Assembly (NCBI GenBank): GCA_965243135.1
Contig: OZ251539.1
Span: 1,312,001 to 1,376,000, forward strand
Length of the DNA: 64,000 nt
Source of the DNA: Alphaproteobacteria bacterium
Lineage (GTDB): Bacteria > Pseudomonadota > Alphaproteobacteria > MPNO01 > UBA830
Reading direction: 5' to 3'
Shown here: positions 1 through 64,000 of the stretch, piece after piece
Numbering within the stretch: position 1 is the first letter of the stretch
Layout: every line of letters starts with the position of its first letter
Translations under genes and position numbers: made by a program
Notes under the pieces: generated by a model
Databases searched by the model: none
What the model was told of the DNA's origin: nothing
Seen by the model: the letters and a program-made list of their open reading frames with translations, nothing else

Positions 1-28
1 ATCGGATGGTAAAGTTATCCCCACAGAA

Positions 29-691
29 GTGAATGGATGGATAATCAGAGGCGAAGGAATGGACAAAGGAAAGGAGGATCCGATAGAGAAGCAGCTGTGG
101 GATCCCGATATTGTCTGGATTGCAATCACGGAGAAAAATGTCAAGTCGATTGAGGGATATACACAAGGGATATTTTACAATTGGGATAAGCGGCAGGAAA
201 CACTAGATCAATTAATCGGATCGGAAGAGGGCAAATATGACGGGATGTGGGTGTGTGGAAGAATACACGAAATAAGCCAGAAACTACTTGAAATGGGTCG
301 AGGTTATCGAATATATGTGCATGCACGTCAAGTCTTTGGGAATGGGAAGGTGCAAGACCCTACAGATGAATGGGACCGTTATGACTATAATGTTGATCTG
401 CAGGAATCTGAGGATATGTATAGTATATACATTGGAAATATGATGGAAGATGAAGACGAATCGGTCAGTAAACTACTGATTGATGACCCTCATGAATGGG
501 GCGGTATGAGTGGCGGTGGAATTTGGTTAGCTCATATGAACGGGAGGGATTTTCGAGAGAAAGCTCTACCAGATATCACTCTGGTAGGAGTAGTATATGC
601 ACAGCACGGCATCGATCAACAAGGGCAATGGAGAGTGTTGCGTGGACACGGAATCAGAAGTCTGAAGCGAATATTAGACAGTGCAGGTTAA
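29..691 (+). CDS. Hypothetical protein, possible trypsin-like serine protease C-terminal part (probably 5'-partial)
   Basis: AT-richer ORF whose frame is open to the window edge; GGMSGGGIW followed by TLVGVVY resembles the trypsin GxSGG...lvGi motif. Confidence 0.45.
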   Translation: MNGWIIRGEGMDKGKEDPIEKQLWDPDIVWIAITEKNVKSIEGYTQGIFYNWDKRQETLDQLIGSEEGKYDGMWVCGRIHEISQKLLEMGRGYRIYVHARQVFGNGKVQDPTDEWDRYDYNVDLQESEDMYSIYIGNMMEDEDESVSKLLIDDPHEWGGMSGGGIWLAHMNGRDFREKALPDITLVGVVYAQHGIDQQGQWRVLRGHGIRSLKRILDSAG

Positions 692-779
692 TTGACAGTC
701 TTGACGTCGAATTTGGCGACGTGATCTGTGTTCGAATAGAACCGCACTCTTCGCTAAATGTCTGATTTTGCAATTACCT

Positions 780-1750
780 CAGACATCGGGCGACATTGAA
801 CTGTTCGTTAGGGTTTTTGCGATCACTGATCCGCTTCGTTCCGTAGCAGCCTCGATGTCTTTATTAGCGACATGCGCGTAGCGCAAGCTCATCAGCACGT
901 TCCGGCGGCCGAGTAGCCGCACGACGACCGGCAGCGGAATGCCCTGCAAGACCCCGCATGGCCGGCGGTGGTATGACGCAGATCGTGGAGGCGTACATCT
1001 TCCAGCCTTCCTCGGATACCCGTGCTAAACTGCGAGATTCCCCGATCGGGGCCCTGCTGGATTCAAGGGCGGCGAAAAAACATACGGGCCGCCTGTCCGA
1101 GGCTGGCGTCCTGATGCCGCGGGCCCCCTTCGCTCAAGAAGATTTTTCGGGGTCCGGTTTTTTGCTGTTCGCAAGATACAAGGTTTGACCGTCTACTTCA
1201 TGCCATTGCAAATTGACGATTTCGCTTTTTGGGTATCTTGTCGCGAGCAGAAGACGGATGATGTCCGCTTGCTGTTTGCGCGATGCTGTCTCGTGCCCGC
1301 AGCCGTTCAGTTCCGTATGGAGACAGCGGAGTTCCTCTCGCGACAGGAAGCGAGTGAGCCATGGACGCCTGTTCCGCTTGATGCCCTGCGCCGGATTCCT
1401 TGTGACCGCACATGATCGCGTGGTTCATCATCTGCAGAAATATGTCCGGCGTTCTGTTAGCTCCGTCGGGTGCCGTCCGGCTGTACCGGTCGAACCACCC
1501 GTCGACTTCCGCCGCGGCGACCCGGTCGAGCGGCATGGAACCGAAGGTCGGCAGCAACCGATCGTTCAGGACGAAGTTCACCATCCGTTGCGGCGGCGGC
1601 TTGTAACGCTTGCAGCAGGCGGCTTCCCGCTGATTCACGAAGAAATCCCCGAACGACGGCGCCGTTTTCGCGGGCGCGACAGCCTCGAAGATCACAATGA
1701 GGCGTCTCTGGGCGTTCCGCGGGGAGCGGAAGCAGCAATACTCGGGTACT
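780..1750 (-). pseudogene. Tyrosine recombinase/phage integrase, fragmented
   Basis: Minus strand reads LEDVRLHDLRHT (~965-1005) and LLGRRNVLMSLRYAH (~870-915); the N-terminal core-binding part RLLPTFGSMPLDRV lies in 1198..1695; frameshifted and interrupted near 1020-1185. Confidence 0.75.
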
Positions 1751-1761
1751 GACCAGGGGGT

Positions 1762-2694
1762 TCAGTAGCCGCGGTCGAGGTCGACCTGACCGACCAAGGG
1801 CTGGCCCGCCAAAGCCCTCCTGACGTTCTCCGCGATAACGGCGGCGCCAGATTCCGGCAGTGACCACGCCGCTGAGTGCGGATACAAGGTAATGCGGGGA
1901 TGCGCCCAAAAAGGGTGATCAGGGGGCAGGGGTTCCTCGCGGAATACGTCGAGGGTGGTATAGGACAACTGCTCCGAGTCGAGCGCATGGAGCAGATCCT
2001 GATCGACCAGATGGGCGCCGCGGGCGGCGTTGATCAGCACGGCGCCCGCGGGCAGCGCGCCGAGCGTCGTCGCGTCCAGGATATCTTCGGTTTCGGGGGT
2101 GAGTGGAAGAAGGCAGATCAGAATTTCGCTTCGTTCGAGCATCCGGAACAATCCGTCTTCTCCGGCGAGCGATTCCACGCCCTTGATCGATTTCCGGGAC
2201 CGCGACCAGCCGGCGACGGAGAATCCCAGGTCGCGGAGCGCTTCGGCGCAGGCGCGGCCCAGATACCCCAAACCGAGGATCCCGATCCGGCGTCGACCGG
2301 GTAGCGTCTGCGGCAGCAACCGCCATTCGCGGGCCGCCTGCTGAGCGCGATACTCCGGTTCCCGGCGATGATACCGGAGAACTTCCATGGTCACGAATTC
2401 GATCATGCCCGCCCGCAGGCCGGGATCGACCAAGCGGGCCAGCGGAACCCCCGCCGGCAGATTGCCGTCGCGAAGCACATGCTCGACGCCGGCGCCGAGC
2501 GACAGGATCGCCTTGAGGCGGGGAAGGGTCGCCAGGAGACCCGGCGGCGGCTGCCATGCCAGTGCGATGTCGATTTCGTCGACGTTTCCCGCCGCGTCCG
2601 GCCAGATCCGGAAGTCGAGGTCGGGAAGTTCGGCTTGCAGCGCCGCCTTCCAGGCCGCAGGATCTTCGCCATCGCAGAGAAACAGGAACGCCAT
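1762..2694 (-). CDS. ghrA: Glyoxylate/hydroxypyruvate reductase A (D-2-hydroxyacid dehydrogenase)
   Basis: GAGV, GILGLGYLG Rossmann motif, INAARG, LDVF..EPL, PHSA. Confidence 0.9.
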   Translation of the reverse strand: MAFLFLCDGEDPAAWKAALQAELPDLDFRIWPDAAGNVDEIDIALAWQPPPGLLATLPRLKAILSLGAGVEHVLRDGNLPAGVPLARLVDPGLRAGMIEFVTMEVLRYHRREPEYRAQQAAREWRLLPQTLPGRRRIGILGLGYLGRACAEALRDLGFSVAGWSRSRKSIKGVESLAGEDGLFRMLERSEILICLLPLTPETEDILDATTLGALPAGAVLINAARGAHLVDQDLLHALDSEQLSYTTLDVFREEPLPPDHPFWAHPRITLYPHSAAWSLPESGAAVIAENVRRALAGQPLVGQVDLDRGY

Positions 2695-3253
2695 CGCATG
2701 TCCGCTTTGATGAAACGCTGCCGGCCGATCCTACACGATTCGCCTGCGCCGGGTTGAAACCGGGGAGCGGTCGAAATGGCGTTTTGCGCGTCGCGCGCGT
2801 TTCGTCGGCCGCAGGCGTAGAACGCGGGGAGCGCATTGCCGCGGTCAAGCGCCTGTTTTGCAGTCTCGCGGATCAACGCGCGAGGCGGCTTTTCCCGAAA
2901 CATGACCGGATCACGTTCGCGCGTGAGCGCCGCCTCCGACAATCGTATTTCGTTCCATGATGGCGGTTTCCGGGCGTCGCAGCGCCATGGCGGGCGCCGG
3001 AAGGGCAGGGGCAGGCCAACGCTGCGCAAGGACAAGCGAGGCCCGCTTTGGCGCATCACTATCGGTTCGTCGACGAATGCAGATAATGTTCGCTCAATCC
3101 GCCATCCGGCCCTTTTCGCAAGTGCCGGTGAGACTATATCAACTTCCAGCCGTTCCCGGCGGCTGCCGGATTTCGGGGCAGTTCGGGAGAGATGCCCCAA
3201 AGCCGTCTTCGACCAAGGTTCGCCGGGAACGCATGTAGAAGGAGGCCGTCTCG

Positions 3254-4372
3254 ATGCTCATTGGAGTGCCGAAAGAAATCAAGGATCACGAATACCGCGT
3301 GGGGCTCACGCCGGACAGCGTGAACGAAGCGGTTCTGCACGGCCACGACGTGATCGTGGAGCAGGGCGCGGGCGCGGGAATCGGCGCCGACGACGCCGAT
3401 TACGTAGCAGTGGGAGCGACGGTCGCAGCCGGTTCCGAGGAAGTCTTCGAACGGGCGGAGATGATCGTCAAGGTAAAGGAGCCGCAGGCCGGCGAGCGGG
3501 CGATGCTGCGCGAAGGGCAGATCCTGTTCACGTATCTCCATCTCGCTCCCGACCCGGAGCAGACCGCGGACCTGGTCGAGAGCAAGGCGGTGTGCATCGC
3601 TTACGAGACGGTAACCTCCCCTTCGGGCGGGCTTCCTCTGCTCGCGCCGATGTCGGAAGTCGCCGGCCGGCTCTCGATCCAGGCCGCGGCTCACGCGCTC
3701 GAAAAGGTCAATGGCGGAAAAGGAATGCTGTTGGGCGGGGTGCCCGGGGTGCTGCCCGCCAAGGTCGTCGTCATCGGCGGCGGCGTGGTCGGCACACATG
3801 CCGCGCACATCGCGATGGGAATGGGCGCGGATACATGGGTGATCGACCGTTCGGCCGAGGCGCTCAAGGCATTGTGGCGCCAGTTCGGACGCCCGTTGGA
3901 CACCGTCTACTCCACCCGTACCGCGATCGATCGTCACGTCACCGGCGCGGACGTGGTGATCGGCGGGGTGCTCATTCCGGGCGCGGCCGCTCCCAAGCTT
4001 GTCACCGCGGACATGGTTCGCCGCATGAAACCGGGATCGGTCGTGGTCGATGTCGCCATCGATCAGGGAGGCTGCGTCGAGACCTCGCGCCCCACGACCC
4101 ACAGCGATCCGACTTTTATCGTCGACGGCGTGGTCCACTACTGCGTCGCGAACATACCGGGCGCGGTGCCGCGAACCTCGACGTTCGCGCTCAACAACGC
4201 GACCCTGCCGCATGTCCTCGCCCTCGCGAACAAGGGTTACCGTCAGGCTCTCGTCGACGACCCGCATCTGCGCAACGGCCTGAACGTGCATGCCGGCCAC
4301 GTCACCTGCAAGGAGGTTGCCGCGGCGCTCGGCTACGACTACCGGGATCCTGCGGAGGCGGTCGCCGTCTGA
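3254..4372 (+). CDS. ald: Alanine dehydrogenase
   Basis: [50 protein letters not shown]; GGAGG RBS upstream. Confidence 0.97.
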
Positions 4373-4497
4373 GGGGCCACCCTCCCTGCAGCGGCGGTCG
4401 GCAGCGCGCCCGGCAGCGCGTCGGATTCGTTATCGGGCGGCCGCCTCCGTCGTTGTTTCCCGGTGCGCAGCCGTCGTCGGGACCGCGCAACCGGGAT

Positions 4498-7194
4498 TCA
4501 GAACGAGAGTCGATAGCCTGCAAGCAAGGTCAATTCCGGAGTGCGGCCGACCGTGTGGTCGGGCTGGAACGATACCGTCGCCCCGAAACGCGGCGTGCCG
4601 CCTATCGCGTCTGCAGGCCGGCGCCAGTCCGCGCCGATGTCTATCTGGCGTCCGGACGGAGTTAGCGGCGCGTTCACGACGCTGCGCACCACCTCGCCCC
4701 GCTTGGTGCGGCCGGTAGGAACGGCAAGCTGCATCCGGCCTCGCTCCACCCGCAAAGGCTGGGACAGCGAAAAACGAAGCCGGTCGCCGCCTTCGAAAGC
4801 GCGCTCCGCGGAAAGGGAAAACGCGGAAGTGGCGACAGTGGACACCTCCTTGACCATGCCGCCCGACGCATCGGAACCGGTCACGCCCAGTTCCGCTTCG
4901 GCGCGTATTCCCCAGTCGCCGACAGCCGTGTCGAAACCGGTTCCGGCGAAGGCGACGCCCGAGGAGAGCTTTCCGAACGCGCCGCTCGCGTTCGTGCCCA
5001 GCGAGCTTCGGAATTCGCGCAACGCGCCGAATTGCAGGCCGAGGGCGGAGCTCGGCGGCTGCCATGCAAGCACCACGCCCGCTTCGGGAACCCTTACCTC
5101 ACCCCCCAATCGGTTGTTCAACGCCGGAGCGGCGGCGAGCGCCGACGCCCGGAGTTCTCCTTCGCCGAGGGCCAGCGAAAGGCCGCCGTAATCCACCGGG
5201 ACCAGAGAGGCGTGTCCGCCGGACCACCATTCGCCTGCCGTCCGGTTTATTCCAAGCTGCATGCGCGTGGACGCGAAGGGCGTTTCGACGATCCCGTCGA
5301 GGGAGGCGCCCGCGCGAAGGCTGTCGCGCCGTTCCGATCGCATGAACCGGGTCAACCGGTCTTCAAGGGCCGGCCTGGCGGCGGTATGCGTGAATCCGTC
5401 CAGCCCCAACCAGAACGGAGCGTTCAACTCGTCGAAGACCGCCACCTCCCGGCCCCTGAACGCCGCGGCGAGGGCGTTGCCCGCAGGGCCACCGCTGCGC
5501 AGCATGCTCGACGCCGCGGCCACCCGTTTTCCGGACAGTGCGTTTCCAAGCGCGATGGTCATCCCTCCGACGGGCTCCGTAGCGGCGTCGAGGTCCATCA
5601 ATCCCCATCCGTGCGTGGACGACAGCTCGCATGTGGAGCGGTCTCTGTCGGTATCGAGGTGTTCGGGACATTGCTCTCCCTCCGCTACCGAGTCGGGCCG
5701 GGTGGCATCGCTGTCCCGGTCAGCGGTGCGGTAGAGGCGGGTCAGGATTTCGGTGTTGCCCATTTGGCCGCGGAAGTAGTGCTTCAGGACAGCGAGGCCG
5801 CCCGCCACGAGGGGTGCCGCGAAAGACGTGCCCCGCATGCCGCGGATATAGCCCCTTACTGGTCTGGAATCCGTAGGTGAGGCCGGGCCGAAATAGGCTA
5901 CCAACATGTCTTCGCCTGGAGCGGCGATGCACCATTTGGCGGCGATGCCGCACCGGTTCGAGAACCCGGCGAGCGTACCGTCGCGCCGTGTCGCCACCAC
6001 CGAGACCGAATGTTTTCGCAGCCCTTCGATGTGTACGGGAAGAGCGTTGAGGACCGCCGGGGAGGTGGCATCGATCGTCCCCTCGCGGGACAAATCGTCC
6101 CCGATGCCCGTTACAACGATATTGACGCAATTGTCCGTCCCATCAGTACACTTCTGCCCATGGTCGTTGCCGGCCGCCCAGACAAGCAAGGTCTTGTCCG
6201 CGTCATCCTTGCTGGATTGCGCCGCCGCCGTGATGGTTTCGTCGAGGGCCCTTTCGAGGACCATCCTGTCGTAATTTTCAATCAGGCCCTGAGCAGCGAA
6301 ACTCATGTTCAGGATGTCCACGCCCTGGTCGGGATCCAGCGCGGCGCGAAGCCGAGGGCCCAATGCGCCGGTATCGTAATTAGCCAGATTACTGATCGAA
6401 ATCGGTTCGTAGGGCCTGTCAGAACCCGATCCCAACGGGATGGCATACATCTTCAAGTTGGCGCCCCAGGCGATGCCGTGAAAATCCCATTGTTCGAACC
6501 CATGCCCAGATGGCACCCCTCGGTCCCGCTGGGCGGCGATCAGGCTCGCCACTGCCGTACCGTGACTGAAGCTGCTGCCGTCTTCGTCTTCCGCTCCGAG
6601 CATCGTCTCAGTAACTCGGAGCTGATCGAATTCCCAATGATTTTGATCAATGCCTGTGTCGATAAGCCCCACCGTTACCCCGGTTCCAGGTGCCCCAAGT
6701 GCCACAGCAGCGACCTCTCTTTGCCTTTGCGCGAGTTTGGCGTAGGCATTCGCTGCATGGGATGCGCCCAGACCCCAATTTCGGGAAATCGATCCAAATT
6801 GGGTACGATATTCTTGGTGCTTCCTGTAGTCGTCGGCTGTGGGCGGCGGGTTTGTGGGCGGCGGGTTTGTGGGCGGTGGTGGCGGTGATGCTGCGGGCGG
6901 CGGTAGATCGATCAAAGAGATCGCTAGGTCGGGTGTAAGGGCGGGAGCTAGAGGATCTGTCGGCCGCTCTTCCTCTTCCTGCCGCTCTTCCTCTTCCTGC
7001 CGCTCTTCCTCTTCCTGCCGCTCTTCCTCTTCCTGCCGCTCTTCCTCTTCCTGCCGCTCTTCGCTTGTCGGCGCGACGCCGCCGCCGCCACCCCCTCCGC
7101 ATGCGGCCAACAGCGGTCCGCCAACGATGCAGAGCGCTAGCAGCCACGCTGCAATCCGGCCGTTCGAGCGCTTCGTCACTTGGGCGAGTGTCAT
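4498..7194 (-). CDS. Lipoprotein S8 (subtilisin-like) serine protease with probable C-terminal beta-barrel
   Basis: Lipobox LLAAC-GGGGGG; triad LIDTGID / SHGTAVA / GTSFAAP; AAGND oxyanion motif; beta-rich C-terminus ending YRLSF. Confidence 0.88.
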   Translation of the reverse strand: MTLAQVTKRSNGRIAAWLLALCIVGGPLLAACGGGGGGGVAPTSEERQEEEERQEEEERQEEEERQEEEERQEEEERPTDPLAPALTPDLAISLIDLPPPAASPPPPPTNPPPTNPPPTADDYRKHQEYRTQFGSISRNWGLGASHAANAYAKLAQRQREVAAVALGAPGTGVTVGLIDTGIDQNHWEFDQLRVTETMLGAEDEDGSSFSHGTAVASLIAAQRDRGVPSGHGFEQWDFHGIAWGANLKMYAIPLGSGSDRPYEPISISNLANYDTGALGPRLRAALDPDQGVDILNMSFAAQGLIENYDRMVLERALDETITAAAQSSKDDADKTLLVWAAGNDHGQKCTDGTDNCVNIVVTGIGDDLSREGTIDATSPAVLNALPVHIEGLRKHSVSVVATRRDGTLAGFSNRCGIAAKWCIAAPGEDMLVAYFGPASPTDSRPVRGYIRGMRGTSFAAPLVAGGLAVLKHYFRGQMGNTEILTRLYRTADRDSDATRPDSVAEGEQCPEHLDTDRDRSTCELSSTHGWGLMDLDAATEPVGGMTIALGNALSGKRVAAASSMLRSGGPAGNALAAAFRGREVAVFDELNAPFWLGLDGFTHTAARPALEDRLTRFMRSERRDSLRAGASLDGIVETPFASTRMQLGINRTAGEWWSGGHASLVPVDYGGLSLALGEGELRASALAAAPALNNRLGGEVRVPEAGVVLAWQPPSSALGLQFGALREFRSSLGTNASGAFGKLSSGVAFAGTGFDTAVGDWGIRAEAELGVTGSDASGGMVKEVSTVATSAFSLSAERAFEGGDRLRFSLSQPLRVERGRMQLAVPTGRTKRGEVVRSVVNAPLTPSGRQIDIGADWRRPADAIGGTPRFGATVSFQPDHTVGRTPELTLLAGYRLSF
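6963..7062. repeat. 18-bp tandem repeat (GCCGCTCTTCCTCTTCCT) x~5.5 encoding (QEEEER)n
   Basis: Direct reading; in frame within the S8 N-terminal linker. Confidence 0.95.
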
Positions 7195-7646
7195 GGTCGT
7201 GCACCCTCAAGCTTGAAGAGATTCCTTCATTGGCACCTATAGCACAAATCGCGACCCGCGAAATCGATTTTGACCCGCCGTGAAGTTCGGAATTCTGGCA
7301 CGCAGTCGGACGCCGCCGAGCGAGATCCGGAGACCGCGGTGGGCCTGGAGTCGGCAGCGCTGGGCGAAACCCGCGTACCGGTGCCGTGAACGCGGAAAAG
7401 TAACGCAGACCGTTCCCAGCATGTCGGAGCTGAGCGCCAGAGTTCAGTGGGCGGACTCCACATGCGGTACGGATGTCGCACCCCTGTTGAAGAGACCGCC
7501 AAGCCTCGGAGAGAGAACGCCGCGACGAACGCAGATCGTTTGCCGAGCGCGAGATTGCCGAGAGGCTTCGTTCCGACGCGGCGAAGCAGGGGCGATTTCG
7601 CAAGCCGGACATGACGTTGAACGCCGTCCTGTCGCCGACCGGGAGG

Positions 7647-8130
7647 GTAAGCGTTCGCACCCGGGGACGAAAAAACTCGTCTGGGGACTGCTCACGGGAT
7701 TTTGACCCTTCGTCCTCATGGAGTTGGCGATACCGGATTCTTGCTTCGAAACGACAGACGGGCAGGGGGCTTTGCTGCTCGCAGCGACCCTCCGGCGGCG
7801 GGACGAGGCGTTGCGGCGGCGGGATGACGCGCGTCAAGAAGCGGAAGCGTTGCGCTGGAAGGAAGTAAGCGCGCGGCAGCAGGCGGCGTTCTGGCGGCGC
7901 GTCGGGCGCGAGACCGCGCTGAGGCGGTGCGCAAGGAACTGGAGCGCCCAGCGTCTCCGGTGAACAAACTCGAACGGGAGGTGAGCCGACTCCGGCATGG
8001 CGAAATCGAGAGCCGCTTGCGCTGCACGTCTTGAAATGGCTTTCAGGGCGCACGGCCCGATTCTGGCACGGAAAACTGCGAATTTTCCGCGCCGGGAACG
8101 CCGTTTTCTCGGATTCCGCCCCAAGCCGCT
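7647..8130 (+). mobile_element. IS66-like left-end remnant
   Basis: Starts GTAAGCGTTCG; degenerate coiled-coil ORF MELAIPDS; paralogous to 16499-16990. Confidence 0.7.
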
Positions 8131-8169
8131 ACCCCGGCGTGGGATCGCCCTGCGGCGTAGGCCGGCCCC

Positions 8170-8235
8170 TTGAAATCCGGCGAACCGGTCCTATATGTAG
8201 TTATGCACGGTAGTTTGTGCACAACTCAAGGGAGG
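8170..8235 (+). promoter_or_regulatory. Putative sigma70 promoter, inverted-repeat operator and RBS of the MBL operon
   Basis: TTGAAA-N16-TATATG; AGTTATGCAC-N8-GTGCACAACT; GGGAGG before ATG 8244. Confidence 0.45.
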
Positions 8236-8243
8236 CACTGAAA

Positions 8244-9389
8244 ATGGCTATCGACCCGCCTGATCAGGGGTTCATCTTCTGGCCGGTTGGCACCGGCGAC
8301 AGCACGACCATTCGCGTGGCGGAGAAAGTCTACCTGCAGGTGGACCTCCGGCACATGGCGAAATCCGAAGACGATAAGGACGCGGCTTGGCCCGTGATCG
8401 ACGAGTTGATCGAGATACTGCCGAAGCGGGATGGCGGGCCGTTCCTATCGGGGTTCGCTCTTACCCATCCCGATCTGGACCACTGTCAGGGCTTCGAGGA
8501 GCTCAACGAGCGCGTGTTTATCTCGGAGCTCTGGATGTCGCCAAGGACGTTCCGTGAAATCCGTGAGGACGAGGATCTTTGCGACGACGCGCAAGCCTTC
8601 CACGACGAAGCGATGCGACGCGTTGAAGCGACCATTGCGGCCGGTGGCGATCCTGGGCGCGGTGACCGGATTCGTATCATTGGTTACGACGACCTGCTTC
8701 AGGAGCCCGATTTCCAGGGCTTCCCCGAAGAATTCCTGTCCGTTCCGGGCCAAACCGTCACGACCCTCGACGGTGAAGAGCTCTCCGGGACATTCGAGGC
8801 GTTCGTTCACGCGCCCTTCAAGGACGACAGCTTTGGCGATCGGAACGAATGCAGCTTGGCCTTTCAGATAACTCTTCGCGACGGAGACGGCGTCGGCCGG
8901 GCGCTGCTCATGGGCGACCTCAATTACCCGATCGTCCGGCGCATCTTCGATCGTAGCGAGGCCGAAACGCTCGCCTGGAATGTGCTTCTGGCGCCCCATC
9001 ACTGCTCGAAGTCCGTCATGTACTGGAAAGACGAGGACGAGGAAACTCTGAAGCCCGAGATGGTGCGGGATATCGGTAATGCGGCCCTTGATCCGGGATA
9101 CGTTGTGTCGAGCTCGGAACCGGTGCCAGCGCGCAACGAGCCGGGAGACAACCCGCCGCACGCCAAGGCGAAGAGGCAGTACGAGCGCATCGTCCCCAAC
9201 GAGTTCCTGTGCACCCACGAACATCCGGACAAGAAGAATCCCGAACCGATCGTCTTCGAGGTCAGCGAGAACGGCTTCGCATACGTCGGCGAAAGCGAAG
9301 CGAGTAAGTCAATGGGCGACGCACTGAGAGCGGCCGGTGTTGCCGTAGCCCCTGCTGAGGCGGTCGGATTTGGTCGTGGCGCTGAGTGA
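8244..9389 (+). CDS. ComEC/Rec2-like metallo-beta-lactamase-fold hydrolase (probable nuclease)
   Basis: VGTGDST, THPDLDHCQG, NECSL, LLMGD, PHHCS; low-complexity tail ending VGFGRGAE. Confidence 0.88.
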   Translation: MAIDPPDQGFIFWPVGTGDSTTIRVAEKVYLQVDLRHMAKSEDDKDAAWPVIDELIEILPKRDGGPFLSGFALTHPDLDHCQGFEELNERVFISELWMSPRTFREIREDEDLCDDAQAFHDEAMRRVEATIAAGGDPGRGDRIRIIGYDDLLQEPDFQGFPEEFLSVPGQTVTTLDGEELSGTFEAFVHAPFKDDSFGDRNECSLAFQITLRDGDGVGRALLMGDLNYPIVRRIFDRSEAETLAWNVLLAPHHCSKSVMYWKDEDEETLKPEMVRDIGNAALDPGYVVSSSEPVPARNEPGDNPPHAKAKRQYERIVPNEFLCTHEHPDKKNPEPIVFEVSENGFAYVGESEASKSMGDALRAAGVAVAPAEAVGFGRGAE

Positions 9390-12300
9390 AGGACAACGGA
9401 TTGCGCTTGCACAACTCCGGCGCATCGCCGACGCAGGTAGTTCCCCCCTCCGGATCATCGGTGTCGACGAAGAACCGGCCCCCGATGCTTCCCTGAACGT
9501 CGATATCACCCTCGATTGCGCGCGTCACAAGCGCATCGAGGGTGGCCTGCCGCTGCACGACCGAGAAGGCGTCACGCTCTCGATCCCTGTGGATTTCCCC
9601 TTCACTCCGCCATCCGTCGACACCGCCCACACCCGATTCCGCGGCTTTGGGCACGTACAATGGGAACAGCGTCTCTGCGTGTACTTGTCCGCCGAGACAC
9701 AGTGGATCCCTTCGCAAGGCATGTTCGGATTCTTGGCGCAGATCGACGAGTGGTTTCGACGCGGAGCCCGCAACGAACTCGACCGCCCCGAAGGCCCGTT
9801 GCATCCGCCGGTTGCCTATACGGCTGCCTCCACGGCGATCTGCGTGAATGCCGATACCCCGGACCGCGACACTTGGCCATGGTTCGGCGCGGCCGTACTG
9901 TCCCGGACCAAGTCCGACCTTCTCCAGGTCGACGCTTGGCGGCCTATACACGAGGTCCCGGACGATCAGCCGTTCGCGCCGGCTGCGCTGCTCGACTTTG
10001 AACTTCCGTTCGAATACCCCCGAACCGTCGATGATTTGCTCTGCTACCTTGAGAGCAGAGGTAACCCCGGCGATAGCTTGTTCAGGGACCTGATGCTGGC
10101 CTCCGACCGTGTCCCTGCGGGCACGCCGTTGTACGTAGGAATCGGCGCTCCCTCGCGCGGCATCGCGGGCGATGTTCATCAACGACGCCAGCACATCGCA
10201 TTCTGGGAAATCGAAGCGGCCGACGTCGCCACGCTGCGCACAGCCTCCCTCGCCCGCCGATTGAGCAATCTCTACAATGATCAAAATACCCCGACGGTGA
10301 TTTATGCATTGATCGACGACGGATTGAAAGCCCACCGCCAATGGCGTCGCAAAGCCTGCGTGCGCTGGTGCCGCGTGATTGAGAATCGGCCTGAGATCGT
10401 TACCCGACGAGACGAAGGTACGCCGATGGACTGGTTTCGCGGCAAACGGGTCGCGCTCTGGGGTTGCGGAGCGATCGGCGGGCTCATCGCGGAGCACCTC
10501 GCACGAACCGGGGTTGGCCAACTCACGCTCTACGATTATGGCCGTGTCACCCCGGGCGTGTTGGTGAGACAAAACTTCTCTGCAATCGACACCAATGAGA
10601 CGAAGGTCGCCGCGCTCGCGAGCCGGGTGCAATCGATCGCACCCGATGTCGCAGTAACGTCCAGATGCGAAGACATCATTTCTCAGACGTTGGCAGGAAC
10701 CGATTGGGACGCGGATGTCGACGTCATCATCGATGCGACCGCGTCCCTGTGGGTCAGAAGCAAGCTCGAGGCCGTACTCAAAGACCACGAACGGCGCATT
10801 CCAATCGCATCGGTAATGATGAGCGCTACAGCGCGACACGCCATGGCTGTCGTTGTCCCGCCCGGATATCAAGCTGGGCCCCTTGACGTCCATCGGCGTC
10901 TCGGTCTGGTCGCCGTGACACGGGACTGGTTGAGCGAATGGGCCAAGGCCTTCTGGATATCGGACGCCATTGAAGGCCTCCGTCAGCCTGAACCTGGATG
11001 CTCCGATCCCACCTTCGTGGCATCTCACGCCGATGTCGCCAGCTTGTCCGCACGAGCACTCAACGCGTTGGCTGAGAGACTTGCCGAGCCCGGCGACGCC
11101 GCCAGCGCCTTCCTTATTGCCCCGTCATCCGGCAACCCCCAACATCATTTTCGGTTTCCCCCGGATATTCGCTGGGTTGCCGGCGGACTCGACTTTCGGG
11201 TGTCGGCCAACGCCTGGCGGGACATGACCGGCTGGATCCGCACCGGCGCCCGTGAACGATCCCCGGAACACGAAACAGGCGGGTTGCTGTTCGGACAATT
11301 CGACGAGACTCTGGGAATCGCATGGGTGACAAACGTCAGTGGTCCGCCGCGGGACAGCAGTTTCTCCGCAGAGCGCTTCGTCTGCGGAACGCACGGTACA
11401 ACGGATCTGTGCGAGGACTACGAAGAGCGGACCCACCGGATCGCGCGTTACGTCGGAACCTGGCACTCCCATCCGATCAGCCCGGCCCGGCCCAGCGCCA
11501 CGGACTACAACGGCATCGCCACCATCTTCGCGAGCGCGCCTGATAACGGCGCTCACCAGCTCATGGTCATCGTCGGACATGCAGCCGAACGGGAGCCGCA
11601 ACTCGGGGCCTACGCGTTCGAGAAGCGAGATTTGACCAAGCGCCGCGCCGGACTTGCAATGGCAGCGCACGGCGGAGTGACGACGCCGCCTCCCTTGGCG
11701 CCGCTTCCTAAAAAGATCGGGTTATCGCTGTCCGGCGGCGGATCGCGCGCCGTCGCATTTCATCTCGGCACGCTTCGGGCTCTCGAAGACCTCAAGTTGC
11801 TTGATGAGATCGATGTGATCTCCGGTGTATCGGGTGGATCGATCATAACCGGCCTAATGGGCTATACCGAGGCTCCTTTCGCTCAAATCGACCGCAACGC
11901 GGTCGAATTCCTCCGACGCGGCCTGGTAAGGCCGGCACTCAGAAAACTCCTGAATCCCGCACGCACTGCACAGCTTCTGTGGAACCTTGCGGTCGTGGCC
12001 GTGCCGACAGCGGCAACCGGGGTTATCGCATGGTCGGCAAGTCGGCTCGCTTCGTTCTTTCCCGTGCTTCGCCATGCCAGCGACATCGTTTCGCGCTGGT
12101 CGTGGCCGCTTCGATGCCATTATTCGCGCACACATGTTCTTGCAGACGCGATCGCCGACGTAGTTGGCGCGCAAAACTGCGACGCGCCCACACGCCAAGG
12201 CAAGTCAATCGTCTTCAACGCGTGCGAACTGCGGACCGGCACCGCGTTTCGTATGAGCAACGAACGCTTCGGCACTTGGAGATATGGCTGGGCGCCCGCG

Positions 12301-12870
12301 AGCGAACTCCGAATCGCCGACGCAGTCGCGGCCTCGGCCGCCTATCCACCACTCCTGCCGCCGTTCGACTGGAGCCGTCCCTTCGAGCGAAACGGAAAGA
12401 CCAAGATGCACCGCGTGATAGTCACCGACGGCGGCGTCTTCGAGAACCTCGGAGTAAGCGTGATGGAACCGGGGCGGGATGTTGCAGTCAGCGTGACCGC
12501 CTACAACCCCGACATCATCATCGCGAGCGACGCGGGAGCCGGGCAATTCACTGGCGAGACCGTACCCATCAGTTGGCCAATACGAATGATCCAGGTCGTC
12601 GCTGCGGTCATGCGCAAGATTCAGGACGCTACCAAACAGCGGCTGCACGACCACGCGAAATCCGGGCGACTTGACGGCTTCATCTACGCGAATCTGGGCC
12701 AGGTCGATCAAAGGGTGCCTTTGAAACCCGCCAACTGGGTGGATCGCGAGGAAGTGATCCATTACCCAACCGACTTCTCCGCAATGTCGGAAGAAAACAT
12801 TCGGAAGCTTTCCGGACGTGGTGAAGCTATCACTCGGGCACTGGTGACGCAGTATCTGCTCAGCGACTGA
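9376..12870 (+). CDS. E2-like / ThiF(E1) / JAB / patatin-like phospholipase fusion protein
   Basis: E2: FPFTPP...HVQWEQRLCVY; E1: WGCGAIGG, D...VRQNF, IIDATAS, EPGCSDPTF; JAB: ETGG...WHSHP...PSATD; patatin: SGGGSRA, GVSGG, DGGVFEN; GTG start overlaps the MBL 3' end. Confidence 0.9.
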   Translation: MALSEGQRIALAQLRRIADAGSSPLRIIGVDEEPAPDASLNVDITLDCARHKRIEGGLPLHDREGVTLSIPVDFPFTPPSVDTAHTRFRGFGHVQWEQRLCVYLSAETQWIPSQGMFGFLAQIDEWFRRGARNELDRPEGPLHPPVAYTAASTAICVNADTPDRDTWPWFGAAVLSRTKSDLLQVDAWRPIHEVPDDQPFAPAALLDFELPFEYPRTVDDLLCYLESRGNPGDSLFRDLMLASDRVPAGTPLYVGIGAPSRGIAGDVHQRRQHIAFWEIEAADVATLRTASLARRLSNLYNDQNTPTVIYALIDDGLKAHRQWRRKACVRWCRVIENRPEIVTRRDEGTPMDWFRGKRVALWGCGAIGGLIAEHLARTGVGQLTLYDYGRVTPGVLVRQNFSAIDTNETKVAALASRVQSIAPDVAVTSRCEDIISQTLAGTDWDADVDVIIDATASLWVRSKLEAVLKDHERRIPIASVMMSATARHAMAVVVPPGYQAGPLDVHRRLGLVAVTRDWLSEWAKAFWISDAIEGLRQPEPGCSDPTFVASHADVASLSARALNALAERLAEPGDAASAFLIAPSSGNPQHHFRFPPDIRWVAGGLDFRVSANAWRDMTGWIRTGARERSPEHETGGLLFGQFDETLGIAWVTNVSGPPRDSSFSAERFVCGTHGTTDLCEDYEERTHRIARYVGTWHSHPISPARPSATDYNGIATIFASAPDNGAHQLMVIVGHAAEREPQLGAYAFEKRDLTKRRAGLAMAAHGGVTTPPPLAPLPKKIGLSLSGGGSRAVAFHLGTLRALEDLKLLDEIDVISGVSGGSIITGLMGYTEAPFAQIDRNAVEFLRRGLVRPALRKLLNPARTAQLLWNLAVVAVPTAATGVIAWSASRLASFFPVLRHASDIVSRWSWPLRCHYSRTHVLADAIADVVGAQNCDAPTRQGKSIVFNACELRTGTAFRMSNERFGTWRYGWAPASELRIADAVAASAAYPPLLPPFDWSRPFERNGKTKMHRVIVTDGGVFENLGVSVMEPGRDVAVSVTAYNPDIIIASDAGAGQFTGETVPISWPIRMIQVVAAVMRKIQDATKQRLHDHAKSGRLDGFIYANLGQVDQRVPLKPANWVDREEVIHYPTDFSAMSEENIRKLSGRGEAITRALVTQYLLSD

Positions 12871-13739
12871 TCGTTCCGCCGCTTCCGGAAGGGTATCAGA
12901 ACCAAGCCTCTCGGAAAATGCTGAGGAGATGTCGCTCAATTTCGCAAACCTTGCGGATTTCCCAGCGCGATAAGTACTTGGCTGCCAAATGCGCGCCCGG
13001 TAAGACAACCTTCGGCGATCAGGCCTTCGCCAATCGTCCTGACAACGGTACCGATGGCGTTTGAGTTATCTTCTTGAGGGTGCAAGTCTGATCGCCAAAC
13101 CGGAAACAGCTATAGATTTTCACCGGTCACGAAGTACGGGCTGCGACCGTCGGGCGTTCGGGGTCAGCGTTCGTCAAGGAAGGCGCCGAACGAGAGGGGG
13201 CGTTCGTCGATTTCGAGGTCGGGCAAGCGGATCGTCGCGCTGTGCCGGGCGGTGCCCGGGATGAGAGGGGCGGCTCGCGGGGGCACCAAGGTCGGACTGC
13301 GCGGACGCAGAAGACCCGCGCTGTCGGTCCGGTGCTTTCGGACGCGCAAGGGGTCGTTTTCGCAGGTCGACAACGACTCGGGCTGACGGCGGCCGATTGC
13401 CGCGCTCTCCTGTCCACTGCACGCCGCCGGCCAAACTCTTCGGAGAGTTGGGGGCTGTCGTCGAGCCACGCGTCCGTTGGAGACGACGGGCGGTCTCCAG
13501 AAGGAAAAGGGAAGGGGCCCGCGAGACGGAAACGGTGCGAAGCCGTTTTCTGCGCCGTCTCGCTCGACGGGTTTGCCCCGACGGGTTCGCCCCGACGGGG
13601 ACGAAGAGGCGCATGGGCGCGAAGCGTCCTGCGGGGCGGTCAGTTTCCAGGACGCGGAGGGCGTGAAAACGCTCGGTTTCGGGCCGGAAGCCGGTAAGGC
13701 GACAGCGCGACTCGCCGAAGAGGTCGCCCGCCAGGGCGC

Positions 13740-14190
13740 GGCTCGAGCTGGTCGCCGACGCCGCGCCTGACAACTGGACGTTTCTCGACAAGCTCCGGTC
13801 CGACGAACGGGCGGTCGATTTTTTCTTGCGCATCTCGGCGAGGCCCCCGCCCGTCGCGAGCGCTGCCACGAAAAGTACCGTGCCGTCCTGCGCGACGACG
13901 TCGACGGCAAGGTCGGCGCTCTCCGCGACAAGGCGACGACGGAAACGGCGCTCAAGGTTTTCGAGCGCGAGCTTTTCCGCAAGCGCAGGCGCGCGCTACG
14001 CGAGCCTCAAGCAAGGCCAGCGGCTGCACGGTCGGGCGTCGTCCGCCAACAAGGTGCTGGTCGACCAGCGCATGAAGCGGGCGCGCTGGAGCGTCGAACG
14101 GAGTCGAAACGTCCTCGCCCTCGGAGCATTGGTCGGACCGTCTGGCATGGCGACTAGAGCTGCGAACCAGGCGTTGAACGTCGCCTGACG
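13740..14190 (+). pseudogene. ISKra4-like transposase remnant
   Basis: DNWTFLD, ANKVLVDQRMKRARWS; homologous to 63269-64000. Confidence 0.65.
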
Positions 14191-14383
14191 GCGGAAATCC
14201 CGATCCCGTAAATAAACCAGAGATTTTTGGCAAAAAAGATCCGCACCCGTCGGCAGGCGTGGGAAACAATGATCAAAATTTATGCCGCAAATCAGGGACG
14301 ACCGGCTTTGCAGCTTGACAATGGAACGCTTGGTGCAGTATTGGCCATACGAGGCCCGCAATTGTCACGAGGGAAGATTCGGT

Positions 14384-16495
14384 ATGAAAGCCGTTCGGTT
14401 TCGTGTTCAGAATTTCCGCAATATCGATGATAGCGGCTGGATACCCTTGGAACGGGTAACCGCTTTCGTTGGCCGAAACGAGTCTGGAAAGACCTCGTTG
14501 CTCAAGGCGCTTCACAAGTTCAATTCAGCTACACCGGAGCCCTATGATGAGCCCTATGATGCGCAACGAGAATTTCCTCGGGATCGGTATGTGCGCGACT
14601 ATGTCGCCAAAGGCTCGAAAGGCGAAGACTGGCCCGTCTGCTCGGTCGAGTTCGAACTTCCAGAACACCTTCGGGCGGAAATCGGTCAGATCCTCGAACA
14701 GAGTGGAGAACCACCGACCAAGACCACCCTGACACGCCATTACGATGACTCGCTCGCGTTCGAGTATACGCCGCCGCTGGACGAGCGACCGCTTGCGCCC
14801 GATCCAGTGATTGCCGCGCTCGATAAGTTTGCTTCGAGCGCCCGTCGGCTTGAGGTGCCGGCCGAGGGCCGGAAAGAATTTACGGCAAAACTGCGCAAGG
14901 AATTGACCGAATGGGCGACGGTTTGGAAAGACAAGCTGAAGAATGTCGTCGATCTATGCGGCGATGAGGGAAAAGCGCTCTTGACCGAGCTTCGAGAAGA
15001 GAATGAAGACAATATCATCCCGCAGATTGCCGACATCGTAGAAGCGCTTCAAGCCGCTATCGAACCGGTCTTGGGCGCTGCAGAAAAAGGTTCAATTACT
15101 AATCGGATTGACGAGTTGATCGAGGACAATCTTCCCGTTTTTATTTATTTCGAGAACTACGGTATTATCAGAAACGCTATCTGGCTACCCCGTCTTGTTG
15201 CTGATTTAGGACGAAGCGAGATTAGTCCTCGTGTGCGCTCGATCAGTGCTATGTTCCGCCATGTCGGTCTTGATCCGGAGCAGATTAGAGACCTTGGCTA
15301 CGAACGGGTGGGGCAACAACGAGACCGTGGGCAGATGTCGGCAGATGTTTCCGCCGATCTGAAACGTAAGGCAGAGCGTGCGATTCTTCTGAACGCGGCT
15401 TCGCTCGACATTAGCCAAAAATTTTCGGCGTGGTGGTCGCAACGCCGTCACAAGATTCGTTATCAAGCCGATGGCGATTATTTCCGTATCTGGGTCGCCG
15501 ATGACCGCCGTCAGGACGTGGAAATTGAACTCGAATCTCGTAGCAGAGGATTTCAGTGGTTCTTCTCATTCTACCTCGTATTCTTGGTTGAGTCCGAGCA
15601 CTTCCACAAGAATGCTATTTTATTGCTTGACGAGCCGGGTCTGCATCTTCACCCGACCGCGCAGCAAGAGTTGATCCAATTTTTCAAGAAACTTTCGGAA
15701 ACCAATCAACTAGCTTATACGACTCACTCGCCCTTCCTGATTGACGGAGAGCATTTGCATCGCGTGAGGCCGGTCACGGAAGACGACAGTGGCCGGTGCC
15801 GGATAACGGCGGAGACGTGGTCGAAGGACCGTGAGACGATTTTCCCGCTTCAAGCTGCCGCAGGATACGCGATGGTTCGTGGTCTCTTCCAGCATCGAAA
15901 AAATGTTCTGGTCGAAGGAATAACCGACTTTTATTACCTGCATGCGCTGTCCCAGCAATGCGCGAGATCCGGTCGAATCGCGCTGCCGGACGATATCTAC
16001 ATAACGCCGTGCGGCGGCACGAAGCTTGTCGGATACCTTGCTTCGCTGTTTCTCGGCCAAGAGGTTCGACCATTGATTCTTCTTGATGGCGACCAAGCTG
16101 GCCAAGTCCGTAGGGACGCGCTGATGAGTGAGCTATACGCCGGGCACGATTCCGAAATCCTGATGCTTGATTCCGTGCTGAATCGTGCGGAACAGGAGGT
16201 CGAAATCGAAGACATCCTCGGCGAGAAAATTGTTCTTGAGGCATTTGATGCCGTCATTGGCGGGGCTCCCGCTATGAATGGAGAAAACTTGCCGGCTGGA
16301 AGCGTTCCGAGCCGGATAAAGGCAGCTGCAAAGGATCAGGAGATCGACCTTCCAGGCGGCTGGAAAGCGTCCGTTGCCTTGCACCTCGTGTCGGATTGGG
16401 CTGAAAAGGGGACGATTCTTCCGGACCACGTTCTCGATACTGCGGTCCTATTGTTCACTGCGATCAACGACAGATTTGAAGGGGTGAAAGTCTGA
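14384..16495 (+). CDS. OLD-family ATP-dependent nuclease (ABC ATPase + TOPRIM)
   Basis: VQNFRNI, GRNESGKT Walker A, SRGFQWF signature, LLLDEP, TTHSP, TOPRIM VEGITD and DGD. Confidence 0.85.
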   Translation: MKAVRFRVQNFRNIDDSGWIPLERVTAFVGRNESGKTSLLKALHKFNSATPEPYDEPYDAQREFPRDRYVRDYVAKGSKGEDWPVCSVEFELPEHLRAEIGQILEQSGEPPTKTTLTRHYDDSLAFEYTPPLDERPLAPDPVIAALDKFASSARRLEVPAEGRKEFTAKLRKELTEWATVWKDKLKNVVDLCGDEGKALLTELREENEDNIIPQIADIVEALQAAIEPVLGAAEKGSITNRIDELIEDNLPVFIYFENYGIIRNAIWLPRLVADLGRSEISPRVRSISAMFRHVGLDPEQIRDLGYERVGQQRDRGQMSADVSADLKRKAERAILLNAASLDISQKFSAWWSQRRHKIRYQADGDYFRIWVADDRRQDVEIELESRSRGFQWFFSFYLVFLVESEHFHKNAILLLDEPGLHLHPTAQQELIQFFKKLSETNQLAYTTHSPFLIDGEHLHRVRPVTEDDSGRCRITAETWSKDRETIFPLQAAAGYAMVRGLFQHRKNVLVEGITDFYYLHALSQQCARSGRIALPDDIYITPCGGTKLVGYLASLFLGQEVRPLILLDGDQAGQVRRDALMSELYAGHDSEILMLDSVLNRAEQEVEIEDILGEKIVLEAFDAVIGGAPAMNGENLPAGSVPSRIKAAAKDQEIDLPGGWKASVALHLVSDWAEKGTILPDHVLDTAVLLFTAINDRFEGVKV

Positions 16496-16498
16496 CAT

Positions 16499-17450
16499 GT
16501 GAGCATTCGCTATACAGGGAACGAAAAAATTTGTCTGGGGATTGGTCACGGGATTTTGACCATCCGTCCTCATGGAGTTGGCGATACCGGATTCTTTCTT
16601 CGAAACGACCGACGGGCAGGGGCTTTGCCGCTGGCAACGACCCTCCGGCGGCGGAACGAGGCGTTGCAGCAGCAGGACGACGCGCGTCACGAAGCGGAAG
16701 AGCGTTGCGCTGGAAGGAAGTAAGCGCACGGCAGCAGGCGGCGTTCTGGAAGATGCAGCGCGTCGGGCGTGAGACCATGCTGAAGCAGCGCGCAAGAAAC
16801 TGGAGCGCCCGGTGTCTCGCGAACTCGAACGGGAGGTGAGCGGCCTCCGGCAGGGCGAAATTGCAAGTCGCTTGCGCTGTACGTCAAAAAATGGCTCAAA
16901 GGTGCGGCCCGATTCGGGCACGGAAAATCGCGAATTTTCCGCGCCGAGAACGCCGTTTTTGCAGCTTCTACCCCAAGCCGCTCCGCGACCGCAAACGATC
17001 GCCCGCGTTCGGACATCGCTTCGGGTTCGCCGCGCCGCATCAGGCCTGTCTGCAAACCGGAAATATGCTTTTGTTCCGTGTTCGCCAGCCTGCCTTGGGG
17101 CCTGCCGACGGCTGGCCGGGGCGGTCCGCGGGAGCGCCGAACGGACGGCAGCCGACAATAATCGCGCGGCGCAAGCGCCTCGGTTGAGGGCGCGGCATGA
17201 CGAGCGCGGCGATGCTCGTCTGAAGGCACGCAACCGCAAGCTCGTCCAGGACGGGTACGGCAACGAACGTTCATGCCCGCGACGCCCGGGCAGCGGCCCG
17301 ACAACGCGAGAGCCTCGTCGTCGGGGCCGAAAGCCGGGGTCGCCGTCGAACGGGCGTGCGCTGCGCAACGCCGGTGGAGCTTCTTGAGCCGGAGGAGCGT
17401 CGCTGTTCGAACTGCGGCAAGCCGCTCCGGCGAGACCGGGCGTGGCCCGA
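16499..17450 (+). mobile_element. IS66-like remnant (left end plus degraded transposase 5' part)
   Basis: GTGAGCATTCG end; copy of 7647-8130; downstream RGRKPGS..G and EERRCSNCG zinc-finger fragments. Confidence 0.65.
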
Positions 17451-17803
17451 CCCCGGGAAGAGGGAATTTATCGCTGCGGCAGGGGTGCTCGCCGGCCGGT
17501 CCGGCACTGCCATCGCGACGGAGACCGCCTGTGTCGCGCTTCGGAAGGGAGAAATCTTCCGCTGGAGTTATCCAGGGATTTTGCGTCGAGGCTCCTCGAC
17601 AAACATCGGCGCAATGCCGCGTTCAGCCACTGTCTTCCCGCTCGCTATCTCGGCAGTGGCGTTGCTTCTCTGGAGAATGACGCTTTGCCGTTTCCGAAAA
17701 ATATGCGATTCCCTTAATGCATTGCTCTCGACAGCTTCTTGATCTGGACAACGACTGCGGCCGGCGCGAACGGGTGGGCCGTCTTTAAGGAAGGAAGTGC
17801 GGT

Positions 17804-18020
17804 ATGAACAGGCACTTGACGGCGATCGTTGAACGCGAAGGGGACGGTTACGTGGCCCTGTGCCCGGAAGTTGACGTCGCCAGCCAGGGAAGCGCCGTAG
17901 CCGAAGCGCGCGATAATCTCGAAGAGGCGTTGACTCTGTTCTTCGAGGCGGCTCCGGCGGAGGAAGTCGAAAAGCGCTTGCGTAGTGCAGGTAACTCGCG
18001 TCGAGGTCGCCGTTGATTAG
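17804..18020 (+). pseudogene. hicB: HicB-family antitoxin (3' frameshift)
   Basis: LTAIVEREGDGYVALCPEVDVASQG..EARDNLEEALTLF; C-terminal VTRVEVAV shifted into another frame. Confidence 0.8.
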
Positions 18021-18234
18021 GCTGCGCGTTCTTTCTGGTCGTGAAGCCTGCGGAGTCCTGGCGTCTCATGGTTTCGCCGAGGTGAGGAGACGCGGCAGTC
18101 ATGCGCAGGGAGAGTGGCGCAAGTACCGCTCCGGTGCCGGAGGGGGTTGGGTGCTGGCGCGCTGCTGTCGATCGTTCGCCAGTCGGGTCTGCCCGGGTGA
18201 AGGTTGCGGAGCGGACTGTCGAGGGTTTCCTTGA
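18013..18234 (+). pseudogene. hicA: HicA-family toxin, degraded
   Basis: LRVLSGRE..L..HGFAEVRRRGSH, after which the frame degenerates. Confidence 0.7.
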
Positions 18235-18789
18235 AGTATCGAGCGGCCGCGACGGAGCTTGCCGTCGAAACCGGCTCCGAACCGGGCGACCTGCGTCATC
18301 CGGTCGCGACCAGGCGGAAGCCGTACCGGCGCGAGATCCGTGCCGCGGCGCGGCGGCCGTCGGCATCTCCGAAATCGCCGCCGCAGCCGGCGGCGGGGCG
18401 CTCAACGACGAGTCCGCCGACGAGACCGTGCGCTGGTATCTTCCGAAGCCATGCTCTGGTGCGAGGGTGTCGCCGAACCCGCCAACCTCCGCCTCCTCCG
18501 TGCGCAGGGCTGGAGCCCGCCGTTGGCGACCGGCTCCTCGACGACGTCGCCCGCCCCGCTGTCGGCACGATGGCTGTCCGCCGGGACGGAACCGGACTCG
18601 CGGTCGAACGCGTCGAGGTCTTCCCCGCGCCAAGTTCCGTCTCCGCAAGCCCCGCCTACGAGACTGCTTCGCCGACGAAGCGCGCATAGCAGGAACTGTC
18701 CTCTTGACCGTGGGTGTGAACCCGTGGCTGTCCGGTTCCGTGTTCTCTGCTTTGCGCCTGCCCCGCGCTTCCAGGCGCGTCCGACAAAC

Positions 18790-19000
18790 ATCCTGCTCAC
18801 CCCGTGTAACTTTGGGGGTGGTTCTCCCGGCGTCGCGCCGCTCGCCGAAATAACCGTTCCGCGTTCGGGCGTCGCGGCGCGAAGACAGGGCTATACGGGG
18901 CAGCCCTCGGCGTCACGCTCCTCTCGAACGGCCAGCGCCGCCGCGAAAAAACTTCGCGGAACGGCTTTTTTTGTGGCCTGCAGGTTAGTTGCACAGCAAA
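18790..19000 (-). repeat. Dispersed ~240-bp repeat, copy A (inverted)
   Basis: Reverse complement contains CGCCCGAACGCGGAACGGTTAT and AAAGTTACA..CGGGGTGAGCAGG. Confidence 0.85.
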
Positions 19001-19237
19001 TGGACGGAGAATGTCTTCAACGGCGTAAGCGGGAAATCGTTTCCGGCGTCGGTCCTGCGCCGGGTCCGAAGCAAGCTGGACCGTCACGCGGCCCGCGTCG
19101 AGGATCTTCGCGAGCCGCCGGCCAAACCGCCCGTTGACTTGAGACCGCGTCGGACAGCGCGGCATTCGCGGTTCGCGCGGTTACGCTTCGTCTGGCGGGA
19201 CGCTTGGGACATGGAGTTGAACGACCGCTACGAATGA
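18995..19237 (+). pseudogene. higB: HigB (RelE-like) toxin remnant
   Basis: RKL..AARVEDLREPP, HS.R, FVWRDAWDMELNDRY; immediately upstream of higA. Confidence 0.65.
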
Positions 19238-19267
19238 CCGGCGGTCCGAACGACGAGGAGTGAAGAG

Positions 19268-19519
19268 ATGTCGCGCATACCCACCCATCGCGTCGCCGAA
19301 CATCCCGGCGCTTTGCTGCGCGAACAGGTTGAGGAGATGGGATTGACCGTCGCCCGCGTCGCCGAAGGCACCGGCTTGGCGGCGGCCTGCCTGCGCGAGA
19401 TCGTTCGCGAACGGCGCGGGGTGAACGCGGAAACCGCCATCGCGCTCGGCGCGTATTTCGGGCAGAGCCCGGAATTCTGGATGAATGCCCAGAAGACGCA
19501 TGAACTCTCGAAGAAGTGA
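19268..19519 (+). CDS. higA: HigA-family HTH antitoxin
   Basis: HPGALLREQ...RRGVNAETAIALGAYFGQSPEFWMNAQ. Confidence 0.85.
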   Translation: MSRIPTHRVAEHPGALLREQVEEMGLTVARVAEGTGLAAACLREIVRERRGVNAETAIALGAYFGQSPEFWMNAQKTHELSKK

Positions 19520-19619
19520 TCGAGAACGGAGCATCCGCTCGCGAGTGCGTATCCATGCCGGGGAGCGGTCGGCGCGGGATCGACCGCATGCTGCAGCCTT
19601 GCGACGGGGGCGCGGAGCA

Positions 19620-20220
19620 TGTCATGACGGGCGCGGGCCTCGGGGAGAAGGCCAAGCGCGCGCGTCATCCTCGACCCGCGGTGAAAACTGCGACGAGTCC
19701 GGGAAAGGGCTCCGGTTCGAGCGGCTGCGGAGCGCGCTTCGGAAGCCCGAGTTCGACTGGCGCTGGCCTGGCTGCCCGAGCTCGAGGCGTTGACCGGACG
19801 GCCGCGACATCGGTATTGACCTCGTGACGCGGCGGGATTGAGTGGATCGCCATCCGGTGCAAGTGCTGCGAGGACCTGCCTTGGCAAAGGCGAGACCGAC
19901 AAGTTCCTCGGAGGCTCTCGACAACCGGTCTTCCGCCTGCGGCGTGGCGGCTTGCCGGTGGTGGCCGAAGCGGGCGATCCGGAACGTCCATCCCAGGTGG
20001 ATCGACTTCCGCGAGCGCCTGAACATCCAGGTCGAAGAGCGCGCCGCGAAGCGCCATGGCCCCTTCAGGCGGAAGTGGGACGCGGCCACTGGACTTGCCA
20101 ACCACGACCGGGGCCGCCTCGTCATGGCGTGCGGCGCGGGCAAGACCTTCACGGCCTTTGGCGTCGCTGAGCAGTTCGTCGAAGACGGGCATCGAATCCT
20201 CTTCGAGCCGCATGCGCTGT
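19620..20220 (+). pseudogene. Mrr-like nuclease/helicase (type ISP RM-like) N-terminal remnant
   Basis: Fragments GRDIGIDLV, WIAIRCKC and DRGRLVMACGAGKTFT (helicase Walker A) in different frames. Confidence 0.65.
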
Positions 20221-20420
20221 CCGCAACGTCTCGAAATGCGGACAGCTTTCAAGAGTGCCGAATTTTTTCCTCGGATACGGAAAACTGCGGATTCTCCGCG
20301 CCGGGACCGCGATTTTCGCAGATTCCACCCCACGGCCGGCCGGGCGCCGCCCCTGGCCGCCGGCGTTCAGGCCACGGCCCGGTTTGCACCGGGTTTGCGG
20401 CGCGGCAACCGGATTCCCGC

Positions 20421-20655
20421 CTTTGTTGTGTAACTCACCCCGAGCTGCCGGCTGCGCAAAACCGTTCCACGAGATTTTTTCGCGGCGGCGCTCGCCGTTC
20501 GAGAGGAGCTTGACGCTGAGGGCAGCCCCGCCCTGTCTTCGCGCCGCGCCGCCCGAACGCGGAACGGTTATTTCCGCGAGCGGCGCGAGGCCGGGAGAAC
20601 CACCCCCAAAGTTACATGCTACGGGGTGAGCCATGAGCGTTTGTTGTTCTGAAGA
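20421..20655 (+). repeat. Dispersed ~240-bp repeat, copy B
   Basis: CTTTGTTGTGTAACTCACCCCG ... CGCCCGAACGCGGAACGGTTAT ... AAAGTTACATGCTACGGGGTGAG. Confidence 0.85.
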
Positions 20656-20811
20656 CTGAGCGCCCGCGAGGCCTTTGCGGGCTGCCGGCGGGCGGGCGGA
20701 GCGGTTCGCGGGGCGTCGGCCGGGCGGCAGGCCGACAAAAAACGGAACGGCGCAAACGGCCCGACGAGCCTTCTCCTTGACGGCTCCGGCATGGAGGCCT
20801 ACCCTCTTCGG

Positions 20812-22331
20812 ATGACGAGACGCATGCTTCCGACCGGCATGTCCTCCCTCCGGACGATCCGGGAGCTGGACTGCTACTACGTCGACAAGACGGACCATGT
20901 GCGCCGCCTCGTCGAGAGGGGCAGGTACTATTTCCTGTCGCGTCCGCGGCGGTTCGGCAAGAGCCTGCTGGTGGACACGCTGCAGAAGCTGTTCGAGGGA
21001 AACGAGGAGCCGTTCCGGGGCCTCGCCATACATGGCGCATGGGACTGGTCGGCGCGCCGGTGCGGCTGGATTTCGGCGGGGGCGATTTCGGAGACCCGGA
21101 CGGGGTTCGGGAAGAAACGGAAGCGCAACTGAAGGCGGCGGAGAGGCTGGCCGGCATAGAGCCGGGCAGCGCCAGAGTTTCGATCCGCTTCCGGGAACTG
21201 ATCGCGGCCCTGCACGAGCGCACCGGGCGGCGGGCGGTCGTTCTGGTGGACGAATACGACAAGCCGATTCTGGACGCGCTCGGCGACCGGGAACTGGCGC
21301 TGGCCAACCGCGACTTCCTGCGCAGCCTGTACGGGGTGATCAAGGCTTGCGACGAGCATCTCCGTTTCGTTTTCCTGACGGGAGTGAGCAAGTTCTCGCA
21401 GGCGGGCCTGTTCTCGGGCCTGAACAACCTGAACGACATCACGCTGGACGAGCGCTACGGCGCCCTTTGCGGCTACACGGATGCGGAGCTGGACGCGGTC
21501 TTCGCCCCGGAACTCGAGGGCTTGGACCGGGCCGAGGTGCGGCGCTGGTACAACGGCTACAACTGGCTCGGACCGGAGAGGGTCTACAACCCGCACGACA
21601 TCCTGCTGCTGTTCGACAAGCGCAGATTCCGCCCGTACTGGTTCCAGACCGGCACGCCGACCTTCCTCGTCGACCTTCTGGCGCGACGCCGGGTCTCGGC
21701 GCCGGCCCTGGAGGGCATGTTCGCGGACGACGATCTGCTGTCGGCCATCGACGTCGACCGCATTCCCGTCGAGGCGCTGCTGTTCCAGACCGGCTATCTG
21801 ACCATCGCCGACGAGAAGCGGGATGAGGACGCGCCCCTCTACCGGCTGGACTACCCGAACCATGAGGTGAAGCGCAGCCTGAATGCGCTCTTGCTGGAGG
21901 CGATGGTGCCGGACGTCGCGGTCGCGGCGGAGGGCCAGGAGTTGCGCCATCTGATGCGGACGAACGACTTCGCGGGCCTCGAGCGGCAGTTCCGGGCGTT
22001 GCTGGCGAGCGTCCCGAACGAGTGGTACGCGAACACGGGCCTGGCGGGGGCGCACTACGCGAGCGTGCTCTACTCGCACTTCGTGGCGGCGGGGATGGAC
22101 GTCCGCGCGGAGGAGAGCACGGCGCGCGGCCGCTCGGACCTGACGGTCCTGTACGGCGGCAAAGTCTATCTGTTCGAGTTCAAGGTCGTGGACGGGAAGG
22201 GGCGGGCTCTGGCGCAGATTCGGGAGCGCGGCTACGCGGACAAGTACCGGCGTCCGGACGTGCCGGTCCACCTGATCGAGTTCGGCCGGGAAGAGCGCAA
22301 CATCGTCGGGTTCGAGTTCGAGACCGTCTGA
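20812..22331 (+). pseudogene. AAA-ATPase-like + PD-(D/E)XK protein, copy 1 (frameshift near 21055)
   Basis: YVDKT, SRPRRFGKS, LVDEYDKP, FLTGVSKF, GRSDL...FEFK; short deletion relative to copy 2 breaks the frame. Confidence 0.85.
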
Positions 22332-22499
22332 AACCGGGAGCCGGACGAGGTTCCGTCCGCGCGTTTCGGCAGCCGCCTCCGAGAAAGGCCGTCGGCCGGG
22401 CGGTCGACACGAAAACGGCGCAACGCAAGCGCCTCGCGAACGAGCCTTCCGGGGGCTCATAGAGGAGCAGCATCGCGCCGGTCTGCTACGCTCGCAGAG

Positions 22500-23110
22500 T
22501 CTGGAGCCACGCCACCGGGTCTTGCTGGTCGGCCCTCCCGGGAATGGAAAGACGTCGCTGGCCGAAGCTCTCGCGGAAGCGCTCGCGGTTTCGTTCTTCG
22601 TCGTTCGCTACGACGCGATCATCGGTAGCTTCCTCGCCGAGACGGTTGCGGCGGGTGTTCGACTGCGCCCGAACGACTCCATGCGTCCTGTTCTTCGACG
22701 TATGCCGTGGGCAAGGAGCGCGGTGACGTGAACGAGACGGGGGAGACCAAGCGCGTGATGACTTCGCGCAGGTCGACGATCTCTCCAGCTACACGGTCGT
22801 CGCCGCCGCGTCGAAGCATTCGGAGCCGCCCGACCGGGCGGTCTGGCGGCGCTTCCAGATTCGCTTGGAACTCCCCGCGCCCACGCAGACGCAACTGGCG
22901 CGATATTTCGATGCGTTCGCGCGCAAGCAGCCTCTGGGACGAAGCGCGGAATCGATCGCTAAATCTATGGGCAACATCAGCTACGCGGAAGCGGAAGCAT
23001 TCTGTCACGACATCTGCAGGAGCCTCGCCTTGTCGCCGGAGAGTGCTCGGTCCAGGCGGTGGTGGCTGAGCAGTTGGCGCTGTGGAAAGCGAGGGCCCGC
23101 CATTCTGCGC
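22500..23110 (+). pseudogene. IetA-like AAA ATPase remnant
   Basis: EPRHRVLLVGPPGNGKTS, GKERGDVNETGE, DRAVWRRFQ; homologous to 34855-35871. Confidence 0.75.
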
Positions 23111-23114
23111 CCGA

Positions 23115-25170
23115 GTGACCGATTATCCTCTCCTTCCGCTGTCGGAGCCGGGCGAACCACCGAGGTCGAAGCGCTTTCCGCGAGACCGCCCGCTGCTGTT
23201 TCCCCAACGTCAAAGGCAACGCTTCGGTCCCCAATTCAACCGTCTTCAAACGGTCCTGGCTTCCGACGAGAGCGGGTTATCGCTTCGCGCCGATCCATTG
23301 CGCCGGAACGCGCTCTCGTATTCGGGCAGCAATTCCCGCTAAGGCTCGACACCCTTGGAAAATATGGGGTCTGAAAAAAAATTTTCGTAGACTTTTCGAG
23401 GCGATTCGGGGCTATTTGTCTTCGAGCGGAGATTCTTTCTCTGGAAAGTGCTCCGAAGGCGAGGCGGGATCGTACCAAAATGGCCAGAATGCCAGGCATG
23501 CGCAAGACGCTCAGCGCTCCGGGATTGCTGAAGGCGCTCCGGGAGATTTTTGACGGCATTGAGGATCTGACGGCGAGTCGAGGCGTCGCTCTTTCGGATT
23601 GCCTGATGTCGGGGATTGCAGTATTTGGTTTGAAGTACAAATCTCTTTTAACGTTTGATCGCGACGCACGTTTTGATGAAACGGTTCGCAATAATCTTGC
23701 GACATTGTACGGGATTGAGAGAGCGCCTTCCGATACCAGGTTGCGCGAGCGTCTGGACGACGTTGACCCCCGTAGTTTACGTCCCGCTTTCACGAAGATG
23801 TTCCAGTTGCTTCAGCGCGGAAAGGGTCTGGAAGGTTACACCTGTCTAGGCGGGCATTATCTTTTATCCGTTGACGGAACGGGATATTTTTCATCTCACA
23901 AGGTGCACTGTAAAAGCTGCTGTGAAAAGCATCACAGGAACGGAACAATCACGTACTACCACCAGATGCTGGGGGCAGTTCTCGTGCGCCAAAAGGAAGT
24001 TTTCCCTCTTGCACCGGAGCCGATTACCAAGAAAGATGGAAAGAAGAAAAACGATTGCGAACGCAACGCAGCGACACGACTGTTGCGCGATGTGCGGCGG
24101 GAGCATCCGTTTTTGAAATTGATAGTGGTAGAGGACGGGCTTGCCTCGAACGGCCCGCATATCAAGCATCTCAAGGAGTTGAACCTTCGCTTCATACTGG
24201 GTGCCAAGCCGGGAGACCATAAATTTTTGTTTGGTGAACAGGTCACGATCTGTGAAACGTGCCGAATTTTCCGATGAAGAAGGTGTACGGCACGAATTCA
24301 GATATCTTAACAACGCACCACTCAACGACGCGAATTTCGACCTTGAGATCAACTTTGTGGAATACTGGGAAAAGCATCCCGACGGCAAAAAGCAACGCTT
24401 TTCCTGGGTTACAGACCTGCCAGTAGGAGAGCACAACCTGATGGAGATAATGCGTGCCGGGCGTGCACGCTGGCGTAAACGAGACCTTCAACACCCTGAA
24501 GAACCAAGGTTACAACTTCGAACACAACTTCGGTCATGGTTACAAGCATCTGTCGAATGTCCTGGCTAACTTGATGATGCTAGCTTTCCTGCCAGATTCA
24601 GCAGAGATGTTGCAATCTGTTTCAAAGAGCACGGAAGAAAGCCGAGCGTTCCATCTACTTGTGGGAGAAGTTGAGAGCTATGTTCTTCAACTTTTCACTG
24701 CCAGGCTGGGAAGCGCTTTATCGTGCTATAGCGTTCGGATACAAAAAGCCGATTCTGGAACCTTACGATACTTCTTGACATAATAATTTTTCGAAGTGTG
24801 TAGCAGGTTCTTCAGGGGGAAACATAACCGACGAAAGCTCGGCCATAAAGCCGGACGTTAGACGTCTGTCCTGACGGTCGTGCCTCTTGCCGAGAAAATC
24901 CTTTGCATCTGACTTGGCACGACCACTACAAGTTAGCGGGAATTTCTGGTATTCGGGGTCATGGGTTCGATCAGTGATTTCTACCAACTTGTCGCGAGCA
25001 TTCGAGGGCTCGAGTTTTGGGCCGATGAAGAAACGCTATTCGACCCGGACGACGATTTCGTAGAAGCACGCCAAGGCAAGCATGGGCAGCCGGGACAAGC
25101 CGGTGGGAGGCACGCTGTGCCATGCCCGATATTAGGGCTCTACGGGAATTGCTCCGGTTGTGGAACGTCT
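23115..25170 (+). pseudogene. IetS-like S8 peptidase N-terminus, split by an IS
   Basis: DYPLLPL..FGPQFNRLQ before the IS and LVFGVMGSISDF..GLEF..DPDDDF after it; parallels 34390-34862. Confidence 0.6.
23327..24948 (+). mobile_element. CAG-ended DDE insertion sequence, copy 1 (frameshifted transposase from 23480); IS4-like/ISNCY, family uncertain
   Basis: IRs CAGCAATTCCCGCTAA / TTAGCGGGAATTTCTG; 9-bp TSD GTATTCGGG (23318-23326, 24949-24957). Confidence 0.92.
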
Positions 25171-25173
25171 GGC

Positions 25174-25630
25174 GTAAGCGTTCGGTCGTGGGGTGGCGAC
25201 GTTGAGGCCCTGCCTCCAGGCAGGGGCTTCAATCAGACATCCTTGACCGGGAGGGCGCGTTCGCGCCGGGTGCTGCGCGGCCTGCGCCGCCCCTGGTTGG
25301 CGGTTCAGTAGCAGGTTCCTCGCGAAGTCCCGAAGAGTAAGCGTTCGGTTGCGAAGCGGGCTGTCGAGCCCGGCGAATCGCCAGCCCTGGACACCTTTTT
25401 TTTGTTCCACGGTTGCCATGGCGGTCGAACCTGCGCACGCGCGCTTTCCGGGACCGTGCCGTCGGGCGACGGCCAGGCTCTGGCTGCGGCGTGCCGAGGC
25501 GGCTCTCTGCCAGGCGCTGGAGAGCGCAAAAGCGGAGAAGTTTCGCGCCGAGAGGTGGCGGGGAGCTTTCCACCGGGCGTTGGCTCTGAAAAAGAGATGC
25601 GAGGTGCCGCCCGGAGAGACGGCAGAGGAG
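25174..25630 (+). mobile_element. IS66-like remnant: inverted right end (25174) followed by left end (25337)
   Basis: GTAAGCGTTCGGTCGTGGGGTG, then GTAAGCGTTCGGTTG; same layout as 42935/43079. Confidence 0.7.
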
Positions 25631-25767
25631 GCCCTTGCGGGCTGCCGGCGGGCGGAGCGGTTGGCGGGGCGTCGGCCGGGCGGCAGGCCGACAAAAAAAG
25701 GAACGGCGCAAACGCCTCGAAGAGCCTTCTCCTTGACGGCTCCGGCATGGCGGCCTACCGTCTTCGG

Positions 25768-27309
25768 ATGACGAGACGCATGCTTCCGACCGGCATGTCC
25801 TCCCTCCGGACGATCCGGGAGCTGGACTGCTACTACGTCGACAAGACGGACCATGTGCGCCGCCTCGTCGAGAGAGGCAGGTACTATTTCCTGTCGCGTC
25901 CGCGGCGGTTCGGCAAGAGCCTGCTGGTGGACACGCTGCAGAAGCTGTTCGAGGGAAGCGAGGAGCCGTTCCGGGGCCTCGCCATACATGGCGCATGGGA
26001 CTGGTCGGCGCGCCATCCGGTCGTGCGGCTGGATTTCAGCGGCGTGGGCGATTTCGACAGCCCGGACGGGGTTCGGGGCACCGTGGAAGCGCAGCTGGAA
26101 GAGACGGAGATGCAGGCCGGCCTCGAACCGGGCCCCGCCGGGGCGGCGGTCCGTTTCCGGCGCCTGATAAGGACGCTGCACGAGCGCACCGGGCGGCAGG
26201 TGGTCGTTCTGGTGGACGAATACGACAAACCGATTCTGGACGCGCTCGGCGACCGGGAACTAGCGCTGGCCAACCGCGACTTCCTGCGCAGCCTGTACGG
26301 GGTGATCAAGGCCTGCGACGAGCATCTCCGTTTCGTTTTCCTGACGGGAGTGAGCAGGTTCTCGCGGGCGGGCCTGTTCTCAGGCCTGAACAACCTGCGC
26401 GACATCACCCTCGACCCGCGTTTCGGCGCCATCTGCGGCTATACCGACAACGAACTGGACGCGGTCTTCGCCCCGGAACTTGAGGGTCTGGACCGGGACA
26501 AGGTCCGGCGCTGGTACAACGGCTACAACTGGCGCGGGCCGGAGAGGGTCTACAACCCGTTCGACATTCTCCTGCTCTTCGAAACGCGCGAGTTCGATGA
26601 GCACTGGTTCCAGACAGGCACGCCGACCTTCCTCGCCGACTTTCTGGCGCGTCGCCGGGTCTCGGCGCCGGCCCTGGAGGGCGCGGTCGCGAACGCCGCG
26701 CTGCTGTCGGCCCTCGACGTCGACCGCGTTCCCGTCGAGACGCTTTTGTTCCAGACCGGCTACCTGACTATCGTCGACGAGAAGCGGGACGGGGACGCGC
26801 TCCTTTACCGGCTGGACTACCCGAACCAGGAGGTGAAGCGCAGCCTGAACGAACTCCTGCTGCAGACGATGGCGCCGGATGTCGCGGTCGCGGCGGAGAG
26901 CCGGGAGTTGCGCCGCCTGATGCGGACGAACGACTTCGCGGGCCTCGAACGGCAGTTCCGGGCGTTGCTGGCGAGCATCCCGAACGAGTGGTGCGCGAAC
27001 ACGGGCCTGGCGGGGGCGCACTACGCGAGCGTGCTCTACTCGCATTTCGTGGCGGCGGGGATGGACGTCCGAGCGGAGGAGAGCACGGCGCGCGGCCGCT
27101 CGAACCTGGCGGTCTTGTACAACGGCAATGTCTATCTGTTCGAGTTCAAGGTCGTGGACGGGAAGCCGAAAGGCCGGGCTCTGGTGCAGATTCGGGAACG
27201 CGGCTACGCGGACAAGCACCGGCGTCCGGGCGTGCCGGTCCACCTGATCGGGATTGAGTTCGGCCGGGAAGAGCGCAACATCGTCGGGTTCGAGTTCGAG
27301 ACCGTCTGA
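25768..27309 (+). CDS. AAA-ATPase-like + PD-(D/E)XK protein, copy 2 (intact frame)
   Basis: Same motifs as copy 1; the nuclease motif reads GRSNL...FEFK. Confidence 0.88.
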   Translation: MTRRMLPTGMSSLRTIRELDCYYVDKTDHVRRLVERGRYYFLSRPRRFGKSLLVDTLQKLFEGSEEPFRGLAIHGAWDWSARHPVVRLDFSGVGDFDSPDGVRGTVEAQLEETEMQAGLEPGPAGAAVRFRRLIRTLHERTGRQVVVLVDEYDKPILDALGDRELALANRDFLRSLYGVIKACDEHLRFVFLTGVSRFSRAGLFSGLNNLRDITLDPRFGAICGYTDNELDAVFAPELEGLDRDKVRRWYNGYNWRGPERVYNPFDILLLFETREFDEHWFQTGTPTFLADFLARRRVSAPALEGAVANAALLSALDVDRVPVETLLFQTGYLTIVDEKRDGDALLYRLDYPNQEVKRSLNELLLQTMAPDVAVAAESRELRRLMRTNDFAGLERQFRALLASIPNEWCANTGLAGAHYASVLYSHFVAAGMDVRAEESTARGRSNLAVLYNGNVYLFEFKVVDGKPKGRALVQIRERGYADKHRRPGVPVHLIGIEFGREERNIVGFEFETV

Positions 27310-27480
27310 AGCCGGACGAGGTTCCGTCCGCGCGTTTCGGCAAGCGGGGCCGCCTCCGCGAAAGGCCGTCGGCCGGGCGGTCGACACGAAAACGGCGCAG
27401 CGCAAGCGCCTCGCGAACGAGCCTGCCGGGGGCTCATAGAGGAGCAGCATCGCGCCGGTCTGCTACGCTCGCAAAGCATA

Positions 27481-27517
27481 CCCAAAGTCACATGCTACGG
27501 GGTGAGCAGGCACCGAT
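27481..27517 (+). repeat. Dispersed repeat, partial copy C (3' end only)
   Basis: CCCAAAGTCACATGCTACGGGGTGAGCAGGCACCGAT. Confidence 0.75.
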
Positions 27518-27620
27518 TACGAAAATTTTCCGTATCACCGAACACTTACCGCCACATCTCGCTGCAAACAGTCAATCAGGTGCCACATCTGGTATGTCAA
27601 GTTTCAAAATTGAAATGGAC

Positions 27621-27833
27621 TTAACCAACGCGCGAATACGGATAGGCGTTTTTGATGTAGGCGTGCAGGAATTGCCCTTTTGAGCCTGCCCTCATCAATT
27701 CGTTATATATGTTCTCTGGAACATTGTAATACTGGTAGACTGAACCGCTGAGAAACTCGATTTCGAGAGTCTCGGTCTCCCGACTGTAACCGACGGAAGC
27801 GAGGTTCGATGAAGCGACAGGGTCCTTCTGCAT
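27621..27833 (-). CDS. KTSC domain protein
   Basis: VASSNLASVGYS..TLEIEF..GSVYQYYNVP..Y..LM.AGSKGQF...IK. Confidence 0.92.
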   Translation of the reverse strand: MQKDPVASSNLASVGYSRETETLEIEFLSGSVYQYYNVPENIYNELMRAGSKGQFLHAYIKNAYPYSRVG

Positions 27834-27842
27834 GACAGCCTC

Positions 27843-29684
27843 TCAGGCGTTTTCGGATGGATCTTCGACAGATTCGCGTTCGATACCCACATCGCGCACA
27901 ATAGCACGAGGCCTTTGCGCGCGCCACGACGCGACGACTCGATCATATCCTTCGGGTCTCCGGGCAAGAGACCATTGCGAACTGACCTCGGGGTCAGTGC
28001 TTTGCGGCCGCCGCCCTTCCGGCGGCAAGGTGATACGGCAACGCATGGGCAACTTGGTTGCTTCACCCACAACGATCGCCTCGCCCGTGCGAAGAACGGG
28101 CAATACATCGAGAAGCCCGACGATACCGTCCGGCAGCGTGCCCCGAACGTGATCGCGATCTGTCCGGTTTGAGAGCCGAAGTGCAAAGAATGTTCCGCAC
28201 TGTGCGAGGATGGTTTCGTCAACCTCGGAAGGCCGCTGGCTGATGATCATAGCGCCGACTCCGTATTTACGTCCTTCTTTGGCTATTCGCTGAACCATCT
28301 CGGACGCCAAGCTATCGGTACCGCTTGACAAATACCGATGGGCCTCCTCCATTACGATAAGCAGAGGGCGAATTATGCCGCCCTCAGATTTCTCTCTGCT
28401 CCAGAAGAGAGATTCGTAAACGATCTTCAGGATTGATCCGATAAGGCGGTCAAGCACTGCACTTGGCACAGCAGATAGATCAAGTATTGAAATCGATTTT
28501 TCGCCGCCTATCCAGCCGGCGAGCAAGTCGTCAAGGTCACGTTCAGGGCGACCGTCAAGGTCAGGTTCCCAAGGACCGGGATGGAGCAGAAAATCGTATC
28601 TGCGATCTAGAAGGCGAGAGCGCAGTAGATTGAGTTGTCGTCGAATGCCGACCGCTTGCGGATTAAGAAACGGCCCCTGTGCACCCATACCGTGGGTTTT
28701 GTACTGAGGGGCTTTCAACTCATTGGCATCACCCTCAACCTGTAGGGTGGATTGATCCCGGTTTCTTCCCTCGAACGTGGCGATTTCGATATTTATCAGA
28801 TCGTACCAAAGTTTTTTCAAACTGAACGGTAATGGAGTATCGACAGTGATTGAACCTTCTTCAATCCCGGCAAAATCCGCGAAATCGTGGGCGCGTGTCT
28901 TGAGTTCAAATAGCTTCTCGTTGAACGCAGTTTCGCGGGGGCCATCATCTAAGTCGCCAGTCAGAAAAGTAAGCAAATCGGATGCATTCAGTGCCCAATA
29001 TGGGATTAACAATCGCTCTTCTCCAGATTGCGGATCGGCCGAATAGATGGTGGCGACATCCGAAAGCGCCTTTCGATATTCTCCGTGGATATCAAGCACC
29101 AAGATCCTTGCACTCGGGTAACCGCCGCCATCCGCAGGGACGGCGGTGATCGCTTGCAGCAGGCTGGCTATCGTCGTCGATTTGCCCGCGCCAGTCGATC
29201 CAAGAACGGCCGAATGGCGGGTTATCAGCTTGTCGACAGCGATCTTGGCCGGGATGCTCTCGGCACTGGAAAGCGATCCGATAACCACATGTCCGAGATT
29301 GTCAGCCCCGTAGATGTGCGCAAGACTGCCTTCCGTTACAATATGGACGCTGTCGCCGACATTGGGGTATTGACTGATGCCGCGCTCGAAAACGCCGCCA
29401 ACCGACTCGCCGACGAGCTGAACCTCCATCCAGCGACCTGTGTCATCATTGTCTGCCTCGGTTGTTTGGGGTGCCGCCTTGGCACCGACCTCCGAGACGA
29501 CACCGAACAAGTTCTGATACCCTTGGGGAATACGGACGAAGCTAGCCACTTGACCGATACGGTAGGTACGGCCCTCGATAATGGACAGGCCGGAAGCGAC
29601 GGATTGCGCCAAATGGACGCCGATGGACGAGCCCGAAACTGACGCGACAGTGCCGAGATAGGTGGGATCATGGCTAATCATCAA
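27843..29684 (-). CDS. herA: HerA/FtsK-like ATPase (DUF87)
   Basis: N-terminal HAS-barrel-like region, HSAVLGSTGAGKS, DIHGEY, EEAHRY, KEGRKYG, SQRPSE. Confidence 0.92.
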   Translation of the reverse strand: MMISHDPTYLGTVASVSGSSIGVHLAQSVASGLSIIEGRTYRIGQVASFVRIPQGYQNLFGVVSEVGAKAAPQTTEADNDDTGRWMEVQLVGESVGGVFERGISQYPNVGDSVHIVTEGSLAHIYGADNLGHVVIGSLSSAESIPAKIAVDKLITRHSAVLGSTGAGKSTTIASLLQAITAVPADGGGYPSARILVLDIHGEYRKALSDVATIYSADPQSGEERLLIPYWALNASDLLTFLTGDLDDGPRETAFNEKLFELKTRAHDFADFAGIEEGSITVDTPLPFSLKKLWYDLINIEIATFEGRNRDQSTLQVEGDANELKAPQYKTHGMGAQGPFLNPQAVGIRRQLNLLRSRLLDRRYDFLLHPGPWEPDLDGRPERDLDDLLAGWIGGEKSISILDLSAVPSAVLDRLIGSILKIVYESLFWSREKSEGGIIRPLLIVMEEAHRYLSSGTDSLASEMVQRIAKEGRKYGVGAMIISQRPSEVDETILAQCGTFFALRLSNRTDRDHVRGTLPDGIVGLLDVLPVLRTGEAIVVGEATKLPMRCRITLPPEGRRPQSTDPEVSSQWSLARRPEGYDRVVASWRAQRPRAIVRDVGIERESVEDPSENA

Positions 29685-29711
29685 TGTCTCCGTCAGCGGT
29701 CAGACTGCAAT

Positions 29712-30929
29712 CTATGATGCCGTTACGCTTTCTTCTCCATTAGAATCCTCCCCGGAAACGTCCGGGGCAGGCCTGAAATTGGTAGCCTGAGCTAGTGCAA
29801 AGAATTGGGCAAACAATGCAAAATCGCCCAAGAGAAACTTTTCGGTTTCCGCGCTCCAGAATGTATTGCGGATCGCTTCCCATTCGTCATTTGGCGACTT
29901 TCCAAGTCCCCATTTTCCTGGAACGCCGAAAATCATGGCGTTGTCATTTGCATAAACGCTGAGGTTAGGGCGGCGACGAGCAAGCTCGACCACAGCTTTT
30001 TCTTGCTCCAACTCACGGTATTGAAATGCTAAGACAGCTGTGTGGGTATTGGCAGAAAGTGCCTCATCTATAATGGCCGTTATTTGAGCATCTAAAAATG
30101 AGAATCCAACACATAATAACAAGCTGTCCGGCGTCATCAAAAAAGTGCGAAGGCGCTCGAAAAGTGCAGAGTATGGTTGGCGCGTGATCTGATCGTATTT
30201 TAGATGATCCGGATATATTAACACGGTGGCATTGCGGTTTCCTGTCCTGATAATTGTACCTTCTAAAAAATCCCATCCTAGCGACCCATGAAGCTTCCAT
30301 AGCCGCGACCAGCGTGGCGGAAGCACGTCGTCGGAAATGCTAGTCGGATCAAAGAAAGGCCTGTGAGCCCCTGTGAAACCGTCAAAATACGGCAACCGTG
30401 CGCGTTCGAACGCTTCTTCCAGAAGTAGGTCGTAGTTCGGCGTGAATATCTCGATCGGGTGATCGCGGTGGGTGCCGCCAATCCATGAAACGAGCTCCGA
30501 ATAAGGATTTGGTTCGTTGGGAAGAGGTTTTGCAACGATGCCTCCGATAATACTGCATATGCGCCCTGCCATCTCTTCGTAACCGACGCCATTCAGATTG
30601 TGGACTGTAGAACCTCCGATTGCTTGGGAAAGTCGTCGAATGCGGGTTAAAATAGATTCGATATTGGGATTTTTGCCCAATTCAGGCTTAAGTGCATCAA
30701 CGACCGTTTTATCCGGTTCTCCTAAATTCATTTCGACCTCTTGAGTTAGCCGCTCAACATCGGGAATGAGCGGCTGACCATTATCGTCGAGTTTGTTTTC
30801 GTCGTTGACCTTGAGAGAAACTGGCGCGCCGGCACCGATGAGAAATCCAATTCGTTTACGGCCCTGCGAGATAATTTGTCGTAAATCAGCCATAAATCGA
30901 TCAGGATTATGGATTGTGGTTTGAGGCAT
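29712..30929 (-). CDS. SIR2-family NADase of a Sir2-HerA (Nezha-type) system
   Basis: LIGAGA, FTPNYDLLLE, YFDGF, KLHGS, GFSF.D; directly upstream of herA. Confidence 0.9.
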   Translation of the reverse strand: MPQTTIHNPDRFMADLRQIISQGRKRIGFLIGAGAPVSLKVNDENKLDDNGQPLIPDVERLTQEVEMNLGEPDKTVVDALKPELGKNPNIESILTRIRRLSQAIGGSTVHNLNGVGYEEMAGRICSIIGGIVAKPLPNEPNPYSELVSWIGGTHRDHPIEIFTPNYDLLLEEAFERARLPYFDGFTGAHRPFFDPTSISDDVLPPRWSRLWKLHGSLGWDFLEGTIIRTGNRNATVLIYPDHLKYDQITRQPYSALFERLRTFLMTPDSLLLCVGFSFLDAQITAIIDEALSANTHTAVLAFQYRELEQEKAVVELARRRPNLSVYANDNAMIFGVPGKWGLGKSPNDEWEAIRNTFWSAETEKFLLGDFALFAQFFALAQATNFRPAPDVSGEDSNGEESVTAS

Positions 30930-31087
30930 GATGGTCTCTCTGGCTTCAGGGCAACTTCATCGCGGATCTTGCTATGGAAATACTACCGAGTTTCGAGCGC
31001 AAATGGTCGAGTGAATGTTCATATACATATACGAGCCGACGAATCGGAAAGTGCACCTGCACATTCCGCGCCGCCCCATCCGAACGG

Positions 31088-31117
31088 AGAATATCAGATA
31101 TTCCCCCTGTCTGTCAA
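31088..31117 (-). promoter_or_regulatory. Putative promoter of the SIR2-HerA-KTSC operon with a palindromic operator
   Basis: TTGACA-N18-TATTCT on the minus strand; perfect IR GAATATC-A-GATATTC at 31089-31103. Confidence 0.5.
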
Positions 31118-31497
31118 GAACATTTTGAACTGAGATGCCTGCCGAAGTTCGATATCCGGGCCTGATCGTGCGACCGCCGGATCGTTCCGACGCTCGAATC
31201 CCCCTCGCTGTCAGGCGTGGCCGACGCCGACTGGGACGGTGGTGGTCAGGCGGGTTTCGCGATGCCGAGAGAAACCGCCTTTCTGCGGCGCACTGAGATA
31301 TCCAAGTTGAGCGTATCTTGGGCGACCCGTGCGCTCCAGTCGATAGCGTTCCGTCAACGCTTCCCGGCGAGGCACCGGAATATCGTCCATCGTCACCTGT
31401 CCGGTCGAGAGAAACCAGTACGCCACTTCCTGCCCGGCGATCTCCGGGCGTTCGGCGATATCCACCCGGCCGGGAATGCAGCCGTGGTCTGCCTGCC

Positions 31498-31740
31498 CTT
31501 TGCTGTGTAACTACCCCGAGCCGCAGGCCATAACAACCCGTTCCGCGAATCGAAGATTTTTCGCGGCGGTGCTTGCCGTTCGAGCATTCGGGAGCGTGAC
31601 GCTGAGGGCTGCCCCGTATAGCCCTGTCTTCACGCCGCGACGCCCGAACGCGGAACGGTTATGTCGGCGAGCGGCGCGACGCCAGCAAGACCACCAGTTA
31701 CATGCTACGGGGCGAGCAGGCACCGATCATGAGAGTTTGG
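31498..31740 (+). repeat. Dispersed ~240-bp repeat, copy D
   Basis: CTTTGCTGTGTAACT ... CGCCCGAACGCGGAACGGTTAT ... AGTTACATGCTACGGGGCGAGCAGGCACCGATCATGAG. Confidence 0.85.
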
Positions 31741-31999
31741 TGCGTGAGTTCCGTTTCTTGCCGCGTCGCCGCAGATGCAGCGTTCCGCCAGCCTCCATGT
31801 CCTTCGTGTGCCGTGGAAAGATGCTTTCTTCTGGTAGGTGCGAATCCCACCCAACAACTGTCGTTCCGGTTGGTAGTATGAGCGTCGCCTCGCGCTTCTT
31901 GCGCGCCCGCTTGCCGTCCAGGCGGCGAGGTTCCGCGATCTCCTGGTCAGCACCTGCTGCCCCGCCATGTAAAGGCCCTTTTCTTGCCGTCTTCGCACA

Positions 32000-32900
32000 A
32001 CGCGGGGCGCCGCTTCGAGCGGCAGGTGCGCACCGCCATTCCAGCGCCTGCCGCGACCGCTCTCGACAGCGGATCCCAGATGTCGCTTTCCCGCACGGCG
32101 ACGACCCGCGTGTCGGGGCAGCGTGCGCGATCACCCGGTACCGCACCTGCCGCGGAGAGCGCCGCCCCTGTTCGGCTCGCCGCACCTGTCGGCGCGTCAC
32201 GAAGGAGAAGCGCACTGGTGCGCCGGTCGTGTCGCCAGTCCTGTTGCGCCAGCTGTCTCGGCGCGCAGTTTGCCGTGCGTCGGCGGGGCCGCCAGCAAGG
32301 GACCGACGACGGTGAAGCGCACCCGCCTCTGGCAGCCGTCTCCCGTTTGGTCAGGCACCCCCCTCTTCAATCGGAAGAGACGGCAAGTTCTGCGGGTGCG
32401 CATCGTCGCCGAGCTTGCTCGTCAACGGCGATAGCCGTTGCAGGAGAATCACCGGAGAACATCCCGACCGCGGCAGCGTGTCGGCTGTTTTGGGAAACGG
32501 GTGTGCAGCTTGCGCCACAGGGAGGTCTCGACGAAAGTCTCGCGCCGCCAACGCCGCCAGCGCTGAAGTGTGCATTTGTCGATGCCCAGACGACCTGACG
32601 GAAATCGGGACTCAGGACCCTCTGCGAAATGGCTGTCAGGAATATGAAGGCGAAGGCCGTGTACACCCGGCGCGTACCGCACCGAGGGCGGCGTGACGCG
32701 GCGGCGGCAACCTGCGCAACTGAAACTCAGACGCCACGCTCCGGCGACGAGCGGTCGCTCAACGCTGCACGGCTTTCGTGGGCGTAGCCTGCCGCCGCAG
32801 TGCGGGCAGTGTGGCACGGGCTGCCCTTGTCTATGCGTTTCTATGCGTTCGAGAAAAGCCCGGGTTGTGGAGCTGACAAGAAAATCGTGGGACAATGGTC
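32000..32900 (-). pseudogene. Remnant of a zinc-ribbon accessory gene plus DDE/integrase-type transposase 5' end
   Basis: CPHCGG..RLSFSCAGCRRRVTPPSVR, TLQRWRRW, then VRFTVVGPLLAAPP and LEWR fragments. Confidence 0.5.
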
Positions 32901-33039
32901 GTGTCTTCTGGGTAGTAGCGGACCCGGAAGACGCACCCTCTCGGCGCTTGTCTGGCAAGCTCGCCGAGGGAGATCCTCAAATAATTTGATTAAAATCCAC
33001 AGGAAACCTGTGCATATCCCTGCACAGCCACAGATCCGC

Positions 33040-33576
33040 TCCGTCTCCCTGCCGCCGCCGCGGCCCGCGCCGCTTCCCGTTCAGGTCGTTCAGCGAGCCG
33101 AAGCCGCGGCGCCAAACCGGTGGTTCCTGCTCACCACAGTCGCCGTTTCGTCCGTCGAAGACGCCCTGCGGGTCGTGGGTTGGTACGCCCTGAGGTGGCT
33201 GGCATCGCGCGCTGAAATCCGGGTGCAAAGTCGAAGAAACGGGCCACCGCAACGCGTCTCGAGCGCGTGATCAACGCAGTCATGGCGCATCATGGCTCTG
33301 CTGGCGCGCGAGACGCCGAACGGCCCCGCCGAGCTCATGTTCTCGGACATGGAACTGCTCGTCAGACTACGCGACGAAACTGCCGAGAACGCCGAAGACA
33401 CTCAAAGCTGCGGTGTTGATCGTTGCCGCCGGCTACCGCAAGCACGACCCGCCGCCCGGCCATCAGAAAGCAGGGTTATCTCGCTGGCTATTGTCAGGCA
33501 TACGAGGATCTGGCGGAAATCAAGAAATCGGGGAGCCTCTGCTCAGTCCAGAAGAGGATTTGTGATGACAGGGCAG
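33040..33576 (+). pseudogene. IS4-family (IS50/Tn5-like) transposase C-terminal remnant
   Basis: WFLLTTVAVSSVEDALRVVGWYALRW, LKSGCKVEE, RKHDPPPG fragments. Confidence 0.7.
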
Positions 33577-33578
33577 CC

Positions 33579-34043
33579 CTATCCTTGCATCATCGCCAAT
33601 ACTTCCTTCGGCCTCCGATCCGGCGACGCGAAAGGGTCGATGACCCGGACCTGGCCGAAAATCTGGCCATGCTGCAAATCCTCGGTGAGCAGCGCCGAGC
33701 ACGCGCAAGACTGCGCCGCCGCGACTATGAGCGTATCCCACCACGAAAGAGAATGTCGTTGCTGCAACAGCCAGCCTTGTTCCAGGATCGCGAGGTCGAC
33801 GACTGCCGGCCGCCATACCGCAAGGTCGCGCACGATCCCCTGCGCCTCCTCGGCGTCGAACGCCGGCTTCAGCTTGCGCGTGAGAGTGGCATACAGCCCT
33901 TGCAGAACCTGAAAACTGATGCGTGCGGCGCGAAGGCGCGCGAGGTACGCGATCCAGTCGTCGGCGCGGGACTGCTTGGTGGGGTCCGAACCGTCTTGCC
34001 GATAGACGAGGACGTTGGTGTCAACGAAGACCGGGGCGGTCAT
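33579..34043 (-). CDS. vapC: PIN-domain (VapC) toxin
   Basis: VFVDTNVLVY, ISFQVL, SWWDTLIVAAA, LLTEDLQHG. Confidence 0.9.
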   Translation of the reverse strand: MTAPVFVDTNVLVYRQDGSDPTKQSRADDWIAYLARLRAARISFQVLQGLYATLTRKLKPAFDAEEAQGIVRDLAVWRPAVVDLAILEQGWLLQQRHSLSWWDTLIVAAAQSCACSALLTEDLQHGQIFGQVRVIDPFASPDRRPKEVLAMMQG

Positions 34044-34263
34044 GCAATTCGTCGCGCGTCGGCTTGCGGCCGTCGACCCAACTCAGCCGGCGCGGTTTTT
34101 TGGCCAGATAGCGCTCCATGGCGAGGTCGTACTCGTCCTCCCCGCGCCGCATCCCTTCCAGCAACTCGGCGAGCCATCCGGATACGCTGCGTCCGTTCTC
34201 GGCGGCCCGGACTCTCAGCCACGCCGCGACATCCTCGGGCAATGTGACGGTGACATTCTTCAT
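34021..34263 (-). CDS. vapB: Ribbon-helix-helix antitoxin (VapB-like)
   Basis: MKNVTVTLPEDVAAWLRVRAAE.GRSVS...TRDELHDR; overlaps the vapC start. Confidence 0.85.
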   Translation of the reverse strand: MKNVTVTLPEDVAAWLRVRAAENGRSVSGWLAELLEGMRRGEDEYDLAMERYLAKKPRRLSWVDGRKPTRDELHDRPGLR

Positions 34264-34269
34264 GGCGCG

Positions 34270-34298
34270 AAGCTAGCGAAATACGAAATTCATGTCAA
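34270..34298 (-). promoter_or_regulatory. Sigma70 promoter of vapBC, probably leaderless
   Basis: TTGACA-N17-TAGCTT-N6-ATG, no Shine-Dalgarno. Confidence 0.6.
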
Positions 34299-34377
34299 CG
34301 GACTTCGCGGATCGTGTCGGCGCACGTCAGCGCAGTCTCGGCATCCGTATTTCATACAGTACCGGGCTATCGGCGTT

Positions 34378-34397
34378 CAGCAATTCCCGCTAAGGCT
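34378..34397 (+). mobile_element. Solo left inverted repeat of the CAG-ended IS
   Basis: CAGCAATTCCCGCTAAGGCT, identical to the left ends at 23327, 49200 and 56162. Confidence 0.85.
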
Positions 34398-34862
34398 GGG
34401 GAAGTCTCCTGTCGGACAGCCAACTTTCCCAGAGTGAAATCATCTGCTGCAAGGCAGCCTGATCGGTGAAGATCATGAAAACGCGGCCCCGAAGAGCCTT
34501 GTCCGGCCGTGCCTCGCCATCGGCGGTCACGGCGAAGAAATCGTCGTCTGGAGGGATTTCTTCAACCTCGACCTCGGCGAGCCACTCCATTCCAGGCACT
34601 GCTTCCACGGCGCGAATGAACTCGTCTACCGTCCCCACCGTCTCCAGCACCACCACTTCCTCGGGGACGAGGTCACGGGCCTCCATTCGCAACCGCGCTC
34701 GTCGCTCCTCCAACGTCTGTTGCAGATGTTCGAACTGCGGCGACAGGCGTTCGGCTTGGCGCCCGGGGGTCGGGCGATGGAAACTCCCGCCGCCGCCGTG
34801 CCTCCTTTGCCGCGCCATGGGCTCTTCCGGACTCGGGAGAATGGCAGAGGACGCTCAGGCAT
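34390..34862 (-). pseudogene. IetS-like S8 peptidase N-terminal fragment, truncated at the solo IS end
   Basis: Start overlaps the AAA gene stop; early frameshift; PEEVVVLETVG..GMEWLAE..PDDDF; no catalytic domain remains. Confidence 0.6.
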
Positions 34863-35871
34863 CGCTTCTTGGCGCCCGCGCCGGCTCAGGCGTTTGCAGC
34901 AGTGCCGGGGAGCGGTCCTGCCATTGTTTCAACCGCTCGGCGACGATCGTGCGTATATCGCGGTCGGGGAGCGTGAGTATGTATTGCCGCTGTACGTCGA
35001 GAGCGAACTGTTCCAGCTCGGAGAAACTCAGGCCCATGAGACGCTTCGCCAGGGTCGCGGGCTTGTACCCCAGGCTCTCGCCAAGGCGTTTTTCGAAACG
35101 ACGGAACCATTCCTCCGCCAACGCAAGAGTGGGCGCCGGAAGATTCAGCCGAAGCTGGAACCGCCGCCAGACCGCTCTGTCCAGCAATTCGGGGTGGTTC
35201 GTCGCCGTGACGACGACGACGTGACTCGGCAAATCGTCGATCTGCAGCAGGAGCGAGCTGACGACCCGCTTGATCTCTCCTGTTTCGTGAACGTCGCCGC
35301 GTTCCTTTCCAACCACGTCGAACTCGTCGAAGAAGAGCACGCAGCGGCGGGTGCGCACCTCGTCGAAGAGGCGGGAAAGGCGCACCGCCGTTTCGCCGAG
35401 GTAGCTGGCGATGACCGACTCGTAGCGCACCGCGAACAGCGGAACCGCGAGCTCCGTGGCGAACGCCTCGGCGAAGGAAGTCTTCCCGTTGCCGGGCGGA
35501 CCGGTAAGAAGCACCCGATGTCGGGGCTCCAGATTGTGCGCTCGCAAGAGGTCGGCGCGTCGAAATTCCTCGACCAGTTCCCGCGCGGCGTTCGCTACCG
35601 AGGCCGGCAGAACGAGGTCCCCCATCCGCCGTTCGGGATACATCTCATGGAACGACCCGGCGGCTGGCCCGTTGCGGCGCGTCAAGGACGGCGAAGCGCC
35701 GGCGTTCTGCAGCCCGCCCGCGTTGAGATGGGCAGCCAGGCGGTCCGCCAGCACGTGGTGCTGCTTTGCGCGTTCCTCGGAGACGAGGGCTTCGAGGGAC
35801 TTGCGGAACAGGGGCTGGTCGCCTTTGGCGCCCGCGCGTACGAGATCGAGCAGGAGGTCGGCGCGGGCCAT
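34855..35871 (-). CDS. IetA-like AAA+ ATPase
   Basis: MARADLL start, GPPGNGKT, FFDEFD, ETGEIKRVV, ATNHPELLDRAVWRRF. Confidence 0.85.
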   Translation of the reverse strand: MARADLLLDLVRAGAKGDQPLFRKSLEALVSEERAKQHHVLADRLAAHLNAGGLQNAGASPSLTRRNGPAAGSFHEMYPERRMGDLVLPASVANAARELVEEFRRADLLRAHNLEPRHRVLLTGPPGNGKTSFAEAFATELAVPLFAVRYESVIASYLGETAVRLSRLFDEVRTRRCVLFFDEFDVVGKERGDVHETGEIKRVVSSLLLQIDDLPSHVVVVTATNHPELLDRAVWRRFQLRLNLPAPTLALAEEWFRRFEKRLGESLGYKPATLAKRLMGLSFSELEQFALDVQRQYILTLPDRDIRTIVAERLKQWQDRSPALLQTPEPARAPRSDA

Positions 35872-37267
35872 CTCACGCCCTTCCCGAGGCCGACCGCCGC
35901 AGCGGCGGGCGCCGCTTGCCAGTCGACCCGAGGCCGTCTGAAAAAGAAATCTTGACGACTTGACCGTCTCCTTCAATGCCGGTGTATGTCTTCCGAAGGG
36001 ATTTGCGGACATCTTGCAACATTGCGGATCGGCCGTTGATATTCGTTGTATCTTTCGCAGTGCTGGTAGAGTAACTGGAAGATCGTATCCATTGAATCCT
36101 GCGGTCCCTCGACCATACGAGCGGAATCCGTAGTTTGTTTTCGAATCTCGTCCCCGAAAGTCAAGACTCAACTGCCGGGTTATGCGTTGGACCCAGGCCC
36201 GTTGTAACCGTGCTGTTTGAGCGAAAAACTCTGAAATCTTCGCCGACGCCCACGATTATGAACTCCTCGTGCTACGCATGAAGGATGGATTTTGGCGTCA
36301 ACGACGACGGGCTCGGTCATGCAACTCATTCCGGCTTGCGCCCGCCCTGCGAGGTTTTCTGACCGCAAAGCGCTCCTTCGTCGTGTCGTGCTTGCCCTCT
36401 CGGCCCCTGCCTTTTTTCAAGTGGATCGGCCATGGCGACGCTACGCCCATTGTCGACGGCCCGGATCCGCAGCGCAACTTCTCCCGGGGGCGTGACGCCG
36501 ACGTTCCTCATGACGCGAGTGTAGTGGCCACCGAATTCGCGTCAACTCGGGAGCCCGCCGTCCCGAGACGGATTCCCTCGGTGCCGCTGTACCTCTCTGC
36601 ATGTGTGCCGTCTGCCCCAAGGCGGCACTTCGCGGAACCGGGCGGCGAGGGCCTCCCGCTTGGCGTGGAGACCTTGAAAGAACCGTTTGGCAAAAATAGA
36701 TCTACGCCTGCGCGACGGCAGGTGCCGCCGACGGTTTGCGGCTTGACTGCCTGGCGCAACGAGGCGGAAAAGGCCGGGAGCGCTCCGGCGCGAACGCCGG
36801 AAAGCCGGGAAGGGGCGGGCCGGCGGGGAGCGCGGGGGAGCCGGCCGGAAAGAAGCGAGGCGCGTCCGCGGGTTTCCGGTCGTCTTTGAAGTTCGCGCGG
36901 CCCGCGGAGGGCCGACTCCTGGACCGCGATGTCCGCGGAGCGATGTCCGTGTCGAACGGGGCCTGTAGGGCTCGGCGCGGCGCGAGGCGCTCATAAGTCG
37001 CGGCGGGGGCGGGCTGTCGGACGGTCTAACCTCGCCGTGGTGCCGGATGGCCGAACGGAGCGTCCAGCTCATCGAGGACATCGGCGAAACCTTGGCGCGC
37101 TTGCCGGCGTCGCGCCGGTCGGCCGGGCTTCCGGCGACGGTTTCGGCAGGCCGGAGACCTCGGGGAAATCCGGCGCGTTTGGATTGGCCTTCCGGAAAGT
37201 AGTACGAAGGCGGCGCCGGCTGCCGGACGAAGTCGCCGGTCCGGCGCGCGCACTGGAGGAGCGAAGC

Positions 37268-38068
37268 GTGAAGGTTGGAATAGCCGGGTTCGGAACGATC
37301 GGACAATCCGTGGCCCGCGCCCTCGGCAAGGGGATGGAAGGGCTCGAACTCGTCGCCGTCTGCTCTCGCGACCGGGAAAAGGCGAAGCGAAACATGGCGG
37401 GACGCTGCGCGCCCGTGCCGGTCGTCGGCCCCCGGGAGCTTGCCGAAGCCTGCGACGTGATCGTCGATTGCGCGCCGAAATCTGCCTTCCGCGAAATCGC
37501 GGATCCGGCCCTCGAAGCCGGCCGCACGTTGGTCACCGTGAGCGGCGCGGGGCTGCTGCAGCACCCGGACGCGATCGACCTTGCCCGGTCGAGGGGCGCG
37601 CGGATCGTGCTCGCGACGGGCGCGTTGCTCGGCCTCGATGCGGTCAGGGCGGCGGCGGAAGGCGAAATCCGCGAGGTCCGCATGGTCTCCCGGAAGCCTC
37701 CGGCCGCGCTCGCCGGAGCGCCCTACCTGGCGGAGGCGGGAATTGCCGTCGAGAGCCTGACGGCGCCGCTCAGGGTCTTCGAGGGCAGCGCCCGGGAGGG
37801 GGCGAAAGGGTTTCCGGCCAACGTCAACGTGGCGGCGGCGCTCGGCCTCGCGGGAATCGGGCCGGACCGCACGCGCCTGGAGATCTGGGCCGATCCCTCC
37901 ATCGACCGGAACGTCCACGAAATCGAGGTCGAGGCGGACAGCGCGCGCTTCTCGCTTCGCATCGAGAACGTGCCGACGGCCGAAAACCCCGCGACCGGGA
38001 AGATCACCGCGTTGAGCGTGATCGCCGCGCTGAGGGGCCTGACGGCGCCTTTCAAGGCCGGAAGCTGA
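37268..38068 (+). CDS. nadX: L-aspartate dehydrogenase-like protein
   Basis: GIAGFGTIG, GALLGLDA, RKPP, FEGSARE..FPANVNVAA, ENPATG; GGAGGAG RBS. Confidence 0.88.
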   Translation: MKVGIAGFGTIGQSVARALGKGMEGLELVAVCSRDREKAKRNMAGRCAPVPVVGPRELAEACDVIVDCAPKSAFREIADPALEAGRTLVTVSGAGLLQHPDAIDLARSRGARIVLATGALLGLDAVRAAAEGEIREVRMVSRKPPAALAGAPYLAEAGIAVESLTAPLRVFEGSAREGAKGFPANVNVAAALGLAGIGPDRTRLEIWADPSIDRNVHEIEVEADSARFSLRIENVPTAENPATGKITALSVIAALRGLTAPFKAGS

Positions 38069-38084
38069 CGCAACGGAGGGAGCG

Positions 38085-38981
38085 ATGGAATACAAGGCGC
38101 TGAAATGGGAATTGCGCGAGAACCCCGGACGGCCCGGCGAAAAATCGATCGGACTGCTTACGCTGAACCGGCCCGAAAGCCTCAATGCCGTGGACGTCCG
38201 GATGCGCGTCGAACTCGACGTGCTGTGCGACGAGATCGCCCATAACGGCAACCTCAAGGTCGTCGTGATCACCGGCGAGGGCAGGGGGTTTTCCGCGGGC
38301 GGCGACCTCAAGACGGAAGCCGGTCCGCTCGGCGCCGGCGAGGAGGATTTCGACTTCGGAAACTTCGGCGCCTATCGGGAACTCGCCGGATATTTCTTCA
38401 ACGACCTGCGCCATCAGGTGCTGCAGCGGGCCTTCCGCAAGTTCGAGGATCTGCCGTGCATCGTGATCGCCGCGATAAACGGGCCGGCGGTCGGAATCGG
38501 ACTGGAAATCTGCACCCTCTGCGATTTGCGGTTCGCGTCGGAGCGGGCGAAGCTCGGCGAGGTCGCCGTGCCGGCCGGTTTCCTCCCGGAATCGGGCGGC
38601 GCGCGCAATTTGCCGAAGCTCGTCGGCGTCGGCCGGGCGCTCGACATGATTCTGACCGGGGAAATCGTCGATGCCGCGGAGGCGCTTAAAATCGGTTTGG
38701 TCGAGAAGGTCTTTCCGCACGACGAATTGCTGCCCGAGACGCTTGCCTATGCCGGCCGGGTCGCCTCGAACCCCTATCTCTCTGTGCGCTACGCCAAGCA
38801 GCTGGTCCGGATGTACTGGAACCACAACCGGACGGACGAGGGCTGGGCGCGGGAGTTCGCCGCGATCCAGGAAATCACCCGCACGAAAGACTGCGTCGAG
38901 GGCATCCGCGCCTTCCTCGAAAAGCGTCCGCCGGAATACCGGGGCCCGCACTACGACGGCGGCTCCGGCGAAGGGACATGA
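38085..38981 (+). CDS. Enoyl-CoA hydratase/isomerase (crotonase) family protein
   Basis: LNRPESLNA, FSAGGDL, IAAINGPAVGIG, EGIRAFLEKR.P. Confidence 0.9.
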   Translation: MEYKALKWELRENPGRPGEKSIGLLTLNRPESLNAVDVRMRVELDVLCDEIAHNGNLKVVVITGEGRGFSAGGDLKTEAGPLGAGEEDFDFGNFGAYRELAGYFFNDLRHQVLQRAFRKFEDLPCIVIAAINGPAVGIGLEICTLCDLRFASERAKLGEVAVPAGFLPESGGARNLPKLVGVGRALDMILTGEIVDAAEALKIGLVEKVFPHDELLPETLAYAGRVASNPYLSVRYAKQLVRMYWNHNRTDEGWAREFAAIQEITRTKDCVEGIRAFLEKRPPEYRGPHYDGGSGEGT

Positions 38982-40534
38982 CCCTGCCTGAACCGCCTCC
39001 GGGCTACCGCGAGATTCCCGACCGCCTCAACATGGCGGAGGAGGCGCTTCGCGAAGTCGAAAGAGCGGGGGAGCGAACGGCTTTCGTCTGGGACGGCGGC
39101 TCGCTGAGCTTCCGGGAGTTCGCGGCCAGGGTCGACCGGTTGGCGCACGGGCTGTCGGGGCGCGGCGTCGAACGGTCGATGCCGGTGCTCGTGTTCATGG
39201 GCAATTGCCGCGAATTCGCCGAGACCGTCGTCGCTCTTCTCAAGATCGGCGCGCTTCCGGTTCTGCTCAACTCGTCTCTGGGCGAGGAGGAAGTCGATTA
39301 CGTCGTCGATCACTCCGAGGCTCGGGCGGCGGTAACCCTCTCCGGATGCATGAGCGCGCTCGCGCCCGTTGCGGGGAAACTGCCCGAAGGCGTGATCGTC
39401 GCCCGCGGCGGCGAGGAGCCGGACTACGAAACGATCGTCGCGGACGCGCCCGATCGATCCTTCGACGCTGCGGATACGGCAGCCGACGATCCGGCGTTCT
39501 TCGTGTACACGTCGGGAACCACCGGCAGGCCGAAGGGCATAGTTCACGCCCATCGTTGGATCGTCGCGCTCGGCGATTCGAACCGCTACCGCCTGCCTCC
39601 CGCCGCTGAGGACCGCGTTCTCGCGACCGGAGAATGGAGTTTCGTCAGCGCGCTTGGTCACAACGTTCTCTTTCCGCTGAGGAACGGGGTGACGGGAGTC
39701 GTTCTGGAGGACCGCCCGAGTCCCCGGAACGTCCTTCGGGCCGTCGAGCGCCATCGCGTGACTTTGCTTTATTCGGTCGCCACCGTGTATCGCCGCATCC
39801 TCGCCGAGCGGGGAATCGAGGACGACTACGATCTGTCGTCGCTTCGGGGTTGCAACGCGACGGGAGAGGCGCTCGAAGCGGCGACCTGGCGGGAGTTCAG
39901 GGACCGCGTCGGCTGCGAGATATGGGAGCATTACGGGGTTTCGGAAATGCAGATGGTGCTTGGGCAAGGGCCGCGGCGCGCCGTCCGCCCGGGATCGCCG
40001 GGCATGCCCATGCCCGGCACGACGGTCGCCGTGACGGACGACGACGGCAATCTTTTGGCGGACGGAGAGACCGGGCGCCTGCTGATCGCGGCCGACGATC
40101 CGGGATTCTTTCTCGGCTACCACAAGGAGCCGGAGCGGACGCGGGAGGCGATGCGCGACGGCTGGTACCATACCGGCGATCTCGGATATCGCGACGCCGA
40201 CGGGTATTTCTGGATCGCCGGGAGAAGCGACGACTGCTTCAAGAGCCGCGGCATTTTCATCTCTCCATACGAGATCGAAAACGTTCTGCGCCAGCATCCC
40301 GCCGTCGCCGAGGCTTGCGTCGTTCCCCGGGACGACGCCGAAATCGGCAATCGCATACGCGCGATTTGCGTTCTCCGCGGCGGCGAAAGGCCCGGCGGTC
40401 CGCTCGCCGAAGACATAAGGCGGCACGTGGCGGACAGGATCGCGCGGCATAAGGTGCCGCATCTGGTGGACTTCGCGACCGCCTTGCCCAAGAGTCCCGT
40501 GGGCAAGGTCCTGAGGCGGGAACTCGCCTCCTGA
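38978..40534 (+). CDS. Acyl/aryl-CoA ligase (AMP-binding)
   Basis: YTSGTTGRPKG, HYGVSE, YHTGD, GRSDD, LPKSPVGKV. Confidence 0.92.
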   Translation: MTLPEPPPGYREIPDRLNMAEEALREVERAGERTAFVWDGGSLSFREFAARVDRLAHGLSGRGVERSMPVLVFMGNCREFAETVVALLKIGALPVLLNSSLGEEEVDYVVDHSEARAAVTLSGCMSALAPVAGKLPEGVIVARGGEEPDYETIVADAPDRSFDAADTAADDPAFFVYTSGTTGRPKGIVHAHRWIVALGDSNRYRLPPAAEDRVLATGEWSFVSALGHNVLFPLRNGVTGVVLEDRPSPRNVLRAVERHRVTLLYSVATVYRRILAERGIEDDYDLSSLRGCNATGEALEAATWREFRDRVGCEIWEHYGVSEMQMVLGQGPRRAVRPGSPGMPMPGTTVAVTDDDGNLLADGETGRLLIAADDPGFFLGYHKEPERTREAMRDGWYHTGDLGYRDADGYFWIAGRSDDCFKSRGIFISPYEIENVLRQHPAVAEACVVPRDDAEIGNRIRAICVLRGGERPGGPLAEDIRRHVADRIARHKVPHLVDFATALPKSPVGKVLRRELAS

Positions 40535-41724
40535 ACGCGCAAGGAAATACGGGTTTTCTCGCGGCCCTCGTTGCGATCACGCTGATCGGACCGCTTGCGA
40601 TTCACATATACATACCGTTGATGCCGACGATCCAGAAGGCGTTCTCGGTATCGACCGTGATGACCACCCTGACGTTCAGCATGGTGTTGTTCGTCATGGC
40701 GTTCGGCACTCTGCTGTACGGCAGCGCTTCGGACCGCTTCGGCAGAAAACCGGTTCTGGTGGCGGGGCTCGTCCTGTTCGTGGCGGGATCCGCCGTGTGC
40801 GCCGTCGCTTCGAGCTTCGAAGTCCTGGTTGCGGGCCGGTTTTTGCAAGCGATCGCCGCCGGCTGCGGCGTCGTGCTGGCGCGGGCGATCGCCCGCGACG
40901 TCTACGGCCCCGACCGGCTGGCGCAAGTCATCGCCTATATCACGGCGGCTTACGTTATCGGGCCGACGGTCGCGCCGCCTGTCGGCGGCGCCATATCGGA
41001 TTTTTTCGGTTGGAACGCGGTTTTTGCGTTCGCGACCGCGGCGTCGGCGCTGGTGGCCCTCCTCGGTCTGTTCGTCATTCCGGAAACCCATGCCGGTCGA
41101 GGCAGGGCCCGGAGCGTCGGCGCGCTGTTCGCGGACTACGCCAGGCTGGTCCGCAACGCGACGTTCGTTTGCTACGCGCTTGTGCCGGCCTTTACTTCGG
41201 GGGCCTTTTTCTCGCTGAGCATTTACGCCTCGTTCCTGATGGCCGACCACTACCGAGGCACGCCCGGCGAATACGGGCTCTTCTTCACCCTGCTTACGCT
41301 CGGCTTCATGTCGGGAAACTTCATCTCCGGCCGGCTGGGGAATCGCGAATCGAGCGAGTACATGGTGTTGATAGGCAGCGTCGTCTCGATCCTGACGGTC
41401 GAGTTGCTCGTCGTGAGCGTCATGTTTCTTCCCGGCGAGCCGCTGGCGCTGTTTCTTCCCGGCGCTTTCCTCGGCATCGCGCAGGGACTTTCGATGCCGC
41501 ATGCGCAGGCGATAGCGATCAACGCGGCGCCGGAACTGGCCGGAACCGCTTCGGGCGTGGTGATGTTCCTGCACTTCATGGCGGCCGCGCTTGCGTCGCT
41601 GTTCATTTCGGCGCTTTACGACCGGTCGGTGTTTCCGTTGATCGAGGTGCTCTTCTCGCTCACGCTCGCCTCCCTGGCCTTCGCGGTATGCGCCGGACTG
41701 AAGCGGAGAACGTCTCCCGTCTGA
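40531..41724 (+). CDS. Bcr/CflA-family MFS efflux transporter
   Basis: GPLAIHIYIP.MP, SDRFGRKPVL, GRFLQA, RAIARD; homology extends upstream of 40618 to a CTG at 40531. Confidence 0.88.
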   Translation: MNAQGNTGFLAALVAITLIGPLAIHIYIPLMPTIQKAFSVSTVMTTLTFSMVLFVMAFGTLLYGSASDRFGRKPVLVAGLVLFVAGSAVCAVASSFEVLVAGRFLQAIAAGCGVVLARAIARDVYGPDRLAQVIAYITAAYVIGPTVAPPVGGAISDFFGWNAVFAFATAASALVALLGLFVIPETHAGRGRARSVGALFADYARLVRNATFVCYALVPAFTSGAFFSLSIYASFLMADHYRGTPGEYGLFFTLLTLGFMSGNFISGRLGNRESSEYMVLIGSVVSILTVELLVVSVMFLPGEPLALFLPGAFLGIAQGLSMPHAQAIAINAAPELAGTASGVVMFLHFMAAALASLFISALYDRSVFPLIEVLFSLTLASLAFAVCAGLKRRTSPV

Positions 41725-42678
41725 TCACGTCCGGTCGAAGTCCGTGCCGTGCCGCCCGAGGCCGTTCAGCGCGTCCTCGACGAAGCGGCGCGCGAGAAAG
41801 CTGTCCACGGCATCCGTTTCGGGATAGAGTTCGCGGCAGAGCGCAAGCTGTTGCGACCAGTGTCCGTCGGACATCTCGCCGTTCACCGCGAACCCGCCGG
41901 ATTCGCGCTCCTGACGCCAGATCCGGCGAATGCGGTCCTCCGGCAAATCCACGGTCACATGGGCGCCGTAGACTTCCCGGAAAGCCTCATAGCTGTCGTG
42001 CAGCGCCCGCGAAGCGCGAATCATCCCGCGCGTCAGACGCGCCAGCGTCTCGGGGCGCTCTGCCTCGAAAGCCTCGGTCGTTCCCAGAACGCCGTGCGGC
42101 TGCATGGGCACGAGTTCCTTGAGCCGGGTAAAGCCCAGGATATTGCGGACGCGGTCGCCGTGGCCGATCTCGAGAGCGACGGCTTCCTCGACCCGTATCA
42201 GCGAAGCGTCGACGCTGCCGTCGAGCAGGCGCTCGATGCGCTGCGGCGGCGGGCCCGCGACCTGCCAGTCGATGTCGGCTTCGTCGATGCCGAGCGCGCG
42301 CACGACGAGACGCGCCATGTGATGGCTCAGCGCGTTCATGCCGTCGAGCGCCCACGACGCTCCACGAAGTTGGTCGGTAGTTTCGATGCGGTTTTGGACC
42401 ACCAGGTTCTGGGCCAGCCCGCGCGCCATCGATACGACCGCGCGCACCGGGTCGCCGTTCGCCCGCGCCCTGATCAGAGGCCCAAGCCCTCCGTAGGAGA
42501 CGTCGACCGTGCCGTCCAGAATGGCCTTGATAGCGGCGACGCCGCCGCGCACCGGCGTCCAGGTTACGTCAAGGCCTTCGTCCGCCCACAATCCGAGGGT
42601 CGTCGCGGCGGCGCAGGCGAGGTCGTCGACCCCGAAGGTTTCGCCGGATCCGGCGGCAAGGCGAAGCGATTCGGCCAT
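41725..42678 (-). CDS. ABC transporter substrate-binding protein (NMT1/SsuA-like)
   Basis: GLWADEGLDVTW...GG..AI.AIL.G.VD, QLRG, RIERLLDGSVDA. Confidence 0.75.
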   Translation of the reverse strand: MAESLRLAAGSGETFGVDDLACAAATTLGLWADEGLDVTWTPVRGGVAAIKAILDGTVDVSYGGLGPLIRARANGDPVRAVVSMARGLAQNLVVQNRIETTDQLRGASWALDGMNALSHHMARLVVRALGIDEADIDWQVAGPPPQRIERLLDGSVDASLIRVEEAVALEIGHGDRVRNILGFTRLKELVPMQPHGVLGTTEAFEAERPETLARLTRGMIRASRALHDSYEAFREVYGAHVTVDLPEDRIRRIWRQERESGGFAVNGEMSDGHWSQQLALCRELYPETDAVDSFLARRFVEDALNGLGRHGTDFDRT

Positions 42679-43155
42679 CGTGACCTCTCATGTTGCGGAA
42701 GGGCGCCGAGCGGACGAGCAAACCGTTTGCACGGCGGGGCGCACACCAAGGGACGATGCTGCTATTGCTGCCGGCCGTCAAGGCGGGGAATCGCCCGATT
42801 CGCGACCGAGACGCTTCGCAATGACGGGGTCCGGGCTGGGTTTTCGACCGATCGGCTGGTCAAAGGACGACGCTATTCTGGGGGTTGAGGCTCCGTTCCA
42901 GTTCGCTAGCCCCCTGTGCACGGATATGATAATCGTAAGCGTTCGGTCGTGGGGTGACGGTGTTGAGAGTCCGCCTCCAGGCAAGGGTTCAACCAGACAT
43001 CCTTGACCGGGAGAGCGCGTTCGTTCCGGGTGCCTGAGGCTGTCCACCCCTGGTTGGCGGCCCGGCGCTCCTCGCGGAGTAAACGTTCGGTTGAGCATGG
43101 CGAATGATTCGGGCGGGGGCTGGACACGCGTTTTTGGCTCCTGTATACGGTCGCC

Positions 43156-44987
43156 ATGTCGAGCGAACATTCACTTCCGGGGACCGAGTTGTCGGGCGGC
43201 GGCCAGGAGCTGGCTGCGTCGCGCCGGGAGAGCGCGGATCTCAGCCGGAAGCTGGCTGCGTCGCGCCGGGAGAGCGCGGATCTCAGCCGGAAGCTGGCCG
43301 CGTCGCGCCGGGAGAGCGCGGATCTCAGCCGGGAGCTGGCCGCGTCGCGCCGGGAGAGCGCGGATCTCAGCCGGGAGCTGGCCGCGTCGCGCCGGGAGAG
43401 CGCGGATCTCAGCCGGGAGCTGGCCGCGTCGCGCCGGGAGAGCGCGGATCTCAGCCGGAAGCTGGCCGCGTCGCGCCGGGAGAGCGCGGATCTCAGCCGG
43501 GAGCTGGCCGCGTCGCGCCGGGAGAATGCGGATCTTGGCCAAAAGCTGGAGACCGCGGTCCAGAAAGCGGAGAAGTGTTGCTGCGACGCCGAGATAAAGA
43601 GACATGAGGCACCGCCCCCGTGTCGAGCTGCGGAGACGCCGGAGAACGAGAGTCTGGAGTCCCGCAGCCGCAGATTTGCCCGGGAGCTGTTCGGGCGCCG
43701 CAGCGAGCGGCGGCCTGCGGCAACCGGTCGACGCCGGGGGCGCCGCCAGGGAACGTCGTCGCATGGCCGCACGCGGCGCCCTGAGCTGCCCGTTCGCGAG
43801 GAAGAGTCGCTTCCGGACGGGCGCACGTGCCCGGACTGCGGCAAGGTCTGGGTCTCGAACGGTTGGAAGGACACGGAGATCGTCGAGACCAGGACCGTCA
43901 CCTATGTCCGGAGGACGGAAGCGGCTGCGCCCGGCCTGCGCATGCCGGCCGGAAAAGGAGGTCGTCGGCCCGGCCCCGGCGCGGCTGTTTCCGAATACCC
44001 GGTATGGAGTCTCCGTCTGGGCGAACGTCCTGGCGGAGAGGTACGGCCTGCACCGTCCGCTGCGTTCGGTCTGCCGCGCGCTGGGCCAGCACGGACTCGC
44101 CCCCGGCACGTTGGCGGACGCCCAGCGACGGTTCCTGCGCCTGGCCGCTCGACGACGAGATCTCCCGGCGCCTGTCGGAGGCGCCGGTCGTTCACGGCGA
44201 CGAAACGGGGTGGACGGGAGTTGGGCGAGGAGGACGGAGGCAACGCCCGCGCCTGGGCTGCCCGGTCGGCGGACGCGGTTCGCATCCTCGCCATCGCGCA
44301 GCGCGGAAGCCGCCCTTGAGCTATTCAGGGGTCTCGGCTCGCCCGAGCAGGCGGCTCACCTGGTCTGCGACCGCCGCCTACCGGAAGCTGGCGCGCGTCA
44401 TGGAGGGGTGCGTCGTCCTTTCATATTGCTGGGTCCACGCCAGGCGCGACTTCGTCAACCTCGAGACCGGCTACCCGAACCTCGCGCAGTTCGCCCAAAA
44501 GTGGCTTCGTCACGCATTGTACCGTCTCAACGCTAGGCGTCTGGCGCGCCCGGGCAACGCCGCCGTCCAGCGGCGGCTCGCGAGGTTCGCCGAAGCGTTC
44601 TTCGCGGCGGCGAAAAAGGCGCGGGACGCGCTCCCGGAGAGCGCGGCGCAACGCGGCCCTCTGAACTCCCTGCTGCGCCACCGCGACGGTCTGACAACGT
44701 TCGTGGACAACGCGGCCGTTCCCATGGACAACAACGCCGCCGAACGCGGCTTGCGCGGAATCAGCCGGAAGCTCTCGTTCGGGTCGCAAAGCGTGGACGG
44801 AGCGCGGTTGGCGGGCATGTCCATCTTCGGTACGCTCGAGATGGCCGGCATCTCGCCGTACAGCTGGCTGCTCGATTATGCTTGCGCCCGTCGTCCACCG
44901 CCCGAAGGCCCTGCTGACTGGCTGCCGTGGGGCGTCGGCGAGGAACGTCTCCGCTCCTGGCATCCCTCTCTCCCCCAGGGACCATGA
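43156..44987 (+). pseudogene. IS66 transposase (TnpC), multiply frameshifted
   Basis: Coiled-coil start, LFGRRSE, CPDCG, VHGDETGW, CWVHARRDF, PMDNNAAERGLR. Confidence 0.88.
43206..43540. repeat. 42-bp tandem repeat x8 encoding (E/K)LAASRRESADLSR
   Basis: Direct reading; last unit degenerate; no spacers. Confidence 0.95.
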
Positions 44988-45775
44988 GCGGCAGCCCTTG
45001 CCGCTACTGCGGGCGCGACTTCTCCGAGGACGAGATCGACATGATCCGCTCCCTGATCGGAAGGAGCAGCCGCAGGGCGCTGTCGCGGGAGGTCTGCCGG
45101 CGCCTCGACTGGCGCAAGCCCGACGGCGGCCTAAAGGAGCGCGCGGGTGGCCATGTTGCGCATGCACGGCGTGATCGTCCTGCCGCCGCCGAGGCAAACG
45201 CCGACCGCACGCCCGTGCCCGGCCCCGCGACCGACCGGCCCCTGTTCCCGGTCCCCGAACGTCTCGCCGATGTCCAACCCGTCGCCGCGGAGCCTGTCCG
45301 GAACGCAGGCGAAGGCCGCCTCTGGAACGAGTTCGTCGCCCGCTATCATTGCCACTCGACGTTGCCCGGTGCGCAGCACTTCGTCCGGGCCGCTGGCGGC
45401 GAACCCCTCGCCGTCCTCGGCTTCGGTGCCGCGGCCTGGAAGATCGCGCCCAGGGACGAACTCGTGGAACCCCGAGACCCGCCGCCGCAACCTGCCGCTG
45501 GCGGTCAACAATGCCCGGGCCTTGCCCTGGGTCAAAAATCTCGCGTCCCCTCGCTCTGGTCGAACGACGGCTGCCGGACGACTGGGAGCGCCGCTACGCT
45601 CCGGTCCTGCTCGAGACCTTCTGCGAAACGCCGCGCTTCGAAGGAAGCTGCTACCGGGCCGCCAGCAAGGCCGGCAAAACACAGGGCCGCGGCAGCACCC
45701 GGAAAGAACGCGCTCTCCCGGTCAAGGACGCTGAAGCCCCTGCGGCGGGACTGGAGGAGGAGCCTCAACAAATAG
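44984..45775 (+). pseudogene. DUF4338 (DruA-like domain) passenger gene, frameshifted
   Basis: RYCGRDF...SRRALSREVCRRLDWRKPDG, LWNEFVARYH, GFGAAAWK..PRD, YAPVLLETF. Confidence 0.75.
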
Positions 45776-46079
45776 ACCGTCACCCCACGACCGAACGCTT
45801 ACTGATAATCGATGAAAGCATTTGGAGAAGGCGATCAAAATACGATAGGATCCTGGCAGCAGCTATCCTACGAGTTCACTGGTTGCCTTCAGGGCCAAAT
45901 CATGGTGCTGCGGGGCTGTATTATGCTGAAAGAAAACAATCTCTTCTGGCCCGATCACTCTCAGGCGTGAGAGGAAACGAAAGCGCCTTCCTTCCAGGCC
46001 TGGATCAGGCGTCCTCATGGAAGCGTCGGCGACTTCTCCTCCGGTGCATCGGCGGTTTATCGGCGGTTTCCACCGACGC

Positions 46080-46255
46080 TTCAGCGTGACGCCGATGGCA
46101 GCTCCGTATCGCCCTGTCCTTGCGTCGCACCGCCCGAACGCGGAACGGTTATTTCGGCGTATGATAAGCGGGGCGAATCCGGGAAACCAGCCCCAAAAGT
46201 TGGATGCTACGGGGTGAGCATGTGCTGATCATGAGCGTTTGTTGTGATCTGAAAA
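46080..46255 (+). repeat. Dispersed repeat, copy E (diverged)
   Basis: CGCCCGAACGCGGAACGGTTATTTCGGCG ... AAAGTTGGATGCTACGGGGTGAGCA ... CATGAGCGTTTGTTGT. Confidence 0.8.
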
Positions 46256-46260
46256 TAATC

Positions 46261-46305
46261 GGTGACAATTATCACCTTGACATCTTAAAGAAGAATTGTT
46301 ATTTT
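46261..46305 (+). promoter_or_regulatory. Promoter with upstream palindrome
   Basis: GGTGA-CAATTA-TCACC abutting TTGACA-N17-TATTTT. Confidence 0.55.
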
Positions 46306-46333
46306 TGGTTCTCAAAATCCAAGGGGAAGCTTT

Positions 46334-48739
46334 ATGACGCTACAGGAAATCCAAGAAATTGATCCATCTGAATCGATCCTGTTTCTTGGGGCTGGATTTT
46401 CGAAAAGTGCGGAAAATATATGTGGAGATAATATCCCACTAAGCGACCAATTGCAACAAAAATTAGCGAACATGCTTAATGTTGACGGAGATAAATATGA
46501 TTTAAAGGTTCTCGCAGATGAGGTTCATTCTCGTCCAGATTTCGATTTATATCAAATTCTCTATGAAACCTTTACAGCTAACAAAATCAGCAAAGAGCAG
46601 GACAATATTCTGCGTCCAACTTGGAAACGAATATACACAACTAATTATGATGATATTGTAGAGTTTTTTCATCTTCAAAATAACAACCGAATTCAAAGCT
46701 ATAGTTTTACAGATGATATTCCTCAAAGGCTAAATAACGGTTCCATAATTCATTTGCATGGAGTAATTCGCAGTACAAATAGGGAAAATATGTTTGACCA
46801 GCTTGTGTTAAATGAATCCTCTTACGTTCGGCAACGCTTCGAAGATTCTCCTTGGTATAACCATTTTATTCGTGATTTAAAATTCTGTCAAAATTGTTTT
46901 TTTGTCGGCTACGGATTGAGAGACTATCACATTAGTTCTCTTCTGATGCAAAACGAGAATTGGCGTCAAAAAATCTTTTTCGTTGTGGAGCAAAATCCTG
47001 ATGAAATATTTAAGAATCGCGTGTCTCCTTATGGTAAAATTCTTCCTATTGGTTTAATGGGTTTCTCTCAACTATGCCAGACTCGTCCGCGTTCGCGTAT
47101 AGCTCAAAGCCTTAATACCTTAAATACGTTTCGATATCTAGATCCTATAAAGGACAAAAAAACTCTTTCAAAGCCTACCGTGTCGGAAATAATGAATCTT
47201 GTCGCATATGGCGGATTCAACGACCAGAGATGTTATTCCACCCTTCCTCTAGCGGATTATGTTATACCGAGAAAACAACTAGTTCAACAGGCAGTAAGAA
47301 AATTAAAAGAGAATAATTGTTTATTGGTCCACTCCAGATTAGGAAATGGTAAATCCATTTTTCTCCACATACTGGCCTACGAATTGAGTCAGGATGGATT
47401 TTATTGCTTTCTATGCAAGTCGGAACCGGAACTAGCAAAAATACAGCAGGATATTGAATTTTTGAATACGCTAGATAAAGCAGTTATCTTTTTCGATTCA
47501 TATGATTTAGCGGTTGATTTAATGGAAAATTTGAAAAACTCCCAGACGTTAATCAAATTGGTCGTGACTGTTAGAACTAATATTCAAGATGTTCGTATGT
47601 TTGAAATCATAAAGATGTTTCCCGAACCTAGATCACAATTAAGTCTTGATGGAATGAATAAGAGAGACAAGGAAGATTTTAAAAATCTTCTCGATAAATC
47701 TGGTATAAGGATCGAAAATTTTGAACGTACTATAGATCGATGCAGAGATTTTCGGGATGTAGTTTCATCGCTGTATAATAATTCGAAAATTGCTAAACAA
47801 GTTACAGATCAACTTGCGCCAGCTATCCAAGATAAAAAGTTCCGATCAGTCTTTGTTGTTAGCCATCTCTTTAAATCAATCGGACAGGATGTTGATGCAG
47901 TATTTCTTCGGAATGTGACCAATAGCGATCCATATATCGAGATAGCGAAAGATCCTTTTATTGCCTATGATATCTATAAATTAGACGAAGATAGAATCGA
48001 AGTCCGGTCGGCAGTATTTTCGGAATATTTAATCAAAACTCAATTTGAAGCGGCAGACATTATGGAGTTCGTTTATAGGATTATTACAGAAGCCATAAAG
48101 AGAAAGACAGAACACGGAATCAGCCGCACAAACAACGCAATTATTGGAGGGTTTATGCGATACTCTGCTCTTAACAGAGCGCTAGGAAATGAATCAAATA
48201 AGGTAGATATATTAAACACTCTTTTCGAGAGATTGCGTTTAAATGAGGCTGTGAACAGGGAGCCACTTTTCTGGCTACAATATGCAATTTTGAAAAATGC
48301 AAATGACGAATTGCCTATAGCGGAACATTTTATCGAGACCGCATATTCTAGAGCGGCTAATATTCGCAATTTTCACACTTTCCAAATTGATACGTTTGCC
48401 CTTGGATTACTGATGCGAATAGAAAGTCGGCAAAAATCCCATAGATCTGTGAAAAGATTTGACCAAATTATAGAAAAACTGGAGCGCGTTAGACAGATGA
48501 TTGGTGATGGAACTCGTCGGTATCACGCCATCAAGGTTCTTGAGGGTATAGACCCCTTTATCCAAGCATGTGTTCCTGCCTTATCGACAGGACAAAAAAA
48601 TATATTTATCTATCATTTTAATCTTTTGATTGACAGCCTGAATGAACTGACTGAAGAAGATCGGAAGCAAACTGGAGTGCCTAGGATAATAACAGGAATT
48701 AAACGCGCAAATCAGCGTATCCTAACATTTACTTCGTGA
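46334..48739 (+). CDS. SIR2 + P-loop NTPase (STAND-like) + helical C-terminus; Avs5-like defence protein
   Basis: FLGAGFS, YTTNYDD, IHLHG, FVGYGL.D; HSRLGNGKS Walker A, IFFDSY Walker B; PLFWLQYAI helical region; strongly AT-rich. Confidence 0.8.
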   Translation: MTLQEIQEIDPSESILFLGAGFSKSAENICGDNIPLSDQLQQKLANMLNVDGDKYDLKVLADEVHSRPDFDLYQILYETFTANKISKEQDNILRPTWKRIYTTNYDDIVEFFHLQNNNRIQSYSFTDDIPQRLNNGSIIHLHGVIRSTNRENMFDQLVLNESSYVRQRFEDSPWYNHFIRDLKFCQNCFFVGYGLRDYHISSLLMQNENWRQKIFFVVEQNPDEIFKNRVSPYGKILPIGLMGFSQLCQTRPRSRIAQSLNTLNTFRYLDPIKDKKTLSKPTVSEIMNLVAYGGFNDQRCYSTLPLADYVIPRKQLVQQAVRKLKENNCLLVHSRLGNGKSIFLHILAYELSQDGFYCFLCKSEPELAKIQQDIEFLNTLDKAVIFFDSYDLAVDLMENLKNSQTLIKLVVTVRTNIQDVRMFEIIKMFPEPRSQLSLDGMNKRDKEDFKNLLDKSGIRIENFERTIDRCRDFRDVVSSLYNNSKIAKQVTDQLAPAIQDKKFRSVFVVSHLFKSIGQDVDAVFLRNVTNSDPYIEIAKDPFIAYDIYKLDEDRIEVRSAVFSEYLIKTQFEAADIMEFVYRIITEAIKRKTEHGISRTNNAIIGGFMRYSALNRALGNESNKVDILNTLFERLRLNEAVNREPLFWLQYAILKNANDELPIAEHFIETAYSRAANIRNFHTFQIDTFALGLLMRIESRQKSHRSVKRFDQIIEKLERVRQMIGDGTRRYHAIKVLEGIDPFIQACVPALSTGQKNIFIYHFNLLIDSLNELTEEDRKQTGVPRIITGIKRANQRILTFTS

Positions 48740-48919
48740 GCATTTTTTGGATCACGAAAAAGCCTATTGGCATGGCTAGCTCATTTACAAATACTTCCGA
48801 ACCCTCGCGATGACACAGCAAGGACTGCAACGGCTTGCGCGGCAGCACGGTCGGCACAAACGGGGAAGCGTTCGGTCACGAGGTGACCTACTTATTTAGG
48901 AGTCGCCTCCAGTTCCGGC

Positions 48920-49090
48920 CTAGTGCTTCATCACAATACAATCATAGGATAAACCGACTTCAACTTGCAACGGGCATCGTCGACTTTCCCAGTTGACGCC
49001 GTGCTGCTGCTCGTTGACGTCAATAGCCCACGCCGTGATTTTGGTCTGGAGGGTCTCGGTCGAGCGGCACATGCGCGATTTGAAGCCGGG
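48920..49090 (-). pseudogene. IS630-family transposase C-terminal remnant
   Basis: ITAW...N....GVNW and DDARCKLKSVYP fragments, ending at CACTAG. Confidence 0.6.
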
Positions 49091-49199
49091 CGCGCAGGCC
49101 GGGCGACGCATGGTGCGGCAAGGACCGCTACCAGAAGGGAAAGCAGTCGGAGATCGACGCGGCGGCGTCATCCGGAGCGAGATCTCGACTCGGTTTCGT

Positions 49200-50831
49200 C
49201 AGCAATTCCCGCTAAGGCTCGAAACCCTTGCAAAATATGGAGTCTGAAAAAAATCTTTCGTGGACTTTTCGAGGCGATTCGGGGCTATTTGCCTTCAAGC
49301 GGAGCATTTTTCTCTGGAAAGTGGTCCAAAGGCGAGGCGGGGTTGTACCAAAATGGCCAGAATGCCAAGCATGCGCAAGACGCTCAGCGCTCCGGGATTG
49401 CTGAAGGAAGTGCGAGCTTGTTTCGACCGTATCGAAGATTGCAAGCCGGGGGCTGAATCAGACGGACTGCCTGATGTCGGGTTTAGCGGTGTTCGGTATG
49501 AAGTATGCATCGCTTCTGCAATTCGACGAAGCCGCGCATGCCGACGAAGCGGTTCGGCACAACCTCGCGACCCTGTACGGCATCAAACGCGTACCGTCGG
49601 ACAGGCGAGAACGTCTTGACGAAGTCTGTCCGCGGCAATTGCGGCGTTGTTTCACGAAGCTGTTCCAAGTTTTGCAACGAGGGAAGGGGTTGGAAGAATA
49701 CACTTGTCTGAACGGCTATTATGCTCTTTCGATTGACGGAACGGGATACTTCTCGTCGGACAAGGTGCACTGTAAAAACTGCTGCGAGAAACACCATCGC
49801 GACGCTACGATTACCTACTATCACCAGATGTTGGGAGCCGTACTGGTGCATCCGGAACAGAAGGAGGTTTTTCCGTTTGCGCCGGAACCGATCCTGAAGG
49901 AAGACGGCGCAAAAAAGAACGATTGCGAACGCAATGCGGCGAAACGGCTTCTGGAAGATGTGCGTCGCGAACACCCGCGCCTGAAGCTGGTCGTGCTGGA
50001 GGATGGGCTGGCCTCGAATGGACCACATGTCAATCTTCTCAAGGAGTTAGACATGCGTTTCATACTGGGGGCGAAGCCCGGCGACCACAAGTTCCTGTTC
50101 GAGTGGGTCAACAACGCGCTGTCCGTGGAGCGCCGGGAGTTCACGGACGAGGACAACATACGGCACGAATTCCGGTATCTCAACGGAGTGCCTCTGAACG
50201 ATACGCACTTCGACCTCAAAGTGAACTTTCTCGAATACTGGGAGAAGCTTCCAAACGGCAAGAAACAACGTTTCTCCTGGGTCACGGATCTGCCAATCGA
50301 CGAAGGGAACCTGATGGAGTTGATGCGCACCGGTCGAGCGCGCTGGAAGATCGAGAACGAAACTTTCAACACCCTGAAGAACCAAGGCTACTGCTTTGAG
50401 CACAACTTCGGTCACGGTAACAAGAATCTGTCGACGGTCTTTGCGTTCCTGATGATGCTGGCGTTCCTGATTGACCAGATTCAACAGCGATGTTGCAAAC
50501 TGTTCCAACAGGCGCAAAAGAAGGCCAAGCGGTCCATTTACTTCTGGGAAAAGGTGCGGGGATTGTTTCTCGAATACTTCCTGAAGGACTGGGAAACGCT
50601 CTACGATCGCGTTTGGATACCGGAAAGCAGAGGGAATTCCCTACGACACCTCCTGACCTGGCACCGTGACCGAATGTGCCAAAGCAAGTTTTTCAGGGGA
50701 AACAGGATGGTCAAGGCTAAGTCGGCGCCAAGCCGAAGCGGGGAAGGTGCGTCGCGGCGGCTGGTCCCTCGGTAACGACACTATCTCGACGCGCCTTTCG
50801 CAAAGGGCGGCCACCTTAGCGGGAATTTCTG
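49200..50831 (+). mobile_element. CAG-ended IS, copy 2 (divergent relative; transposase frameshifted at both ends)
   Basis: Same IRs; 9-bp TSD CGGTTTCGT (49191-49199, 50832-50840); DGTGYFSS, KNDCERNA, RARWKIENETFNTLK. Confidence 0.92.
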
Positions 50832-50919
50832 CGGTTTCGTTGCTGGGGCGCGGTCAACAACCGGCCGGGATGGCTCTCGGCCCCGACGATCGTTTACCGG
50901 AAAGCGCCGCACGGAGGGA

Positions 50920-53325
50920 TCACTCTGCGCTGAAGATCTCCCCCGCTAGGCGTTCGAGTTCCGCGGCGACGCCGTGATCCGCGAGCGCGGCGCGCACGCG
51001 GCTTCTCGTCCGCGTGAAATACTCCCCCTCGACGCTCGGGACGCTGGCCGCGACTTCCTCCGCTGTCTCCGCCGCCGCGGCGATGCGGCGATGGAGTTCG
51101 TCGTTCTCGTCGAAGCGGGGGATGGGCAGGTTGAACACGTACTTGTCGAAGTCCCGTGCGCCCCACTGCCCCTGCGATTGGAACCGCCTCACGCCGGCCA
51201 GCAGCGCGGCGCTGTTGAGGAGGCCGCAGAGATAGCGGGCTTCCCCGAGGCTGTCGGCCGGCGCCCAATAGAGCTTGTGATCGATGATCGCTTCCTCGTC
51301 CTGCACGACCGCCGCTGCAAGGTTGGTTCCGGCCTCGGCGAACAGGACGCAGCTCGGCACCGGAAACAGCGGTCGCACGTCCGGACCGAAGGTCCAAGCC
51401 TCCGTGAACCGGAGCCTGAAGACGACATGTCCGGCCTGCGCGACTTCGCCCTTGTGGAACGCGGAGTACGCCCGGCGCGAGAGGGCGGCGTAGGGCAGCA
51501 CCAGGGCGATCCGCCCGGAGCGGCGCATGTAGAGCAGCGCCGCGCGCATGTAGAAGTAGCTCGCCAGATCCTGCTGGGTCGCCACGTTGCCGCCGACCCA
51601 GAGGCGCGACGCGCGGCACTCTTCGCGGAAGCGCTTCTGGAATTCCGCGCTCATGTAGCGGAACGAGACCCAGGGCGGGTTGCCGACGACGACGTCGGCC
51701 TTGCGGACGTCGGAAGCCAGCCAGACCGGCCGCGCGAGGTTGCGAGCGACATGGCCCCAGATGTGGTTGCGCCCTTCCTGCTGCAAACGCCGCATCGCCT
51801 CGAAGGTCGCGACGAGAACGCGCCTGTCCGTTGGCGACGCGAGGTCTTCCCGTTGCGCCCAGGCGTCGAACTCGTCCGGTGTCGCGCCGCGGTCGCCGAA
51901 ATCGATCATGCTGCGCAGAATGCGATCCAGAAGCCGCGCGTCGGCCGCCACGCCGGCCGGGAAGCGCAGCGTCGCCGCGCCGAGGCGCTGGGGTTTCGGG
52001 CTGGTCAAAGTAACTGGCGGGACGAAGATTTCCAGCATCTGCTCGTCGACCAGCAAATCCGGCTGTGCGCCTTTCTCGGCGGTGCGGGCGAGGTTCCATT
52101 GCAGCGCGTCGCCGAGATAGACCGGCAGCGCCACCTGTCCCGGATGGCCGCCGCGAAGCGCCGGCATCAGCGCCAGCAGGTAGGTGACGCGGGCGAATAT
52201 GACGGCGACTGGATGGATGTCGATTCCCGTCACCTTTTCCGTCGCGCGGCGAACCGCTTCGGCGGGTGGCAGTCCCGCTCTTTCGGCGGCGTCGAGAACC
52301 GCCCGCACAAGGTGGAAGAGGAACGTCCCGGAGCCGCAGGCCGGGTCCATCGTCCGGAACTGGAGCGGATATCCGTCACGGCGGCCGCGACTATGCGTGC
52401 CGCCAGCCAGTCCGGCGTGTAGTACTCCCCGAGGTCGTGGCGGGTCTCCGGATCGATGAGGCTCTCGTAGAGCGCTTTCAGGATGTCGACGCGGATGTCC
52501 TGCAGCCGGAACCGGCTGACGTGACGCCAGATTCGCATGACGAGGTCGCCGTCGGCGTTGGTCGCCGCGACCCAGTCGAAGAAATCGGGTTCGGCCTGGC
52601 AGGTGATGCCGAGCTTGGCGAAGCCTTCGCCGTGGAGAAGGGAAGGCGGGTCGGGCGGCGTGGCCATCGCCGCCCAGGCGATGGCCTTGGCGATGATCGC
52701 GAGATAGATGTGCTGCAAGATCGTCGCTGCCGACCTCGGCGCCGTACGCGAGACCGAGCAGCCTGCCCCACAGTTCCCTCTTCAGCTGCGCTGGCGGCGG
52801 ACCACAGTTCGGCGAGATCGTCGAGGGCGCGGCGGGTGCCGAGACTCTCGCGCCCGAACTCGCGCATGACCGTCTCTGGATCGGGCGGCAGGTCGCCGCC
52901 GATCGCGACCGCGCCCTGAAGCCAGGCCAGAAGCGTGCGAGGGCCTCCCAGTCGGTCCGTTAGCGGGCCGCAATCTCGAGGTTGTCGTTTCTGAGAAAGC
53001 AGGCGAGAAATTCGAAGCCGTCGGTAGCGAGGCCGACATAGCGTTCGCCGGTGGCGTCCTGACGCTCGGCAAGGTACCGCGCCAGTCCCCTTTCGGCGTC
53101 TTGGCGCTCGCGCCGCAGATCGGACTTGAACTCGAAGACGGTCCGGCCCAGCAGGGCGTCGATGCGTCCGTTCACTTCCGGCGCGGGCTTCTCGAAGTCG
53201 ATCTCCCGGCTTGCCGCGCCCAGACCGTCGACGAGAAGCCGGTACAGCAGCGTGCGCACCTTCTCGTGGCCGGGCCGCGATGCCAGTTCGACGACCGTTT
53301 CGTTCAAGACTTCCGCTGTCAGCAT
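50920..53325 (-). pseudogene. Fused restriction endonuclease-N6 methyltransferase (type IIG-like), frameshifted
   Basis: GRIDAL..VFEFK, LGEYYTPDWLA, DPACGSGTFL, VVGNPPW spread over several frames. Confidence 0.85.
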
Positions 53326-54290
53326 ATTCTCGTTTCGGGAGGTCCCGCACCCCTCCGTGTCCGTGCTCCGGACCGCAGCATACAGGCGGAAGGAGGAATC
53401 GGTAATTCCGCGAGCCCGCAGCGCCGGCCCCGGGCCGTCTGCGGTTCGCTCGCGGGAAATGCCGCAAGGCGGCGTCCAGACGCCGCCAGCCGTTCGCCGG
53501 TAAGGCAACGGTCCCCGGTTGGTTTGCGTTGCCTTCGCGACCCAGAATGCTTCCGGTAAGTTCTCGGCAGTCTGTAGTCGTGCTTCCCCCTGTGGACGGT
53601 CATTGACCGCAGGGAGCGCCTTTTCCTCGGCTGACATATGAAGACGGGCGGGCAGGGCGGGGCGCAGAGGATCCCGGAGGTGCAACGGTTCAACGTTTGG
53701 CCGCGCTGCGTCGTCTCGGCAGTCAAGGCCGTTCGCGGACGCGAGGAGCGTTGAGATGCTGGCTGGCGGTTTCGGAAACAGGAAGGAGAGGCGACATGAC
53801 CGGCGCGGCCTTTGCAGCATCGCTTGAGCGGCGCATTCGGAAAGCATACGAGGAGAGCGGAAACGTTCTCGGGTGGCGTTTTCTCTCCAGCCCGGCGGGA
53901 ACGTTGGATTCCGCCGAGGTTGCGCTGATCGACCAGAATCCGGGCGGCGATCGTCAACCGGACGACCATCCCGAATTCGCCATGGAGAAAGGTAGCGCAT
54001 ACGAAGAGGAAAAAAGGGACCATCCCCTGTCAATTCCGAAGCGCAACGCAGCCAGTCGGCACGCAAGGCAGGCGAGTTAAGCGTCCCGCCGCTCCTCCCT
54101 CCGAAGGCCGCTGCGCGATGCTCTTCGCAGCCGCAACGCCTTACGCCGGCCCCGCGGACGCCTTCCCGCAACTTTTCAGGCGCTTACCGGTCGAGCGCCG
54201 CGCGAGCAACGAGCGCTGCCGCCTTCGATGGCGCGCAGGCCGAACCCGCGGCGGCGTTCTTTCGCGGAGGCGGCCGTGACGGGAAGCCGT

Positions 54291-55823
54291 TCAGGCGGCC
54301 TCGCAATCGAAGCCGACGATGTTGCGCTCCTCGCGGCTGAACTCCACCCCGATCATCTGCACCGAACGTCCGAGACGGCGGTACTTGTCCGCGTAGCCCT
54401 TCTCCCGCAGTTGCGCGATCGCGGTTCCCTCCCGCCCGCGTTCCACTACCTTGAACTCGAACAGGTAAACGCGCCCGCCGGCGCGGATCGCCATGTCGGC
54501 GCGCCCCTGGCTGCCGCTGTCCTCGGCCACCGGCTCGACGCCCTCCATCAGGAAGCAACTGTGGATGACGCTCGCGTAGTGGGCCTCGTACTTCGCGACG
54601 GGGCTGGTCGCGTACCATTGGTGCGGGATGGCGGCGAAGACGCCGCGGAACAGGGTCCCGAGGCGCTCGAAGTCGTTCGCCTCCAGCAATTCGCCCAGCC
54701 GCAGGCGCTGCGTCTTCTTGCGCGCCTCGACCGGAAGCAGTTCTCCCAGCAGGGCCTCGCCCAGGCTCCGGCGCACCTCGAGGTTCGGGTAGTCCAGCCG
54801 GTAGCGCCCGTCCTCCTCGCCGACGATGGTGAGATAGCCGGTCTGGAACAGAAGCGCCTCGACCGAGATATTGTCCACGTCGAAGGTCGAGAGCAGGCTC
54901 TCGCTGCCGATCATGCCGTCCAGATCCGGAGTGGGCAGGTCGCGGCGCGTCAGCGTCTCGACCAGGAAGGTCGGCGTGCCGCTCTGGAACCAGTAGTTGC
55001 CGAACCTGCGCTCGGCGAGCAGCAGCAGGATGCCGAACGGATTGTAGAGCCTCTCCGGCCCGCGCCAGTTGTAGCCGTTGTACCAGCGGCGGATCTCGTC
55101 CCGGTCCAGGCCCTCGAGTTCCGGGGCGAAGACCGCGTCCAGTTCGTCGTCGGTATAGCCGCAGATGTCCGAGAACTCCGGCGCCAGCGTGATGTCGCGC
55201 AGGTTGTTCAGGCCCGAGAACAGGCCCGATAACTTGCTCACCCCCGTCAGAAAAACGAAATGGAGCTGCTCGTCGCAGGTCTTGATCACCCCGTACAGGC
55301 TGCGCAGGAAGTCGCGGTTGGCCAGCGCCAGTTCCCGGTCGCCGAGCGCGTCCAGGATCGGCTTGTCGTATTCGTCGACCAGAACGACCGCCCGCTGTCC
55401 GGTGCGCTCGTGCAGCGTCCTTATCAGGTGCCGAAAACGGACCGCCGCCCCGGCGGGGCCCGGTTCGAGGCCGGCCTGCATCTCCGTCTCTTCCAGCTGC
55501 GCTTCCACGGTTTCCCGAACCCCGTCCGGGCCGTCGAAACGGCCCACGCCGCTGAAATCCAGCCGCACGACCGGATGGTGCGCCGACCAGTCCCACTTGT
55601 CGTGTATGGCGAGGCCCCGGAACAACTCCTCGCTTCCCTCGAACAGCTTCTGCAGCGTGTCCACCAGCAGGGTCTTGCCGAACCGGCGCGGACGCGACAG
55701 GAAGTAGTAATCGCCCCCTTCGACGAGCCGTCGCACATGGTCCGTCTTGTCGACGTAGTAGCAGTCTCTCGTCCGGATTTTCCGGAGGGAGGTCAAGCCG
55801 ATCGGAAGCACGCGTTTCGTCAT
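54291..55823 (-). CDS. AAA-ATPase-like + PD-(D/E)XK protein, copy 3
   Basis: SRPRRFGKT, LVDEYDKP, GRADM...FEFK, QLREKGYADKY. Confidence 0.88.
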   Translation of the reverse strand: MTKRVLPIGLTSLRKIRTRDCYYVDKTDHVRRLVEGGDYYFLSRPRRFGKTLLVDTLQKLFEGSEELFRGLAIHDKWDWSAHHPVVRLDFSGVGRFDGPDGVRETVEAQLEETEMQAGLEPGPAGAAVRFRHLIRTLHERTGQRAVVLVDEYDKPILDALGDRELALANRDFLRSLYGVIKTCDEQLHFVFLTGVSKLSGLFSGLNNLRDITLAPEFSDICGYTDDELDAVFAPELEGLDRDEIRRWYNGYNWRGPERLYNPFGILLLLAERRFGNYWFQSGTPTFLVETLTRRDLPTPDLDGMIGSESLLSTFDVDNISVEALLFQTGYLTIVGEEDGRYRLDYPNLEVRRSLGEALLGELLPVEARKKTQRLRLGELLEANDFERLGTLFRGVFAAIPHQWYATSPVAKYEAHYASVIHSCFLMEGVEPVAEDSGSQGRADMAIRAGGRVYLFEFKVVERGREGTAIAQLREKGYADKYRRLGRSVQMIGVEFSREERNIVGFDCEAA

Positions 55824-56161
55824 TTGAAGAGGGTAGGCCGCCGCGCCGGAGCCGTCAAGAAGTCGGCGGCGGCAGGCCTGTCTGCGTCCCTTGGCGCTGC
55901 AAGCAGCCAGCAGCTTCCGCGGCGGTACGGGCGGGCGGCAGGGAAAGCGCGGAGGCGAGCGAACCTGTCGCTCCGCGGAAATCCTGCCCCGCCGAGGCGA
56001 GCGCGTTCGGCACGCTCAACGCGCGGCCAGGGAGGCCGCGGGCGGAAGCGAACGCCGACGGAAGGCGCCGCCACTAAAGGCGACGCGCAACGACGTCGAC
56101 GCCGGCTTCGCGAGCCTCGACGGCAAGGTTGACGCCTTCGCCGCGGAAACCAGGGCCGACG

Positions 56162-57798
56162 CAGCAATTCCCGCTAAGGCTCGAAACCCGTGGAAAATAT
56201 GGAGTCCGAAAAAAATTTTTCGTAGACTTTTCGAGGTGATTCGGGGCTATTTGCCTTCGAGCGGAGCATCTTTCTCTGGAAAGTGGTCCGAAGGCGAGGC
56301 GGGATTGTACCAAAATGGCCAGAATGCCAGGCATGCGCAAGACGCTCAGCGCTCCGGGATTGCTGAAGGCGCTCCGGGAGGTTTTTGACGGCATTGAGGA
56401 TCTGACGGCGAGTCGAGGCGTCGCTCTTTCGGACTGCCTGATGTCGGGGATTGCGGTATTTGGTTTGAAGTACAAATCTCTTTTAAAGTTTGATCGCGAC
56501 GCACGTTTTGATGAAACGGTTCGCAATAATCTTGCGACGTTGTACGGGATAGAGAGAGCGCCTTCCGACAGCAGGTTGCGCGAGCGTCTGGACGACGTGG
56601 ACCCCCGTAGTTTACGTCCCGCTTTCACGAAGATGTTCCAGTTGCTTCAGCGTGGAAAGGGTCTGGAAGGTTACACCTGTCTAGGCGGGCATTATCTTTT
56701 ATCCGTTGACGGAACGGGATATTTTTCATCTCACAAGGTGCACTGTAAAAGCTGCTGTGAAAAGCATCACAGGAACGGAACAATCACGTACTACCACCAG
56801 ATGCTGGGGGCAGTTCTCGTGCGCCAAAAGGAAGTTTTCCCTCTTGCACCGGAGCCGATTACCAAGAAAGATGGAAAGAAGAAAAACGATTGCGAACGCA
56901 ACGCAGCGACACGACTGTTGCGCGATGTGCGGCGGGAGCATCCGTTTTTGAAATTGATAGTGGTAGAAGACGGACTTGCCTCGAACGGCCCGCATGTCAA
57001 GCATCTCAAGGAGTTGAACCTTCGCTTCATACTGGGCGCGAAGCCGGGAGATCATAAATTTTTGTTTGATTTAGTGGACAGGTCACGATCTGTGAAACGT
57101 GCTGAATTCTCCGATAAAGAAGGTATAATGCACGAATTCAGATATCTTAACAAGGCACCACTCAACGATGCGAATTTCGACCTTGAAGTCAACTTTGTTG
57201 AATACTGGGAAAAGCATCCCGACGGCAGAAAGCAACGCTTCTCTTGGGTTACGGATCTGCCAGTAGGAGATCACAACCTGATGGAGATAATGCGCGCCGG
57301 ACGTGCGCGTTGGCGTATCGAAAACGAGACCTTCAACACCCTGAAGAACCAAGGTTACAACTTCGAACACAACTTCGGTCATGGTTACAAGCATCTGTCG
57401 AATGTCTTTGCTAACTTGATGATGCTGGCTTTCCTGATCGATCAGATTCAGCAGAGATGTTGCAATCTGTTTCAAAGAGCACGGAAGAAAGCCGAGCGTT
57501 CCATCTACTTGTGGGAGAAGTTGAGGGCTATGTTCTTCAACTTTTCACTACCAAGCTGGGAAACGCTTTATCGTGCGATAGCGTTCGGATATAAGAAACC
57601 GATTTTGGAACCTTACGATACTTCCTGACATAATAAATTTTCGAAGTGTGTAGCAGGTTCTTCAGGGGGAAACATAACCAACGAAAGCTCGGCCATAAAG
57701 CCGAACGTTAGACGTCTGTCCTGACGGTCGTGCCTCCTGTCGAGAGAGTCCTTTGCATCTGATTTAGCAGGACCACTACGAGTTAGCGGGAATTTCTG
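56162..57798 (+). mobile_element. CAG-ended IS, copy 3
   Basis: Same IRs; 9-bp TSD GGGCCGACG (56153-56161, 57799-57807). Confidence 0.95.
56315..57628 (+). CDS. DDE transposase, full reading frame
   Basis: VDGTG, VEDGL, GRARWRIENETFNTLK (YREK-like). Confidence 0.92.
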   Translation: MARMPGMRKTLSAPGLLKALREVFDGIEDLTASRGVALSDCLMSGIAVFGLKYKSLLKFDRDARFDETVRNNLATLYGIERAPSDSRLRERLDDVDPRSLRPAFTKMFQLLQRGKGLEGYTCLGGHYLLSVDGTGYFSSHKVHCKSCCEKHHRNGTITYYHQMLGAVLVRQKEVFPLAPEPITKKDGKKKNDCERNAATRLLRDVRREHPFLKLIVVEDGLASNGPHVKHLKELNLRFILGAKPGDHKFLFDLVDRSRSVKRAEFSDKEGIMHEFRYLNKAPLNDANFDLEVNFVEYWEKHPDGRKQRFSWVTDLPVGDHNLMEIMRAGRARWRIENETFNTLKNQGYNFEHNFGHGYKHLSNVFANLMMLAFLIDQIQQRCCNLFQRARKKAERSIYLWEKLRAMFFNFSLPSWETLYRAIAFGYKKPILEPYDTS

Positions 57799-58762
57799 GG
57801 GCCGACGCAACTCGACGGCAAGCGCCCTCGCCAGGGAAAGCCGCGCGCCGACGATTGTCGCGGCAGGCCTCGCCGCCCCTGTGTTGGTTCGCCGCCAGAG
57901 ATCCGTGCGCGCGACGACATGCGCCGCAAGCGGCGAAACGCCTGAACGTCAGACAACGGTTTCGTCGAACGAGAGCGTCGTCCGGTCGAGCGAGCGGACG
58001 TCCGCCGCCGAAAACCATGGGTTCGTTCGAAGCCATCAACCGAAGCGGCTCACGAAACCGGAAATCTGGAAATGCAACGCAAGGCAGGACCACCTTGCAA
58101 CCGCCACCGGAAACTCCTTGCCGTTGCCGGTCGTGCGCACGAACTCCCTGTACGGGACACTCCCGTTTCTTGGCCGTCCTGCCGCCGAGCAGGACCGGAA
58201 ACGTGAACCTGGAGGCGCGAACCGCCCTCCCAGTCCCCGACCCGCGACTTCTCTTCGACGATCTCCGGGCGCATGTCCGTCCGGCCCGCCCTTTGGCGCG
58301 CGAGTTCCCCTTCTTGCCGCGTCGCCGCCGGAACAACGTTCCGCCAGCCCCTTCCATGCGCGCCTGCCGCTCGTGGCCGACCGCCCGGAGGCGCAGGCGT
58401 CCCGAGCCGGGACTCCGCTGCAGGGACAGCTTCTCGTCGGCTTTGCCCCACCGGGTTCCGAGGCTGCGCCGAAGCCGCGCTGCGGCGCTCGGTCGCCAGC
58501 CGGTCGGCCTGGTCGCGCCGGCCCGCGTTGCGGGTCGGTTCGCGGCTGGCGGGGTGGCGGCCGAGCCGCGTCGCTGCCTCGCCGCCTTCCTTCTACCAAC
58601 GTTCGTCGCGGGCAGACGTTGGCCTCTATTTTTGAACTCACCCGCCTGACCTCTCCGCAACGTGCAAACGGTCGGTCAGCCACCACGCGTGTTGCGCTTC
58701 AAACTTGAAGTGGCGGGACGTATTCGGTAAAGTCCATTTCCCCGAGCGCGAGGAAGTTTGCA

Positions 58763-59869
58763 ATGAACGCTGAACTGATCGAACGCATAAACGTCTCCGA
58801 GCTGGCGTTCGATGTCCGCAACCCCCGGCTTCCCGAGTTCGACCTGACGGATGCCACGCCGGAGGAGGATGTCGTTCGCCTGTTGTGGGAGACAATGGAC
58901 GTGCGGGAACTTGTGATGTCCATTGCCGCGAGCGGTTTCTTTTCTCATGAACCGCTGATTATTGCGTGCGAAGACGGCAAGAACGTGGTGATCGAGGGCA
59001 ACCGCCGCCTCGCCGCCGTGAAACTTCTTTTGCATCCCGATCTTGCGCAAAAGGTAGGCGCCGAGGTTCCTGCTCTTGGGAAGGAAAGAAAGGAAGCGCT
59101 TAACGAGCTTCCCGTCGTGCATGCGACGCGCGAGGGGGCGTGGCGTTACCTCGGTTTCAAGCACGTCAACGGCCCCGCCAAGTGGGGAAGTTATGCCAAA
59201 TCAAAATACGTCGCCGAAATACATAGGAAATACGGCGTTAGTCTTGAAGATATTGCCAAGCAGATCGGCGACACGCACAGGATGGTGCAGAGAATGTACA
59301 GGGGTCTTATGGTCATTGAGCAAGCGGAACGATTGGAGCTCTTTAGCCGTGAGGATCGCTGGAGAAGGCGTTTTTATTTTTCTCATATGTACACCGGGAT
59401 TGAATATCGTGGCATTGGCGGGTTCATCGGTCTCCGTCCCGCGGCTGACGAGGCTCCTGAACCGGTTCCTTCCGACAAAACGAAAGAACTCCGCGAACTC
59501 TGCTTGTGGATGTATGGAAGTAAGAGGGAGGATAGGCAGCCGATCATAGAACGGCAAAATCCGGATCTTCGGCATCTCGAAGCTGTCGTTTCCAACGAGG
59601 AAGCAATTGCCGCCCTTCGGGCAGGTGAAACGCTTCGTATTGCCTACGAAATAAGTAGACCGTCTTCGAATGTTTTTGAGGAAAGCTTGACGGCTTCGAG
59701 GCGAATTCTTGAAAAAGCGCAAAGCAAAATGTCCGCTGGTTATGATGGATCCGAACAATTGCTTCGAATCGCCGGAACCGTGTTGACAATCGCAGAAGAT
59801 CTATACAAAGAAATGGATCGTAAACGTAATCCGGAAGACAAAAAGAAGCGCCTCACGGTCGACAACTGA
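58763..59869 (+). CDS. ParB/Sulfiredoxin-like N-terminal domain protein
   Basis: FDVRNPR, LVMSIAASGF..EPLII, VVIEGNRRLAAVK; central HTH-like segment EDIAKQIG. Confidence 0.8.
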   Translation: MNAELIERINVSELAFDVRNPRLPEFDLTDATPEEDVVRLLWETMDVRELVMSIAASGFFSHEPLIIACEDGKNVVIEGNRRLAAVKLLLHPDLAQKVGAEVPALGKERKEALNELPVVHATREGAWRYLGFKHVNGPAKWGSYAKSKYVAEIHRKYGVSLEDIAKQIGDTHRMVQRMYRGLMVIEQAERLELFSREDRWRRRFYFSHMYTGIEYRGIGGFIGLRPAADEAPEPVPSDKTKELRELCLWMYGSKREDRQPIIERQNPDLRHLEAVVSNEEAIAALRAGETLRIAYEISRPSSNVFEESLTASRRILEKAQSKMSAGYDGSEQLLRIAGTVLTIAEDLYKEMDRKRNPEDKKKRLTVDN

Positions 59870-60813
59870 TGTTTAAATTTCCGGGCGTTCCCACTGTGCG
59901 TGCGTCCGCGCACGAGCTTGCGGATTTCGCCGAACTGATGGCCTGGCGGGATGGGAGTGTATCGACTACTGATTTATCACGGGCCATCGGAAGGATCGAA
60001 GAAAACGACTATGGTGCAGGAGTGCCGGAGGAGGACGAGGCGGAGCATGACGCGGAAAGTGCTTATATTGAGATAGAAAATCGCGATTGCGCTTGCGGAA
60101 CGAGCGCGAGCTATCCGTTTTTGATTTGCGCCCGAGGGAATACGCTCGTACGGCATTCTGAGAAATTGAATTGCCGACAACTGGTTTATCTTTACTTGCT
60201 TCTCGCAACTCGACTGAATATGCGTGATAATCGAATGCATGCTGGAATCGATGGTGCGCTTCTTTTCGAGAAAGTATGTGCCGACGTGGCGAAATCCTAC
60301 CTCGGCGACCGCGCCGAAAGCATGGTGTTCGGAATAGCGGCGGAGGCCGGTGGATTTCGGAAGAGGATCGAGGATTTTTGTCGCCAACTTGGTGAAGGAG
60401 GAGGTGTGAAGGACAAGGTGAATCCCAACGTGAAAGACGACAATCTGGACGTCGTCGCATGGAAACCGTTTGCCGATTCATGGCAAGGTAAGCTCATAAT
60501 TTTCGGCCAATGCAAAACAGGAACGAATTACAGAGATATGCTGAGGCAGCTTCAACCTGACGCTTTTTGCGACAAATGGCTACGGGAAAGGCCACCAGTC
60601 GTTCCTTTGCGCGCTTTTTTTGTTTCCGAAGCGTTATCTCGGTCGGGCGGCCGGTCACGGTGCCAATGGTACGAACATTCCGTTGACGCCGGGCTTCTCT
60701 TCGACCGTTGTCGGATCGTCGATTTCTGCGATAGCGTAGCGGAAGAGATATTGGAGGAAGTCAGGACATGGACCGAGGCTGCCGCTGAGTGTACCGAACT
60801 TCCTGCTCCCTGA
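59869..60813 (+). CDS. Hypothetical protein with restriction-endonuclease-like fold
   Basis: FEKVCA..., KDDNLDVVAW...IFGQCKTG (D..D...QxK, Mrr-like); TGATG coupling to the upstream gene. Confidence 0.65.
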   Translation: MFKFPGVPTVRASAHELADFAELMAWRDGSVSTTDLSRAIGRIEENDYGAGVPEEDEAEHDAESAYIEIENRDCACGTSASYPFLICARGNTLVRHSEKLNCRQLVYLYLLLATRLNMRDNRMHAGIDGALLFEKVCADVAKSYLGDRAESMVFGIAAEAGGFRKRIEDFCRQLGEGGGVKDKVNPNVKDDNLDVVAWKPFADSWQGKLIIFGQCKTGTNYRDMLRQLQPDAFCDKWLRERPPVVPLRAFFVSEALSRSGGRSRCQWYEHSVDAGLLFDRCRIVDFCDSVAEEILEEVRTWTEAAAECTELPAP

Positions 60814-61549
60814 CACGGTCTTGCGCGCGATCCACGCGAGGATCGGCCAAACAGAGCGACACAGACGCGTCGGCCCCGCTGCGGTTTCCTGCTTGGATGT
60901 CCGCAACCATGGACGGCGACAGATTGTCCGCGGCAATGGCCGCGACCAGCGCATGTCTCCGGGGACCTGGCGGCGCCCGCCCGGAGCGCTGCCGAAGGTT
61001 TCCGCGTCCGACGACTCGCTTCGCCGTGCCGACCGACGGCGAAACCACGGCGGAGGCGCAGAAACGGCGAAGCAGGAACACCACGACCGGAATGTCCCGC
61101 GCGGAACATTGCCCGCGAGGACGACGTGGACGATCCGATCTTCAGCGAGGCGGCGACGCTCGAAGGCCAGCGTCACGGAAGCGCTTCTCGACCATGCCGT
61201 TAAGAAACAGCGGTGCGAGGAATTGGCGAACTTCTTGGTGCCTCGCCGGCCGGCCGAGGCCTGGCTGTAGGCGGAGGAGCGGCGCGGACGGATTGTCTAC
61301 CAGCCGGTTTTCATAACGGCGTTCGACCGCACCGAGGCCATCGTGCGCCCGAAGCACGGACCATGGACGTTCTGCGCGCGAAATCAACGTGCGCTGCCGC
61401 GGCTACCCGCTCTATCGGAGAGAAAGATAAGCGCTGCCGGCAGAGGACCAGAGACCGGTCGGGTGCGCGGACCACGGAACGGCCGCATGTTGGCGAAATC
61501 AGAGGCGCTCTTTCCAGCGCGGCTCGGGAAAGCATCCGGCTCCCGACAC

Positions 61550-62050
61550 AGCGATCATCATGAGAAGGTGGAGTAAAGAGCGATGCTTGCCCCGCGGAAG
61601 GAGCTTGTCCTGTTCCCGGGCGGCGGAGCATGTCGGCGCGGTCCCCCCGGTACAACCGGAAACAAGCCGCTGCGGGGTTGTTCTCGTAGGTGGAACAGTC
61701 GGTCTCCTGAACGTTCTGGACGGCATATCGTGCGTGCAATCTGTGGAACTCCGGGATGTTCCGGCTGGTCCGCGAAACTGTCCACGTCCCCGGCGGCGTT
61801 CCACGGCTCCGTTCCGGAATGGACGACCGTCGAGAAGGGGATCCGACCGTCGGTGCCGTCGAGCTCCGCATGGTTTCCTGGTCCACGCGGTTCGATCCGG
61901 TAGGACGCTATGGGTTCCGCCATCTCGCGCCCTGGCTGTTCAGCATCCGCAATGGCGTCCGTCCGGCAGGAACGGGTTCGCGCCGCACTCGACGAGAACG
62001 GCGAAGGCCGCGTAGTTCTTGGCGAGCGTGGTGCCGTGCCGACAATCTTC
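61550..62050 (-). pseudogene. Possible Rpn/YhgA-like nuclease remnant
   Basis: PGREMAEPIASYR and GRIPFSTVVHSGTEPWNAA resemble Rpn motifs. Confidence 0.35.
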
Positions 62051-62393
62051 GTTACCAGTTCTGCAGGACGGCCCGCAGACAATGAAACTGGGGACAGAGC
62101 CTTAAGCCAAGGGTCTGCAAGTGACCGGCGGCGTTCCAGAACGACAGGTTCAGGCTCCGGTGTGCACGTGCATGATAATCGATGGAAACATTTGAAGAAC
62201 TCTATCAAAAGGCTCTTGACAGCAACCGAATTCACTGGTTGCCTCCAGGGTCACGCCACGGCGCTGCGGGGCTGTGTTGAAAGAGAACGGCGTTTCCCGG
62301 CCCCGTCACTCTCAGGCGTGAGAGGAAACGAAAACGCCTTCCCTCCGGGCGTGGAGCGGTCACCCTCGACTATTCTGCACCTGAAACTGCCGA

Positions 62394-63229
62394 TTATCGT
62401 GACTGCTCACAGTTCGAATCGAGCGCTTTCAGTTCGTCATAGCGCTTCAAAAATTCTCGATGCATTCGGGTAACCATGCCAAGTAAATCTTCGTATTTTC
62501 GGACGTATATTTGCGAACGTTCCAAGTTATCCATTTTCTCGATAACTTCCCAAGTGTTGACCAAATCTCCGCAAAGCAGATATCCTACAACGCCTTTAAG
62601 TCGTAGATCGGGATCAGTGGTTTTTTTGACTTGATTTCTCACGAACGATACATATCTTTCGATTTGCTCCAATTCCCTGATGGACGCTCGCAAACCGGGG
62701 CGCTTTATCTCCACTACTACCAAGTTTGTACTCTCTCGAACGCAAAGAAAATCAATTCGTCTGTCGGATTCCGGGAGATCGTCCGATTCGGGAAATTGCT
62801 CCTTAAAATGGCGCTGAATCTTACCTCATCATCCACCAGCGTCCACCGTGGATCGATAACCCAGGGAAACTCTTTCAGAAAATTATGAAGCGTAGGTACC
62901 TCCAATGCGTTAGTTTTGATCAAATCCTGCAGCTTTTGTATCGTGGTAATTCTGCCCTCGGCCACGCGAGACATTTCTTTCGATTCCACTATCTGCCATT
63001 CTCTAAATAATTTAAAGATGGTTGAAACGTCATCTATATCTGCCTTCACTAAATCGTCAGCTATCTGCACGAATGAATCGAATTCGATAAAGTCCAAAGA
63101 CATTTTGATTATCGGCATAATTTCTTCTTTTTCAGCGGTCAGGTTCTTGGTTATCGATTGACGGACGAGCTGATCCGCTAATTCGAACGCTCTACCGGTT
63201 TGCTTGGGGTGCAGATCTATTTTTGCCAA
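62394..63229 (-). pseudogene. C-terminal nuclease-like part of a larger (probably ATPase-REase) gene, truncated by ISKra4
   Basis: LHNFLKEFPWVIDPRW, then VVVEIKRPG...QIERY; frameshift near 62760; AT-richer. Confidence 0.55.
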
Positions 63230-63268
63230 ACTCCTTGTTTTTATTTATGGAATCGGGGATTTCCGCCG

Positions 63269-64000
63269 TCAGGCCGCGATGACGTTGAACGCCTGATTGT
63301 CGTTCGCAGCCCCAGTCATTGCCTGCCATGCCGACTCGAAGCGGCCCGACCTTATCAACGCTCTGAGAGTGAGGACGTTCTGACCGCCTTCGACGCTCCA
63401 GCGCGTGCCGGCCCGTTTCATGCGCTGGTTGACCAGCACCTTGTTGGCGGCCTCCACGACGCCCGACCGCGTAGCCGCCGGCCCTGAGGCTCGCATAGCG
63501 CATGCGGCGCCTGTGCTTGCGGAAAAACCTGAGCTCGCGCCCGAGAACCTTGAGCGCCGTTTCCGTCGTCGCCTTGTCGCGGAGGTCGCCAACCTTGTCG
63601 ACGCCGTCGGCGTCGTCGCGCAGGACGGCACGGTACTTTTCGTACCAGTTGCTTGCGACGGTCCGAGACCTCGTTGAGATGTTCGCACGCAAAAATCGAC
63701 CGCCCGCTCGTCGGGCCGGAGGTTGTCGAGAAACGTCCAGTTGTCGGGCGCGGCGTCGGCAACGGCGACCACCTTCAGGTCGGGCCGTACTTTGGTGGGC
63801 GACCTCTTCGGCGAGTTGCGCCTTCAGCGTCGCCTTGCCGGCCTCCGGCTCCGAAACTGAGCGTTTTCAAGCGATTGCCTTCCGCGTCGTGGAAACTGAC
63901 CGTCCCGCAGGACGCCTCGCGCCAGCACGCTTCTTCCTCCCCGTCCGGGCGAAGCGAAACCCCGTCAAGCGAAACGGCGCAGGAAACCGCCTCCTCCGGC
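63269..64000 (-). mobile_element. ISKra4-like transposase pseudogene (runs off the window)
   Basis: VADAAPDNWTFL, MRYA, SGVVEAANKVLVNQRMKRAGTRWS. Confidence 0.75.

Follow-up and report, generated by a model that had tools for sequence, protein, structure and literature searches.

How a patatin-like phospholipase comes to lie in one reading frame with a ubiquitin-like conjugation machinery, and whether the two-gene locus that encodes this protein is a new immune system or a form of a known one, are the questions raised by a segment of the window (the whole stretch of 64,000 nucleotides of an alphaproteobacterial genome that was analysed). Judged by its sequence, the locus is a member of the 6A-MBL anti-phage system, within a divergent, patatin-associated subclade, and its core is not new; the phospholipase is, within the literature searched, a new part of the system and one that is common in this subclade.

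Two overlapping genes encode an MBL-fold protein and an E2-E1-JAB-patatin fusion

The open reading frames listed for the window include 8217..9389 and 9370..12870 (both on the + strand, the latter of 1166 aa with a TTG start), and gene callers begin the first gene at 8244, a start also given in a preliminary description of the locus and preceded by the Shine-Dalgarno-like AAGGGAGG (Table 1). The two overlapping intact genes reported there are confirmed (8244-9389 and 9370-12870), the stop of the MBL gene and the TTG start of the Cap2_3-patatin gene overlapping by 20 nt. In the Cap2_3-patatin protein Pfam detects Prok-E2_A, ThiF, Prok-JAB and Patatin in that order, all above their cut-offs, in agreement with the domain parsing into E2, ThiF/E1, JAB and patatin proposed earlier, and every motif quoted in its support (HVQWEQRLC, GCGAIGG, RQNF, EPGC, WHSHP..PSATD, GGGSRA, GVSGG and DGG) is found in the translation. 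The locus lies in a lower-GC patch, with an OLD-family gene adjoining it and repeats on both sides. No tRNA or Rfam element was found as an island boundary, and a promoter and terminator scan gave nothing above shuffles.

Table 1. Coordinates of the features of the locus, in positions of the window.
Feature	Position	Strand	Remarks
Direct repeat (~480 nt), left copy	7650..8135	+	Brackets the segment with this system and the OLD-family gene
Shine-Dalgarno-like AAGGGAGG	8228..8235	+	8 nt 5' of the MBL ATG at 8244; seen directly in the sequence
MBL-fold protein gene	8244..9389	+	6A-MBL system member, 381 aa, ATG 8244 per gene callers; NF058524 match
MBL C-terminal tail V-G-F-G then R-G-A-E	9363..9386	+	Proposed ubiquitin-like donor end
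Cap2_3-patatin fusion gene	9370..12870	+	1166 aa, TTG start, E2-E1-JAB-patatin in one frame
E2-like domain (Prok-E2_A, residues 49-164)	9514..9861	+	H95, predicted catalytic C103; Pfam 66.1 bits
E1 adenylation domain (ThiF, residues 358-491) to Cys loop PEPGC544S	10441..11001	+	Pfam 71.7 bits
JAB/JAMM metallopeptidase domain (Prok-JAB, residues 629-737)	11254..11580	+	Pfam 37.3 bits; PADLOC JAB 74 bits
Patatin-like phospholipase module (residues 785-1166)	11722..12867	+	Patatin Pfam 785-1030, 70.9 bits vs cut-off 27.7
Hydrophobic helical insert in the patatin module (residues 863-908)	11956..12093	+	Kyte-Doolittle; possible membrane-binding element
Direct repeat (~480 nt), right copy	16505..16985	+	About 84-88% identical to the left copy

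Conservation was assessed in an alignment of the query with 109 homologues of 1100-1200 aa (n=110). Residues H95 and C103 of the E2 domain, D389, R400, Q401, K412, D455 and C544 of E1, H699, H701, S709 and D712 of JAB, and G789, G790, S821, G823, D1020 and G1021 of the patatin are each present in 110/110 sequences. G365, G367 and G370 of E1 are invariant in the alignments too, and E635 of JAB, the remaining member of its catalytic set (E635, H699-x-H701, S709, D712), is invariant together with patatin G791 and R793 in a 47-sequence alignment with identity down to 30%. The AF2 model of the fusion protein has a pLDDT of 83.7 and a pTM of 0.77, with low pLDDT in the E1 Cys loop (535-547). The top fold match of E2-E1 is the Cap2 structure 7to3_A (E 1.5e-21), and the PADLOC E1-E2 model matches the protein at 263 bits. 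The link drawn earlier to parts like Cap2, Cap3 and CapV is right.

The patatin module carries G789-G-G-x-R793, G819-x-S821-x-G823 and D1020-G-G, the oxyanion (GGGxR/K), nucleophile (GxSxG) and catalytic (DG[GA]) motifs of the family all being in place, and with this motif set intact and invariant it is predicted to be catalytically complete, as had been proposed. The hydrophobic insert reported in it is likewise recovered (best 19-residue Kyte-Doolittle window 1.78 at 869-887; at least 1.6 in 83/110 sequences); its sequence is the least conserved of any stretch, and the model shows two helices there, 863-896 and 898-908. By profile, the nearest relatives with a solved structure are PlpD, ExoU and VipD (5fqu, E 5e-6; ExoU, 8e-5; VipD, 4e-4), which share the GGGxR, GxSxG and DGG architecture. 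The likeness is confined to the first ~60 residues of the module, which, unlike these proteins, has no secretion or host-cofactor context and shares either a chain or an operon with a conjugation enzyme. PADLOC and NCBIfam give weak matches at the N-terminal motif only, the PADLOC CBASS phospholipase model reaching 25.4 bits over residues 16-63 of the module (48 residues), and no known ligand-sensor domain is recognised in it, Pfam returning Patatin only.

The core matches the 6A-MBL anti-phage system

The MBL-fold protein scores 300.2 bits against NF058524 (cut-off 220) and Cap2_3 scores 356 bits against NF058523 (cut-off 320), residues 60-734 being covered; both models are curated as the anti-phage 6A-MBL system, and NF058523 ends at JAB. 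The recognition of 6A-MBL as an anti-phage system is reportedly credited by citing papers to Van den Berg et al. 2024. In the available text of the sources, 6A-MBL is cited as a Pseudomonas anti-phage system (10.1101/2025.09.30.679545; PMC13276650) and counted among known jumbo-phage defences (10.1101/2025.09.30.679545), and the MBL plus E2-E1-JAB core corresponds to row 6a in Table 1 of Iyer, Burroughs & Aravind 2006, where the described system consists of two genes. The preliminary description, in stating that operons of MBL with E2-E1-JAB had been noted before, was correct but understated the case, this being a named system with curated models (NF058523/NF058524). A defence role, as proposed there, is reasonable, and members of this subclade presumably defend against phage.

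The locus resembles canonical 6A-MBL in having an MBL-fold gene directly upstream of, and overlapping, the gene for a single E2-E1-JAB protein, with neither a Ubl gene nor a cyclase, and in the MBL C-terminus, a glycine followed by a short extension. It differs in the ~400-aa patatin that follows JAB, so that the simple two-gene, three-domain organisation is not what is found here; in the MBL, 27-31% identical to canonical ones; in Cap2_3, 36 bits above the cut-off where canonical members score 435-673 bits; and in the tail, VGFG here against (A/H)G. The earlier remark that no described fusion of a phospholipase with conjugation machinery was known to its author stands within the literature search, which recovered no paper joining patatin with the E2-E1-JAB/MBL system; patatin-bearing variants could be listed in supplementary files, outside its scope, to Van den Berg 2024 or to catalogues of defence systems. 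In the available text, 'patatin' and 'phospholipase' have 0 occurrences in Iyer 2006, and 'patatin' has 0 occurrences in 10.1101/2024.11.21.623953.

With type II CBASS the locus shares an E2-E1 homologous to Cap2, a JAB homologous to Cap3 (weak NF050170 match), an effector of the patatin class and a putatively conjugated enzyme with a flexible C-terminal glycine tail. It differs in that a single polypeptide joins E2-E1, JAB and effector, the patatin resembles CapV, by the PADLOC model, only at the oxyanion motif (a 48-residue match of 25 bits), the proposed donor enzyme is a hydrolase-fold MBL, and there is no CD-NTase: SMODS/CD-NTase (PF18144) has no match anywhere in the 6.1-Mb, 98.8%-complete genome, the neighbours of the locus included. 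CBASS or Pycsar membership was rejected because the genome is without a SMODS match. Bil and Bub are alike in E1, E2 and JAB-type chemistry in defence-island contexts but encode a separate beta-grasp Ubl (available text of 10.1101/2024.11.21.623953), whereas no such gene was found here at the sequence level. At that level a hidden Ubl or third conserved gene was also rejected, Pfam matching no family in the flanking small ORFs and no ORF family other than the two genes being common to three or more of 12 genome loci; with the genome-wide PF18144 result, this upholds the earlier statement that neither a CD-NTase nor a small Ubl gene lies nearby.

The patatin occupies a swappable effector slot

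A check for a stop between JAB and patatin in close homologues had been proposed, and the fusion is found in every one: ThiF, JAB and Patatin lie in one protein in all 120 homologues listed (56-100% identity, 911-1187 aa), with Prok-E2_A also present in 114/120. An assembly artefact, that is, a stop lost between JAB and patatin, was rejected on these 120/120 homologues and on 36 independent fused metagenome loci. Among 80 metagenome loci the patatin is fused in 36, encoded separately and immediately downstream in 24, absent from 13 and not assessable in 7; 60 of the 73 assessable loci join it to Cap2_3, with position and orientation constant throughout. Most of the separate genes share 4-20 nt with the end of Cap2_3, and their products are homologous to the fused module (38-47% identity). 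The four-domain polyprotein of the preliminary description is present here but represents one fusion state (36/80 fused, 24/80 split) of a three-module system, and on actinobacterial plasmids even JAB is a separate gene.

The third module also varies in kind. At least 6 of the 80 metagenome loci have a metallophosphoesterase or a 4-TM protein instead of the patatin: a Metallophos domain is fused in its place in 3 loci, and homologous proteins of ~265 aa, with 3-4 hydrophobic segments predicted to be TM, take its position in L018, L021, L064 and L108. An effector in the slot is not obligatory, because 7 of the 13 patatin-absent loci (L081, L083, L090, L093, L101, L105 and L106) have no clearly recognisable third module. 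A DUF3375 gene downstream in L093 and a deaminase gene in L090 look like neighbouring systems.

On a FastTree tree of the core, fused and unfused forms interleave, with 23 changes among 127 rows, at least 18 of them forced by starred branches, and a second FastTree core tree, of 64 rows whose context is known, has no fewer than 5 changes between fused and separate; as numbers of fusion events these are rough lower bounds only, because both are quick trees with many unsupported forks. A single origin of the fusion was rejected on these trees. Given this intermingling of fused and split forms in the core tree and the replacement of effectors, the family has a swappable effector slot.

We give very little credence to the idea that an independent neighbouring defence or toxin patatin became fused by stop loss, with no mechanistic coupling. 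A single small change would be enough, because separate genes overlap by only 4-20 nt, and defence genes cluster, the OLD-family gene being next door; but the linkage in 60 of 73 loci with constant position and orientation, extending across phyla and to actinobacterial plasmids with no other flanking gene conserved, argues for coupling, as does a full-length model of pTM 0.77 in which the JAB-patatin linker has a pLDDT of 67-90.

The MBL gene is directly upstream in 11 of the 12 genome loci, which are all those with an upstream flank (L011 is cut by a contig end), and in 72 of the 80 metagenome loci; L055, L057, L066, L067 and L096 are MBL-negative by tblastn, yet have an ORF of 307-366 aa directly upstream. 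Of 401 genomes sampled within the phylum, 11 carry the system, and in their best segments the copies from Alpha- and Gammaproteobacteria, from Longimicrobiales and from a cyanobacterial MAG are 61-79% identical. Copies are found on actinobacterial plasmids (Rhodococcus, Streptomyces), IS-disrupted or degraded copies exist, and tblastn against a phage collection gave no match to the system. Patatins also act in lipid metabolism, and a housekeeping or stress role in a membrane-lipid or protein-modification pathway might be envisaged; such a non-immune role is scarcely plausible in view of the sporadic occurrence, the high identity across phyla, the plasmid carriage and IS-disrupted copies, the repeat-bracketed, lower-GC patch beside the OLD-family gene, and curated models that name the family anti-phage.

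The MBL-fold protein carries a conserved glycine tail

The MBL-fold protein has the variant metal motif H75-x-D77-x-D79-H80 (numbered from the M at 8244), and D19, D34, H75, D77, D79, H80, D225, H252 and H253 are invariant among 63 sequences. Its AF2 model (pLDDT 90.3, pTM 0.88) is disordered at the tail (~350-381, low pLDDT). The nearest PDB fold is the ComEC MBL domain (9ic4, E 2e-11, TM 0.75 on the target), the second-best is phosphorylcholine esterase and RNase J stands lower in the list; a sequence-level PDB search gave no match. A nuclease role for MBL is therefore a fold-level lead only, a fold match not establishing a nucleic-acid substrate.

G[FY]G followed by 0-5 residues forms the C-terminus of 59 of 64 distinct MBL proteins from the metagenome loci and of 117 of 120 close homologues. 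The VGFG motif is near-invariant, the tail recurs in the Rhodococcus and Streptomyces plasmid copies, and in canonical 6A-MBL the tail reads (A/H)-G with 0-6 residues after it. That the last MBL codons are conserved could in part be due to the start of the downstream gene, which overlaps them; the motif is also kept where the MBL and Cap2_3 genes are free of overlap (spacings range from -19 to +37 nt). In sequence, the tail looks like a ubiquitin-like donor end with a putative JAB trimming site and E1 adenylation site, and, together with the operon position, it suggests that MBL, as the equivalent of the CD-NTase, is the enzyme that becomes conjugated rather than just another effector.

The complex predicted for MBL and Cap2_3 residues 1-600 scores 0.80 (best of three controls 0.00), a mark reached by 58/80 solved complexes and 2/110 mismatched pairs, counts that are only rough because alignments made for this analysis were used. 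At least 91% of contacts agree between runs, and the partner pLDDT is at least 83. The MBL body and its residues 352-365 are predicted to sit on the E2 domain, around the near-invariant R65, E66, H87 and R89; the last 16 MBL residues, VGFG included, are not placed in the E1 pocket. Because a Cap2-CD-NTase complex is among the solved structures, the score could owe something to the predictor's recall of Cap2, though the partner fold differs.

These data bear on the two-effector anti-phage system inferred in the preliminary description, in which an MBL nuclease and a patatin lipase would both kill, in parallel, under regulation by the conjugation machinery. Its defence component is reasonable, as noted above; the assignment of two effectors we consider doubtful. 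The nearest solved fold is indeed a ComEC nuclease domain, with RNase J further down, and both the metal-ligand set of MBL and the catalytic set of the patatin are intact. However, MBL is the invariant partner whereas the third module varies or is missing, which is more in keeping with a core role as sensor or donor; the VGFG tail speaks for MBL as the conjugated species; and the fold match, with phosphorylcholine esterase as second-best, does not single out a nucleic-acid substrate.

A proposed conjugation pathway, possibly acting without a messenger

The locus is best explained as a member of a divergent 6A-MBL subclade whose MBL, E2-E1-JAB and patatin modules would probably act, by analogy with type II CBASS, through a conjugation mechanism. 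Module (i) would be a phosphodiesterase-like enzyme of the MBL fold, module (ii) an E2-E1-JAB protein resembling Cap2 and Cap3, and module (iii) an effector, in this locus the C-terminal patatin. As in type II CBASS, JAB would trim the few residues after the VGFG tail, and E1 would adenylate the exposed glycine, which would pass via a thioester on C544 and then on E2 C103; MBL, with its tail as the conjugated end, would thus be joined to a target, a conjugation that JAB might also reverse. Upon infection, this switch would unleash the patatin, whether covalently attached or co-translated, which would attack membrane phospholipids through its hydrophobic insert and abort the infection. The patatin would then be the killing effector, and its control would be exerted in cis, with no diffusible signal.

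More tentatively, the 6A-MBL family may be an immune pathway free of a messenger, with conjugation itself as the signal: MBL could be its own ubiquitin-like donor through VGFG, and its transfer, with the enzyme-effector fusion or a phage protein as a possible acceptor, could directly switch on whichever effector fills the slot (patatin, metallophosphoesterase or 4-TM protein). MBL-fold enzymes are hydrolases, not synthases, the effector is fused to the conjugation enzyme in 36/80 loci, an arrangement needless for a diffusible signal, and the patatin module has no known ligand-sensor domain (Pfam, PADLOC, NCBIfam); all of this counts against an alternative that we judge unlikely, in which a conjugation-primed MBL would make or destroy a small molecule (for example, a nucleotide derivative) and so turn the effector on in trans, as in CBASS. 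That alternative accords with an MBL holding the operon position and glycine tail of the type II CBASS CD-NTase, with a slot swappable as in CBASS, and with fold neighbours that are phosphodiesterases and nucleases. The available text of a preprint from the Corbett lab (10.1101/2024.11.21.623953) likewise calls the MBL a 'signaling enzyme' and describes the pathways as conjugating signalling enzymes to unknown targets.

Tractable constructs are offered by the split systems that plasmids of culturable Rhodococcus and Streptomyces strains carry and by the compact fusion, in two genes, of the present locus. The swappable effector and the VGFG-tailed MBL point to a three-part pathway with testable roles for a donor or sensor enzyme, a conjugation switch and a killer, and the fusion of an effector directly to E2-E1-JAB argues for control without a second messenger. 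Such control, if true, would follow a logic different from that of CBASS, and Cap2_3-patatin would be the first ubiquitin-like transferase physically gating a membrane-lytic lipase in bacteria.

The locus belongs to the 6A-MBL family

Both proteins encoded at the locus are members of the 6A-MBL family: the MBL-fold protein scores 300.2 bits against the NCBIfam model NF058524 (cut-off 220) and the fusion protein 356 bits against NF058523 (the cap2_3 protein; cut-off 320), the latter match covering residues 60-734 and stopping short of the patatin module, and in NCBIfam this pair of proteins constitutes the "anti-phage 6A-MBL system". The CBASS-derived E1-E2 and JAB models of PADLOC also match the fusion protein. 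Later papers describe 6A-MBL as a defence of Pseudomonas aeruginosa that has ubiquitin-related parts, and count it among the known jumbo-phage defences. Since NCBIfam recognizes both proteins and later papers cite 6A-MBL, the cyclase-less MBL plus E2-E1-JAB core is an already known, named and catalogued system, and the preliminary description had mentioned earlier operons of this kind. Beside this annotation, a non-defence role for the system is very improbable.

The two genes, both on the + strand, were described as overlapping and intact, and the ORF listing confirms this (Table). The ATG at 8244 is the likely start of the MBL gene, because AAGGGAGG lies just upstream and an identical 381-aa database protein uses the same start. 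Every motif first cited for the fusion is found in its translation, and Pfam places E2, E1, JAB and patatin domains in one frame, each above its cut-off; the MBL-fold protein matches no Pfam family. Searching 5.8 billion proteins by word index gave 350 matches to the fusion, the best 120 of which (56-100% identity, 911-1187 aa) all carry ThiF, JAB and Patatin in a single chain, with Prok-E2_A in addition in 114 and the remaining six N-terminally shorter. The fusion is therefore real, with no stop between JAB and patatin, and an artefactual frame is ruled out.

Catalytic sets are intact in all five enzymatic modules. In an alignment of the query with 109 homologues of 1100-1200 aa, the following are present in 110/110 sequences: H95 and C103 of E2; D389, R400, Q401, K412, D455 and C544 of E1; H699, H701, S709 and D712 of JAB; and G789, G790, S821, G823, D1020 and G1021 of patatin. 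Across a broader alignment (47 sequences, identity down to 30%), E635, G791 and R793 do not vary. In the MBL protein, numbered from the M at 8244, D19, D34, H75, D77, D79, H80, D225, H252, H253 and C254 are invariant among 63 sequences from both subclades, and its metal motif reads as an HxDxDH variant of the canonical HxHxDH.

Table. Positions of the genes, domains and repeats of the window and of modules found in the effector slot of related loci (L###)
Feature	Position	Strand	Details
MBL-fold protein gene	ORF 8217..9389, likely start ATG 8244	+	381 aa
E2-E1-JAB-patatin fusion gene	9370..12870	+	1166 aa, TTG start, 20-nt overlap with MBL gene
Prok-E2_A	fusion residues 49-164	+	Pfam, above cut-off
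ThiF	fusion residues 358-491	+	Pfam, above cut-off
Prok-JAB	fusion residues 629-737	+	Pfam, above cut-off
Patatin	fusion residues 785-1030	+	Pfam, above cut-off
OLD-family ATPase with TOPRIM	14282-16495	+	737 aa, downstream of the system, GC 0.51-0.57 patch
Direct repeat, ~480 nt	7650-8135 and 16505-16985		copies 84-88% identical
ORF open at 5' end	2-691	+	229 aa, window edge, 47% GC patch
Metallophosphoesterase-fused Cap2_3	L058:3285-6761		calcineurin-like domain after JAB, 1158 aa
Metallophosphoesterase-fused Cap2_3	L059:4004-7480		calcineurin-like domain after JAB, 1158 aa
Metallophosphoesterase-fused Cap2_3	L061:2761-6237		calcineurin-like domain after JAB, 1158 aa
Hydrophobic-segment protein after Cap2_3	L018:656-1450	-	canonical 6A-MBL locus
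Hydrophobic-segment protein after Cap2_3	L021:3630-4427	+	canonical 6A-MBL locus
Hydrophobic-segment protein after Cap2_3	L064:6286-7083		patatin-absent locus
Hydrophobic-segment protein after Cap2_3	L108:6338-7030		patatin-absent locus
Hydrophobic-segment protein after Cap2_3	L107:3808-4458		same topology as L064/L108 protein

Patatin regularly accompanies the core in a divergent subclade

The core (query residues 1-760) was searched exhaustively with phmmer against 1.84 billion cluster representatives (50% identity), which gave 4581 matches at E<=1e-3, 373 of them at E<=1e-30. The best 150 of the 4581 are bimodal in length, with 75 proteins at 730-830 aa and 40 at >=950 aa, and 38 of these 40 long relatives have a domain homologous to the query patatin module. 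On a FastTree phylogeny of the E2-E1-JAB core (127 rows, with 24 partial sequences left out), the patatin label changes 23 times, at least 18 of these changes being forced by well-supported branches, a scatter that arises because split forms exist.

Among 401 sampled genomes of the same phylum, 11 have 6A-MBL family matches. Seven carry canonical members (Cap2_3 of 744-815 aa, 435-673 bits) whose MBL is just 27-29% identical to that of the query, with no patatin within 1.5 kb. Two others, G233 and G006, have an MBL 50-56% identical to the query's and, directly downstream, patatin as a gene of its own: G233 has MBL (380 aa), Cap2_3 (768 aa) and patatin (399 aa) in that order, the stops overlapping the starts, and in G006 Cap2_3 is split by an inserted element, a duplicate of which lies nearby.

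The search for the same architecture was extended to metagenome contigs scanned with the core profile, which yielded 80 loci, classed by tblastn and reading frame. Patatin is fused in 36, encoded by a separate gene immediately downstream in 24, absent in 13 whose downstream flank is 1 kb or longer, and not assessable in 7. Most of the separate patatin genes overlap the Cap2_3 stop by 4-20 nt. A tree of the 64 distinct core proteins of known context, which drops ten loci (7 without flank and 3 with a stop inside the match), implies at least 5 fused/separate changes and 12 across the three states. Linkage to patatin is thus frequent, with repeated fusion and fission, and the divergent 6A-MBL subclade regularly has the module as its third component; against this distribution, a merely incidental patatin fusion is highly unlikely.

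Plasmids of cultured Actinobacteria also carry split systems. In Rhodococcus pyridinivorans plasmid p_4-4_B (L111, 1592-6470) the genes are annotated, in order, as hypothetical, ThiF-family and patatin; the "hypothetical" protein is an MBL 45% identical to the query's, and the modules are MBL, E2-E1-JAB and patatin. A Streptomyces sp. NBC_01220 plasmid (L112, 1685-6616) has genes annotated as MBL, ThiF-family, Mov34/MPN and patatin, with MBL, E2-E1, JAB and patatin as modules. RefSeq labels on all these genes are generic. The phage collection contained no match to the system.

Other modules occupy the patatin slot

The slot taken by patatin is occupied by alternative modules elsewhere. In 3 of the 13 patatin-absent loci a calcineurin-like metallophosphoesterase is fused where patatin would be (Table). 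At five loci, two of them canonical (L018 and L021) and three among the 13 (L064, L107 and L108), Cap2_3 is followed by a protein of ~216-265 aa with 3-4 hydrophobic segments and no Pfam family, a candidate membrane effector; those of L018, L021, L064 and L108 (4/5; about 265 aa) are mutually homologous. The remaining 7 of the 13 loci have no clear third module. Two of the long Cap2_3 relatives, P0263 (1017 aa) and P0286 (985 aa), bear C-terminal extensions of ~250-290 aa that match no Pfam family and may represent further effector types.

MBL and Cap2_3 form an obligatory pair

Twelve genome loci, from MAGs labelled Alphaproteobacteria, Gammaproteobacteria, Longimicrobiales and Prochlorococcaceae, were compared (best-segment identity 61-79%). 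The MBL gene lies directly upstream of the Cap2_3-patatin gene in every locus having flank (11/12), and no further ORF family is common to three or more of the 12. The pairing is obligatory, and MBL plus Cap2_3(-patatin) is the sole conserved unit among these loci. Four of the 12 copies are damaged: a transposase-like ORF interrupts the MBL gene in L003 and the fusion gene in L006, and the fusion gene is frame-shifted in L010 and truncated in L012. At locus L030, a transposase-like ORF interrupts the MBL or Cap2_3 gene. Such damage fits costly or toxic defence genes, and some of it may reflect long-read errors.

Structure of the fusion protein and its relation to CBASS

The full-length fusion model (pLDDT 83.7, pTM 0.77) has low confidence only in E2 loop 139-152 and the C544-bearing E1 loop 535-547, and the hydrophobic insert of the patatin module is modelled as helices 863-896 and 898-908. 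Cap2 of type II CBASS (7to3_A) is the top structural match (E 1.5e-21, 655 columns) and the top PDB match by sequence (E 4.4e-7, E1 part only). For the patatin module, matches to solved patatins (PlpD, ExoU, VipD, cPLA2-delta) cover just its first ~60 residues, the PADLOC CBASS phospholipase model gives just 25 bits, and NCBIfam has no model specific to it. The reported lack of a CD-NTase nearby extends to the whole genome, in which SMODS has no match. Control by a CBASS-like small-molecule signal is improbable.

The MBL protein carries a conserved glycine tail and is predicted to dock on E2

The MBL model is confident (pLDDT 90.3, pTM 0.88) except over the last ~30 residues (10-residue block means 55, 51, 46, 36). 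Its top PDB fold match in Foldseek is the beta-lactamase-like domain of ComEC (9ic4, E 2e-11, TM 0.75 on target), followed by Pce phosphorylcholine esterase, PNGM-1 and RNase J; a sequence profile against the PDB found no solved relative. The modelled fold takes the protein no further than a phosphodiesterase-type hydrolase, possibly a nuclease. The system was at first read as having two effectors; that MBL and patatin act as two parallel effectors appears unlikely beside the conservation of the MBL C-terminus.

The nine MBL proteins adjoining fused genes end in A-V-G-F-G-x-G-x-x, and G[FY]G occurs within the final 12 residues of 59 of the 64 distinct metagenome-locus proteins (VGFG in 53) and in 117 of 120 close homologues. 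The extension after the motif is 0 residues long in 4 of the 59, 1 in 7, 2 in 27, 3 in 12, 4 in 8 and 5 in 1. Among the five exceptions, four have x-[FY]-G and the fifth is apparently truncated. The actinobacterial proteins end in PVGFGR (p_4-4_B) and QIGFGAA (NBC_01220 plasmid), and canonical 6A-MBL proteins in (A/H)-G followed by 0-6 residues. The tail motif is conserved and not merely a by-product of the overlapping start, since it is kept where the MBL and Cap2_3 genes do not overlap (spacing -19 to +37 nt). Ubiquitin-like donors characteristically have a disordered tail that ends in a conserved glycine plus a brief extension that varies, and CD-NTases of type II CBASS share this glycine tail, to which the VGFG end can be likened.

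A complex of MBL and Cap2_3 residues 1-600 was modelled from a separate alignment for each protein. The complex scored 0.80 and the best of three controls 0.00; by a calibration that is rough only, given the custom alignments, 58 of 80 solved complexes attain this mark, as do 2 of 110 mismatched pairs. Runs share at least 91% of their contacts, with partner pLDDT >=83. The predicted interface joins E2 residues 15-126, including the surroundings of the near-invariant R65, E66, H87 and R89, to MBL residues 271-285, 311-320 (adjoining the conserved NPPHAKAK motif) and 352-365. Since the final 16 MBL residues have no confident placement, the model supports docking of MBL on the E2 domain and not the adenylation step. 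As a Cap2-CD-NTase complex has been solved, the score is possibly in part a memory of Cap2, though the partner fold is unrelated.

Genomic context

The GC content of the system is 0.60-0.63, versus 0.65-0.68 in nearby housekeeping genes. The downstream OLD-family protein matches Pfam AAA_15/AAA_21 and OLD-like_TOPRIM and, in PADLOC, the models AriA, Old and PtuA best and also GajA, and is probably a second, single-gene defence system. Both lie in an 8.85-kb segment bracketed by a direct repeat, which may indicate where a cassette inserted or where recombination is frequent. The repeat is put together from dispersed elements (44 genome matches, among them ~30 copies of a ~70-nt unit). The window contains no tRNA, tmRNA or Rfam element. 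Elsewhere in the window, an 898-aa S8 subtilase-like protein (4498-7194, - strand) has six 18-nt tandem repeats (6938-7080) encoding (EERQEE)n near its N-terminus, and the ORF at the window edge, which has no Pfam or PADLOC family, contains a GGMSGGG motif presumably reminiscent of serine hydrolases.

Discussion

We propose that MBL takes the place of the CD-NTase as the donor that is conjugated: JAB would trim the short extension after the tail glycine, E1 would adenylate the glycine thus exposed, and JAB would also reverse conjugation. Patatin would be an abortive-infection effector, and its control may be direct, without a diffusible messenger, given how frequently effectors are joined to the conjugation enzyme in one chain and that they have no recognizable ligand sensor.

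The primary experimental paper on 6A-MBL is reportedly that of Van den Berg et al. 2024. Of the architecture first put forward as undescribed, the core is already catalogued as 6A-MBL, and the patatin module is new to the literature searched and to curated models. In full-text literature and curated models, the 2024 primary paper and its supplements aside, we found no patatin module with 6A-MBL, fused or as a third gene, no metallophosphoesterase or 4-TM alternative to it and no mention of the VGFG donor-like tail as characteristic of the family; the passages of Iyer et al. 2006 consulted name neither patatin nor phospholipase. The architecture is less surprising than originally held, yet widespread and testable, and it supplies candidates for both the effector and the donor end of the 6A-MBL family.

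Follow-up and report, generated by a model that had tools for sequence, protein, structure and literature searches.

The MBL-fold enzyme encoded at 8244..9389 of the window (the whole 64,000-nucleotide stretch of DNA analysed here) probably serves as a substrate of the E2-E1-JAB protein encoded directly after it, with the conserved Gly377 near its C-terminus as the likely point of ligation to other molecules. The chain ends in ...AVGFG-RGAE, Gly377 being capped by RGAE, and the codons of this cap contain the start codon of the next gene. The sequences identify the locus as an anti-phage 6A-MBL system of two genes, both of whose proteins score above the NCBIfam equivalog cut-offs. The features on which the argument draws are the following.

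8244..9389, + strand: gene of the 6A-MBL MBL-fold enzyme, 381 aa from ATG 8244
8466-8483, + strand: conserved metal motif H75-x3-D79-H80 of the MBL protein
9294..9386, + strand: C-terminal linker and tail of the MBL protein, residues 351-381, predicted to be disordered (AF2)
9366..9374, + strand: codons G375-F376-G377, encoding the conserved aromatic-Gly end, where the mature protein is proposed to stop and to be adenylated and ligated
9375..9386, + strand: tail R378-G379-A380-E381, the proposed pro-peptide, whose removal before conjugation is proposed
9376..9378, + strand: GTG, the conserved start of the downstream gene, inside MBL tail codons 1-2 (cGT Ggc)
9376..12870, + strand: Cap2_3-like E2-E1-JAB gene fused to a patatin phospholipase domain; 1164 aa (start GTG 9376) or 1166 aa (start TTG 9370)
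9514..9861, + strand: Prok-E2_A domain (Pfam), residues 49-164
9652-9678, + strand: invariant His95 and catalytic Cys103 of the E2 domain
10441..10842, + strand: ThiF/E1 adenylation domain (Pfam), residues 358-491, with GxGxxG at 365-370, R379 and D389
10999-11001, + strand: Cys544 of the E1, on a low-confidence loop of the model
11254..11580, + strand: Prok-JAB (JAMM) peptidase domain (Pfam), residues 629-737, with invariant E635, H699xH701, S709 and D712
11722..12459, + strand: patatin-like phospholipase domain (Pfam), residues 785-1030, with the GGGxR oxyanion motif at 789-793, GxS821xG and D1020-G

The longest open reading frame of the MBL gene is 8217..9389 on the forward strand (390 aa from GTG 8217), and the database gene calls as well as the homologue alignments favour the start at ATG 8244. 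The protein ends in AAGVAVAPAEAVGFGRGAE (nucleotides 9330-9386), its final residues also being given as SMGDALRAAGVAVAPAEAVGFGRGAE, ahead of the stop codon TGA at 9387-9389. A Pfam scan of the protein returned no match; the assignment to the MBL fold made in the initial annotation is nevertheless borne out by the NCBIfam model 6A-MBL_enzyme (NF058524; 300.4 bits against a cut-off of 220), by an AF2 model built from 69 homologues (pLDDT 90.8, pTM 0.91) and by a Foldseek search with this model, in which the top match was the MBL domain of ComEC (9ic4, E 3.7e-10), followed by Pce, RNase J and ELAC. In the homologue alignment, metal-site residues D34, H75, D79, H80 and D225 are invariant and H252/H253 nearly so. 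Because its nearest folds are those of nucleases and phosphodiesterases, the modelled protein may be either a nucleic-acid-cutting effector or a signal-making enzyme.

The E2 call of the initial annotation likewise agrees with the Pfam match and with the invariance of Cys103. Across 50 Cap2_3 sequences with identity down to 19%, the invariant residues are H95 and Cys103 in the E2, G365xG367xxG370, R379, D389, R400, K412 and Cys544 in the E1, and E635, H699xH701, S709 and D712 in the JAMM domain. By sequence comparison, the Cap2_3-like protein thus appears to have the parts needed for conjugation, namely the E2 Cys103, the E1 GxGxxG, R379, D389 and Cys544, and a complete JAMM site, and the patatin motifs of the window's protein are intact. 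NCBIfam model 6A-MBL_cap2_3 (NF058523) scored 356 bits against a cut-off of 320 and matched residues 60-734 only, and the PADLOC model for Cap2-type E1-E2 proteins scored 263 bits. The best solved relative by sequence is Cap2 (E 4.4e-07), and the top Foldseek match of the whole 1166-aa model (pLDDT 80.3) is Cap2 of type II CBASS (7to3_A, E 1.3e-19). Searched as a four-domain E2-E1-JAB-patatin query, the protein found at least 361 clusters (90% identity) at E<=0.001, and a patatin domain was present in 120 of the 120 matches listed.

The 6A-MBL system corresponds to operon type '6a' described by Iyer, Burroughs and Aravind in 2006 and is a sister system to type II CBASS, the cGAS-like cyclase being replaced by an MBL-fold hydrolase. 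A 2026 review (PMC13276650) names '6A-MBL' as a confirmed anti-phage component, attributing this to van den Berg et al. 2024, and a 2025 preprint counts 6A-MBL among the jumbo-phage defence systems of P. aeruginosa; the protection against phage assumed here is taken from the NCBIfam name and from such passing mentions in print. Both the system and the idea that the MBL protein is the conjugated substrate are already published, the latter being the working assumption of the field: the Discussion of Ye et al. 2024 states that 'MBL pathways' conjugate their enzymes, citing Ledvina 2023, Jenson 2023 and van den Berg 2024. A search of the literature, which excluded supplements and the primary 6A-MBL paper, led to Iyer 2006 and to passing mentions of 'MBL pathways/operons' and of '6A-MBL'; in these texts we found no account of how the MBL protein ends, of the tail or of a fused patatin, and no mechanism for 6A-MBL. 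As far as we could find, print therefore lacks a description of the pro-form with its cap, of the start codon embedded in it and of the patatin-fused architecture.

The C-terminal tail noted in the initial annotation is present, and the region that carries it is predicted to be disordered, with block-mean pLDDT values of 54, 50, 49 and 37 from residue 351 on in the AF2 model; a short helix (residues 357-364) lies within the linker and touches the E2 domain in the predicted complex described below. To compare C-termini across the family, which comprises more than 2,572 clusters at 90% identity (E<=0.001, among 8,000 candidates examined) and 610 at 50% identity with the same threshold, we used the representatives of the best 150 of the 50%-identity clusters, retaining the 72 that were 340-460 aa long; the other 78 were fragments or longer forms. 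A motif [FYHW][G/A] occurs within the last 12 residues of 65 of these 72 representatives, compared with 13% of internal 12-mers, and is absent from the last 12 residues of the other seven. Its forms are YG (26), HG (17), FG (14), FA (4), YA (2) and WG (2). The alignment of homologous C-termini proposed earlier hence bears out a conserved FG/YG-type motif, and G377 is an invariant column in the 69-sequence MBL alignment, in which identity extends down to 27%. Thirty-two of the 72 representatives terminate exactly on the motif, for an expectation of 1.3% from internal 12-mers of the same proteins, and in 33 the motif is followed by 1-8 variable residues. Such tails are found in 14 of the 20 MBL proteins at least 42% identical to that of the window and in 19 of the 52 less similar ones, 28 of which end on the motif. 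The closest 120 clusters are more uniform, with GFG plus 3-4 residues in 117 and this ending absent in three. One subclade (L020, L021 and the protein of E. coli plasmid pSE11-2, ...PRAG+VSNQ) has R-A-G in place of the aromatic-Gly pair.

What is fixed in these alignments is a small residue, nearly always Gly and usually preceded by an aromatic one, at or near the end of a disordered linker, and the residues beyond the conserved Gly vary and seem dispensable. Such a pattern would be expected of a reactive C-terminus made, in some members, as a pro-form. The initial annotation had placed the cleavage after either FG or RG. The comparison decides for the first of these as the probable site, with Gly377 as the conserved residue; the R-G codons hold the start codon of the downstream gene.

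The overlap of the last MBL codons with the E2 start, also noted in the initial annotation, is confirmed and can be defined more closely. The downstream frame, which differs from that of the MBL gene, opens at TTG 9370 and reaches 12870 (1166 aa). This TTG is the first start of the open frame and is not conserved among relatives; the conserved start is GTG 9376, from which the two genes overlap by 14 nt (14-20 nt counting TTG 9370). When the junction of the window was compared with those of 16 loci of close relatives, the Cap2_3 start codon fell within the MBL tail codons in 17 of 17 cases (GTG in 14, ATG in three). The GTG lies 14 nt ahead of the MBL stop in 13 of these junctions, that of the window included, and 11 nt ahead in L026, which has a tail shorter by one residue. 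L030 and L033, where the tail starts with His, have ATG in the position of the GTG, and in L040 an ATG stands 8 nt ahead of the stop. The conserved Cap2_3 N-terminus (..LSEGQ..) begins immediately after the embedded codon. The R-G of the tail (H-G or S-G in some relatives) is, on this comparison, the other reading of xGT-G or xAT-G. In more distant loci, four of nine (L013, L015, L017 and L019) carry an ATG within Tyr/His-Gly codons (TAT/CAT GGN), from which the MBL frame continues for 0, 2, 6 and 1 codons, respectively, to the next stop. We also considered the rule that only tail-bearing MBL genes overlap the E2 start, and rejected it: L013 is tail-less yet has its ATG within His-Gly codons, and the rule is looser. 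Because the downstream start codon sits inside the tail codons, the MBL tail would be largely a by-product of the gene overlap, and a tail born in this way would be workable only if it is removed or is of no consequence.

The pairing of the two genes is itself conserved. Of 401 genomes in a sample spanning the phylum, 12 gave an MBL homologue in a profile search. Of the 11 loci besides that of the window's genome, nine have a full-length MBL gene and usable downstream DNA; L002 (genome G117) was left out since its contig ends 765 bases downstream, and L022 (G304) since only an N-terminal fragment matched. The E2-E1-JAB gene directly follows the MBL gene in all nine and is a single gene of 743-790 aa in eight, whereas in L019 it is split by an IS66 transposase into two ORFs (495 and 306 aa), which are followed by a patatin gene. 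In L014, whose MBL is 54% identical and ends in VGFGR, patatin is a separate third gene. Among close relatives, the MBL gene is directly followed by the E2-E1-JAB gene in 17 of 19 loci. The exceptions are L036, with ~3.4 kb of extra DNA between a truncated MBL ORF and the E2-E1-JAB gene, and L041, a match of only 25 residues lacking the E2-E1-JAB gene. Across the phylum-sample and close-relative loci, the operon conserves no further gene that could encode a substrate.

Complex prediction with residues 1-600 of the E2-E1 protein and residues 1-377 of the MBL protein, i.e. stopped at Gly377, gave a score of 0.79, compared with 0.00 for the best of three controls. Of 80 solved complexes, 58 reach the mark used for reading this score, as do 2 of 110 mismatched pairs; these counts apply only roughly here because the prediction used our own alignments. 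The runs share at least 93% of contacts with a partner pLDDT of at least 84, and the confident interface joins residues 18-126 of the E2 domain with MBL residues 271-285, 311-320 and 352-366. The model supports binding of the MBL protein to the E2 domain of the Cap2_3-like protein. The body of the MBL protein is placed on the E2, and its last 11 residues (367-377) make no confident contact in the predicted complex, so that the docking suggested in the initial annotation, with the tail in the E1 adenylation pocket, is possible but not seen in the prediction.

Published precedents show how such a C-terminus could be used. [quoted passage not shown] Cap3 is reported to cleave linear cGAS fusions exactly after the terminal Gly/Ala, and is described in CBASS mainly as an antagonist, not an activator; BilC, by published account, pre-processes BilA and exposes its Gly. 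These CBASS and Bil accounts accord with the general premise of the initial annotation, namely that Cap2 uses a C-terminal Gly/Ala and that JAB proteases trim, and together with the comparison above they support its interpretation of the MBL tail in terms of conjugation.

The mechanism that we favour, with a probability of roughly 0.68 for the whole, would run as follows. The MBL protein would be translated as a pro-form in which Gly377 (...VGFG) is capped by RGAE; the overlap would couple the two genes, and the cap would arise simply because the MBL frame stays open until its next stop codon. RGAE would be stripped off by the JAB domain of the Cap2_3-like protein, acting as Cap3 and BilC are reported to do, the E1 domain would adenylate Gly377, and the MBL protein would be carried as a thioester on Cys544 and then on Cys103 before being ligated to a target. 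The fused patatin would most likely be the membrane-damaging effector. In a more specific and, in our view, unlikely version, the embedded start codon would impose the pro-peptide on the MBL protein of this clade and the JAB cut would be an obligatory arming step; the armed MBL protein would then be attached in cis to the Cap2_3-patatin protein or, like Atg8, to an amine lipid, and so switch on the phospholipase. If this were true, the system would be a conjugation-gated effector without a nucleotide second messenger.

Set beside its relatives, the locus has the layout of other 6A-MBL systems, with an MBL-fold protein directly followed by a fused E2-E1-JAB (cap2_3) gene on the same strand and in the same order; it differs in the C-terminal patatin added to Cap2_3, which lies beyond the 60-734 span of the NCBIfam model, and in the four residues past the presumed reactive Gly of its MBL protein, where many members end on Gly. 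With type II CBASS it shares a Cap2-like E2-E1 having both catalytic cysteines, a Cap3-like JAB, a substrate, putative here, with a disordered C-terminal region and a Gly/Ala end motif, and a patatin, here a likely effector (CapV being the CBASS example). In contrast to CBASS, E2-E1, JAB and patatin form one polypeptide here, the MBL protein of the window has RGAE after Gly377 instead of the exact Gly/Ala end, and there is no evident cyclic-nucleotide signal for patatin activation. Scans of the operon and of flanking ORFs revealed no CD-NTase/SMODS domain, and the MBL protein fills that slot; a solved complex exists for Cap2 with CdnD, a CD-NTase whose place as partner is taken here by an MBL. 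The resemblance to Bil (BilABCD) lies in JAB pre-processing, which there exposes the C-terminal Gly of the modifier before E1/E2 conjugation and is here proposed. Bil, however, has a true beta-grasp Ubl with separate canonical E1 and E2 proteins, whereas the present locus has a 381-aa enzyme with a Cap2/Atg7-like E1-E2. The operon contains no small Ubl gene, its sole conserved partner being the MBL-fold protein, which is not a beta-grasp. By analogy with cGAS, the MBL protein would thus be a substrate used like a modifier rather than a ubiquitin-like beta-grasp protein.

Three other readings of the C-terminus deserve weight, and one of them leaves conjugation in place. The tail may be read-through of the overlap that is trimmed constitutively and without consequence, the JAB domain serving in deconjugation; we rate this somewhat short of even odds, and it would deny the 'mask' seen in the initial annotation, not the conjugation. 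The embedded start codon at all 17 close junctions agrees with it, as do the distant loci, where tail length equals the distance from the embedded ATG/motif to the next stop, the range of tail lengths from 0 to 8 with 32 of 72 representatives tail-less, and the reported antagonism of conjugation by Cap3. The retention of 3-4 tail residues in 117 of the 120 close clusters could instead point to selection, although the overlapping frame explains this too, and published BilC gives a case of a JAB acting as an obligatory activator.

The favoured ligation of the MBL protein through Gly377 would be contradicted outright if the protein were never conjugated and its C-terminal motif were a docking peptide that tethers it to Cap2_3 and regulates the MBL or patatin activity, the E2-E1 having some other substrate. 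Such tethering would fit a predicted complex held by the MBL body and the 352-366 helix on the E2 rather than by the extreme tail, and we have seen no conjugation data for the 6A-MBL family. Docking would nevertheless need neither the exact C-terminal position found in 32 of 72 representatives nor a last residue restricted to Gly/Ala; the operon conserves no second candidate for the substrate, and both the shared end chemistry of the CBASS precedent and the statement of Ye et al. 2024 speak against it, so that we consider it quite unlikely. Very improbable is a role in sulfur-carrier chemistry, with the terminal Gly of the MBL protein adenylated by the E1 for thiocarboxylate formation (as in ThiS/MoaD with ThiF/MoeB) and not for ligation. 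The E1 domain is indeed ThiF/MoeB-like by sequence, but the same polypeptide carries a JAMM peptidase and an E2 whose catalytic Cys is invariant, no rhodanese/sulfurtransferase domain was found by Pfam, the best structural match is Cap2, and the system is named as anti-phage.

Under the favoured mechanism, Gly377 becomes a concrete, mutable residue through which a whole hydrolase would be used as a ubiquitin-like modifier, which, if true, would be the second case after cGAS. A capped MBL protein with the start of its neighbour inside the cap also provides a natural setting for asking whether JAB domains of the Cap3 type can have an activating role. In its patatin-fused form, the system would combine sensor, ligase, peptidase and killer in two genes, and it is spread over very different phyla and many plasmids. 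MBL relatives 71-81% identical come from genomes labelled Acidobacteriota, Alphaproteobacteria, Gammaproteobacteria, Gemmatimonadota and Cyanobacteria, those 63% and 52% identical from a bivalve gill symbiont and from Hydrogenedentota, and more distant ones from 283 plasmid records, of which 140 are conjugative. A distribution this patchy and mobile is in keeping with a defence system.

In its own genome, the operon is single-copy. The small ORFs of 7195-8243 and 12871-14281 include no WYL, CapH/P or CapK/S-like regulators; searches gave no Rfam match in 1-20000, no tRNA in the whole window and no sigma-70-like promoter in 7100-14400. Direct repeats of ~480 bp flank the cassette. They were considered as the mark of an integrated island and set aside, since pieces of them occur at 45 places in the genome, as expected of a dispersed repeat family and not of a proven att site. 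An OLD/AriA/GajA-like ATPase-TOPRIM gene adjoins the operon at 14282-16495.

The 6A-MBL operon of the window, which comprises an MBL-fold gene and a Cap2_3-like E2-E1-JAB gene fused to patatin, lies between two direct copies of a ~480-bp repeat that also enclose an OLD-like gene and 1.4 kb in which no genes are recognisable. The features of this neighbourhood are as follows:

4498-7194, minus strand: subtilase gene (Peptidase_S8)
7195-8243: operon-flanking stretch of 1.0 kb, no Pfam-matching ORF
7640-8135 and 16505-16985: the two copies of the ~480-bp direct repeat, which share 84-88% identity and differ also by small indels
12871-14281: operon-flanking stretch of 1.4 kb, no Pfam-matching ORF
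14282-16495, plus strand: OLD-family ATPase-TOPRIM protein of 737 aa, with AAA_15, AAA_21 and OLD-like TOPRIM domains

Pieces of the repeat are found at 45 places genome-wide, and a 75-nt module within it is present in about 30 copies in the genome. The ~480-bp element therefore represents a dispersed repeat family, and a role as an att site is not proven. Searches of the two flanking stretches returned no Pfam matches for their ORFs and no Rfam matches, and a simple scan of both detected no sigma-70-like promoter. The top PADLOC matches of the OLD-like product were AriA, Old and GajA, and this gene is likely a second defence gene adjoining the 6A-MBL operon; no partner gene was identified for it. 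On the other side of the operon, six 18-nt tandem repeats (window 6938-7080) encode an (EERQEE)n tract at the N-terminus of the subtilase.

Two MBL homologues are longer than the protein of the window. In P0360 (504 aa), one of the MBL-family representatives, the C-terminus bears not the short tail but the AGS_C sensor domain (PF18134, E 5.6e-25), which is also present on CBASS and Pycsar cyclases. This suggests that the MBL fills the same "sensor/signalling enzyme" slot. In P0358 (631 aa), ...RPHG is internal and is followed by about 245 more residues, for which no Pfam match was obtained; the protein may be a natural fusion requiring a cut after the Gly, or else a gene-call read-through.

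Disrupted versions of the system occur in several relatives. The E2-E1-JAB gene of L019 (genome G006) is interrupted by an IS66 transposase, and the E2-E1 ORFs are split in L030, L034 and L039. The MBL gene of L038 carries an internal insertion of ~1.2 kb, and truncated MBL ORFs occur in L039 (302 aa) and L036 (255 aa, with extra DNA preceding the next gene). Some of these breaks may be MAG assembly errors.

Two distant 6A-MBL loci, L015 and L017, include an extra Lactamase_B-family gene, and in L043 an MBL + ThiF-family pair is found on a plasmid:

L015, 5046-6110: second, ordinary Lactamase_B-family gene, just 3' of the E2-E1-JAB gene
L017, 5642-6622: second, ordinary Lactamase_B-family gene, just 3' of the E2-E1-JAB gene
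L043, locus positions 3000-7395 (plasmid pSE11-2 of E. coli SE11): WYL-domain gene with the MBL and ThiF-family (742 aa) pair

The L043 pair resides on a conjugative IncF plasmid, with integrases and umuD adjoining and a divergent gene for a WYL-domain protein upstream; its MBL ends in ...PRAG followed by VSNQ.
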